Assembly: GCF_001194135.2 (NCBI RefSeq)
Contig: NC_068982.1
Coordinates: forward strand, 161,914,383 to 161,978,382
DNA length: 64,000 nt
Reading direction: 5' to 3'
Origin: Octopus bimaculoides
Taxonomy: Eukaryota
Shown: piece after piece, positions 1-64,000 of the stretch
Numbering within the stretch: the stretch's first letter is position 1
Layout: each line of letters starts with the position of its first letter
Translations under genes and position numbers: made by a program
The notes under the pieces: generated by a model
The model's database searches: none
What the model saw: only the letters and a program-made list of their open reading frames with translations
Told to the model about the DNA's origin: nothing

Positions 1-199
1 AGTAAGTTAAGTTTTAATTTTTACTCACAATGCAGACATATACATGTGTACACGTGCACACACACACACAGATACATGTTTCATTTAATATACACAGTAT
101 TTAAATATGAGCTACTAATAGTTTTATGCAGTGGAAACACTATAATTCACCAGATTTATATATCATGCCTTGTGTCTCCAAGTAATGTGTCTATTAAAT

Positions 200-495
200 C
201 AGGGGTTTTCAAACTTTTTGACTTGCGGACCCCTTTATATTTCAGGCTTTACCTTAGGAACCCCCTTATAAACGCTTATGAAATTTATACATAAATATTT
301 GCTTAAAATAACATATTTTTACATTTATTTATTTAACAGTATTTAACAAAATAGGTTTATTGTCAATTAAAAGATTTCGATTAAAAAACATATATAAAAT
401 CAAATTGCCCATAAAAAGTATTTGCTGTCCACGGATCCCCTGTCTTGTCCTTGCGGACCCCCTGTGGTCCGCGGACCACAGTTTGAAAACCCCTG
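200..495. mobile_element. Non-autonomous hAT-superfamily MITE, 296 bp
   Basis: Perfect 16-bp TIRs (CAGGGGTTTTCAAACT at 200-215, AGTTTGAAAACCCCTG at 480-495) and an exact 8-bp TSD TATTAAAT (192-199, 496-503). An 8-bp TSD with CAG termini is typical of hAT. Confidence 0.9.
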
Positions 496-834
496 TATTA
501 AATGATCTGTATCTCTCACTGGCTGGATTACTTTTTTTGTTGATCTTACTAATCACAGCACAGGAAATTACATATATTTGTATGCATAAGTGAACAAACC
601 TACCAATCATTGTCAAAATGTCTTGTTAATTAAATTGTAATTCGACCAATAAGTTCATTGTTTAAGATGAAAATGTTTTCTTTTTTCAGTGTTTACATCT
701 ACACAATATATTGATTAGTTTTCACTGGAGATGTAATTAGTACCAGACTGGATTTGAACTAAAAACCTATATTTTTAAACTAAGAGTAATAACGTATGTG
801 TCACTTGTGTAGGGAAAATGATTATTACCCATAG

Positions 835-1025
835 GTTAGGTGGCAAGGTGGACGGAACGTTGAGCGGTGTTTTGCCCATCACTACAGTCTGAGTTCAAAT
901 TCCACCGTGGTCAACTTTACCTTTCGTCCTTTCAGGATTGATAAATTTAGTACCAGTAAAACACTGGGATTTATGTAATCAACTAGTTCCTTCCCCACAA
1001 ATTTCAGGCCTTATGCCTTTATTAT
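835..1025 (+). mobile_element. Family A SINE
   Basis: gagttcaaattcc...aaatttcaggccttatgcc modules. Confidence 0.8.
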
Positions 1026-4000
1026 TACCCTTAGCTAAGAATTCAGCTATTTCTCATGTGTTGTTCTTGCATATAACTGATTGGTAGCCTAATTGTTAAA
1101 GAATATTATTACTTAGTTAAGAAATAGAGTTCCTAATCTGATACTATGTACACATCTAGGAATAGGACATCAGACAATGATTGGAGATTGAACTGATCAA
1201 AACAAAGTAGGTGTAAACGTTAATTAATCCCTATATATATTTTAATATGAGTATTTGCAACCTGATTAATCAATTATATATTTAAAACTTTAGGACGTCT
1301 TCCCCTCATTGTGGATTTAAAAAAAAAATTTTATGTATTCATTTTTTCCCATTGTTGCTGAAATACTTTGGGTTAGTTTAGGTACTTAATGACATTTCTT
1401 ACTGAAAATATCTTCTTCCTTTTCTCACTGAAATAATGTCTGTTTTTACCCTTTGATGACAAACTTGAGAGTAAGTAACAGATATCATTGCCACATGTAG
1501 GGTGAATTTTAAACTCCAAAACTTTCTTGATTAACATAGCAATTATAATAATTATAACAAGAAAATAATAATTTCTAAAATAAGAACAAAGCAACAAATT
1601 TTAAGAGAGGGTATAGTTTCTCTCTCCTCTTCTTATCGTAGGCACAAGGCCATGCATTGTTAAGAAGGGTTTAGTTGTTTAGATTGGTCCCTGTAGTTGA
1701 CTGGAAGTATTTTTTTTCCTAACCACAGAAAGACTAAAATCAAAATCATTGTCAAGAAGATTGGGACTCAGAAAGTAAATATGCCAAAGTATCTAATCTA
1801 ACATTCTTATGCATTAACTTTATTTGAGTAAATATAAATTGTTAAATGATTTCAATAGATTTCTCAATGGAAATACTTCATTCTTTGTTTATATATATCA
1901 GTGATAAATTTTAACTGTATTATGTGAATTTAGGTTATATCTTAGCAGTGGCATTTAGTGTTCTAATATTGAAGTGTGGAAACAATCCTCCAGTATTTGA
2001 ACATTATCACTTTATCAGTTGTTTACAGTAACTCAGTTCTGTTGTATAATAAAAATACATCAACATATATAAAGGTGTGGCTACGTATTTAAGAAGGTTG
2101 CTTTCTGACCAGAAGGTTTCAGGTTTACTCCACCATGTGGTACCTTGGGTTAGCACCTTCTACTATAGCTGTGGGTTGACCAAAGCCTTGTGATTGGATT
2201 TGGTAGATGGAAACTAAAAGAAGCCTGTTGTCTATATGTGTGTGCATGTGTATGTGTGAATTTCTTTGTTTTGACATCACATGATAGTTGTAAATAATAG
2301 TCGCTGTCATACAAGCAGAGTCGTTTATTTCTAATGTTCTGTGCGAACATGTCTGATCATAAGGAAATACTACCTTGCTTGGAAACAGGTGAAGGTTGGT
2401 GACACAAAAGGCATCTGGGTGTATAAAATCTGTTGCAATAAACTCTTATCTCATGCAAGCAAGGAAAAGTGAACATTAAATGATGATGATAATGAAACAC
2501 ATTATGGACAGTGGATGGTGGAATCCACAGGGTAGTGGACAGAATTCACTGTTGTTTTTGGTTACATACATGTTGATTCTGTGCTCAAATCCTGCCCAGA
2601 TTGATTTTGCCTTTCATTTTATTGAAGGTCACTAAATGCCTATAAAGTGCTTGGTTTGATATAACTGGCTGTATCTTTGATGGTTTTGTCTTTGTAATAC
2701 AATAGTCCATGAATGAAACCAGTAAAAGAACAAAGAATACATGACCTTGATTTAAAAACCAAGCTAATTCAAGTACATGTAATAAGAACATAGTATACCA
2801 TGATTTTCAATTTCTTTAGAATTTCTAAGCTGTATATTTCCTATCCTCTGCCCTGAATTAGACATAGACATGTTAAGGATATTCTGTGATGTACAGAATA
2901 TGGTGACTGATAATTTATGCAAACATTGGTCAGCATTGGTTTATCTCTTTCAGCGCATCTGACTGGTATAAAAAGTTTGATGACAACCTGAGGAGATTTG
3001 AGCTGGTGATGTTGGCATTAAGTCTGGGTTTTATCTAAAGTAATCTTTGTAGTAAGATGAAATATATTTACTCATACATAATAGAACATAAATCTTTAAT
3101 TTGTAAAGTAGCAGTAGAAAACTATGCACCAGTTGGAGAGAGGCAATGTAAGATCCTCCACATGGTTGCTTGATTTGGTAGAAATAGCAACCAAATCTCC
3201 ATCTCTTAAAGAACAAAGACATATTGAATAATGTAGTCCTAAGTATCATATATTTGATTGAAAGTCACTTTTGTTCATCAGTTTATATGATCAAGAGTAA
3301 TCTAGGACTAAATAGCAGCTTCGTAAGTGTGGACATGTGATGCATGAGAAAGATAAAATAAAGTGATGTTTATATTGTTGTGGTTTCCAAAGAGTAGATA
3401 TTATTCTATGGTGACAAATGTAGTTTTGTATTGGTAACAATAACCATAGTTTTACAACAAGATGTTAACTGGTCCATTTTGTATTGTGACAATAGTCATA
3501 ATAAAAGAAATTAATAATGCAAGTAATTTGAATTTAAATTTTTAGTAGTCTGTATGGCACAGTTGTTAACTGAAAGGTTGGTGGTTCAAGTCCACCCAGG
3601 ATCGTATGATGCATAAAGCACAGCTATGGTTGTGTGGATCAGAAGCTTGCTTCCTAGCCATGTGATCCTGGTTCAATGCCACTGCATAGTACTTTAGGCG
3701 AGTGCCTTCTCCTATAGCCCTAGGTTGATCAAAACCTGAGGATAAATTGGGTGACCAAAAGAAGCCCATCGCGCGCACGCGTGTGTGTTTGTGTGTGTGT
3801 ATCTTTGTCGTGACATCATTGAATAATTGTAAAAGAGCATCATCATCATACTAGTGATGTTTGTTTCAGTTTTCCATGAAAAATATGTCTAGATATGAGA
3901 AAATATTACCCTTAAACAAACTATGGTTGGCTGCAGGAAAGGCATCTGGCTGTAGAAAACCTATCTCGACAAGTTCTGTCTGACCTATGCAAGCATGGAA

Positions 4001-4486
4001 AATTGGATGTTAAATGATGAGGATGAAGACTTCCTTTGAAAAAGCTTGAATGTCTTAAAGTGTTCTCTCCCTCCTTTCCTCTGTTCCCCTTAGAGAATTT
4101 GTTTATGGAAGAAATCAATATCGTTCAACAAGTTATTGTTGCCATGTATTGATCGTTCTTACTTTAGTTCATTGAACTGACCATTTCTTAACCATTCTTA
4201 ATAATAGATATTAACAGAACTAAGCATCTATTCTCACCTTAGTAATAGTCCTGATGGAACTGGCCATTTTTTTTTTATCATTCCTACTTTATTAACATAA
4301 TTGTAGAACTGACTGTCTATTACCCATTCTTATCTCTGTCAACCATCTGTTGACCATGCTAGACATGCTGGAACCTTGTCTATTAACCCTTGATACTTTA
4401 ATAGATATACTGAAACTGGTTTTATATTGACCATTCTTCCTTTATTGGCGTAATGATGGAAATTACTGTCTGTTAACCATTCTATC

Positions 4487-4714
4487 TTAACCCTTTGGCA
4501 TTTAAACTGGCCATATCCAGCCAAAATATTCTACCAGTTTAATGTTCAAAGCAGCCAGATTCAGCTTCTCACACCTGCCTTACAATGTCATTCTAAAAAT
4601 AAACAATCACATCATAAAAATCTTGAAGCTATGAGATAAGGCACAATTATTTTAAAACAATGTGAATGAATAAGCATTATATTTGCCAGAGTAATCTGAG
4701 CACTAAAGGATTAA
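4487..4714. mobile_element. piggyBac-like MITE, copy 1 (~220 bp)
   Basis: TTAA-CCCTTTGGCA...CACTAAAGGA-TTAA; shares internal sequence with the copies at 33820 and 39974. Confidence 0.75.
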
Positions 4715-5762
4715 TAGATGGAACCCATCATCTGTTGTTTATTTAAATTAATAATAAACTTGATGGTAAATAGAACCATCTGCTAGAGATTCTTGCTATT
4801 GTAATTGACATGTTGGTAATAGTGACCCTCAGTTGACTATATCTTTCTAAGTCATTTCTTCCTATAATATGGGAGCACTCTAATTTCAAACTATCCTGTA
4901 TTTCTGATCATTGATAAAACCATTTTAGGTTACAGTCTAATGAGATAATTTAATTGCAATGAAGCACTTGTTTGAGTTAGAATCTGTGACATTGGGATAT
5001 AATTAAATGAAAGTCTTCATGTGTCCAAGTTACCTTGAAAAATGATGTTCTGACACCATTTTTCGAGATAATCTGTAAAGTCAACATTTGTTGTAGTTCT
5101 TGTTTGAACTAGGGTCAAACAACAGTTGAACAGACCTTTAACCAGATACAGTCTGAATTATATTTCTAGCATATTGTTTCTAAGACTGCATAGTTCTATC
5201 CATGTTATTCCTCATTCCATTTTCAAGATGGAGGGAGATTTGGCTACTATTTCTAGCAGGTTGAGCAAATGTGTAGAGGCTCTCTCTAATGGTTTCTTAG
5301 TACATGCATTAAATTTCTTTAAATTGCATTTCATTAAAAAAGAATGAAGAAAATCTTTTCTTCTTTAGTATGCTGTATTTACAGTATAGTTAACATTTTT
5401 GTTTTTAGTTGTTTTCTTTAAGTGGTAGTGGGGTTAATTAAAAATGGAAGAATTATCTTGCAAAATATTTGATGTCAATTAGTGTTGGGAGGGTAAGAGC
5501 AAATAACAAACTCTTGGGATTATTGATTCTCTGCCTGGAGTTGCTGCAAGCATTCCATTATACACAGGTGATGTTCAGTTTGATACAGGTGATGGGACAG
5601 GCGGACTGTCAGCATAGCTTTGCTCTCATTGTTACTAAATAGATCATTTTTCTTTGGAAACAGCTGCATCTGCAGTGATCCTGCACAATTCTATTATAAC
5701 TTTAGTGTTCTTACTGCAGAAAACTGTTGATTTCTTATTTCTTTTTCTTCCAGAAGTCCTTA

Positions 5763-5763
5763 A

Positions 5764-5810
<47 letters not shown>
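5763..5810. repeat. (ATT)n microsatellite
   Basis: Direct reading. Confidence 0.95.
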
Positions 5811-5812
<2 letters not shown>

Positions 5813-8800
5813 TACTGAGTTTTTTTGTAGTTGTTATTCTTTTACAGTAGCATTTGATCTCTTTGATAAGTTATGGGATCTTATCTGAACATTTTGATTA
5901 AATAATTAAGCTACTTATGACTATTTATACTTACATTTAATCTTAATGCTCTCACACCATGTTCTGGCTTGTTAAGCATGGTATCTAATTTAGTTTTAAA
6001 TCTAAGATATTATTCAAAAAAGAAACTCTAGCAATTACTATGGCTTATTACTGTTATTCATTCCAATTTCACCATGAATGACAAGAATTTTACATGATAG
6101 AAGGTAAGATGGGACTACATCTCTTATACATATCTTATGTATAAAGATCATTATTACATATTAAATCATTGTTACTGGCTTCTTGTCACTGTTAGAGATA
6201 TAATATGTAAGTAATGGCATATCTGGCTATATAGGTATAATTGAGCCAAAGAGAAAGAACCTCTTTGTGATCTCTTGGCCTGTTCAAATAGCAGCAAAAT
6301 CTTGCTCAAATCACACCCTACAGCCCTGTAAATAGAAGTATTGAATACTCTAGTTCCACATATGTAGTGCTTGAAAAAAGGATGTGATGGTTATGGCTAG
6401 ATTGTCTTTGATCATATATCTGCTTGGCTAGGGGTAATTTGATGCACCTCCCCTGCCAAAAAAAACAAAAAAACATGTAATCTGAAGTAAGCTCTTTTCT
6501 TCTCTTTCTTAGATACTGTTTAACATTGACATGACTTTAGATCATGGTAGCCAAAACAAGCTACAATTTTATAGCTAAAGTGGTTTTTGTGTTGAAACAA
6601 TTTTCTTTTTACAGTCAGATAATCTTACCATTAACCACTCAACCATGAAGTCAGTAGAACTTGTTAGGAAATCTGGATTAAGAAAAGTTGACCAACTAGG
6701 CAGAAAAATATTCAAAAATGTCTTGCTAATTCTTATGAAATAAACAGGAAATATCTTAATCCTTAAAACAAACTGTGATACTATCAAATTGTTGTTTTAC
6801 AATAGATATTTAATAATATACAGAAGAACATAGATTATGCCAGTTTATTTATTTGTTTTGTTTGTTTATTTTTAATTCTTTAACATTGTCTCTCATGTCT
6901 GTTTTCTCACACAGTTTTAGTGATGTTCAGGCTTAGCAACAGTTAAGTCATAATGATAACCATAATGAAATACTCCCAATGATTGTTCAGTTGCACAGGC
7001 AGTAAATGTATACCTGCTAATATTATGGAGGTTGTAACATGGCCCATCACCACCTCCATCATATTTTAAGATTAATATCATAGTTTGAAAGTACTTATAT
7101 CTGGGAATATGCAACTGTTATGGACACATGCACAGTTATTCAAATATATGCCTATCTCTGTGGATTGATAAAGACTTATATTTGCAACCACTGATCACAG
7201 ATGCATTGTTTCTTTGTTCTGTTTCATACCATTACTATATTAGCTTCTTTTCATCTAAGCTAATGTGGCACCGTCTGTTCTCAACTGTTTCACCTCCTAA
7301 ACTCTGCACTAAATACTTTGCTCACTTCTTTCTCTTCAGAACCACATTTGGTTGGAGTTGCCCTCTCTGTCGTCTTTTTGCTATGAACATCAACTTATTG
7401 AAATTCAGGTTGAACATTAACTATATCAATCTTATCCCTTTCAGAGAGCTTGCGTGCTACCATTCTATCTCTGATTTAATCAGGATAATGATAAATTCTA
7501 ACATAGGTACAGGGCTACAAATTTTAAAGGGTAGATGGTTAGCCAATTAAATTGATCCAATACTCTACTGGTATTATATTACCAACTTAGCCTTCCATTC
7601 AAAAAGATGGATGGCAAACTTTGCATTGGCCAAATTTGAACTTGGAATGTAATGAACTAGAACAAATACTGTAAGCATTTCGTTTTATGTTGTAATGATT
7701 CTGCCTCAGTTATTACTGCACATTCTTTTGTAAAGGGGACCAATAAACAAAATCAACCCCAGTAGATAATTGGTATGTCAAAATTGTTATTGTCTCAGTT
7801 CAGCCTTTGTTAAGCAGAGTGATGATCAAAGATGTCACATCCATGACCATCCTGTCTTTATGATTATCAGGTCTTAAATTGTATCCCTCTCTCTCTTTTT
7901 TTTTTTAAATTTTTTAAGATAGTCAGGTGTAGCTTGAGGGAGATGTAACTGTTGTTTCTAACTGGCTGAATGATTGTGTTGAGACCCCCTGTTTGAAGTA
8001 TTTGTATTGTTTTATTAGTAACCTATGTAAACTGACAAATATAGAGGCCATAGCAGTTGTTTATATAATCTCAACACAAGACTGAAACTAATCCAACTGA
8101 TTATTCTTTTTCTGTCCATTGTATATTATTGTATTGAAATTTATATATAAAACAAGGTATTTGCATCAGTTGGTTAAAATCTACAAATATATTTTGTATA
8201 GCAGTGATATAATTACAGTTGAAAATGAAGTTATTGATAGAGCAATATCTAGAATTCAAGGCAGAAGTTTTGAGAATTGCTGCCTTTATTGAAAACCTAA
8301 GGTTTCCATCTCCTTATGTTAGGAGTAAACTGTATAAAAAATACAAAATAAAAAAATACAAATAAGGGTAATGGACTGTGACTGAGTCTTTACAGCAGAT
8401 GGAGAAGAATGAATTGACCAGCTTATTAAAGTGTGCAGGTTTGAGTGTCAGTGATTTGAGAGAGAATAATTGGAAACTGGGGTTGTTGGTCCATGGAGGT
8501 AAAGTAATAAGTAGACCTGTGATTAATGTTGCCTTGTCATAACCATTCTATCTTTATTTGGACATAGTGTATCTTGGACTGCATTATCCAATGTGTTGTT
8601 TTTTTAAGATGGTAGCATATGAATTAAAGGAGATGGATTTGATTACTATTTTTAGCATGTTGAGTGACCATGAAAAAGCTTCCTTTTGGCTTTAGTATGA
8701 ATATGTAATATGAATGGATAAAAGATGCTAGAGTGTGGATGGTTCCTGTAGTAGTTTGTAGAAGACAGCATTTGGTAAGTCAGTCATTGTTAGGACTGAT

Positions 8801-10150
8801 CAAATCAGATGAGTCAGGATTGAGAAGTCTGGAAATAGTAATACAGGCTCATTTCATGTCAGCTGATTTTAAGCCAAAAGATAATGAGGATAATGGCAAT
8901 GATGATGATGACAGTGAAGAATTATATTTCTAAGAGGCTTAGTTTAATCTAAATGATATTACATAATGAATAAATGTATATTTTTGGAATCTTGGATTTA
9001 GTTGCTTTCACGAAATTAGAAGAGTTAATAACTGCCATCATTTCAGTCAGTATTATTGGCTGATCAATGTTATTAAAGGAAGTTAAACCCTTGTAAAATA
9101 CTGGTGCCTAAATATTTTTTCAGATAAAATACTGGTGCCTGAATATGCTTTCAGATTCTGTTACAAAATGAATATTATATTTTGAAAATATTTAAAGGAT
9201 ACTGCGAGAAATAGCTAAAAACTAATTTCTCGATATCAATTTTTAAATATTTGCAGAAATATATAAATATATATATATAAAATGTTTTTCTTTATTGATT
9301 TCATTCTACTATTAGTAGCATATTGAGTTAATTAAAGTGTTGAAAGTGCTGATAAGTCAAATTAAAATATATTGACAAAAGGTAGTATTCAATAACTTTG
9401 CACTTTGAAAGGATTTCAGTTCCAATTTCATGTTTAATAATTTGAATAACAGGCAAATATTTAGAGGGTTTCTAGTATAGTCTTTCAATGAAGGAAGGAT
9501 TAAATAACAGTGCATGCACACTCAGTACGTTTAGTACTAGTGGTTTGACTTGAAACCCATTCATACATCATCTAAGTAAAATTGTTTGGTAGCTGAATTG
9601 CATATTTGCTTCTACAACACTGGGTGATGTTGAAAACGCAACAATTCACCACCACCTCCACTGCCATCGACACTGCTACCACTACCTTTTTTACATCTAC
9701 TTTCTCTATGCTAATGGGTTTGATGAAAGTTATCGAAATAGTTTTCAAAAACCGGTTGCTCTTTCTGTTACTAATCTTTACTTGTGTTTCATGTGTTTAT
9801 TCCATTGGTCTTCACATGCCATGAAACCACTTAGGGATAGGATGGAACATTTTGTTTATGACAGATATAAACACTGTCTCCATTTTTTGTTTCATTTGGT
9901 GACAATGTGAAAACATGGAAATTTACACAGATGTCTATACTTGACAAATAAAAATGGAAGTTTTAATCATCTGATAGACAGGCAGACATTACAAAAATAG
10001 TGATTCTCACTTTGAAACTGACAATTTTGAGGATCTTTTTAGATTACGGAACGTCCCGCTCTCTCATATCCATTTTATAATTTCAGTGCAATCAGATGAA
10101 CAATACTTGAGTTATAAGCACATAAAAAACTGACAGAATGGGATTTATAT

Positions 10151-10359
10151 ATCATCATCATCATCATCATCATCGTTAAACGTCCGCTTTCCATGCTAGC
10201 ATGGGTTGGACGATTTGACTGAGGACTGGTGAAACCGGATGGCAACACCAGGCTCCAGTCTGATTTGGCAGAGTTTCTACAGCTGGATGCCCTTCCTAAC
10301 GCCAACCACTCAGAGAGTGTAGTGGGTGCTTTTACGTGTCACCTGCACGAAGGCCAGTC
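10151..10359 (-). mobile_element. Family C SINE 3' part with (GAT)n tail
   Basis: Reverse complement contains gttggcgttaggaagggcatccagc...ccaacccatgctagcatggaaagcggacgtttaacgatgatgatg; related copies at about 23420-23605, 25180-25770, 30180-30450 and 55470-56070. Confidence 0.85.
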
Positions 10360-10961
10360 ATATATATATATATATATATATATATANNNNNNNNNNNNNN
10401 NNNNNNNNNNNNNNNNNNNNNNNNNNNNNNNNNNNNNNNNNNNNNNNNNNNNNNNNNNNNNNNNNNNNNNNNNNNNNNNNNNNNNNNNNNNNNNNNNNNN
10501 NNNNNNNNNNNNNNNNNNNNNNNNNNNNNNNNNNNNNNNNNNNNNNNNNNNNNNNNNNNNNNNNNNNNNNNNNNNNNNNNNNNNNNNNNNNNNNNNNNNN
10601 NNNNNNNNNNNNNNNNNNNNNNNNNNNNNNNNNNNNNNNNNNNNNNNNNNNNNNNNNNNNNNNNNNNNNNNNNNNNNNNNNNNNNNNNNNNNNNNNNNNN
10701 NNNNNNNNNNNNNNNNNNNNNNNNNNNNNNNNNNNNNNNNNNNNNNNNNNNNNNNNNNNNNNNNNNNNNNNNNNNNNNNNNNNNNNNNNNNNNNNNNNNN
10801 NNNNNNNNNNNNNNNNNNNNNNNNNNNNNNNNNNNNNNNNNNNNNNNNNNNNNNNNNNNNNNNNNNNNNNNNNNNNNNNNNNNNNNNNNNNNNNNNNNNN
10901 NNNNNNNNNNNNNNNNNNNNNNNNNNNNNNNNNNNNNNNNNNNNNNNNNNNNNNNNNNNNN

Positions 10962-11269
10962 TGAAGCTAGTATGATCCGCTGGATGTGTAATGTCAGTGT
11001 GCACACACGACAGAGTGTAAGCGCCCTGAGAGAAATGTTGGACATAAGAAGCATCGGATGTGGCGTGCAAGAGAGATGTTTGCACTGGTATGGTCATGTA
11101 CTATGGATGGATGAGGAGAGATGAGTGATGAAGTGCCACTCCCAAACAGTTGAAGGAATCCGGAGTAGAGGTAGACCCAGGAAGACATGGGATGAAGTGG
11201 TCAAGCATGATCTTCGAACGTTGGGCCTCACAGAGGCAATGACGAAAGACCGAGACCTCTGGAGATATG
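10962..11269 (+). mobile_element. 3' end of an RTE-clade LINE (5' side lost in the N-gap)
   Basis: Translates as EASMIRWMCNVSVH...ERCLHWYGHV...RGRPRKTWDEVVKHDLRTLGLTEAMTKDRDLWRY, a typical RTE ORF C-terminus. Confidence 0.85.
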
Positions 11270-11699
11270 TTTTAACATTCCTGTAACTTAGTGTTTTGGC
11301 AAGAGAAACCGGTAGAATAAGTATCAGTCATTTAAAAAGAAAAAATACTGGGCTTGATTCGTTCGACTAAAATTCTTCAAGATGGTGCTGCAGTCTGATG
11401 ACTGGAAAGAAAGTAAAAGATAAAAGATGTATATATAAAAAATGTTATAACATAATTTGCTATCATCTAAATATATGGCATTTTACAAGATAATATTTAT
11501 ATTTAATAAGAATGTTTAGCACACCCATTTTACTAAATACAGTATACTATTGCATGATAATGATTCAGTAGTCACAATAGACAACTGTATAAAAAATTTT
11601 AAGTAATCGTAGTACGCAATCATCATCATCATCAGCAGCAGCAGCTGTCTGTTTTCCATGCTAGCATAGGTTGGATAGATTTTCCCCAACATTGCACCT

Positions 11700-12570
11700 C
11701 ACCACTTATTGCAGTTTCTTGTCATTTTCTTTGTGACGCTCAGCTTCTTTAAATCAGCTGTCACCACTTCTTAGCATGTTTTACCTCTTGTCCCACTTGA
11801 CACATCTTTATCCATTTGTCTTCGTGTATAAACATCACATGTCCATATAAGCCCAGTTTCCTCTCTTGCACACTGATTTCTGTGATACCTAGTTCTTTCT
11901 TCACCAGCTCGTTTGTGCTACATCATTTATGCAGACTAACATTACATATCCAGCTGAACATGCTTACATTATTATTTTTTTTTTTTTTCCCCTGTTTCAC
12001 ATATCGTTCTCATTAGCACTCATGTTTTGCTACATATGCAGTATCACACTTCATGTACAAGGGTCATACAATCTCCTCTTCACTTGGGGAAAAAATTCCT
12101 TGTGGTGAAGGTAATAGTTTATTCTGGCTATCATGATTTCAGAATAGTCATCTCTACTGTTAATTAGCTCACCTAAGTAACTGATGCTGTCATCTAATTC
12201 CTGAGAATTTTCCAGGCATCGGAAATATTAATTTCATAGGCCTTATTGCTAACTACTACTATGTATGTACTACATAAATAAAAAAAAAGAATTCTTATTT
12301 ATCAGCTTGTCAGAGATACCATTGCATCTCCACAATTTACATTACATACACAATATAAAGTTTTTACGAACTTCTTTTCTGATGAGCATAGCTATTTACC
12401 AAATGGTCACCTATAGATTTGAGACCTAGCTTTCACATCTATAATTTCTTCTCTACTTCAATAGAAGTATGAGAACTTGGTTATCAACATACATAAGTTT
12501 CCATGAATGCCAGTCTTAAACTCCTGTTATGGACTGGATAGCAATAACAAACAAGAAGGAAGCTAAGAAC
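11700..12570 (-). mobile_element. Degenerate RTE LINE fragment (RT domain to C-terminus)
   Basis: The reverse strand near 12480-12570 gives VLS.LL..I.IQSIT..FKTG..WKLMYVD (RT YADD region). Near 11930-11960 it gives an ASM..W.CNVS remnant. Confidence 0.65.
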
Positions 12571-12669
12571 ATACTCCTGGCAGGCACCTATATATGTACT
12601 AAATTCCTTGCTGAATTCATAACTGCTTTATGGTTAAACAATATGTTCAACTATCTACAATATTGTTAT

Positions 12670-13125
12670 GTATAATAATGTTTCATTAACCATAGTACAC
12701 CTATGTATAATATTGTTTCACCAAACATAATACATCACAGTATAATAATGCTTCACTAATCACAGTATATGCTATATAATCTTTTCTTCTATAGGCACAA
12801 GGCTTGAAATTTTGGGGGAGTGGGCTAGTTGATTATATTGACCCCAGTCCTTGACTGGTACATATTTTATCAACTCAGCAAAGATGAAAGGCAAAGTCAA
12901 CCCCTGTGGAATTTAAACTTAGAAGTTACAGCTAGTAAAAAAAGCTGCTATGCATTTTGTCTGGTATGCTAGTGATTTAGCCAATTTGTTGCTTTATACA
13001 TCACTATAAAATGTTTTACCAACCACATCACATCCCTGTATAATAATGTTTCACCATCTGCAATACATGACTATAATAATGTTTCACTAACTACAGTACA
13101 CCACTGTATAATAATGTTCCATGCA
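12670..13125. repeat. ~35-bp minisatellite (about 7-8 units) split by a family A SINE at about 12780-12990
   Basis: The unit core gtataataatgtttcac recurs on both sides of the SINE. Confidence 0.8.
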
Positions 13126-14323
13126 CTACATATTCCCTGTTTCTCTAGGCACAATTACTCCATTGATTTAACTTTATTTCTCCTGACCTTGTACACTGGT
13201 GTATGTACAAAAGTAGACAGACCATGTTTACAGGAATAGATAGACCTTGTGAACAATAATACTCACTGGAGTAATGTGACATTGTCTATAGGATCAGTGA
13301 AGATATAAGTAATTTGAATATTTACAAAGTATTAATTACTAGTGTTGTGTTGATCACCTTTTACATGAGATTTCTTGAGCCTTCATCATTGCTTTTGGAT
13401 AGGGCTTAATATAAAACTTCTGATAATTCCCTTATCTTCCCTTCTTTCCCCACTTTCTCCTTACTGCAGTAGCAGCTGCTGCTGCTGCTACTACTGGTGC
13501 AGTCAGTGTATGACAACATTATCTCTGTCTATAGGACAATGGACCCACCAATTAATGTTGAGTGTGTAAAGTCAGGGAGGGAACAAGGGGAAGGGGAGAA
13601 GATAGTAGATTGATATCTAAAGAGTCTGTCAGGCAATACCAGGGACTACATTCTAGCATCTGATCACATCCATAGTTGATTTTCTTCCTGTCTCTATCAT
13701 GCATCCACAAGCAGCTATTATAAGCCTAAATATCTGCTATGCAGTATTTTGGGATCTTTCTAGGCATGATTTGCTGCAGTTATTTTACTAGATTTCAATT
13801 CCAAGATTTATTTTACTGTTCAAGGAAAATTTACTACAACATGGACTGTATGTAAAAAAAATATCTTAAACTGTAGTATTCTAAAGATAAAGGAATGAAG
13901 TTGGGCGGTAATGTAATACTTGTACAAGGAGCAACAGGAGGAGATCCTGCCTCAGACAAATTACAGTTCTATGCATTGGTAAGAAAATGCTCTGCTATAG
14001 ACAGTCCTTATGTTGGAGAAAACAGGTATTTTCTTATTTTTGGAATTTTGATACATTAGATAAGACTATTCTAAAGGTTTATTCTTTAAAGTTAGTCAAC
14101 TGTTGTAATTGTGAAGTAAATATCACCTTAAAATCTTTTAAGTGTATGTGTATATATACACAGACACACACACACACGATTTTCTTCTCATACTTATGTA
14201 GATAAACATACAGAAAGTTTGATTCATTACTGTTAACATACTCATCTTAATCAACATACATGAGTGTACATGCACATATCTATGTGTGTGTGTGTGTGCA
14301 CATATGCGCATGTGTGCATATTT

Positions 14324-14361
<38 letters not shown>

Positions 14362-15584
14362 TCCAAAGATAGGAAGATATTTTCTCCTTCATATTATCAA
14401 GAACATCTGGTCCAGTAGTTATTAAATTTTGTAAGTGATTCAGGCATATAATATAAGATTTTATATGACTCACATACAGGTCTCAGTGTAAATGTGGATT
14501 CTTACAGACTTTTTCTCCTGATGTAATTTTAAACTGTTCCTATAAGATACATATCTATTTGAATCTAATCCCAACAAAATGAATAATCAATCTATCTTTA
14601 TAAAATCTTTGTATCTTTATTTATGTATGAGGTTGAACTTATGTTGTGATTCATTTCTTAAGTTTTTAACTGTCTTATGTTGTTTTCTTGAGGCTCAGAT
14701 AATTCATGTAATCTGTTTTTCAGGATACCTTTTGGATGCTCAATAAAATTACTTTGGTTATACAAACCTTTGTGATTGTTTAGTCTTCAGTAGTAAACAT
14801 GTCATTGCCATGTTTTCAGTTTCAAGCTTCGTTACATTTTGGTGTCAGTTTACACTGAATATGTTTAAACTTCATCATATTATCCTACTTAAGTTATTTA
14901 CAATGCATACACTTTCATTTTACATCTCTTCCTTGCTAAAGTCATTTACTGTATTAAACCCTTGATTTATTTTCAATCTGCTTTTGCTAGAAATATTTCG
15001 TTAACGTTTTCCTTCCAAAGTGTAAGCGACCCTACCATCACAAAGATACCATCAAAAAGCTCAGTTATTAGGGTTCCTAACATCTTCAGTGAGGTAGGTA
15101 GGTAGGTAGTGGGTGGAATTGATGAAGCAACAGACAGAAAATGTTCTGCAACATTTCGCTATGTCCCATAACAGTTCTAAGTTCAATTCTGACTTTTATC
15201 CCTCCAGTGTTAATAAAGTCTATTCCTGGCATAAACTGAAGTATCACCTAATCAGCTGTTCCCTCAGACCAAATTTGAAGACTTGTGCTTATGTTAGGAA
15301 TCATTTTGAAACAATTAATTAATTTAGTTATTATTACAGATGTGAACAAATTTACTTTTAACTGATATTTCCATTATTATACTTATTTGGATATTAATAT
15401 TTTTGTGATAATAAATAAGTATAATAATAAGTATAATAATTATGTATCATTAGTTGGTGACTAGAAATATGGAAGTTGCAGTTTGTGTATTTATACCTTT
15501 CTCAAGTAGTGTTAATTTAACCCTTGCATAAGTATTTAACTTGTATTCAGTAATAGCTTAATGATAGCATAATGTCTTAGCTTA

Positions 15585-15830
15585 ACTGATGGTGGTGTAA
15601 TATATTGTCATATTTAATGGTAGTCTAATATCTTTACTTTTAAAGTAATGCAACATCTTATTTTAATAAAAGTTTGATATCTAATCACCTTTAGTAACAG
15701 TGTAATATCAGATCATTTAATAACTGTAACATCATACTTGATGATAGTGTAATATCTGATCTTATTTGATGGTAATGTCATATTTTATTTAGTGGTAGTG
15801 TAATGCTTGATCGTATCTGATGGAATTGCA
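15585..15830. repeat. Highly degenerate ~27-bp tandem repeat
   Basis: Recurring gatggtagtgtaatatc.gatc.tattt-like units. Confidence 0.5.
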
Positions 15831-17158
15831 GTTAACTTACATTTTTCCTGGAGGTTTAATATCTTATCATATTTGATAATCTGGTAATTTCACCTATTAA
15901 CAATGTAAATATAATTAATAGTTTCAGCTGAAGCAGCTTACCTTCGATACAATATCAACAAGACCCTTACTTTTAATACAGTATTACTTATCTTATTTAG
16001 TAAACTTAGGTTTATAGTGTGCTTTTATTGATCTCTATAAATTTTGGGTATATGTATTATACAACTAAGAAGTGACTGATCTCTGTAACCAGTGTTGTCT
16101 CTCTTTCTACATTCATAAGCATACACATATACATACAACAGCAACAAAGTAAACTGTTCTTGATCCAGGTTCTTGAACAGAGCAAACACCCAAAATATAT
16201 ACCAAATACCTGGTCACTTTATGTACTAGAAACTGCAGCCAAATTTTCTCTCAAATCATGCTCTAGTATCTCAGAAAAAACATCTAAGACTTAATAAGAT
16301 AATGTAGTATTAGACAGGTTATGCCTGGAGGGGAGAACAGCAAAAAACAAAAAAAAAAAACAAAAGAAAAAAAAAAAGAATATAATATTTTTGGTCAAAA
16401 ATATCAAGGCTTACCTTAGCTAGCCTGTGCCAAGACAATAACTAGGTTCCTTTCTCCAGTCTACAGTTGAGGGGTTAGTGTTAGGAAAGATGCCATCTAG
16501 CTGTAAAAACGGTTGTTTCAACAAATAAGCCATTTCATACATGCTAGTAGTTTGAAATATTAGCTTTAAAAAAAAATTTAATAAAACTTTTAGTTTTAAG
16601 ATGAGGCATTAATTCCTGTTTGTGTGACAGGAAACAAGATGACAGACTCACCACTTGTCTCACCTGGCAGCCAAAAGAGAAAGAGATGACTTAATAGGTC
16701 ACTTATNNNNNNNNNNNNNNNNNNNNNNNNNNNNNNNNNNNNNNNNNNNNNNNNNNNNNNNNNNNNNNNNNNNNNNNNNNNNNNNNNNNNNNNNNNNNNN
16801 NNNNNNNNNNNNNNNNNNNNNNNNNNNNNNNNNNNNNNNNNNNNNNNNNNNNNNNNNNNNNNNNNNNNNNNNNNNNNNNNNNNNNNNNNNNNNNNNNNNN
16901 NNNNNNNNNNNNNNNNNNNNNNNNNNNNNNAAGTACTCTGTAGCAGTGTACAGGTATTGAACCTACTGTAAAGTGTTTTTTTTTTATTCTACTGGTGTGA
17001 AAGTCTAATACAGACAACTCATATTTATATATAAAATAGCTCTCAGCTGGTACAAAGGTGAATTAATTTGTGTATTGGTGTTAGCTTGACAAATATTAAG
17101 ATATTAATTATTAGAACCCTAATACAACAGGAAAATGTTTAAAAGCATTAGTATGTTT

Positions 17159-17164
<6 letters not shown>

Positions 17165-17230
<66 letters not shown>
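17165..17230. repeat. (CA)n microsatellite
   Basis: Direct reading. Confidence 0.95.
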
Positions 17231-17234
<4 letters not shown>

Positions 17235-19440
17235 CCATATGTACAGCAATGTAGCTAGATTGTGTGCTGTCTGGGGCAGCCCTTGAGTTTGGCCCACCCC
17301 CTTTACAGGCATATACACTAATTAAAAATGTGCTCCTCCCATAAAAGCACCATCTCAAGCACACACACCCCAACTATGCTACAGCATGTACAGTGTCGAA
17401 TCTTTTTAAAAATCCAAAATCATGGTTAAATACAGTACCACTTCTATGCAGTAAAGAACTTGATCTGTATCTCACTAAGTTTTACTTCTCTACAAAACTG
17501 TTTCAACCTAAAAATACATTATACTGTAAAATATTGAAGCTATATAGGTAATATTATTAATATATCAATATTTGTTGTATTCAACAACTTAGTGGTATTG
17601 TCCACCCGTAACAGCAACAACACCAACAATAATGATTTCAGTAGAATGGTTCATAAACAAAACAACAGCTTCACTATCAACTACAGGTGGTGTCATGTGC
17701 TTAAAGTCAACTAAGAAAGCATGTTTGAGCTTTTTGACATGTCTTGACATGTTGTGTGACCATTGTCAAAAACCAGAAAGAAACAGAAAAGAAAAGAAAC
17801 TTGTGACTATATTTGGGCTGTTTTGTTGATTGCTAGGCTAGTGAAGTCTTACCTTGCTTGGAATAAGTAAAGGCTAGCAATATCTGGTTGTAGAAAATGT
17901 GCCTCAACAAATTCTGTCTAACCAATGCAAGCATGAAAAAGTGGATATAAAAACAATAATTATGACAACCACCACCACCACTATCATCATTAACAACTAC
18001 AATGAACTATATAGTTTCATTACACAATTTCAGTGTACATGCTTTGGCATTTTGAGTTATCAGTCGTTGTTTAGCCTCAGGTCATCCCTGATCAAGAAGA
18101 TTGTATTGAAAGATGATCCAACTGTAACTTTCCCTTGTGTTTATCAAGAACTATAATCTCTAGAGTATAATTCTTAAAGATTGTAGGCTGTAATTTGAAG
18201 AAGATATGGCCGTATTACTATAACAGGTCAAGTGATCACATAGAGATTCCCTCATTGGTCATTGAGTCATCAATTGTTTCATTAGGTGGGTGCGCTTCAT
18301 ACTGCAATATCTGTACTATATTTTCTCTGTCACATCATTTCTGATTATCTGGCATTAGTTTCTTGGTATTTCCTCATGGCACTGTCAGTTTTCTGATAAA
18401 TCTTCATGTCCTATCAGTTCCGCAAGCATCCATGGTACCTTTAAATCATTAGACTGATATATCTTCATGGTACTTGTTAAACCATCAATCCAATGTTTCC
18501 ATAGCATCATTAAAGAAGCTCTTGTACAAATATTTTATTTCAGAGTTGTATTTGTCTGGAAAGTGGTATTACTTGAGATTTTGTGTTGAAACCAAATAAC
18601 TAAACTATAGAAGAGTTATGATAGTGACTTAAAGTACACAAGCATAAGTACAATTCCACTGGAGTACAATGAATTTTAGACCACTATGAAGTGTGTATCT
18701 GTCTGCTAGTCTTCTTTTTGAAACTGACATATATAGCTACACCAAAATTAATGTTGATAGATGTTTTGTTAATATGTTGCCTGCGGCATACCTTTACACT
18801 GTGAGCTCAAATCTTGCTGAGGTTAACTCTGTTTTACATCTTTCCAAGGTTCATAAAATATAGACCAGTTGAGTACTTAGGTTGCCCTAACCAACTATAC
18901 CACTATTTACTGCACTTGAGTCTTTGTACCTATGTAAGAAATCAATATATTATTTTTGAATTACTTGTGGTTTCTAATCTTTATTGGTCTCTAGATTATC
19001 AAAAATTAGAAAAGGAGCAATAACTATATATGGCATGATGTTAGATCACATAGTTCAATCCTTACTGCAGCCATCTTTTTATATTTTTGGTCATTAATAT
19101 ATTTTAGTCTGCATGAGAAGGACCAGAACTGATGATATTTGTGGTCATTATGAAACTTACGAAATTGAACCAGAATTTCTGCAGATTGATGTTGTAGGGA
19201 GAATGTAGACAGGAAGTGAGTTCCAGGGTGTTGCAGTTAAGGGATAATAATTTTGAATGTGTTCGGTGTAAAGTAATTTTTTAAAAATGGGGGATTTGGG
19301 GGAGTTGGGCACATGCAAACCAAGTGTGAAACACCTCTAGTCACTTCAAATGAGCAGGGCTACTGCCCCTGCCAATCTCTTCCATTACCCTTAAACAGTT
19401 CTCTTTCCTTTCCAAACTGTTTAACCCTTTTCTCTCGCTG

Positions 19441-19700
19441 CATCCCATTCTTTATAAAGATTCTGCCAGCTATCAACTAAAAGGTTTCACTTCCATCATC
19501 TCAAAAACGAAAGGAACATTTATTGACAATGACTTTCTCCAGCATTCCTTCTCCTCATCAGTGACCTCCAGGTTATGGGAACTTGGTATACTTTGCCATT
19601 CACTAGCAGTTCTACACCCTTGTGTAAGTTTGTTACTCTTGACATCAACAAAGCGTTTAACTGCTCTTTGCGTGTGAAGTTTGTAGCCAATCTGATTTAT
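19441..19700 (+). mobile_element. Degenerate Jockey/CR1-group LINE reverse-transcriptase fragment
   Basis: HPILYKDSASY...TSIISKT, LISDLQ and VTLDINKAFN resemble the PIPKKG..SNYRPI.LTS.ISK, LISD.QYGFR and LDISKAFD motifs. Confidence 0.6.
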
Positions 19701-20464
19701 GGGTTCCTTGTCTTTGTGTGCCTCGTTGTTTGGTTGTGCCCCTCACGTCCTTCCTTTTTGTTACACATGCTATTCTTCTCTTTTTGTACATGAACAAACC
19801 TGTTCGTTGTCATTCTCCACTCACACAGTTGAAATATCTCTCTCAACCCTACACCTCAGCCATGAACAAAGATCTCAAAAACATCCTCTAAAGGGCCATA
19901 ACAATCACAACAGAATCACAAGACAGTTATTGCATATACCAAAGAAACAATCTTGTACTTTCCTTTCTCAAATTTTGGGTAACAAACACTTGAAAAAAAA
20001 AAAAACAACAACAAAAAACTGGAAAATTCCCTACAAATACTTGGTTTCACAAATTTTGATCTTTTCTGCTGAACCCCCATCCATGATATAGGTAAAACTC
20101 TAAGATGGGCCTTTTCTTCTGAATCATGATGAAGTAGTGGTTTTCTACAAAGCTCCAAAGCACACCTCCTCTCCTACATCTAGATAACTCTGTTGCTAGT
20201 NNNNNNNNNNTTGAAAAAAAAAAAACAACAACAAAAAACTGGAAAATTCCCTACAAATACTTGGTTTCACAAATTTTGATCTTTTCTGCTGAACCCCCAT
20301 CCATGATATAGGTAAAACTCTAAGATGGGCCTTTTCTTCTGAATCATGATGAAGTAGTGGTTTTCTACAAAGCTCCAAAGCACACCTCCTCTCCTACATC
20401 TAGATAACTCTGTTGCTAGTGCACATACAAGAATCCAACCTTTCAATAAATAATAATAATAATA

Positions 20465-20640
20465 ATCCTTTCTACTGGAAGCACAATGCCTCAAATTTGG
20501 GGGAAGAGATTAAGTTGATTACATCGACTCCAGTGCGTAACTGGTATTTGTTTAATCAACCCCAAAAGGATGAAAGGCAAAGGTCGACCCCGGCGGAATT
20601 TCATCCGGTGTGCTAATGATTCTGCCAGCTCGCCACCTTA
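20465..20640 (-). mobile_element. Family A SINE
   Basis: Reverse complement of the head (ctgccagctcgccacc) and body modules. Confidence 0.85.
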
Positions 20641-22675
20641 ATAATGATCATAATAATAATAATAATGATAATTAAAAACTATCCAATTTGCCAAATTTCA
20701 CTAATCAACACATTACCATATATGTCCTGTCACCTCTCTGTCTATTCTATTGATGCTGTTTCTGTTTCTACTCTTGAATTAGCTTGTGCATACCACTACT
20801 ATTTACGGACTTCTCTTCCTTCCAGTTTTTTTTTTTTTTTTTTTTTTTTTNNNNNNNNNNNNNNNNNNNNNNNNNNNNNNNNNNNNNNNNNNNNNNNNNN
20901 NNNNNNNNNNNNNNNNNNNNNNNNNNNNNNNNNNNNNNNNNNNNNNNNNNNNNNNNNNNNNNNNNNNNNNNNNNNNNNNNNNNNNNNNNNNNNNNNNNNN
21001 NNNNNNNNNNNNNNNNNNNNNNNNNNNNNNNNNNNNNNNNNNNNNNNNNNNNNNNNNNNNNNNNNNNNNNNNNNNNNNNNNNNNNNNNNNNNNNNNNNNN
21101 NNNNNNNNNNNNNNNNNNNNNNNNNNNNNNNNNNNNNNNNNNNNNNNNNNNNNNNNNNNNNNNNNNNNNNNNNNNNNNNNNNNNNNNNNNNNNNNNNNNN
21201 NNNNNNNNNNNNNNNNNNNNNNNNNNNNNNNNNNNNNNNNNNNNNNNNNNNNNNNNNNNNNNNNNNNNNNNNNNNNNNNNNNNNNNNNNNNNNNNNNNNN
21301 NNNNNNNNNNNNNNNNNNNNNNNNNNNNNNNNNNNNNNNNNNNNNNNNNNNNNNNNNNNNNNNNNNNNNNNNNNNNNNNNNNNNNNNNNNNNNNNNNNNN
21401 NNNNNNNNNNNNNNNNNNNNNGAAGCATGATTGTTTTTTAATCAGTCAAGGGTTAAAAGTGATGGTTATATTTTGCAAGTTTTATATTTTTGTTTGTTTA
21501 TTTTGTTTTGTTTTGGTTTGTTTATCACTGTTGGGTTACAGCTTAAGGTAGAAGTTATTGGGAGTGTGGGTTACATAATGCCTGGAGTAGTGCTATTGCT
21601 GCAGAAACACTCTAAGGCTAAGGTAATTGACCAATCAGTGTCTCCATTCAGTGGCCCACAAACATGCTGTTTTCTTTTTCTGCTGTTCTGTCCCTCCTCC
21701 TCCTCTTCTAAATTGTGTACCCCATCTACTATTTTCTGATGTTTCTTACCCAGCAAACTCCTCTGCAAGTATTTTCTGCTTTAATTTTCCTTCATTTGTT
21801 TAAATTTTCTTTTCGAACTTAATGTATACAAGACTGCACTGGCTATGTGTCGTTTATTTTTAAGGTATGGTGTGAGGGAAATTTGGTTACCATTATAGCA
21901 TGTCAAAACACCATGTAGAGACTTCTGATCCTCGAGTAGACAGAAATCTAAAACAATTGATCACTGAATCACATGCAATATCTGCAAGCAAGTGCTTGAT
22001 CAATCAAGATTATCAGAAGCTAAACAACAATAAAGAAAATACTTTCTCAAACGTTTTTGTTCTAGCTCTGTAACCTTTTGGAACTGATTCCCTGTTTTCC
22101 CTTTAGATGTCAGCCTATAGAACAAAATCAAGCTAAGCATGAACTGCAGATGTTGCACAACCATATGCAATAAGCAATTTAGTGTAATGACAATTGTAAT
22201 GGTATACATAATGATAATATTCCTTTCTACTATAGACACAAGGCCTGAAATTTTGGAGTAGGGGACTAGTCAATTACATCAACCCCAATAGTCAACTAGT
22301 ACTTATTTCACCGACTCTGAAGGGATGAAAGGTAAAAATCAATGTTGGTGGAATTTGAACTCCGACTGTAAAGACGGATGTAATGCCACTAAGCATTTTG
22401 TCTGGTGTGTTAATGATTCTGCCAGCTCATCATCTTTATTATTATTATTATGATGATGATGATCCTTTCTACCATAGGTTCAAGACCTGAAATTTTGTTA
22501 GGAGGGAGCTAGTCAATTATATTGACCCCAATGCTCATCTGGTACTTATTTTATCAATTCCAAATGGATGAAAGGCAAAATCAACCTTTGCGGTATTTGA
22601 ACTTGGTTTATAATGAGTCTGAAGAAAATAAGTTTTCTGACACTCTAACAATCCCATTAGCTCAGAGCCTAATTT

Positions 22676-22706
<31 letters not shown>

Positions 22707-23089
22707 TGATGATGGTTTCAAATTTTGGCACACAACCAGCAATTTCAAGGAGAGGGGAAGTCGATTATATTGACGCCACTGCTCAACCAGCACTTATTTT
22801 ATTGATCCAGATAGGATAAGGCAAAGCCAACCTCAGCAGAATTTGAACTCAGAACATAAAGATGGACAAAATGTCACTAAGCATTTTATTCAGCATGCTA
22901 GTAATAATAATAGTTTCAAATTTTGGCACAAGGCCAGCAATTTTTGAGAAGAGGGCAAGTCGATTACATCAACCCAAGTGTTCAACTGGTACTTATTTTA
23001 TTGACCTCAAAATTGACCTTGTGGAATTTGAATGAAATTCCACTAAGCAATATGCTTGGCATGCTAATGATTCTGCCAGTTCTCAGCCT

Positions 23090-23090
<1 letters not shown>

Positions 23091-23135
<45 letters not shown>
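23091..23135. repeat. (AGT)n microsatellite
   Basis: Direct reading. Confidence 0.95.
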
Positions 23136-23136
<1 letters not shown>

Positions 23137-23814
23137 ATAATAATAATCCTTTCTACTGAAGGCACAAGGCCTGAAATTTTGCGGAGTGGTGGTGGTGGGG
23201 GGGACTAGTTGATTACATTGACCCCAATACTTGACTGGTACTTAATTTATCAACCCCAAAAGGATGAACGGCAAAGTTGCCCTCGACAGAATTTGAACTC
23301 AGAATGTAGTGACAAGCAAAATACCACCAAGCATTTTGTCCAGCTAATGATTCTGCCAGCTCAGAAAACCCTTCTACCACAGCAAAATTGATAGCAATGC
23401 TGGATCCACATAAAAAGCATTGGTGCTGGTGCCATGTAAAAAGCACTCAGTACACTCTGTGAAGTGGCTGGCATTAGGAAGGGCATCCAGCCACAGAAAC
23501 CATGCTAGAACAAGCAATGGAGCCTGGTGTGGACCCCAACCATGCCAGCTCCTCTCAAACCATTCAACTCATGCCAGCATAGAAAATAGACGTTAAATGA
23601 TGATAGCTATTAATTTCTTTCAAGAGCTTGAAATGTTAGGGACAGTACCAAGGCAAAATAAGGAAAAAGCAACAAGAGGTGTTATATTGAGTGAAATGAC
23701 TAAGATCAGCAATAACAAAAGTGACATATTGATAAATAGACCAAAAAAAAATCTCTAATAACATTAAAGTAATAATAGTAACAACAACTAGCATAGGCAC
23801 AAGGCCAGACATTA

Positions 23815-24185
23815 TTCTTTTATTTGTTTCAGTTATTTGACTGTGGCTATGCTGGAACACCGCCTTTTGTCGAACAAATCGACCCCAGGACTTATTCTTT
23901 GTAAGCCTAGTACTTACTCTATCGGTCTCTTTTGCCGAACCGCTAAGTTACGGGTACGTAAACACACCAGCATCGGTTGTCAAGCAATGGTGGGGGGACA
24001 AACACAGACACACAAACATATACATACATATATGTATATATATGACGGGCTTCTTTCAGTTTCCATGTACCAAATCCACTCACAAGGCTATAGTAGAAGA
24101 CACTTGCCCAAGGTGCCACGCAGTGGGAATGAATCCGGAACCATGTGGTTGGTAAGCAAGCTACTTACCACACAGCCACTCCTGT
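23815..24185 (-). mobile_element. Well-preserved family B tRNA-derived SINE with TG/TA-rich linker
   Basis: Reverse complement reads ggagtggctgtgtggtaagtagcttgcttaccaaccacatggttccggattcattcccactgcgtggcaccttgggcaagtgtc...; related, more decayed copies at about 2075-2340, 3630-3850, 46790-46940 and 56965-57290. Confidence 0.85.
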
Positions 24186-26329
24186 GCCTATTATGTGAAA
24201 ACAATTATGTTGATCCCAGTACTTGACTCGTACATTATTTGTATCAAAATCAAGTGAAGAAAGTCAACCTCAGCAGAATTTGAACTTGGAATCACAATAC
24301 ATTTTGTTTGACAATCAACCAATTTTACCTTCTATTGCCCTTTAGTAATGATAATAATTTCTAAATTTGTAACAGTCAGGTATTTTATTTTGATGGTATC
24401 AGATAAATTGACACCAGTACTTGACTGGTACTTACATTATCAATAGTAATAATGATTTCTAACACAAGCACAACACCATGAAGGAGTTAGTTGATTAAAT
24501 CAATTCCAGTACTTAGGTTTCCTTTTTTTCTTTTTTTAAATTTTATTGATCCTTGTAAAGAGAAAGGTCAACCTTAATGGGATTTGAACATAAAGAACTG
24601 GATCGAATGTAAAACATTTTGTCTGATATTCTAATGATTTCTGCCAATCAATCGCCAATTATAATCCTTTCTGCTATAGGCACAAGGCTTGGAATTTGAA
24701 GGGAGGGGGATAGTCAATCACATTCACCCCAGTACTTGGTACTTAATTTATCAATCCCAAAAGGATGAAAGACAAAGTTAACCTCAGCGGAATTAGAACT
24801 CAGAACTTAGTGACAGGCAAAAACTGCTAAGCATTTTATCCAGCATGCTAGTAATAGTAGTAGTAGTAATTATTATTATTATTATTAATTCATAAGAAAA
24901 AACTTTCAGGCCTTGTGCCTCTGCTAGAAAGTTATTAGTAAAGTTAAAAGATGAAATAAGTCTTAGAATATCAGAAAAAAATTCTTGGTAATATTTTTTT
25001 CAGGTTCATTACTTAATGAGTTCAAACTCTGCTGAGGTCAGCTTTGCCTTTCATCTTTTCAGAGTCAATAATATAAAATACCAGTGAAGTACTGGGGTCA
25101 ATGTCATCGACTTTCCCCCTCCCCACAAGATTTCAGGCTTTGTACCTATAATAGAAAGGATTATTATTAGTGTCGCATAACTGACCTGTTAAAAGCACTC
25201 TTCAATTGTTGGGCAATATGCTGTGCTTGTGAAGACTGTCAAATCACGTGAAATCATAGTTGTGACCGATGCCAGTGCTGTCTGACTGGTACCTGTGCCG
25301 GTGGCACATAAAAAGCACCATTCAAACGTTGGGAGGCAGTGATGTCAAGTCAAGTGAGATCGTAGTTGTGGCTAATGCCAGTGTTACATAACTGACCCAT
25401 TGAAAGCACCCTTCAGCCATTGGATGATATGCTGTGCTTGTGAAGACCTGTTGAACTGAGTGAAATCATAGTCATGGCCAATGTCAGTGCCACCTGACCG
25501 GCATGTGAAAGTACCATTTGTGGAGCCAGTGATAGGGGACCAAGACCTTTGGTGATATACTGTGCTTGTGTAGACCTGTCAAGACCATAGACCTGTGAGA
25601 CCATAGTCACAGCCGATGCCAGTGTCAGGTCATTGGCATGTAAAAAACACCCACTACACTCTTGGAGTAGTTGGCATTAGGAAGAGCATCCAGCTATAGA
25701 AACTTGACCAAACCGTCCAACCCATGCCAGCATGGAAAGCGGATGTTTAATGATGATGATAATGATGAAGCTGGTGAGTTAGCAGATTCATTAGCATGCT
25801 GGGCTAAATGGTTCATGGTATTTCATCTGTCTTTACATTCTGAGTTCAATTTCTGCTGAGGTCGACTTCGTCTTTCATCCCTTTTAGGGGTCAATAAAAT
25901 AAGTACCAGCTAAACACTGGGGTCAATGTAATCGACTCATCCCCTCCCCCGAAATTGCTGTCCTCATGGTAAAAATTGAAGCTTATTATTAGAGAAGCAA
26001 AGCTCAGCTTTGGTCTTATTCCTGGTAGGATTTATGTGGTAGTAGGTTACCACCTGTTACCTTAAGTATCCACACACTTTTGGCAGTCTTTCAAGTGCTT
26101 AAAACCCTCTTGATAATCCTTGCTATCCCTAAGAGGCAAACTTTCTGTAGGAGCTCTACTGGGCATTCTGTTTCAATCGCCTTCAACCATTTGCATATAT
26201 CTTGGCTTACTGTTCGCAACGCACCAATTATTACAGGCACAACCTTTACTGTTCACATGCTCCAAATTCTTCCTATTTCAAATTTGGAAGGATTGTATTT
26301 TCTTTATTTTTCTTTCTCTTTCTTTACGA

Positions 26330-26717
26330 TTAGTAGTAGTAGTAGTGGCGATGATGATAATCTTTGGTTCAAAATGTTTGCATGGTTATGTGATTGTTAT
26401 AACTCTGCTGCTGCTAATACTGTAACTACAACAACTACGACCACAATTACTGGTGCCACAGCTATTATCATCATCACCACTACTAATTACTTATATTATA
26501 TTACTATTAATAATAATTTGGTTTCTAATTTAGGCACAAGACTAGCAGTTTTAAAGGGTGTAATACTACCAATAATACTGCTATTATTATTAATGTGACT
26601 ACCACCACTGCTGCTGCTGCTGCTACTACTACTAAATAATAATGATGATATTAATGCTGCTGCTACAACTACTACAATTATATCTCCTAATAATGTTGCT
26701 ATCATCATTAATACTAT

Positions 26718-26758
<41 letters not shown>

Positions 26759-26760
26759 TT
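26330..26760. repeat. Compound low-complexity trinucleotide region (AGT/ACT/GCT/AAT/ATC)
   Basis: Direct reading; explains the overlapping poly-T/S/I ORFs. Confidence 0.85.
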
Positions 26761-27123
26761 TACTAATGGTTGATTAGTCAGAATTGAAATATACTCAAAT
26801 TAACTCTTCTCTATCCCACAATGAAATGGACTTAGGTGATGTTGGCATTTTACTTTGTTAAAGAGCAACCCAACCTCAGTGATATTCTCTGCAAGCCCCA
26901 GCACTCAGTTTTACAATATTGATCTCTTCTGCAAACTCTCCCTCCCTTCCCTCCCTCCTTCCTCCTCTCCCAATACTAACCCCGCCATCATTTTACCATC
27001 ATCACCCTCTTAAATGAACCATTTATGCCTGATAATGCATCACTTCCTGTGAAGATGAGACATAGTTATGCATCATGGAAAAAATGGGGCTCTCTGTTTC
27101 CCTTAATTCTCTTTGCTTTGTAG

Positions 27124-27150
27124 TCACTACAGTACAGTTAGCAGATGGTG
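27124..27150 (+). other. Candidate 27-nt microexon, or 3' end of an internal first exon, ending in ATG GTG
   Basis: Branch-like ccttaat plus pyrimidine tract tctctttgctttgtag|, donor GTG|gtgagt, and G-runs downstream. ATG at 27145 is phase 0, in frame with exon 34835. Confidence 0.35.
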
Positions 27151-27944
27151 GTGAGTGTAGTAATGGTTGGGGGTTGAGTGAAGGCTTGGTGGGTGGGGAT
27201 TGATTTCTGGCTTATGGGTGGGGATTGATTTCTGGTTTGTTAGAATGATCCCAATTCATGAATCACACAGTTGTTGACTTGAGTAGTCAAGAATAATTGG
27301 GTTAGCTTCCTTCAAACAGATCTGCTTGTTGAATTCACTCTTATGTTTTCTCTCCGCTGTTGATCCTCCTACTCCTTAACTGTCATCTTCTTTTCATACA
27401 TCACTCCACAACTTCCTCCTTTTTTTCGTAGTTTCCAGTTTGCTTTAGAATTCCCAAAACATAGCTGGAGGAGAAGGAGGCACGGGGTAGTGTTTGTGTT
27501 TGTGATGGTGTTGGTGTTGGTGATGAAGAGAACAAAAAAAAAAAATTCTTTCTTAGTAGAATAGAAGATGGTGGAAATGTGGAAGATTGTTTTTAACCCA
27601 CCCACCCCCTCCTTTTTCTCTTTAATGAAAATCTGTTGAATGTAAAAAAATTTCTTTAGAAAACCTCTGACACCTTGTTGATTCTTTTCATTTAAGGGGA
27701 TGGTTGGCAGTGGTGGTTAGATTTCTTTTATCCTGTGTAATATCAGTTTACACCATATTTGAAATGTTATCTTTATGTAAGCGATTTATCTGTATCTTCC
27801 TTTTTTGAAAAGTTGCTTATATTTGAATTTTGTAAACAAAATTTGTCTCAACACCTGCTAGCCAAACCCCACCCTTAGTTTTAGAGTGATTTTCTAATTG
27901 CTTAAGAAGTATATACATTATCATTGTTATTAAGTCGATGAGCT

Positions 27945-28665
27945 GACAGAATTGTCAACACATCAGGCAAAATACTTAGTGGCATTTCTTCCAATTCTTT
28001 ACATTCTGTGTTTAATTCTCACTGTGGTCATCTTTGACTTTCATCTTTTTGGGGCAATAAAATAAAGTACCAGTCAATTACTGAGGTTGATGTCATCAAC
28101 TTGCTCCCTCCTCCTAAAAATTGCTAGCCTTGTGCCAAAATTTGAAACCATTCTTCTTCTTCTTCTTCTTCTTCTTCTCCTTCTCCTCCTCCTCCTCCTC
28201 CTCCTCCTTCTTCTTCTTCTTCAGGTGGTGAGCTGACAGAATCATTAGTGCGCCAGACAAAAACACTTAGTGGTATTTCGTCTGTCCTTATGTTCTGAAT
28301 TCAAATTCTGCCAGGGTCGACTTGGCCTTTCATCCTTTCAGGGTCAATAAAGTAAGTACCAGTGATGCACTGGGGTTGATGTAATCAACTAGGCCTCTCC
28401 CCCAAATTTCAGGCCTTGTACCTATAGTAGAAAGGATTTTTATTATTAATGATTTCAAATGTTGGCACGAAGCCAGCAACTTTAGAGGCAGGGGTAGGTC
28501 AATTACATCGACTCCAGTCCTCAACTGGTACTTATTTTATCGACCCTGTAAGGATGGAAGGTAAACCCAACCATGACAGAATTTGAACTCAGAATGTAAA
28601 GATGGATGAAATGCCACTAAGCATTTTGCCCAACATGCTTACAGTTCTGCCAGCTCACTGCTTTG
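27945..28665. mobile_element. Three family A SINEs: two + copies followed by one - copy
   Basis: Heads at about 27950 and 28225 (+); reverse copy at about 28455-28665. Confidence 0.85.
28151..28221. repeat. (TTC)n-(TCC)n compound microsatellite
   Basis: Direct reading. Confidence 0.95.
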
Positions 28666-28941
28666 ATAATAGTAATAATGTAGCCAGTACAAGCAAAGAA
28701 GATAGTACTCCCCACTACATTAGTCATGCAAATATATATTTCAAGTGAGAAATTCAATGCAATATATTGCCATGAGTTTATTTGAAAGCTACTCTCAGTA
28801 AATTATTCAGTTATATTCAATTCTTCAATTAGAAATAAATATGTATAAAATTCTCTTGGAAATTTATCTTCATNNNNNNNNNNATTAGAAATAAATATGT
28901 ATAAAATTCTCTTGGAAATTTATCTTCATACCCTGCTGCTG

Positions 28942-28987
<46 letters not shown>

Positions 28988-30449
28988 TTGCTGTTTAACC
29001 CCAGATAAGCCTTAATCCAGCAGTCCTGTAATTAAAAATGTTTTGGTCATGATTATTCCATAATTGTTTTTCATACATAAAGTAGCTAGGATTATATTAT
29101 CCCAAGAGATTTGCATGTTATTTCTAGTAGGATCTTGTAAAACCTCCTGTTTTAGTTGCAGTAGGGGATAATTGGGAGAGAATACTACTGATAATATTCA
29201 AGTTTCAACTACTGTAAGTTAGTAGTTGAACAGAAATTCCAGTATGCAGAAATTTTGGTTCTGGATTGGGCAGGGTTTAGGCAGGTGTATAAAGCATTGA
29301 AACAAAGAGTGTCAGTGGGATTAGTGAATTTAAGTGTTGTCACATAAAGTAACAAGATTGTTAATGAGTAGCAGAAGAGATAGAGATGATAAAACAATTT
29401 GATCCTACTTCTGCTCAATCATATATAACTGCACTTGCTCATCAATGTTCCAGTAGACCTACAATTGAAAGTGTTCTCGTCATGACTATTTCACCTTTTA
29501 TTTGGACAGTGTTTCTAAAACTACATTAGTCAATGTGCTCTACCTTTTCTTAAAGGCAGCAAGGTATGATTAAAGGGAGATTTGGCTGATATTTTGCTGA
29601 ACCCTCTGTCAGTGGTTATGTGTGTGAATGAGTGTTCACTGACATGTATAATTATCAAATCAAAACTTTTCTTGGATACCTTCTACAATTGGTAAAATTT
29701 TATCCCTTGTCTATGACTATTTGAAAATACTCTACAAATTTATCTTAATTTTTCTTTGACTCCATTTATGGAGTCATTACTTTCCCATTTGTTGAGAATG
29801 GATCAGCAATATTTTCTTTATGCTAACCCAGGATATCATTAATATATAATAAACAGGATAACATTTTCTTTCCTCATCTAGTCTGTCAGTCACATGATAC
29901 ATCAGCTGGTCTTTACATTTAGTCCCTTATTCTGACAGTTTTAACATCAAATTAATTAACTATAAAATTTTAAACTAGGCACAATGTGGGTGATGAGTGT
30001 AGAAAATTAAATTGGCTCCACTACATAACTGGTGCTTATTTAATCTATCTCAGAAAGCCGAAATGTCAACCTTTGCAGGATTTGAAATCAGAACATAAAG
30101 TTACACATCTAAATACTGAAGGGTATCAGATATTCCACTGATTCTACCAATCCATAATGCTTAATTAGTTAATCGATTAATTCATCATCATCACTTAATG
30201 TCCATCTTCCATGCTGGCATGGGTGGGACGGTTTGACAGGAGCCAGCCAGACAGAAACCTGCACCAAACTTTTGCAACTGTTTTGGCAGGATTTTTATAG
30301 CTGGATGCCCTTTTTTAACACCAACCACTCAGTAGAGTGGCCATAATGCTTTTTATGTGGCACAAGCACAGGCGAGGTCAGTTTTGGCAAGGTTTTTACA
30401 ACTGGATGCCTTTCTAAACACCAACCACTTTACAGTGTGGACTGAGTCA

Positions 30450-31110
30450 CCAAGTACTTGCAAGAAAAGAAAAATCTCTTTTGAGAGGGCAGTGGGTATT
30501 GGAGGAGATGATCTAGTGTCAGATGATGAAAGGTTATAGTGAGTTAAAGAGACAGAAACAGGTGTCTTACTGTAGAGGAGGTACAAGGTTACCAGGCTGG
30601 GGAGGGAGAGAGAGAGAGAGCTCAGGAATGAAGACAAACAGGTGCGCTGCTGCAAAGGAAATGCATGATTACCCAACCTGAGGGAAGTGCAGGGAAAGGA
30701 GAGAGAAAGTGGGAAACTAGAGATGGTGGCAAAGTGTTGGGTATTCTCAAAAGGGATGGGGATCAGAATATAAATGGGATGGTGGAGTAAAGGAAGAGAG
30801 AGACATAGATGGTGACAAGTGCCAGGGCATACCCTTGAGGTTCAAATATCATAATATAAGTGGCAGGATATTGTGAGGAAGCATGATTAGAGAGTGTGGA
30901 GGGCAAGGGTGGCGTAAACCTGGGTATATATAGAGTCAGTGGGGCTACCGGATAGCAATAATACAGAGGAACAGGGCCATGAGAAGAGGATTGGAGAGTG
31001 AGAGGTAGGCTTAGTGTATGAAGGAGGAAATGTGAGGAAGAGAAGAGATGTAGATTGGTTTGTTGGGGTAGGATGTGTGAAAAGTTTTCTTGTTACGTGT
31101 GGGTGGAACA
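30450..31110. other. Purine-rich, GC-richer block, probably an old retroelement remnant of unassigned class
   Basis: Sharp compositional change adjoining a family C SINE; no catalytic motif recognised. Confidence 0.35.
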
Positions 31111-32079
31111 CATAGGTCAAATTAATAATAATAACAATAATAATAATACTATAGGCACAAGGCCTGAAATTTAAGGGAAAGGAATAATCAGATTGACCCT
31201 AGTGCTTGACTGGTACTTAATTTATCAACCTTGATACGGTGAAAGACAAAGTCAACCTTGGCAGAATTTGAACACAAAATGTAAAGACAGACAAAATGCT
31301 GCAAAGCATTTTGCCCAGCATGCTAATGATTCTGTCAGCTCACTGCCTTACTAATTACAATAACAATCTAATTATACTGGTGTTCAAATTCTGCTGAGGT
31401 CAACATTGCCTTTCATCCTTTCAGGGTTGATAAAATAAGTACGAGTTGAGCACTGGGGTCAATGTAATCAACATACTCTGAAAGGACAGCAACAACAATA
31501 ATGGTATCATCTAAAATAGGAACAGTAATTTCACTGGGTTGATATGTAATTGAAGTAAAGCAGAAAATGTAGTGCAATACTACAGCATAAAATAATTATA
31601 ATGTTAATAATAATTAGCAGTCATTCTTGTATGGTGGTAAACTTCATTCCATATCAGAATAATGTGCACTGGTTTTGTCAGCAAAGACATCATTCCTTTA
31701 AATTTCTTCCTTCTCCATTTTTCTAAATCTTTGTAATTGAGAAATCCTCATNNNNNNNNNNCACTGGGGTCAATGTAATCAACATACTCTGAAAGGACAG
31801 CAACAACAATAATGGTATCATCTAAAATAGGAACAGTAATTTCACTGGGTTGATATGTAATTGAAGTAAAGCAGAAAATGTAGTGCAATACTACAGCATA
31901 AAATAATTATAATGTTAATAATAATTAGCAGTCATTCTTGTATGGTGGTAAACTTCATTCCATATCAGAATAATGTGCACTGGTTTTGTCAGCAAAGACA
32001 TCATTCCTTTAAATTTCTTCCTTCTCCATTTTTCTAAATCTTTGTAATTGAGAAATCCTCATCATCATAATTGCTCTGG

Positions 32080-32112
<33 letters not shown>

Positions 32113-33815
32113 CACAAAGTTTTCCTTTTTGTCATCAGGGTGGGTAGAGGTGATGTTATTACAGCTGAGTACCCTTCCTGCTGATAAGCACCCAACCAAG
32201 AAGTTGGGAAAGTGAGTTGACTGAAATCCAAGGGTATATGATAATGATGATTGCTATGTGTGAACTGGTGACCTCGTGGTTAGTAGTTTAGCAAATTTAC
32301 TGCAGTGTCATTGTTAAAAGAAAACAGAGATATTACTGCAAATTAGTTGTGGCAAAACATTTATTAACTTAATTTTAATTTCTGCAGACAACTTCATTAT
32401 TGTAATTAGAACTAATAGTTGTTGAATTAGTTTTTGTAAAATATGTATAATCATGTCAAATTGATAAACTATGAAGTATCTTTCAGGTACACTGTTGAGA
32501 GCTTCCTGGTTGTCATTTAGCTTCAATTCAACCTTAATTCAGAAGGCCTTATCTCCTCTTTCTCCTGGATGTAGTGTATCTAGGATTACATCATTCATTG
32601 TGCTCCACCTTTCTTTAAGTCAACAGGGTGTGATTTGAGGGAGAATTTGCCACTATTTCTCACAGGTTTAAGTGACTGTATAAGAGGTTCCCCTATTGGA
32701 TTGTTAAAAAGTTTTTTGCTTTTTTATTCATTCTGATTGAGACCAGTAAATGAATGAGTCTCTTTCTTATATCTATTACAGCATATATAATTATAGATAT
32801 CCAAAGAAGGAACCTGGTCCAATAGATACACAGCTACATGTCTGCTCAACATGTGTGATATAGCAACTAAATTTTTCTCATATTATATATTACAATCTTG
32901 AGGAAAGAATACATTGGATAATGTAGATTTACATGAGCTAAAAAGATGGTTTTCAGCTGAAATACCATCGATTATTGATCAGTTCAGCCAGAGCTGACTG
33001 GTGAATATACAACAATGATATTTTTAGTTTACTTTCTTTTTTTGTCATAGGTTTGGTCTAAACAAAGACTCTGTATCCAGTTTCACTGAGACCTTTGAGG
33101 TTCATGCCATTAATGTTTCTTTTGAATGATGGTGCAGGAAAACAGTGGACAAGCTCATCTGGTCTCATTAGCTGAACTTATGTAGAGCACCTTACCTGAA
33201 GTAATCCTACAATGTAAAAAGACAAAAACAAAAACAAACAGTAGGGAGCTGACTGGAAAGAAAATTGAGTGAGTGTGGAGAGAAGAATAACAATGAAGTA
33301 TATTCTTCTGTTTCAGTGAGGATGTCAGGCGCAACAGGAAACTTTTGCAGAATATCTTCATTAAATTTGTACTTAGTCTAAAATGGTGCCTTAGCACTCC
33401 TGTGAATTACATATTATTTGAAACTATAACAATTTGCTGATCCCAATACTCCTTGTATTGTCATATTCAACACCACTTAGATTTGATTGTTCTGTCAAGT
33501 TATGTTGTAGTAATTCTGATGCATGGATGGTTGAGCCATTAATGTTTGTTGATACCTATGGTGCATAGTCCGGTTTCTACATCATTTAAGAATGTTACAA
33601 CTACCTTGTAGACTTATCCTTTTATCTACATGTAAATGTAGATACTAATTCTTCAGGCTATAGAAAACATCTCAAGTCATATGTTATTGTAATAAGTTAA
33701 TCAAAAATACTCACAGGCTGATTCTGTTGATATGGTTGATGTTTAACTTGAATATCTATAAGTTATTGTCTTCAAGAAAAACACACACCTGCTTCAGTGA
33801 CTTGCCAATTTGAGT

Positions 33816-34034
33816 TTAACCCTTTAGCATTCTCTTAAATGTAATGCTTATTTATTCACATTGTTTTGAATTTATCATGAATTATCTTATAACTTTGAGA
33901 TTTTGATGCTGTGGTAGTTTAGTTTTAGAATGATATTGTAGAGTAGGTGCGAAAGGCCTGATTTGGTCAGTTTGAACATAAAGCAGGTAGAATATTTTTG
34001 CTGGATGTGGCTGATTTAAATGCTAAAGCGTTAA
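33816..34034. mobile_element. piggyBac-like MITE, copy 2 (opposite orientation to copies 1 and 3)
   Basis: TTAA-CCCTTTAGCATT...AATGCTAAAGCG-TTAA. Confidence 0.75.
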
Positions 34035-34834
34035 GGATGTCATTTAACCTATGATATAAAATAACAGTGCATATAAAAACTCTGATCTCTATGTGTATAT
34101 ACATAGAAACGCATTCAGTTTTATGCAGAATGTAAATAAAGTAACAGTGGGTTTCCAAGTTTAAAGCATTGTTTCTTCTCTCATGAACTCCCTATAAATA
34201 ATACTCAGGAGAAGCCACACCCATTTCTCTATAGGCCATAAATTGTTGACATGCACATTTTATATGATATTTCAGCTTCAGTTCCTTATTTTTATTCAAG
34301 GAAATGTGTAAAATGAGATTTCTGCTGGAAATTTGAACTCATTTTCTTTTCTGCTTTACTTCAATTACATATCAACCCAGTGAAATTACTGTTCCTATTT
34401 TAGATGATACCATTATTGTTGTTGCTGTTCTTGTTATAGAAAGTCTATTTAAACTTGACACATCTACTACATACTTGTCCAGTAATGTTTTCTCACATCC
34501 AATTTAGTTTGGGTGTGTAATTATGCCATAATTAGGTAAAGTAGGGGTTTTTTTTTTCTTGAACAGAATACTTTCTCTAATCAACAATTAACTAATGAAT
34601 TCATATTTTTCTAATTTTGTTAGTTTTTGTTGTTATTATAAACATTTATAAAGTTTCTTGGACTATTTGATACAAACTTGTCATAATCTTGATTGTACAA
34701 TTTTGTTCTTTATTTAATAGTTTTATATAACCAATATCGGCTTTTATTTTTGGATCCTGTAGAAAAGCTGATGTTGAAGAAATGATGATGATCACAAGTT
34801 TAATTATTACTTATAATTCATTGATTGATTTCAG

Positions 34835-35026
34835 AACACAATAACAAATGCTGATAAACTACTAGCTGCTGCTGATGAACTTGCTCAAACTGGTGAATGT
34901 GATCCCAAGGAAATATACAGTGAAGCCCAGGAACTTGAAGAGCGCATGCATGATTTCATCACTGCTCTGGAAAGGAGAAGGGCTATACTTGATATGACTG
35001 TCTCATTTTATACACATGTTCATGAG
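34835..35026 (+). CDS. Trio: Internal coding exon of a Trio/Kalirin RhoGEF ortholog, spectrin-repeat region: NTITNADKLLAAADELAQTGECDPKEIYSEAQELEERMHDFITALERRRAILDMTVSFYTHVHE
   Basis: Acceptor ttgatttcag|AAC and donor CATGAG|gtaaat; 192 nt = 64 codons with no stop, phase 0/0. The peptide aligns by eye with vertebrate TRIO/KALRN NTYTNADKLLEAAEQLAQTGECDPEEIY...LLDMSVSFHTHVKE (recalled, not searched). Confidence 0.96.
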
Positions 35027-38000
35027 GTAAATATGATCATTTTGCATATTACATATCAATTAGTCAAGTTTCCTCCTCCTCTCACACACAAACCTTCTCT
35101 TTCTATTAAGAACCTTCTCCACCTCAGAAAGAATAACAGAAATTAAAAAAATTAAAAATAACCACTCCCATTTCTAGTTGTAAAAGAATATTCAAATGTA
35201 ATTAGAAGAGTTAATGGTAAATGAGCATTCACATCTTTAACTCTTTTGGTACCAATCTACCTGGAATCACCTTTGATTCCATGATACATAACTGCATTCT
35301 TATTTAAGCTACATTTTCTTAATCTTATATAAGAACCTTTTGTTGTATTGCAATCATGCTAGCTTAATAACAAAAAAAATTATTTTACTTAATCTTTCTG
35401 ACTGATTATTTAAAAAAAGACCCAAAAGAATTGAAGCACTCAGAGTGTGTATTACTTTTATGATAAAAAAAAGTTGAAGTTATTTTAATTTTCAATTAGT
35501 GCCTTTTTTAGTTCTACATATTCTGATGCCTGTGTACACAGCTACACTCTCACTGTACCTCATCCTCACACCCATGTATTTGGAAATGGAGTCGCAGTGT
35601 TTACTATGTGACTTGTTGCATGTTAATATTTTAATCATGTCAACTGTTTTATTATGTTTTTCCTGTTTCCAAGTCAAGTCAAATATTTTCCACTTAATTT
35701 GTATTGCAGTATATAAAAATAACACAATTTTACTCTGCTTAACTCTTCTTGTTTTCTAAATTTTCTTCTTGTGATAGAATTAATTTTAGAATTTAATAAA
35801 ATGAACCAAATTCTATAAAGAATGTTGAGACAGCTAAATGGTAGTAACACTATAAACTCCTTGATCAAGCATCATTATCTATTACCTTTATTCTCTTGTT
35901 GAAATTCCATCAAGAATAAAAGAGACCATGTACCATTATGTAAATGAGTTGTATCTGGTGCAGTGTTATTTACATTTTAATAAGTAGTATTCTGCTGCTC
36001 TCACACAGCATTTTGGGAAAGTAAGGTAAGTGAATCTTGATGGTTTTGTTAAATAACAAGACCAAAAAGTTTATTTCAAGCTACTGAAAAGGCCCTCATA
36101 AGACCTAAATATCACAGTATGACTAAATGCATAAGTCTATGATCATATATTTATTTAGTCATAGCTTATATTGTATTAGTACTCTGATAAATAAAATCAC
36201 AGACAACAGTAGTTCATCTCTGATAAAGTAGCCATACTCTTCTAGTTAACTTTCTGAGACTACATAATGCATGTACTTCTCTAATTCCAAAGATACCCGA
36301 GTAATCAAAGATGGGAATATTCATAACTAGAAAATTAATTTTAAATTGTAGTAAGGTGGTCTCCAAACATGAGGTATGTATTACTGACAATAAATGTATG
36401 TTTTAAAGGAGTTAAAATTACATTTATTAGCTGTTTAATCCAGGTTAAACTGATTGACAAACTTAGGATCATAGTATTACAGATATAACCACCTAATCTT
36501 TTTAGGAGTATCCACAACTACATTATCTTAGGCATCCTCTTTATTTTTTTGAAGATGATAGGGTTTGCAATTTAAAGGAGATTTGCCTGTTGGTTAAATA
36601 ATCTAGATGATTTTGAAAGTATCACTAAGCAAACAACTTGTTTTGAGAGGCTTCAGGTATAAGTGACGAACTGGAGATCTTCAGAGTAAATAATATTAAT
36701 TTCTAACATTGGTACAGAGCCACAAATTGTGGATGAAAAGAAGGGTTCAGTCAATTAAAGGATAAAATTAACTGTAACAGGGTTTGAACTTAGAATGTAA
36801 AAGGCCATGATTAAATACCTAAATGTATTTATCCAAGTCTTAATGACCTTGCCTCTCCACAACTTTAGCACTTATTGTATACTGGAATTTTTCATCAAAT
36901 TTTCACCATTATTAGAAGTTACCACACTGCTGTGTTATTTCTTCCAATATTTGTGACCTTAAACACTTTTCCTGGATAGAATAACTTTACATGTGATTTC
37001 CACGTTGTAAACCAATGAAGCCCTCCAATGGTTTTACTTGCTGCCTAAAACAGTGTACTGTACCTCTTCATATATCAATTTACAGCTTTCTGGGCAGGTT
37101 GTTAAGTTATCTTTGTAAAGGATACTTAAAACTCTGTTGGTGGAATCAAAGCTTTTTAACCTTTTTGCAACCGAAGAAAATCCTAGAATTTAGGGTGTTG
37201 AATTTTAGACAGTTTGTTGTAAAGCTAACTAGTATGCATATTGTAGGTTAATGTACCTTCATGCATCCTACATCCTTCTCCAAGTTATATATCTACAGGA
37301 GGATTTGAACTTTGCTCTGCAAATTAAATACTTTTGAATTTGGCAGTGTTTCTGCTTAGAGTAGAGTGCTATTCTGTCCTATGGTACTTATTTGCAGTTG
37401 TCATAACTGATGGAATACCACTTTTTTTTATAGTGATTTGGAATCACTTGCCAACCCACTGACACATTTTCTTGGCTTCTTACAAATAAATACTGACTAC
37501 ATTCTTGTGATAGTGTTGGGAGTTAGTTAGTCCTGAGAATGTCATACAGATCTAGAAATAAAACCTAGTGAATCATGTTACCAACATGTCAGTCAGTTAG
37601 AGGTGGTGATGTTATAATTAAGTGTATTAACATTTACTTTTCTTCTCCACCTTAATGAAATCTGTCTTTTTAAAATGCTCATTATGATTTCATTTACTTC
37701 AGATTACTAAAGTCTGTTAAATAATTATGGCTCTACCTTCTTTCATCACAGAGAAAATAGGTATGAAGTACAAGTTTAAATGTGACCACCTTATCTGATT
37801 GGTGTTGTTAACTACAGGTGATCAAATAGCAATTTAACTTAATTGACTTCAGTTATGTTTATTGTACATGTTATTACACAAAGAAGCTTTTACCTTGCAA
37901 CCTGGGTCAGTCCTGCTGTAAAATACACGAGGAAATATTGAGTTTATTGATTCTTCTGTACAACTGCGGTTGGTTGTAAGGTTTATGGAAACATGGCTAA

Positions 38001-38066
38001 TAGGTAGTTGTTCTTAAATGTCAATTACTGTTGTGGAAAGTTTGCGTCTAAGTATATGGCCTTGAA

Positions 38067-38108
<42 letters not shown>

Positions 38109-38374
38109 TGTGTGTGCGTACCTGTCTGTGCGTTTTTGAGAGAGATTATATAGGTTGGGTAAAGTCCAAACTGTATCCTCTTGAAGCACATCTGCTTATT
38201 CCAGTATTATAGTCCAGTATGTATTGATGTGAAGAATTTCTAATGGGAAGTTTCTTACTTGTTTATCCAACATATACAAATTCGTGATTTCTAGATTCCT
38301 ATTAGCAAATGAAACATGTGTAATGGTGAATAATATCAAAAAATTTTCCATCTTCCTATTTTGTTTTATATATA

Positions 38375-38433
<59 letters not shown>

Positions 38434-38628
38434 NNNNNNNNNNGGCTGAAGTAAAAGAATAAATGAAATTTGATGGATTTTTGTGTTAAAATTTCTGCGA
38501 AAATCATGATTTATGTTCTTCATTGTTTTAATGTATTGTATATCTAATGAAACACACACACACACACATGCAGAAAATTTGGGTAAAAAAAAGCCCTCCA
38601 ATTGACCAATTTATCATATCTATTTTAG

Positions 38629-38798
38629 TTAACATCTTGGCTAGAAGAATTGCAACAAGAACTGCAAAGTTCAGAAATAGCTGATACAGTGGAAGGAGCA
38701 GAGCACTTAGTAACACAGTTCAATGATCAAAGGGAGACAACTATTGAAGCAGCTATTAGTACGGTCAGAGAAGGAGAAAGTTTACTTGAACGGATAAG
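38629..38798 (+). CDS. Trio: Next Trio coding exon: LTSWLEELQQELQSSEIADTVEGAEHLVTQFNDQRETTIEAAISTVREGESLLERI(R)
   Basis: Acceptor tctattttag|TTA and donor GGATAAG|gtaagc; 170 nt, phase 0/2, in frame with the previous exon. Matches the recalled TRIO segment LWTWLEELQKEL...EGEDLIQQLR. Confidence 0.96.
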
Positions 38799-39966
38799 GT
38801 AAGCCTTACGCTCAAAATTTTTGTTTTATGATTTTTATTACCTTCATTACAACAAACTAAATACGAAATAGATTTATGAGATTCGGTTGTTAGATACCAA
38901 TTATTAATCAATACTGCAAAATTAGTAGGTATGAAACAGATTCTTTATTCCCCCCCCCCCACGTACCTTTACAAGTGTAACACTGACGAACCAATCAAAA
39001 AGATGTTTGTATTTTATCACAATTCTCTAATTATACTACATACAATGGTGATATAGCTGAAGAATTCTAATGTAATACAAACTGTTTAGTCACACGTGTA
39101 CACACATACACACACACAAAACTAACAAGCCAATTATGCAGTCATTAAACATTCTGGAATAGTAGTTTTAAAAGCAGTTAATGTTTGATGGAACAGGTGA
39201 AGTTACAAGAAATATTCAGAGTAAATTTATCTCAATATTTAGTTGATTCATTAACAATGCAGACTAGATCACTGGGCTTTGACAAAACATTCAACCACCT
39301 TGATATATATTTATTTATTAGGAGTTGAAAATGCACAGGGATACATTTAGATTTTTAATTTTTTAATATTTAAAGACGTAACCAGTTTCATAGATTTCTC
39401 TGATATTCAAAAGTTGAGCTAGAAAGATGTGGAGCTATGCTGCAACTGTCTTGCTTTTATATATAAATATATAAAGCAGTATTTAGATGTCCTGGGCAAA
39501 TATAAAATTTATATAATACTCATATATACACATATATGTTTTATCCATTTACCATCAATTATTATTTTTGTCCTAAAATAATGTAAATTATATATATTTT
39601 TATACAATTTACTTTGTTTTTAATTTAAAAATCCTTGTAAATTTGTTTTCTGATTTTTATTAGAAAAAATTTGGTTGTTTAGAATTTTTTAAAAATGTCA
39701 ATTTCATGGAAATTATTTACTGAAACATAATGGTTCCAGTTCCTTGTTTCAGTTCATATGTATAGATAAACATGTCTAGAGTTCTTTGTCTTCCACTGTG
39801 TAAACATTAATGCATGTTGTTTTTATCAATGTGTCTAATTGTTGTCAATCATTGCATGGTTATTTACGGTTTATTTAATCCAGCATGTCAGCTGTTTAAC
39901 AGTGTATTTTTATTTTGTACAAGATTTTCGTTTAATATTAGTTCATCTAATTAGGTAAAGCAACAT

Positions 39967-40198
39967 TTAAGGAACTCTTCAGCATTTAAACTGGCTATAC
40001 TCAGCCGAAATATTTTACTTATTTTATGTTCAAACCAGCCAGATCCAGCTTTTTATACCTACACAATGATGTCATTCTAAAGAAATATTATCACATCATT
40101 GAAATTTTAAAGCTGTGAGATGAAGTATGATGAATTCAAAACAATGTAAATGAATAAGCATTACATTCAACAAAGTAATCTGGATGTTAAAGGTTTAA
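39967..40198. mobile_element. piggyBac-like MITE, copy 3 (more degenerate)
   Basis: Same internal sequence as copy 1; ends GATGTTAAAGGT-TTAA. Confidence 0.7.
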
Positions 40199-40772
40199 AG
40201 CAGTTTAGGATGCCAATGAAGAAACTCATCTTCAAGGTTTCTTTGAATTTTGGAACCAATGCTGTTAAAGATATGTTTAGTATTTAGCAATTTAAACTTC
40301 TGTTATGTTTGGTAAATTCATAAGTTCTGCTGAGGCCTAAGTTTTAGTTTTAAATAGAAAATCAATCACTTCAACATCCAATATAGCAATAGGACCCTTG
40401 CCAACATCATCAGGATTTTTTTTCTTTTTTTCATGTTAGAAGAGACATTTTGATAGAACAGCAAAAATAATTTCATTACCTAAATATGTTGTAGATTTAT
40501 ATTATATGGAGTAAAAATGCAATTTTTAATCAAGTGTAAAAATGAATATTTAGGAGAAGGAATATTAATTTTAAACTTTATAAGTAGAGTTTCTCTTTTT
40601 AAAGAAAAATATATATTATTGGAATTTAATTGTTGTAATAACTGCATGTTGTCAATATTGTTGCATTTTTTTTTTTAATTTCATCTTGATTTTTAAACAA
40701 ATTACAAAACATAAAAATGAAATAAATCAAATTGTTTAATTACAACAGTTTAGCTTGTTATTACTGTGTTGC

Positions 40773-40897
40773 ATGCGTTGTTGCTATTATGTTTCCTGTG
40801 CTCATATTTCCAACAGACTTCAGCGGCTTGTTGGGTGCAGCCAGTGCTGTCACTTGCGCCACCAGCGAATTGATGTTACTTCCACAATGCACAAAGG
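40773..40897 (+). CDS. Candidate alternative exon: Cys-rich first exon from ATG 40773, or an 81-nt cassette 40817-40897
   Basis: GC/CpG-richer island in AT-rich intron. Acceptor atttccaacag|A at 40816/40817 and donor AAAGG|gttagt at 40897/40898; 81 nt, open in the phase-2 frame that matches the upstream Trio donor. Confidence 0.35.
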
Positions 40898-42453
40898 GTT
40901 AGTAGGACTGCACCAAGTACATACTGAGATAGTCTTGTACACTCTGGGTCAGGCCTGATTCTTCTTTGCCCCCCACTGCTGGTCATCTGAACTTAAGTCT
41001 ACCTGCATATTCCTTGAGTGAGCCTCTATTCCAATGCCTATTTCTACCTCCAACTGCCTAAACAGCTCTTCAGTTTCTTTCAAAACAATCTTACGTAGTT
41101 CAAAGTTGCTATTTTTCGCTTTCTTTTACCCCTTTTTCAAACTCTAGAAACACCTCTTTGAATGTCCTCCTCTTAGATACTTATGGTAAAGGGCCAAATG
41201 TTCAGTGCTTGATATCTTTGGTAGAAATAATTCTTTCAGTTTTTTTTTTCTTTTAAAGAATTATTTTTATGCATTTCTAGAGATCTATCAAACTCCTTGA
41301 AAGGTGTTACTGCTTGAAATGGTTATATAATATCTTCAGTTAAGCATTTCAAACATTTTTCAAATGCACCCAGGAATTTTCTTGCATGGTGAACTTTTGT
41401 CCTTCTTGCATTATTAATTTTTACTCCATTTTAACTATTGCTAGTTTTAGCTGGGCTAATCTAGATTTAGCAATTTAAAAATCTGAATGCCTTTTATGCT
41501 TCCCATATTAAAGTAATAATACTAAAACTGCCCTTGAAATGTTAACCATACATTAAAGACTTTATTGTTTCCGAATGTGAAATATCCCACTGACAGTCAA
41601 TAAAGCAGATAGTTGCAGTCTGTAGTTGGTAACTATTAGCAGTGATATCATGTGTTATCATCTCTCTGGTGATTTTATTGTAAATATATTTATGGTGTTG
41701 ATTAGAAAAGTCTAATAGAAAAACATTGTCTGCTTTATTGGTTCAACACTTGTTTTCTTTCATTGCTCCTGACTATTCCTGCTTATGCCTAAACACTTCA
41801 TTCCTTATTGTGCAAACACACATATACATATACAGAAAAACATACTTATATATGATGCACACACACACTGTTTACTAGGTACATCTGTTTCCCCATGCTT
41901 ACTTAGTTTATTTGATGAAACATTCTTATTACAGCTTGCAGATGTTCTTCCTACAACTGACCATTCAACCATGAAGTAGGACATAGAGTCTTTTCATTCA
42001 GTCAAGCAACGAGATTTATACACTTTGCATTGGGGCATTTCAAAGTGATATCTATTGTTATTTAACCCTAGGTTAGTCTTGATCAAGTAGACATGCTGTC
42101 TTTAATGATGTTCTAGCCAAGGCCATTCTCTGTTTTTTATTCAGATTTAGTGTATCTTGAAATAAATTATCCAATGTCCGAATTGAAGTGCCATAAGAAT
42201 TTTCCACCATCAGTTTTCTCTTTCTAGAGTCAGTCATAGAGTGTGTGTTCAAGAGAAATGAGGTCCACTTGTACTGTTTCTGTGAGTACACCATGCCACT
42301 ACCAAAAAGTTTGAAGGACATTTGGTTGCTATTTGTAACTGGTGGGCAACATATGGCTTGTAATGGCTCCTTTGTTAACTCCACAATGCAATGATTATAG
42401 CAATATCCAAAATTGCAAATCATCAGAGGCTCAGTAAAGAAATCAATCACATA

Positions 42454-43674
42454 TGAGGGGTGTTCATTAAAGATATCCCCTGACCCACTTCCCAAGGACT
42501 GGGATAAACAAAACTTGGCATAATTATTTGTCCTTCTCTACATAGCCACCACCAATGGTGACACACTTCTCCCATCACTTTATGCAGCTGTGAAGACCTC
42601 GTCTGTAGAAATTGGTAGGTTGCGCCTGGAGCCAAGACTTCACCTCATAAATAAGTTCATCATCATCTGAAAAGTGCTTCCTCTTCAAAAAAGACTTCAT
42701 GGTTGGAAAGAGGTGGAAGTCAGATGGTGAGAGGTCAGGGCGAAGGATTTCATAGCTGCAAGAGTGTGCTTTCGTCTGGGCAACATGTGCATTGTGAACT
42801 GGGGCGTTGTCTTGGAGGAGACAGACTCCTTTGCTCAGCATGCCACGCCTCTCTGCTTTAATGGCATCCCACGATTTCTGCAGCAGAGAAGCATAACATG
42901 CCCTGTTAATTGTGGTGCCCTTTGCCAGAAAATCCATCACCACTACTCCATGCTGATCCCAAAATACTGAGCATCACCTTGCCTGCTGAGAGTTGGAGAT
43001 GAGCCTTCTTTGGAGGTTATCATTCTTTGGAGTTATCATGCTTATATTCTTCAAGTGGACTTTAGTGATGGACCCATGCCAAAAAAGTCCTCCTCTTGGC
43101 TCATTACCAAAAGAGCCTGCTTCTGAAAAGGTGTGAGCATCTAGGGAATCTATCATTCACACAGCTTCCACATGTGCAAATGGTTGTGAATGATTTTTTT
43201 CCCACAGACCCTACACTTATCTTCACCCCTTGGGCTAGTTGCAGAATAGTTATGCAGCGATCCTACAAAATTGCAGCTTCCACTTTATGGATGGTGTTGT
43301 CTTCAATGGTGGAATGTGATTGTCCAAGAATAGGAGCAGTTTTCACCTAAGTCCAACTACATTTGATCTGGCGATGCCAGTGCTTGACTACATCATATGA
43401 TGCTGCATCATCACCAAAAGCTTCTTTCATCTCATCAAAAGTCTCTTTTGGTGTATGACCTTTCAAGTATAAGAACCTGATCACTGATCTGCATTCAACT
43501 TCCTCCATTATAACACGTTAGTCCACCTCAGTAACCATAAAAGACAAACAAATATTAGTGGAAAGTTGCAATTTACAATGTGACATGTAGAGACATGTAC
43601 AATTATATTTACACAAGTTCCGTTTCCTGCAATAATTGGAAGTGGGTCAGGGAAAATCTTTAATGAACACCTCA
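42454..43674 (-). mobile_element. Full-length, inactivated mariner (DD34D) transposon, about 1.22 kb
   Basis: TA at both ends (42452-53, 43675-76); ~38-bp imperfect TIRs TGAGG(GG)TGTTCATTAAAGAT(A/T)T(C/T)CCCTGACCCACTTCC; internal transposase remnant on the - strand. Confidence 0.95.
42524..43508 (-). pseudogene. Mariner transposase pseudogene
   Basis: Begins MEEVECRSVIRFLYLKGHTPKETFDEMKEAFGDD at ATG 43508. Contains a degraded WIPRML motif, LLQDNAPVH and PDLSPSDFHLF, and ends K*WEKCVTIGGGYVEKDK. Multiple stops and frameshifts; a 5-codon deletion between the 2nd and 3rd Asp restores D34D spacing when corrected. Confidence 0.93.
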
Positions 43675-43859
43675 TAAATCTGATCATCTGATGGAGATAG
43701 GGAAAAGGGCACCAACTACAGGATCCACTTTCTATTTTATAGTCGAGTAGTCATCAGTAAGGGCATCACTCAGCTGTAAAAGTAATTGTCCCCACAAATA
43801 ATCTATAGAAGCATGAGAAAATAGATATAAATGGTATGTATGTGTGAATACTTTATATA

Positions 43860-43913
<54 letters not shown>

Positions 43914-45879
43914 AAACTAGCCCTGAATTGAAAACCTATTTGCTAGTGTTTATTTATTTATCTATTTATTTTATTTAGTTTACAGCAACTTTATAAATCT
44001 TTTTTTAAAACAATTTATAGAGAAAATTGATGTTGATCAATTTACGAAATGAACTTTTATATTTGTTTCATAGTGGTCTAATTGAGAATGACTAAAGTTA
44101 TAAGGTGGAACAGTTCTGAGGCTTTATTTGTAATCCTTCCTTGAAACAAAGTTTTATATAATATTTATCTTTGTATTTTGAACAATTTTCTAATTAACTT
44201 TCTGTCTGTATTGCTTGCTAGTAGTTAATTGCTTGTGTGTAAAATGAAACTTTCTAACAACATTGAAAATAATTCTACTTATTTACAAGTTGAATATAGG
44301 GTTGAACTATTATTGATCTTTATTAACACCTTTTATTTTTAATATTGCTATGCTTTTTATATTATTATTTTATTTATATTAAATGCTTGTATTTATTTTA
44401 GCAATATAACAACATATCCTCACCTCTTAAACATGTTTTGGTGTAATGCATGAGTCTTGTTTTAGTTTAACTAAAAACCTTTTTAACAACCAGCAGTGGT
44501 AAGCATGATAAGAATGAAGTATCTTATTATTTTTTCTATAAATTGTTTAACTTTTTGAAAATTCTTTGCTAAATGTCATTTATTTGTTTTATTTATTGTT
44601 TATATTGAAATTTATTCTAATCTACTTTTATGAGCCAAAGACAGCTTGAAATTATATTTTATGTTATCTCTACATTTCATACTAAATGTATCGTTTCACT
44701 CTGTAAATGACCATTTCAAATGTAAATTCTCCAAAGAATGTTCATGTCATTAAAATCTTTGTTTAATCTGATGTCAGGTAGTATATAAAGTTTGGAAGAA
44801 ATTTTATGAAATATTGAAAAGATAATTTGTTAATATAATAAATAGATGAATCTCTTGGTTGGTAGTCTGTTTACTGGTTACTCTTCAGAATGTTCTTTTC
44901 ACCTAATGCAGAATCATATCTCCTGCACATAGAATGAAACACTTAAAATATTGATCTTAATAGTTTAGTAGCTTTCCCACTTCTCTGTCTCTCTATATCT
45001 ACAGTTGGATTATACAATTTTTTAAAAATTCTGTTTTACATCCATTTTTACATGGCACATTTTTAAAATTAGGATGCTTGTGTTAATACTAGAGAAGTAT
45101 TTTGACAGCTGGATGTCGTTCCTACCACTAACCACCTAACTATAAAATAGCTTTGGATACCATTGTGAGCTAAGCAGTGTTTATAGTTGTTAGGTTTATG
45201 AAATACATATAACTCATAAATTTTTTTATTTTCTATTTAGTGAACCACCTCCTAAAAATCTATTTTAAAGACTTTCTTTTGAGTCAGATTTTGGAAACTA
45301 GCTATAAAAAATTACGTAGTAGTAATTTGTCAGAATTTGAACAACTTTATTCGAATATATTTTTGTCAGTGAACTGTTCAATGCAGAGGTAAATGTTCAT
45401 GGAGGACCTGCTTTCAACCTACTTTTTCTCATTCTTATGTGGTGGTTCTCATAGCAGAAGAAGGAAAGAAAAAAGTTCCAAACATAGATGGTATATTAGA
45501 GTTCAAAGACATAAATGTCAGCATAATGAAGAACTAGTTAAAGACAGCATAAAATCTTAGTAACATTTTGAAAATAACTTTGCTCAATATATAGAAAGGA
45601 AGTTGTATTCTGTGCATACAAAGTTCTGTAAGATTTGACATCGAACTAGAACTTCACATATGATAGATGTACTATAGTAATAAGCAGGAGAGAAGTTATA
45701 AAATAATCATAATGGTGAAAGTCAGCCTTAGCAGGATTTGACTAAATGTTGCAAGGCACATTTGCCTAGGGCTCTGCTAGTTGTACCTCTAAGCAAACAC
45801 ATTTTGTGCTTTAATTTCTGCTCTGATGGCTCACTTATTGTAGGTGGTAGTTTCTGTTAGAGGATCTAATTAGGGGATA

Positions 45880-46325
45880 AATGTACAATAGCTTAGGTAA
45901 AGAAAGGAGTAGATTAAGTTTAAACAACTGTAGACTGTTGACAACAAAGAGCTTCCATCTTCATGTAAAAACCAGATTGAATAAAGCTTGTGTAAAAAAT
46001 GTGAGGATACATAGTAGTAGGATATGGGCTATTGAATGTGGAATATCTGTGGATATCGGTGAGAAATTAGGTTAGTGTGATCTTGTAGTTGTGTATTGTT
46101 AACCTACATAAAAGATAAAATAAAAGTGAGCTTAAGCTGTGGTTAATCATTAGAAGTATTAGGAGTAATGGCTGTATAATGAGTATTTGGTGTTGTTGAT
46201 GGAAGGTACTTGTAAAAGATTGATGTGTGGGAAACAGGGAGTTGAGATCTTGGGTTGCAGTGAAGATGAAGAAAGCTGAAGATGATTGGTAATATCCTAT
46301 ATAGCTGACCCGTCCAAAGCAGGCT
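45880..46325 (+). mobile_element. Degenerate RTE LINE 3' fragment
   Basis: LLTTKSFHLHVKTRLNKACVKNVRIHSSRIWA resembles the RTE segment LL.TKGLSLRVKGRLY.ACVR..MLHGSETWA. Confidence 0.6.
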
Positions 46326-46753
46326 AAGATTTTAAAAAGCAAAGATGAGGATGATGAGGATCATTATTATAAATTAATGTACAACTTATGTACAATTTAA
46401 TAAATAATGTTTTTACTGAATTAAGTAATAGCAGCTGGTCATTGCTTGTCAAGACAGTGTGGGTATGGTTATACCTACCAAGATAGGCAATGAGCTCCAT
46501 CATTTATGTAGATAATCATTCTTGGTTTGGCTTCCAACAGAATGTGTGTGTGTATGCACGTGTGATCATTTTTAATGTCCACTTTCTTAAAATGATTTTC
46601 CATGCTTGTAAGGCTCAGATGGGATTTGTGGCTCACCTTTTCTCAGGCAAGGTAATATTTCCTCCACAACCAGACAGGCACGCCCGCACACACGCACGCA
46701 CACACACACACACACNNNNNNNNNNCAACCAGACAGGCACGCCCGCACACACG

Positions 46754-46792
<39 letters not shown>

Positions 46793-47019
46793 CAGACTTT
46801 TTATCTACCAAATTCACTGGCAAGGTTTTGGTATGCCAGGGATATAGCAGCAGACACTTTCTTAGGGTACTACATTGTAGGACTTGAACCCAAAACCTTG
46901 TGGTTAGAAAGTAAACTTCTTAACTACACACCTGTGTTTGCACCTATTATACATATATGAAAGAGTAATGTAACATAATGATAATAATGACATAACTAGT
47001 GCAAACATGCTATCTTTAA

Positions 47020-47965
47020 GATAGCATTTGTCAATCTAGAGAAAATATTTGATTGGTACTCTGCTTTAGTTTAGTAGTTTCTAAAGAAATTAAGGTCTGA
47101 GGTGCAGTTTGCAATGGGTTCAGCAACAAATTTAGTGTTCAGGTAGGAGTCCGTTAGTCCTCAGATATCTGGCCCCTCCTGTTATAAGACTAGTTGTACA
47201 ACTATAGAAGTTCTCATGTGTTGATGGACGGATTCTTATAGCTGATTCTGTAGATTTAGAAGAGAAATTCCAGTTATGGAAACAAAGCCTAAAATTGAGA
47301 GGTCTCGAATTAAGCTTAAGCAAAAACTAAAGGTTTTACTAAGTAGGGAAGTTAGGTCCCTGTTGCCATCATGGAAATGACTGTACTTGATATTCAAAAG
47401 AAGTAAAGTTAGAAATTCTATATCGTCTAACCAGTGTAAATTGTAGATGTTCAAAGATGTAGTAGGATCATAGAAAGACTGACAGGAAAATTAAGCTTTG
47501 CATTTAGCACAGGAACAGTCAACAGTAAGAGTACAAATGAAATAGGTAGTTAATAGCTTTTTTCCTATGGTACTCAGTTATGGAAGTGGGTGCTCTAAAA
47601 GCTTAATAACCAGAATAAGGAAGGGATAGAAGAAGTTAAGGGTGATATTATTATTATTGTTAGTGGCAAAGGGTTTCTCTCTTAAAGTGAAGGGTAGATT
47701 GTATGATGCTTGCATACAAATTACAATGTTACAAGAGATGGACCTATAATGCAGAGAATGTTTAATGCTTAAAAAAACAAGCATGTTCTGGTGAATGTTT
47801 TACTGTCTATTAATGATGGAGCACTAGATATGAGATTTAAGGCTCAGATATACTATGTAAGAGAAAAAACTGCACTGGTTTGTAGCCAATTGTGTAAAAA
47901 ATTGCAGAGTGCTTGTAAAGTATAGCATTTACAGAAGACATGGAATGCAGTTGTGAAAACTTATT
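47020..47965 (+). mobile_element. Degenerate RTE LINE, RT domain through C-terminus
   Basis: Successive motif remnants IAFVNLEKIFD, FSVQVGV, LEEKFQLWKQSL, LVAKGFSLKVKGRLYDACI and KTWNAVVK in the expected order, with stops and frameshifts. Confidence 0.8.
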
Positions 47966-48343
47966 TCAAAGTACTAAATTTCACAAAACAAATGACAAGG
48001 AAGTATGGTGGCAAAAAAAGACCTATCCACTTATACAAGCACGACAGAGCAGACTTAAATATGTTGGTGGTTGGAATGTACGATATCAACATTTGACCCG
48101 ACTTACCTCTCATGTTCTGTTAAGTCATCATCTACTGTCTATACTTTCATTACGGTCTCATGTATTACAGCCTTCTCTCCTATCACTACTATGCTGCCTT
48201 TATAACAAAGAATGGTGTTGAATTGTTCCTATTCAGGCACCACCCTACCATCACACTTTATCATTCTCTCTCTTACAATGAAACCTGATACATTGAATGT
48301 GTCCATATTCAATACATCATCAGTCTTGTTTTAATTGATAATC

Positions 48344-48388
<45 letters not shown>

Positions 48389-50070
48389 ACTTTGCCCTCC
48401 ATCACTCTGTTTTCTTCACCCATCTTTTATTGCTATCCATCATGTTTTCTCTCGCATTACTCCATTGTTGGTGTACATCACTCATTTCAATTACGTCCTC
48501 TTCCATTACTCTGTCACCCTTCTATCCCTCTCAGCATTCCTATCAAGCCACTTCACATCCTTTTCAATCTTGTTACCAACAACCAACACATAGCTGTCCA
48601 TAACAGACTATTTTTCCCTCTTGCTACCTTCTATGTCCCTTTATTTTCTCCATCATAATTATAATTTCTACTCTATCATTTGTTCATTTTGGTTCTTTCT
48701 CTTTCATTACACCCTCCTCTGTCTATCTTTTGGTCATGATACCTTGAACAAACATAAGCAATGTTTTGGATAGAGAGGACTCTTTAGTCTTGTCAGAGAC
48801 ATAACAACCTCTGTGGTGTAGGTGCCATTATGAAATGTACCAGATATAACCTATAACTTGTTGGTAAATAAACAGAGATATCAGAAGGCAGAGAAGGTTC
48901 TTTAGTTGTACTGAGGACACAACAATGTGCTAGTGTCTAGGATAAAATCACTCAGTACATTGTGTAAAGTGATTGGTGTTAGGAAGAGCATCTAACTGTA
49001 GAAACCATGCCAGAAATATATGAGCATGGCATGTTCTTCATTCCTTTTAGGAGGGTTGTAACTCCAAAATGAACTGATTTAGACCACAACCGCCTGTCTT
49101 CTCTAAGTATAAAATCCAGTGGTGTATGATATGCTTGTTTTTCCACATGGACATGGGTTGGGCAGTTTGACAAGATCCAACAGGCTGCAGGGCTGCTTCA
49201 TGCTCCATCTCAGCTTTGGTATGATTTCTATGGTTGGATATATCATCATCATCATCATCATCATATGCCTGTTTTCTATACTATATATATACATGTGTGT
49301 GTGTGTGTGCATTAGTTGAATTAAATTGTGTTGGTATTTGTGTGGCTCCAAACTTGAATCTGTAATCTGCTGTAATGTTAATCAGAGTGAAATCTGGTTT
49401 TTATAAATTACAATGCTGGTTGTAAAACTCTGTGTTGGTTACTTTTGCTTGGATTTATAAATAACAATACATTTTATGTCTCTAGCACAGCTGTAATGGA
49501 ATGGCTGGAATTTGAGTACTTTTGTATGAAGCAACAACAGCAATAATAATAATAATAATAATAATAATAGTAACAACCACAACGATGATGCTGATGCAGA
49601 TGATGGTATCTGCAACAAAGCTGGTTTTGTTCTATTATACATAAACTTCTAATAATTGCATCTGCAAAATATTTCATTACGTAACTGACAAAAGTCTCAA
49701 GTGATATTCAAAGAACTAAGGGAAACGTTGTGAAATCTAACTTAGGGGTGGGGATATTTAGAATAAAATTTTTTTAAATGTATTCAGTTTGTGTTGAGTG
49801 TTGTTAGCTATCTGTTTAATGGATACCAACAAATCATTTTCCCCAATGTAAAATACTTCTATCTTGTTTCAGTTATTATTATCAGACTGCAGCCATGCTG
49901 GGGCACCACCTTGAATTTTAAGTCAAATGAATTGATCCCAGTACTTATTCTTTAAGCCTGGACCTTATTGTATCAGTCTCTTTTGCTGAATGACTAAGTT
50001 ACAGGGACATAAACACACCAACATCAGTTGTCGAGCAGTGATGAGGGGCATAAACGTAGACACACACCCA

Positions 50071-50321
50071 CTTAGTGCTGCAACATGGGTTAGCAACCAT
50101 TATCGCAGCCTATGCCCCGCAGCCGGGGCTACCTCATGGACAGAAAGACCGATTTTATGATGCCCTCTTGCAGATTACCTCATGGACGAATGACAGGGAC
50201 CTTCTCTTTGTAGCTGGAGACTTCAATGGGCATGTTGGACAACATGCAGGGGGCTTCCATGGCATACATGGAGGCTATGGTTTTGGTTCCCGCAATGAGG
50301 AGGGAACCAAGCTACTGGATG
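50071..50321 (+). mobile_element. Isolated APE endonuclease fragment of an RTE LINE
   Basis: Stop-free LVLQHGLATIIAAYAPQ...FYDALL...VAGDFNGHVG...GYGFGSRNEEGTKLLD; AYAP, GDFN and RNEEG are diagnostic APE-domain motifs. Confidence 0.9.
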
Positions 50322-50619
50322 TATGTGTGTATTTGTGTGTATCTATGTGACTTTGTGTTTGTCTTCCACCACTGCTTGACAATTGCTGTTGGTTTGTTTA
50401 CATCTCTGTAACTTAGCAGTTTGGCAAAAAAAAGAGACTGATAGGGTAAGTACCAGGCTTAAAAAAAGAAAGTACTGGAGGCAATTTGTTCGATCACAAG
50501 TCAGTGTCCCTCTACGCCTGCAGGCTAACGAATGAAACAAATAAAAGATACGTTTACAGGGTATTTTTCAAGATCTTTCCTCTGTTTCACTTAAATTTTG
50601 AAATAATCAAGAATTTTGG

Positions 50620-51225
50620 AGAGTATTAATAAATTAACTGGACCCAGGATGATTTGAAGTCTAAATACAAAGAGTTGAAATAAATGTTGTGAATCATTTT
50701 GCTCTAATGATTCTGCTAATCCACCATCCTAATAACAATAATGATGATGATGATAATATTGTCATTATTTTTGAAGTGGTGAACTGGCAGAATTATTAGG
50801 ATGCTGGACAAAATGCTTAACCATATTTCATCTGTCTTTACGCTCTGAATTCAAATTCTACCAAGGTCAACTTTGCCTTTCAACCATTGAGGGCCGATAA
50901 AATAGGTACCCTTTGAGCACTGGGTTTGATCTAATCAACTTACCCACTCCCCTGAAGTTGCTGGCCTTGTGCCAAAATTTGAAACTATTATTATAATTAT
51001 TATGAAGATGATGGATTAGCAGCATTGTTAGAGAGCATGGGACAAAATGCTTAGCAGCATTTGTTCCAGCTCTTTCTGTTCTAAATTCAAATGCTAATGA
51101 GGTCAACTTTACCTTTCATCCTTCCAGGGTTGATGAAATACATACCAGTTGAATACTAGGGTTGATGTAATCAACTAGCCCCCTCTTCCAAAATTTCAGG
51201 CCTTGCGCCTATAGAAAGGATTATT
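50620..51225. mobile_element. Three family A SINEs (-, +, +)
   Basis: Same head, body and tail modules. Confidence 0.8.
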
Positions 51226-52229
51226 ATAAAACTGCTGTAAGTTGCCACAGATCTTTATCCCCATATCTCCTAGAATGCTATACTTGTGTTCTGTCTTCCC
51301 ACTTCTGGTTGTTTTAAATTACTGTTACTGGAACAATTTCAGCCAACTCAAGACTGTCTACTTACAACATGTATGTATAGTAAGACAGGCACTGTAATTT
51401 ATGAGTAGATAACAAACTTTAAGAGGTGGTGTTTTCACTGTAATTCTGTGAAAACTTCTTAGAAGTTAGCAAATGAAATCTAACCCCACCCCCTTTTTAT
51501 TCATAGTTTCAAAGGCCATATTGTAATCTCATCATTTTCTATATTGCTATATTTTTTCTTCTTTTTAATGATATAACTTATAGTTTTAATTAATTATTTG
51601 CTTATTCCCAAACTTTGTTCATTCATAAATCTCAAATCTTGTTGATTCATGATTCACAATATTGTAAATACTAGAAATACAAGAAGGTTAGTTGAGATGT
51701 AGAAACAAACAAGCTAACATGCTTGCACGGATGAAGTACAAATTTTCAAAATTGTATCAATCCAACAATGATTCTGTGTGATGTATTTTCATATATACCA
51801 AATGTATGAAAAGTGTGTGTATGTGTGTTGAATTATATTTGTAGAGAGCTGACAGCTGTTAAGATGGTGCTTCTTGTCTTAGATAAATCCCTTTCTGTTA
51901 GCACTTTTGATACAAATGCATCTGGAACTTCTTTTATTTTTTTTCTATTCTATGATAAAAAAAACCCTCTCATTTTAAAGTGTGTGTATTCAAATTAAAA
52001 CTTATAATTTTATGTAAGGCAACTTTTTCTGAAATTACATTCCATAAATTAGATTAAAAGGTGAAAGTTAGGTCATTTTAATAAATCCTTAAATTTTTTT
52101 TTGAGTAATTGAAATGCAAGGACTATGTATTTCAATAGAAATATGGTTCTAAAATGCTTATAGATGTATCTTTTGAGATAATTTCGTGCATGAACATTGT
52201 TTTTGATTTTGTCGATGACATAGTATAAG

Positions 52230-52505
52230 TAGGGTTACTTAAGCACCATCTGTGAGAAAAACAGCACCATGACATAATTCACTCTGCCAGAAATTTGGAA
52301 ATGGCATGCTGCGCTGCTTGGCATTCACACTGGTAGCTCCAATATGAAGAGATGGTGAATACACAGAACAACTATTGGCTTGCTGTGTCTCTAAAGCATG
52401 TACCAAGGTTGATAAAAATCAGACATCTAGTCAACATTATGATTTTTGGAGTGCTCACTAATGATGGCGACATTATGCCTCCATTCCTCTTCCCACACTA
52501 TCAGT
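52230..52505 (+). mobile_element. Internally deleted IS630-Tc1-mariner (maT/DD37D-like) transposase remnant
   Basis: NTQNNYWLA...HLVNIMIFGVLTNDGDIMPPFLFPH resembles the N.QN.RW...VMVFG...DG.VMPP.FP segment of maT-type transposases. Termini not identified. Confidence 0.55.
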
Positions 52506-55500
52506 TTGGTCTCCCGGCTAAAACGATAATGATAAATTTTTATGTTTGCTTGACATTTTATAAGTGTGAAAGAGATTAAAATTTTGTTACTCCATATCAA
52601 AGGTTCCGACAGGAGTAGGTAGAAAATTAGAGCTTGAGACAATAAGATACTTTCAACCAATCAGAATTCTGTTTACATAATCAGTTTGATCAGTCACCTT
52701 CCTCTGTCAGTTGAGTCAAGTGTCAATACAAGCTGATGTTTATTGGTAATTAAACTTATTTTGCAACAGCTTTGTTTTTGTTGATAAGAATTATCAAAAA
52801 CTTTTTCCGTGATCGTAATTTGAGAAGACATACAGAAGTATGCTGAAGACGGACATAATCTCCTGTGGGCAAGAAATGTAAAATAAAGTTTATTATAAAC
52901 AACACAAACACTTCATATTTAATAGCTCTCACTGTGATACCTGTTAAGAAGAAATTATTTTTATTTAATGAAAATTTAATAAAATCTAATCATAAGTAAA
53001 ATTATCCTAAATACAACTAAATTGAAAATCTTTTTTCCCCTGGCCATATCAGCAATTCTGAAAACTTTTGGGTGCGAATTTTACATGAGTAGAAGCCTTT
53101 TTTTAACAATTTTTATCTTGAAAATCACCTGCGTAAATTACACAGGTGTGCAAATTGCATGAGTTTTTACAGTAATTTAGTTATGAATGTTAGATTACTG
53201 GAATGTAATNNNNNNNNNNNNNNNNNNNNNNNNNNNNNNNNNNNNNNNNNNNNNNNNNNNNNNNNNNNNNNNNNNNNNNNNNNNNNNNNNNNNNNNNNNN
53301 NNNNNNNNNNNNNNNNNNNNNNNNNNNNNNNNNNNNNNNNNNNNNNNNNNNNNNNNGAATGCATCTGTAGGGCTGCTACTCTTAATGTTTAGTTTTGGCT
53401 TTTGTAGTTTTGTTCTGAAAGTTTAGGTTTAGATTTCCGGTTAGTCTTGATTCCATCAGAGGTTTTCCTCCCTCATTACAATGAAATAACAACCTGAAGG
53501 AAACAATAAAAAGAGCAAGCTGTACATCTTGATAAATGAAATGTTTAAACTACAATAAACACAAAATAGCAACAAAAGAAAATAAAATTCCAGTTTAAAA
53601 TATGATATCAGTCTAAACAATGTAAAGCAGTTAGAAATGAGTGTTTAAATATAGGTAAACTTTTTTTAATCTATCTGGATCTGAAACTACTGAGAGTTAA
53701 GAGTGAATCTTTGAGTGGTTTCTAGAAACAGATGCCTTTATCTTGATGGCAAGCTGTTGTTTGTGTGTCAATTCGAAAGTCAGGTCCAGAATTATTTCTG
53801 TGAATCCAGTAATGTCAGTTGTAAAACTATCTGTTGTTCTAGGTATAGCTTTAAACAAAGCCAGCAAGTATTTAAGATAAACAAACCAGTTGTTCTCTCT
53901 CTCTCTTTCATTGGGTCAGTACATTTTGGTGGAACAGTGACTAATAATTTAACTACTTTTTTCTCATATTCAATAGTTTCCCAACTCAAAAGAACTTCTT
54001 TGTATATTTCTTTGTACATTATTAGTTGTTTTTGTTTGTCTTTGCCATCCCCGCCATCCTTGAGTCTGTTCTAGAAATACATTTATTTTACATATGTATT
54101 TCAGGTTATGCTATTTCTCTTATTGTTATTCATTTACAGAAAAGCAACATTCTTTGTAACTCTAAGTCCCTCCTTCACCACAAGATAGTGAAAGAGCTGG
54201 TGAGGTAGTTTAAAGTGTTGGGACAGTGACAGCAGTGGGGATGGGCCAGCTGATTCAGAGGTAAAAATTCTGGAATTGGTGTCATCTTGCAAACATGGGT
54301 TACATGAGTCAACATGTGAGCTTGTATGTGGTCATTTGACATACTAGTAGTAGTAGTAGCCAAATTTTACTCAAATCACACTAACACCTTAAAGAGGTAC
54401 ACCACAATCAGTAATGTAGTCCAGTGTACACTATTCTGGTGGTGGTGGTGAGATAGGACAGTTATGGTGTGAATGCATTTGATGGTGGGTCTGGTGAATC
54501 AGAGTCAACCTGAGGCTGAACAAAATTTGATTTGGTCTATCGACTGGAGTACAACAGATTATTTTCATCTTTTAACCTTTTGAAATTGACAATGTAACCA
54601 TGATGTTAACTATATGGAAGAAGGAGCCACATTGAAATAAAACAGATCAGCTTTGATTCTGTTACAGCCGTTCTTTTTGTGACAACTCTATAACAAGATA
54701 CATTGGAGAAGTCTTGTATCTTTTACCTAACATTATAGAATTTTGGTTAAGCACCATTCCTGTTCTGCTATATATCTTATCATATGAATGGTAGAAATGT
54801 GTAAAATGTTTTAAATGCAACTGGTTCCTATTCATAAACAAATTTAATAACCCTTGGAAGAAGATTTCAATTTTTCTTGTGCAGTAGTTTCAATATTTAG
54901 AGGTTTCTCACTTTTGGATAGAGTATCAGATATTATGAAGAGGAGATATATGACTTCCATACCATTTTCGAGGTCATGATTGATGTGAGTAGAAGAAAAT
55001 CTGGGTTATGTTTATTAGACATTGCCACATCTTAACAGCTCTTACAATTTATTCAATTAATTAAAAAAAAAAAAGAAATTACATATAGAGAATTTAATGA
55101 AGCAGTTGACATTTCAGTGTACAGTTAATCCTCTAATTATTATTCGTTTTAATGAACTTTTGATATATATTTTAAAAAAAAGATTTTTGCATGTGACTAT
55201 AGAAAAGTGGACATTAAGTGATGATGGTGGTGGTGTATATGAAGGACAAGAAGAAAAGATATTTGCAATGATTTTATATGTCTTGAGTGGTTATGAAAAT
55301 TTAGACAAGTCATTTGCAAGTATTGTCAGACAAAATGTTTTACAGCTGGATGTGCTTTGGGACAATAAGATAGATGGATGATGTGCTCTCTTTCAACTGG
55401 CTACACTGTAGTAACAGTAAAGGAGTCTTAGTCAACTCTCTCTACACAGATGTATGACCCACAAGTGGCATTCAAACTTTGGGCCTCACCGAGTCAATGA

Positions 55501-55666
55501 CAAGTGACTGAGACCTTTGGAGATATATGCTGTGCATGAGAAAGCCCGGCAAGCCAAGTGAGATCATATCCGCGGCCGATGCTAGTGTTGCATAACTGGC
55601 TAGTTTAAAAGTACCCTTCAATATACTGTGCTTGAAAAGACCTGTTGAGTTCAGTGAAATCGTTGT

Positions 55667-55930
55667 CATGGCCGATGCTAGTACCGCCTGATTGGTACCC
55701 ATGCTGGTGGCACGTAAAAAGCACCATTCGAGCGTGGCTGATGCTAGTGCCACCTGACTGGCTCCCATGCCAGCGGCGTGTAAAAAGCACCATTCGAGCA
55801 TGGTTAATGCCAGTGCCACTTGACTGGCTCCTGTACCGGTGGCACATAATAGGCACCATTCAAGTATGGTCGTTGCCAGTGCCACCTGACTGGCCCCCAT
55901 GCCGGTGGCACATAAAAAGCACCCACTATA
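55667..55930 (+). repeat. Four tandem 66-bp units inside a family C SINE
   Basis: Units start at 55667, 55733, 55799 and 55865; consensus like catggccgatgctagtgccacctgactggctcccatgccggtggcacgtaaaaagcaccattcgag. Confidence 0.92.
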
Positions 55931-58334
55931 CTCTCATAGTGGTTGGCATTAGGAAGGGCATCCAGCCGTAGAAACCTTGCCAGAACAGATTGGAGCCTGA
56001 TGCAGCCACCTGGCTAGCCAGTCTTTAGTCAAACCGTCCAACCCATGCCAACATGGAAAGTGGACATCAGAAGAAGAAGACATATATATANNNNNNNNNN
56101 ACTCAGTATCTCAGTCATACTAAATTATGTAGTCTGCTCTGAGACCACCACACTCCTTGGCACAAAGGTTAATTGTATACAGAACTGCATAGTAGTCAAG
56201 ATGTATGATTACAGGCTGTTTTAGTTACCACAGATGGAGACTGGCTAATTGTTTAAGGATTCATTATAAGTAGTCGTTGGATTTTATTGAGGCAACTTGA
56301 TTTAGTGTTGTTGTGTAGCAACTGGTCAGCTTTGGTTGAGCAAACTTATGCCAAACCTGAGCTAACCCACCAAGCTGTTGTTTCAGGTACACTATGCTAA
56401 GGGCCAAATTACACATCTCTACAAGTATTGGCTAATTCTATGGTATGCAATGTGACAATATAAATATGTTATATTATCTCCCATAAAATACCGTACAGAG
56501 TAATCAGCATGGACGCCAACTTGTTTCTGTGTAATGTTGGTATGTGCAATTCAACTTCTCAGTATTCTAAATACCTTACTTATTCCACCACAACTTTTTA
56601 TTGTAAATATTTACCTGCTACGGAACAGATTTTAAAATGTCAAGTGACTTTTGAATCTCTCTCCCTATGTCTTCTTTTTCTCACACATATACACTTTCAG
56701 ACGTTCCTTTAATGTCTTGATCATATGTAACACATAGTTATTCTGTTCATTATCGTTGTCTTCATTATCATCATCATCGTTTTATGTCAATGTTCCATGC
56801 TGGCAGACATCTATACTTAATGTGAAGTGCCCTGAAACTTGTGTCAACACAAATACCTCACAAAGATGCCTGTATCATTACTGTGTGTGTGTGTATATAT
56901 ATCAATCATCATCATCATCATTGTTTAACGATGATGATGATGTATATATATATATATAGGTACACGCATGGCTGCATGTTAAGAAATTGCTTCCCAACCA
57001 TATGGTTCTGGATTCAATTTCTGCAAGTGTCTTCTTCCATAACTTCAGGCTAACAGAAATCTTGTGAGTGGATGGGGTAGACAGAAACTGAAAGAAGCCT
57101 GTCATATGTGTGTATCTTTGTTTTATGTTTATCCCCAACCACTGCTTGACAACAGGTGCTAGTTTGTTAACAGTCCTGTGACTTGGTTGATCAGCAAAAA
57201 GAGACCAATCAATGTCTTCAACTAAACCCTTCAAGACAGTGCCCTAGCATGACCACAGTCCAATGACAGAAATAAGTAAAAGATAAAAGATTTGTGCATA
57301 TGTTGTGTGTTTATATATATATGCATATATAGTTATTTTGGTATATCTGTGACTCATTGACTGCATTTATGTAAGAGATGAATAAATTCTAATGGATTTG
57401 TATTTACTAGATATATTTTTGACATTGTGACCATTGTATTACTTGAAATAACATTCTTCTAATCTAGAATTATTTAAGATATTTTTCTTTTTTTGTTATT
57501 CAAATTAAGTATTATATTGTGTGTGTGTACACACACAAATATATAAATGTATGTATGTAAGTATATAAGTATGTATGAAGAGTTGAAATCCAAGTGATCC
57601 ACGCCCACAACTTCACCTACTGCTAGCTGCTATTCCTACCAACATCATAGTCTTAACTGCTGTTGGTCTCGGAATAACTGGAAATAGTTAATATGAAGTT
57701 GCATAATGCCTGGCAGTTATCCAGAATCACCTGAAAGCACAGTGAAACATGTGACTTGCATGTTTATTAAATGAGCTGTAAGATAGCAGAACTGGAGCCT
57801 TATAATGTGAACTGTTTTATTGAGTAACTTTGCTCTTAATATATGCAATAATAGACATAAGATAATCATGATGATTATTTGAGCTTAGGAAGTTCTCTGT
57901 TGTAGAAATCCCTTCCCCTCAGATATTGCCATATTATTAAACAGTGGCTATCTTTGTTTATAAATAAGTTTTGGGAATTGTTTTAGGAAGTTTTATGAGG
58001 TTTTGTTTTAATCCTTTCATTAAAATTAAATTAAAGCTATAACTGCTCCAGGGAGCAGAACCAGAGACCATGGGTCTGCTCTTTGGCATTCTTACAGCTA
58101 CTATGATAGCTTTTGTTCCTTTGAACTAGCAATTCTACTCTAGACCCATCCCAGTGCACTTGTCTTTTCTCTTAGTCATTTCAAATGTGCCTACCCAATA
58201 CACTCCAAAGTAAACACTTGCCTACAATTTGTGATTGACAGAAGTTCAAGCTTAACATCAAACCCCATAGATCTCACCACACATATGCACCTTCGTTGTT
58301 TCCTCTAAATAAATAAATAAATAATAATGATGAT

Positions 58335-58680
58335 AGTTTCAAATTTTGACACAAGGCCAGCACAAGTTGATTTCATTGACCCCAGTACACAACTAATACT
58401 TATTTTATTGATCCCAAAAGGATGAAATTCAACCTTCACAGAATTTGATCTCAGAATGTAAAAACGGATGAAATGCTGCTACAAACTCTGAAAATTTTGA
58501 GGAGAGGGATCTAGTCAATTGCACTAAACCCCCATGCCCTGCTATAGTGGTACCTATTTTATCGACCCTGAAAGGGTGAAAAGCAAACTTGATCTTAGTG
58601 GGGTTTGAATGCAGAAAGTAAAACCAGAAGAAATGCTGCTAATCATTTCATCTGATGTGTTCTCAATTCTACCAACTTGA
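58335..58680 (-). mobile_element. Two family A SINEs in tandem
   Basis: Repeated ccccagtac...ttattttattgatccc...gaatttga.ctcagaatg modules. Confidence 0.75.
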
Positions 58681-59932
58681 CAATAATAATAATGATAATA
58701 ATGGTAACAGTATCAAAAGTAATAATAAGGTGTACACACATGCACACACACACAATCAAGTAATTTTTCAATGATTTCTAATAAATATATTTGAGATTAT
58801 AATTTGAACATAATGTATTGTCTAGTTGATGGTCCTATCTTGTCTGACACAGTATCAGATGTATATAAACACATATCTCTCAGCACACACACACATGCAG
58901 GTCTGTCTATTTTTTGGATTTTATGAATATATTAGAGACATTAGAGAAAGTAATAATTGTTTTAACTGGTTGACATAATCTACGTAATTAACTCGTATAA
59001 AAAAAAAACGAAAAAAAAAAAACAAAGGAAAAGAAAAAGTAAAAAGTTGAAATCAAAAGTAATTTCTGAATAATTCTTGTTGGGAAGGTGGGGGTGAGAG
59101 AAATCACAGGGTGACTATAGGGGAAATGCTTTTATTACTTTCCTTTAATGTATTCTGTGTGTGTTTTAATTGTGTGATATAAAACTGTAGCTAGTTAGTT
59201 AAAATTGTTAATTTAAACACTGATGAGGAATAATAAAATAAAAAGAAAAAGAAATATTGTACAATACTGGCAAGTGACTGTTGCTGTTGAAGGCAGGCTA
59301 GTCGTTTTTTTCTCTTTTTTTTTGTTTGTTTTTTTTTTTTTACTTACACTGAAACTCGCCTGTCAGCTGCTTCTAGCTACTAACACATGCTACAGTAGTT
59401 GATATTACCATATCAACTATGGAGCTGTAAGCATGCTTCTCTACTAGCTCCAGCTCCATCTCCAGCTATTAATTTTCGTACTCTCACAACAAGCAGCTCC
59501 TTGCATTTTTAAGCCCCAACCAGCTTTTGACCACATTCACTTCATTTTATTGGGGTAACTATGTAATATGTTTTAATAATAGCTTTAATGTGTAGCTCCT
59601 CAGTGTTTTGTGTGTCAGCTCAGATGATTGCCGGCCAACATTTACGCTGAAAAGAATGATGTGCATTGGGATTGTAGTTTGTTTTGTCGCTCGACAACAG
59701 GTGATTCTGGCTGATGAGCAAACTTCACTTCGTACAACTTACATGACATGAAAACAGGAGGAAAATGGCCATCAGAAAAGAAACCTTCAGACTGTTTATA
59801 AAAAACTTTTTATGGGATTATATTACCTGACAGCTAAGAGTGAATAATTTCTATATTTACCTGTAAAGTTCTCTGTGAATTATCTATGTTGTTCTTGTTA
59901 GCCATGAGATATTTGTGAAAGCCACCAGCACC

Positions 59933-60170
59933 ATGCCGACAAGACCACACAAATCATTTAAAAAATCATTCCGGAATTTACAAACCAAAGGCATTCTTTC
60001 ATTTGTACTATCAGCTGTCTATGTGCTCATTAAAGTCATGTTTATCATTGCTATGTTTTTCTGTGCAAAATTCCTGCACTATGGTGAGAAACTCATTCGT
60101 TTTTTATTTAGTGGTTTTGGAATGGATCCAGAAAAAGTCAACCCAAATTCTGATTATTGTCATATAGAAG
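59933..60170 (+). CDS. Candidate unannotated exon (alternative first exon or internal exon) encoding a basic leader plus a hydrophobic, probably transmembrane, segment
   Basis: accATG at 59933 opens 79 codons (MPTRPHKSFKKSFRNLQTKGILSFVLSAVYVLIKVMFIIAMFFCAKFL...SDYCHIE-G) ending at a consensus donor GAAG|gtaagt. Possible acceptor gttcttgttag|C at 59901/59902. Upstream ~600 bp is repeat-free. No homolog recognised. Confidence 0.45.
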
Positions 60171-60689
60171 GTAAGTACATATTTCTTCTATTGTTTGTAT
60201 TGGAATTTCTGTTTGGTGCTCTGACTGGAGGGGTTATCATGCAAAAATATCTCACACCCTTCAGTTTGCTATAAACTTCTTTAACTCTACCGTTTGTTTT
60301 TAGCAGTTATTAACTGAAAATTTTCAGATTGTACATTATATTGAATTTATTTTATTCTTGAAAATAGGGAAAAAAATGAGAACATTGTTTAATTTTCTTT
60401 TTTCCTTTCTTTTTCCTTTTTCTCTTTTTGTTTTCGTTTTCTCCATGTTTTCTCCTCCCACTTTCCTCCTTGTATGATGCAGTGATGCTGTCACATGCTG
60501 AACATTGCAAACTTACATCTATTGATCTAAAACAATTACGATGTGGGTGTATACATATATACTAAACTACTAGCTATCTCAAAAAATCAGGCAATATATT
60601 AACTATTTGACAATTAAACTACCTGGAATTATATTTACTGATTACTGTCATATTTATTGTTGATCTTTAAATCAGTTAGAGTTATAGTT

Positions 60690-60890
60690 CCTGTTTGATA
60701 ATGAAACTACTCAGTGTTATTGTATTTGCTGTTTGACTTAACTGCCTAGTGTTATCTTTACTGTCTGATAATGAAACTACCTAATATTGTTGTACTTTCT
60801 GTTTGACAAACTATCTAGTGTTGTATTTACTGTTAATGAAAACTATCCAGTATTATTGTATTTGCTGTTTCCTAATTAAGCTGCTCAGTA
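60690..60890. repeat. Degenerate minisatellite, ~30-bp units with dimeric structure
   Basis: Recurring taatgaaactac..agt.ttattgtattt.ctgtt. Confidence 0.7.
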
Positions 60891-61783
60891 TATATTAAAC
60901 ATTTTACATCAAACTTTATTTGGTGTTATAAATAAATAAACTTGTTAAAAACACATGCAACATTGTTAATGAGATATCACAATAATTTCTACCAGTTACT
61001 GGTATAATTTAGTTACTTTGTTGGATGGCAGAGTGGACTCTGTCAGATTGGACTATTTCTTTGAGACAATACTGTTTATCACTGAGTAAAATGGGTGTGG
61101 AATACTTTGAAATTCTCCCCTAAATTTTTGATTCAGTTTCTGGTAAATTACATATCCAGCCAGTTCAATATCCTCGTTGAATTAGATATCACTATTGACA
61201 AGACAAAACAACAATCTTTTTTTTTAACATTTGTTTGTGCTGCTGTATAGTGTTTCTAACAAATAATTTATATTCTTCAGAAAATAACAAAGTTATTTCT
61301 AAATGTTATGTCAACTTAACCGTAGGGAAAGATAGCCTTTTAGTTGCTGTTTGTATTGTGTGTGTGCGTGTAAAATAAAATGATTATACAAGACAATAAA
61401 TATGGGCCGAGTGAATGAATGTTTTAGTTGTAAATCCAACAAGAGACATTAAAATTAATTTTATATTGTGAATCTCTGCATCTAGTCGAGTGGTTTTTAA
61501 CCTTTAGTGATAGATAAATATAACATCCTGCTATAATGAACCAGTGTTTTGGAGATTTTGTGTTGATCACTACTTACTAAGTTTTTATGTGAAGTTTATC
61601 TTGTCAGAGAAGAGTTTTTTAGGTTTGTTTTTCAAAGGATGCTAGCTGTTATGACTATAATATTAAGTTAGGGGTTCAAACACTTAATTATACAGAAATA
61701 ATCTTCACAAAAAACTCAAATTATAATATAGTTATTTCTTTGGGCTACACCCCTGCAGTTTTTTTATTTTTATTTCTCTGAAG

Positions 61784-61833
<50 letters not shown>

Positions 61834-64000
61834 TCTTATGAGAGTGACCAGTGTGTATGAAATTGTTTACTTATCACTGTTAACTGATGTATTTCAGTAC
61901 AATTATTTTATCAATATTTTTGTATATGCTGTTGCTTAACTTGGATTTTAAATGTCTCTCTATTATTATTATTATCCAAATTTTCTGGCAGAAACCAGTC
62001 AGAGAACTGTATAGATGTTTTTTTTTCCCTTTTCTACATTCATTCCTTTATAAGCAAGTTGAGATATTGATTAATTGGCTGGTTGGTTGATTGGTTAGTT
62101 GGTTGTGTGGTTAATTGGTGCATTGATTAGTTGATTTAAAACAAAAACATTTCACCAGACACCGTTGTTATTTCTAACTGGACCATGCAGTAGTTCAACT
62201 TTCATACACAACCAGTTCTTCAAAAAAAGTTACGATACGCTCAGATTGTATTCAACTGTATTCTCATTTCATAACCAGTGTCATGCAAATGAAAGCAATC
62301 TCCAGTTATTGATCATCAGTGTCTTTGATCTAACACATACGCACACTTGTCCAAGTTATAGACTTTATCAGTTCAAATCAATGGTGGGGAGCTTCTATGT
62401 GGTTGCTTAACCTGCCAGAAAATGTACCAGGTCTCTATCAATACCACATCTTTCTTTTCCTTCCTTCCTCCTTCCTTTCTTTTTTCTTTCTTTCTTAGAG
62501 AACACATTGGATGCACAATTTCTAGAATAGAGGAAACAGTGAGGTTGGTCATGGCTTGAATGCCTTTAACTAGGTAAAATGTGGTTGGTTTGGATAATAT
62601 TTTATTAAAGTCTAAATGACAGAAGAGTTGTAATTGAGATGAAAACAGTCTGGACTTTTATTTTCCTCTCCAGGATATCTGCTTACAATTTGATTGTTAT
62701 CAAGTTCTTATTCTCCACCAATTTGCTACACATGTACATGCATAAATGGTTTAGTTGAATAGAACAAAGCATAATGTAGTTACCAATACTATAAACACTC
62801 ACTCTAAATTGTGTGTGTGTGCACGCGCACGCACAGACACTCACACTTAGTTACATACACACATACACACTCAATCTAGAGAAATGAATTTAATATTAAA
62901 AAATATTTGTAATCTTATTGATGTTTTCTTGCATCAGCACAAAGCTACAGATTTATTGGCGATGAGAATAGTTGTCTATTATTCAAAATACTACAAGGCT
63001 CAACAGTCTGTTGTTGTTGACTGTCCTAACTGTACACTTCATGGATATTTTTTAAGGTAAAGGACATACATTGTAAAGGAGGGATTATTGTTGATTTAAG
63101 TGATACAAGCATATTATTGGTTATTCTTTTGTAATGAAAAGTAATTCATTCTGGTAAGATTTGAACTCAAAACATTGAAGGTGAACTCTGTATCCTATTT
63201 AGTGTTTCTGTTATATTGGTAGTGATGAAGATTGTTTCCCAGCCTTAAGACATGTTTTGGAATGGAAGATGTTCCATTCTAGTGAAATAACTGATGCTGA
63301 TTCAATAGTCTGTAATTATTTCACTGCTGAAGATGGAAAGAAGAGTTACTAAATTATGCTCCAAAATGTATTTAATATAAATCTCTGCTATAATCATTTA
63401 TTGTACAGTTATATAAATAATAATGATTTCTTCCATTAGTACAAGGCCCGTACATCGGCAGAAGTGGCATTATAGTTAATTCAATGAAACATTTTCCCCC
63501 AATATTTGATTAGTACTTTTATTGAACACTGAAGGATGACAGAAAAATCAATCATGACAGAGTTTGAACTCAGAATGTATAGGAACATAACTAAATACTG
63601 CAAAGAATTTTGTGTGGCACTCCACTTATCCTGCTAACTACTGTTATAATAAGAAGAGTAATTGTTAATAAAGTGGTAGGGCATACCTACTAAAAGCTAA
63701 GACTATCCCCCTAATCTACGATGTATCTATGAAGGAGCTTGACTAATTAACTGTGTATGAAGACTTGGAAACAGAGATTTCAGAATCTTTACAGTGCTTG
63801 TTGGTGTCATCTGGTGCAGTTAGAAGTTTATTAAAAATATTGTGAGAAACAGATTGTTCTTATCACTATTGCTCACATCCTTTCTGGAATATTGTTTACT
63901 TGATAACCCACTGAAACGACACAATGTAGATTACACTATATATTACTTTGTTGATATATAAATGTGTGTGTGTGGATGATAGGCACATGCATGGCTGTGT

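Follow-up and report, generated by a model that had tools for sequence, protein, structure and literature searches.

In mammals, an alternative 3′ exon after GEF1 encodes the C-terminal tail that anchors Solo/Trio8. We analyzed a 64-kb stretch of Octopus bimaculoides DNA (hereafter the window) in which an exon hidden within the Trio gene encodes a membrane-anchor-like peptide. This exon and Solo/Trio8 are alike in broad concept, that of a short Trio isoform anchored in the membrane. However, the octopus exon would provide an N-terminal anchor with its own ATG, which sets it apart from Solo/Trio8 as usually described. Trio8 is named in the title of PMC4536496.

The second system for comparison is Delta-Kalirin, from vertebrate KALRN, the Trio paralogue. 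Its promoter is located within the intron separating exons 10 and 11, giving products without Sec14 and four spectrin repeats; the Delta-Kalirin exon is essentially 5′ UTR, and the product is soluble and cytosolic (PMC3048553). Like Delta-Kalirin, the octopus exon would provide a same-strand start inside the spectrin-repeat region. In contrast, it has 80 conserved residues with a predicted transmembrane helix, and its phase is mismatched to the next Trio exon. Primer sequences place the Kalirin exon 10/11 boundary at the window exon 34835–35027 (PMC3048553), the exon whose equivalent follows the Delta promoter. Since that promoter lies two introns upstream of the intron holding the hidden exon, positional equivalence of the two was rejected.

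Two broader classes are also comparable. Type II signal-anchor first exons (e.g., those of Golgi glycosyltransferases) have a short basic cytosolic leader, a helix of ~25 residues, a stem, and a phase-1 intron, as the octopus exon appears to have, although the likeness is one of architecture only, with no catalytic or luminal domain or family match for the octopus exon. Same-strand nested genes and orphan membrane proteins are similar in having a conserved open reading frame (ORF) within a host intron, here in three octopod genomes only, whereas the octopus locus is known from one exon and its promoter and terminator are putative.

Open frame and chance expectation

In the window, the ATG at 59933 (plus strand) lies in a frame that is open from 59879, directly after a TGA at 59876–59878, to a TAA at 60272–60274. 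The coding part of the exon (59933–60170, plus strand) is an ATG-initiated run of 79 codons plus one base, encoding a basic leader, a transmembrane helix, and a juxtamembrane motif. It closes at a splice donor, GAAG/GTAAGT at 60170/60171, where the one base left over gives phase 1. Reading through this donor yields KYIFLLLFVLEFLFGALTGGVIM... up to the stop at 60274, and this stretch (60171–60274, plus strand), the intron start or read-through tail, is free of coding constraint. A previous sequence-only reading had described the ATG frame, the donor, an upstream acceptor-like site, and the read-through within a repeat-free island. All of these were found where that reading had placed them, and the island is single-copy within the window, other matches being confined to its poly-T edge.

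The intrinsic features of the exon were then compared with those of the window. The window holds nine frames that run 131 codons or more from stop to stop. A transmembrane-like 19-residue stretch occurs in 38% of the window frames of at least 80 codons, and 11% match or beat the exon, whose maximum 19-residue Kyte-Doolittle hydropathy is 2.56. The donor (AAG/GTAAGT, 60168–60176, plus strand) is one of the two perfect MAGGTRAGT sequences in the 64 kb, against 2.5 expected. The other, at 36023–36031, is closely preceded by stops in every frame, is not conserved, and was taken as chance. In a T-rich window such as this, neither the frame length nor the hydrophobicity nor the donor count stands out, and the intrinsic evidence is not beyond chance. 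These figures are also what a chance open frame would show if it overlay a conserved non-coding element, for example an enhancer or an RNA structure.

Conservation and selection in octopod genomes

A close relative was represented by five mutually identical Logan contigs from SRR118693xx runs (L001; encoded peptide P0001), which aligned colinearly with window 59312–60561. These contigs continue across both splice sites without splicing, terminate in low-complexity sequence, and lack any excess of A-to-G changes. They therefore look genomic, and we took them as such and not as evidence of expression. P0001 is 99% identical in amino acids to the window peptide. The ORF carries four substitutions (one nonsynonymous and three synonymous), and nucleotide identity falls from 98.3% within the ORF to 93% on its upstream side and 83% on its downstream side. 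Conservation in this pair is nearly uniform and extends 60 nt beyond the donor, which would also fit a non-coding element.

The distant octopod, ENA contig L008, was more discriminating; 17.8 kb of it was compared with window 50–64 kb, and 59957–60202 was the sole alignable block. The ortholog contains the same 80 codons with zero indels, retains the ATG and G/GTAAG, and is 75% identical in amino acids. Flanking identity is at background level, being 43% just 5′ of the ATG and 37% in the 60 nt 3′ of the donor. Between the window and L008, dN was 0.138 and dS was 0.90, giving a dN/dS of 0.154 (Fisher p = 1.7e-8), compared with 0.83 and 1.30 in the two shifted frames, both of which contain stops. 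Differences at the three codon positions numbered 14, 9, and 27 (third-position bias, p = 0.006). The sequence-only reading had proposed examining whether dN/dS falls below 1 and whether orthologs carry frame-breaking changes. The ratio in the claimed frame is as given, and no frame-breaking change lies between the ATG and the donor in L001 or L008. No indel occurs across the 80 codons in any of the three species, and all three have G/GTAAG exactly where protein similarity ends.

Similarity begins at the ATG and ends at the donor, and both boundaries and the coding status follow from the comparative evidence. On this comparison, 59933–60170 is a real start-codon-containing 5′ coding exon that three octopod genomes share and that is under purifying selection, and these alignments place it far beyond chance. 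The non-coding element is effectively refuted: divergence is codon-periodic with a dN/dS of 0.15 in the claimed frame only, zero indels occur across 240 nt, and the boundaries are exactly the ATG and the donor. RNA structure as the cause of conservation was ruled out, with a folding z-score of +0.29 over the exon and no Rfam family. This case shows that two fragmentary contigs can suffice to validate a single-exon ORF resembling T-rich noise.

The same alignments bear on whether the ORF, left unspliced at the GT at 60171, encodes a complete small membrane protein of about 100–113 residues. In each of the three species, the frame does extend beyond the donor without a stop, by 33, 22, and 37 residues that are all hydrophobic, and the contigs at hand are genome-colinear. 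However, the tail is frameshifted in L001 by a 4-nt deletion and is unrelated in L008 (37% nucleotide identity), its hydrophobicity is the chance outcome of a T-rich intron, no AATAAA occurs within the next 400 nt, and G/GTAAG is kept at the very point where protein similarity is lost. We thus regard such a protein as improbable. The same deletion and the unrelated L008 tail also leave unsupported an earlier proposal that the read-through form is a terminal exon making a membrane-anchored Trio isoform.

Protein searches and a JGI metagenome scan gave no homologs outside the three octopod genomes, and no Pfam family matched either the peptide or its read-through form. Word-index protein searches, with a single sequence or a profile, returned only P0001, plus P0014 by profile, and no spliced or annotated product; the index failed to show P0014 on the first pass, so these negatives are weak. 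A spliced protein product carrying the peptide was absent from a library of 1.84 billion representatives and an index of 5.8 billion clusters. The JGI scan, which used back-translated motifs, gave 582 pattern matches and zero real relatives. Identity look-ups with the window's own ORFs of 113 and 119 residues likewise returned no record. A second exon was not found by blastn, nhmmer, or tblastn between window 60171–64000 (3.8 kb) and L008 7701–17816 (10 kb). The plus-strand ORFs in these downstream 3.8 and 10 kb resemble AT-rich noise.

Predicted topology of the encoded peptide

The peptide comprises a basic leader (residues 1–19), a transmembrane helix (about 20–48), and the conserved juxtamembrane motif EKL[IV]RFLFSGFGMDPEKV. 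AlphaFold2 predicted a single helix over residues 7–62, with a pLDDT of 85–93 over residues 21–50. Substitutions in the hydrophobic core relative to L008 are conservative (V/I, V/L, I/V, and A/T). The membrane-anchor-like peptide originally suspected from the sequence is consequently borne out by conservation, dN/dS, and the predicted helix.

Basic residues precede the helix at R4, K7, K10, K11, R14, and K19, and in L008 at K10, K11, R14, K17, and K19. The charge is about +6 on the N-flank, whereas the sequence following the helix has a net charge of about +2. According to the positive-inside rule, the positively charged flank stays on the cytosolic side, so the charge bias of the N-flank points to an N-in/C-out topology. 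The peptide is accordingly predicted to be a type II signal anchor whose N-terminus faces the cytosol, the remaining protein being luminal or extracellular. Introns in phase 1 are overrepresented downstream of signal or anchor sequences, and a phase-1 donor right after the anchor is typical of secretory-pathway proteins.

Nested gene or Trio isoform

Two Trio exons lie upstream on the plus strand: a spectrin-repeat exon at 38629–38798 (phase 0 in, phase 2 out), ~21 kb from the hidden exon, and the preceding exon at 34835–35027 (NTITNADKLL...HVHE), whose Kalirin counterpart is the start of exon 11. Both match Trio/Kalirin spectrin repeats, and the JGI source labels one match "triple functional domain protein/kalirin". 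No further Trio exon was detectable in 38.8–64 kb. With Trio exons upstream on the same strand and none in this interval, the hidden exon is considered intronic. The L008 ENA assembly also has the Trio exon, 82% identical in nucleotides to that of the window, on a contig separate from that of the hidden exon; the introns are unalignable. In two more distant species (L009 and L010), where the Trio intron also exceeds 10 kb, neither the hidden exon nor the next Trio exon was present within 10 kb of the Trio exon.

With a phase-2 donor at 38798, Trio must continue into an exon that has a phase-2 acceptor. The sequence-only reading had cautioned that the phase-1 donor of the hidden exon does not suit such an acceptor, and this mismatch is upheld. 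That reading had also offered the hidden exon as the first exon of a membrane-tethered Trio. Its standing as an ATG-initiated first coding exon fits the conservation, which begins at the ATG as a first coding exon should; its attachment to Trio is disfavored because of the phase mismatch and the predicted N-in topology. We therefore consider a nested separate gene more likely than a membrane-tethered Trio.

With slightly better than even confidence, we favor the exon as the first coding exon of an apparently undescribed type II membrane-protein gene nested in the Trio intron, and not of Trio itself. This gene would be a separate transcription unit in sense orientation inside the large intron. 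Transcription would start just upstream, near TATATTA at 59819, or an upstream non-coding exon would be spliced through the AG at 59901. Translation from the ATG at 59933 gives a basic leader of ~19 residues, one transmembrane helix of roughly 25–29 residues, and then the RFLFSGFGMDPEKV motif, and the exon closes in phase 1 at the donor 60170/60171. The protein would be a type II signal anchor with a cytosolic N-terminus and a luminal or extracellular remainder, and its downstream exons would lie beyond the sequence covered here. If the gene is nested, a gene model is missing for a protein that belongs to no known family and whose conserved juxtamembrane motif is unusual. The locus holds a selectively constrained, apparently octopod-restricted membrane-protein start; the host intron is very large, and the host gene is a key regulator of the neuronal cytoskeleton.

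Instead, Trio might use an internal promoter to start from this exon as an alternative first coding exon, giving an N-terminally membrane-anchored Trio without Sec14 and the first spectrin repeats. The sense orientation within the spectrin-repeat region of Trio also fits a Trio isoform, the sequence upstream of the exon is conserved in the close relative, and the Delta-Kalirin promoter is a precedent (PMC3048553), albeit one two introns further upstream and hence analogous, not orthologous, in position. However, a direct join of the phase-1 donor to a phase-2 acceptor is out of frame, so an extra unseen exon of 3n+1 nt is needed. The basic N-flank would moreover place the GEF domains in the lumen, whereas a GEF works in the cytosol, and the protein databases searched contained no chimeric product. 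We consider a Trio first exon unlikely. Its full form, in which an octopod Trio isoform would use a promoter in the spectrin region, take its N-terminal helix from the hidden exon, pass through an extra small frame-restoring exon, and continue into the GEF exons, appears quite unlikely. To our knowledge, no Trio, Kalirin, or UNC-73 protein has been described with a Rac/Rho GEF permanently tethered to a membrane in this way. If joined to Trio, the exon would make the first N-terminally transmembrane-anchored member of this family, bearing on the localization of Rho-GEF signaling in cephalopod neurons.

A third relation to Trio was suggested by the acceptor-like site. The phase-2 Trio donor ATAAG/gtaag at 38798, joined to the AG at 59901, reads ...RIS-HEIFVKATSTMPT, and the earlier observation that this AG enters the frame in the matching phase holds true in the window. 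Together with an acceptor-like AG, its pyrimidine tract, and a putative branch point in all three species, this would suit an internal cassette (poison) exon or an alternative terminal exon of Trio. In L008, however, the phase-2 entry meets a TAA ahead of the ATG, and the residues before the ATG differ (HEIFVKATST in the window vs. ELLFLIIN in L008); on these grounds, the internal phase 2-to-1 exon once proposed is not supported. The distance from the AG to the ATG also varies (31, 34, and 69 nt in the window, L001, and L008), and a cassette of 269, 272, or 307 nt would shift the Trio frame. A poison-exon role alone does not account for a dN/dS of 0.15 counted from the ATG. We judge this use of the exon very improbable.

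Sequence upstream of the start codon

Returning to the favored nested gene, several upstream elements may serve its expression. The segment from the AG to the ATG (59902–59932, plus strand) is a probable 5′ UTR segment, as its protein reading is not conserved and its length differs. The start codon lies in an ACC context, and another ATG, at 59905, opens an upstream ORF of 4 codons. The acceptor-like pyrimidine-rich tract and AG, tgttgttcttgttag (59886–59901, plus strand), persists in L001, where 3 nt are inserted, and is a candidate site; the junction gttcttgttag/C at 59901/59902 has the L008 counterpart ttctttttag/ at 7393/7394. Further upstream, the TTTACCTGT motif (59856–59864, plus strand) is common to the window and L008 and may represent an initiator-like element or a branch point of the YTNAY type, located 42 and 25 nt 5′ of the AG. 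TATATTA (59819–59825, plus strand), within GGATT(T)ATATTAC, is also found in L008 at a similar spacing to TTTACCTGT (40 vs. 38 nt). It is possibly a TATA-like core promoter element, such strings being common in AT-rich DNA.

A block at 59341–59500 (plus strand) is 97.5% identical in the close relative, compared with 83% downstream of 60232. It matched no Rfam family, and no counterpart was detectable in L008. This block, whose fold z-score is −3.1, contains an 11-bp hairpin, AGTAGTTGATAT-TACC-ATATCAACTAT, and is possibly a promoter, an enhancer, or a 5′ UTR.

A conserved start-codon-containing exon

The open frame (+) extends from 59879 to a TAA at 60272-74, has an ATG at 59933 in the context ACC ATG C, and meets a perfect phase-1 donor, AAG|GTAAGT, at 60170/60171. 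The coding part between ATG and donor (59933-60170) comprises 80 codons, MPTRPHKSFKKSFRNLQTKG-ILSFVLSAVYVLIKVMFIIAMFFCAKFL-HYGEKLIRFLFSGFGMDPEKVNPNSDYCHIEG, and its island is single-copy within the window. AlphaFold2, run on a three-sequence alignment, predicted one long helix spanning residues 7-62, with pLDDT of 85-93 over the hydrophobic core; a Pfam scan of the ORF peptide returned no family. Judged from the window sequence alone, the ORF could be noise. Nine stop-to-stop frames in the window reach 131 codons or more, its + strand is T-rich, and among frames of at least 80 codons, 38% carry a TM-like 19-residue stretch and 11% equal or exceed the exon frame in hydrophobicity. Two copies of the perfect donor string are present across the 64 kb, versus 2.5 expected; the other MAGGTRAGT match, at 36023-36031 (+), is probably due to chance because it has no upstream open frame and no conservation with L006, a related genome fragment carrying Trio exons.

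Next, we compared the exon with a close relative. Protein search gave one cluster, P0001, carried by five identical 1.2-kb Logan contigs (SRR11869384/85/90/91/94) colinear with window 59312-60561. The contigs stay colinear with the window through the two splice sites and terminate at poly-T and (AT)n; we read them as genomic rather than transcript-derived because they are identical between runs and lack an A-to-G excess. The ORF showed 98.3% nucleotide identity, with four changes (one nonsynonymous, three synonymous), and identity outside it was 93-97.5% upstream and 83% beyond 60232. Separately, TGATGCAGTGATGCTGTCACATGCTGAACATTG at 60466-60514 (+), ~300 nt past the donor, matched the close relative near-perfectly within otherwise poorly conserved intron and may serve as an intronic element in splicing or regulation.

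A second protein, P0014, came from an exhaustive HMMER search across 1.84 billion representatives; it is located on L008, a 53-kb ENA contig of a distant octopod. The L008 assembly also includes a Trio-exon ortholog, with exons 82% identical to the window and introns unalignable. The L008 exon starts with an ATG at 7463, has exactly 80 codons and the donor GAAG|GTAAGA, and shows 75% amino-acid identity to the window, with no indel or frame-breaking change between ATG and donor. In the claimed frame, dN was 0.138 and dS 0.90, and the resulting dN/dS of 0.154 lies below 1, the check proposed in the sequence-only reading (Fisher p = 1.7e-8; codon-position differences 14/9/27). The two shifted frames gave ratios of 0.83 and 1.30 and contained stops; two Trio exons used as positive controls gave ~0.01-0.03. 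Moreover, when 14 kb of the window was set against 17.8 kb of L008, nothing but the exon aligned, and ungapped identity was 43% over the 30 nt leading up to the ATG and 37% over the 60 nt past the donor, indicating that constraint spans ATG to donor, the signature of a first coding exon. These comparisons uphold the proposed hidden exon: it is genuine and conserved, carries its own start codon and codes for a predicted membrane-anchor peptide.

The window's own ORF was absent from the protein collection. Word-index and HMMER protein searches and a metagenome scan returned neither a spliced product nor another ortholog or a family. A Trio exon query of the protein collections returned single-exon ORFs only, so that annotated eukaryotic proteins appear to be missing from what these collections return, and negatives of the word-index search are weak, as it missed P0014 despite a 14-residue exact match to the query, RFLFSGFGMDPEKV.

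Use of the exon and sequence upstream of the ATG

The exon had been proposed to serve as a first, internal or terminal exon. Donor read-through does give a hydrophobic tail ending at 60274, as described; in the close relative a 4-nt deletion disrupts this tail (P0001 ends ...SALTGLLY*), and the L008 tail is unrelated. The acceptor-like gttcttgttag| at 59901 is likewise present, and in-frame joining to the phase-2 Trio donor is possible in the window. In L008, phase-2 entry reads AGT GGT ACA ... TTC TAA, with a stop ahead of the ATG, and the residues preceding the ATG are unrelated to those of the window. AG and ATG are separated by 31 nt in the window, by 34 nt in the close relative and by 69 nt in L008, and an exon of 269, 272 or 307 nt would shift the Trio frame. 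Internal use is thus unsupported as the conserved function, and both the internal and terminal readings were rejected on these two comparisons. An ATG-initiated first coding exon fits exactly; its membership in Trio is a separate question and is disfavoured.

Two short motifs ahead of the ATG are common to the window and L008 at similar spacing, the other upstream sequence being unalignable: GGATT(T)ATATTAC (59814-59826, +) and TTTACCTGT (59856-59864, +), 40 nt apart in the window and 38 nt in L008. They could be a putative TATA-like box plus initiator; alternatively, TTTACCTGT could be a putative branch point (YTNAY) for the AG 42 nt (window) or 25 nt (L008) later. Further upstream, a block at 59341-59500 (+; to 59540 in a wider span) shares 97.5% identity with the close relative, versus 83% for intron further downstream. 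The 59341-59540 block folds better than shuffles (z = -3.1), forms a stable 11-bp hairpin, AGTAGTTGATAT/ATATCAACTAT, and contains CAGCTG and GCATGC palindromes; it had no Rfam match, and nothing equivalent was detectable in L008.

Trio isoform or nested gene

Two Trio/Kalirin spectrin-repeat exons lie in the window, at 34835-35027 (+; NTITNADKLL...HVHE; phase 0 in and out) and 38629-38798 (+; LTSWLEELQQ...LLERI; donor ATAAG|gtaagc, phase 2 out). They are the only blocks conserved with L006, and a single-exon orthologous ORF bears the name 'triple functional domain protein/kalirin' in one database source. A tblastn probe approximating human TRIO matched these two exons alone (E = 1e-22 and 4e-9) and nothing in 38.8-64 kb, which places the exon under study, ~21 kb past the second, within the intron following 38629-38798. 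In L009 and L010, fragments of two more distant species (ENA ERZ25073285, ERZ25069865), upstream Trio exons are packed much tighter, four in 10 kb; the intron after the 38629-38798 equivalent still exceeds 10 kb, and neither our exon nor the next Trio exon occurs within those 10 kb. This intron seems consistently large across the species compared.

The N-terminal flank of the peptide carries ~six positive charges versus net ~two after the helix. Under the positive-inside rule, a positively charged flank stays cytosolic; therefore, the N-terminus is predicted to be cytosolic and the sequence past the helix luminal. Secretory-pathway genes typically have a phase-1 intron directly behind a signal or anchor sequence. 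In favour of an alternative first exon of Trio, the exon shares that gene's strand and location, and the internal start of Delta-Kalirin is a precedent (PMC3048553). However, the phase-1 donor conflicts with the phase 2 demanded by the next constitutive Trio exon, so direct joining would be out of frame; moreover, luminal downstream sequence would be wrong for a cytosolic GEF, and the post-anchor phase-1 intron is again of the secretory type. For these reasons we lean towards a separate same-strand gene nested in the Trio intron, which would encode a type II membrane protein, and consider a Trio first exon unlikely. An unspliced small protein is less likely still. Searches of the available downstream sequence, 3.8 kb in the window and 10 kb in L008, revealed no second exon.

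Delta-Kalirin isoforms, which lack Sec14 and four spectrin repeats, arise from a promoter in the exon 10-11 intron (PMC3048553). Primer sequences in that paper locate this intron just ahead of the exon equivalent to window 34835-35027. Because that promoter lies two introns upstream of our exon, the parallel is one of analogy, not orthology. Nested genes and alternative 5' exons are both known kinds; a tethered Trio, possible but disfavoured, would be notable for Trio biology if true.

Repeats and gaps in the window

The window is AT-rich eukaryotic DNA from a gapped scaffold, with N runs at 10.3-11.0, 16.7-16.9, 20.8-21.4 and 53.2-53.4 kb and short ones near 38.4 and 46.7 kb, several adjoining microsatellites. 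Adjacent 140- and 122-aa ORFs at 42073-42973 (-) look like mariner/Tc1-type transposase halves (...QDNAPVHNAHV...), apparently a decayed DNA transposon within the intron. ORF fragments resembling the LINE/RTE endonuclease domain occur at window 50075-50350 (+) and L008 1-387 (-) (...FVAGDFNGHVG...; ...IATFNVRTLN...ICIQEH...), and a related repeat, at window 52227-52485, has its L008 match at 3448-4110 in the opposite orientation. Finally, a GC-richer tandem repeat at 55472-55971 (up to 51% GC), with long open frames on both strands and a minus-strand repeating GASQVALA...LEWC unit, looks like a minisatellite.
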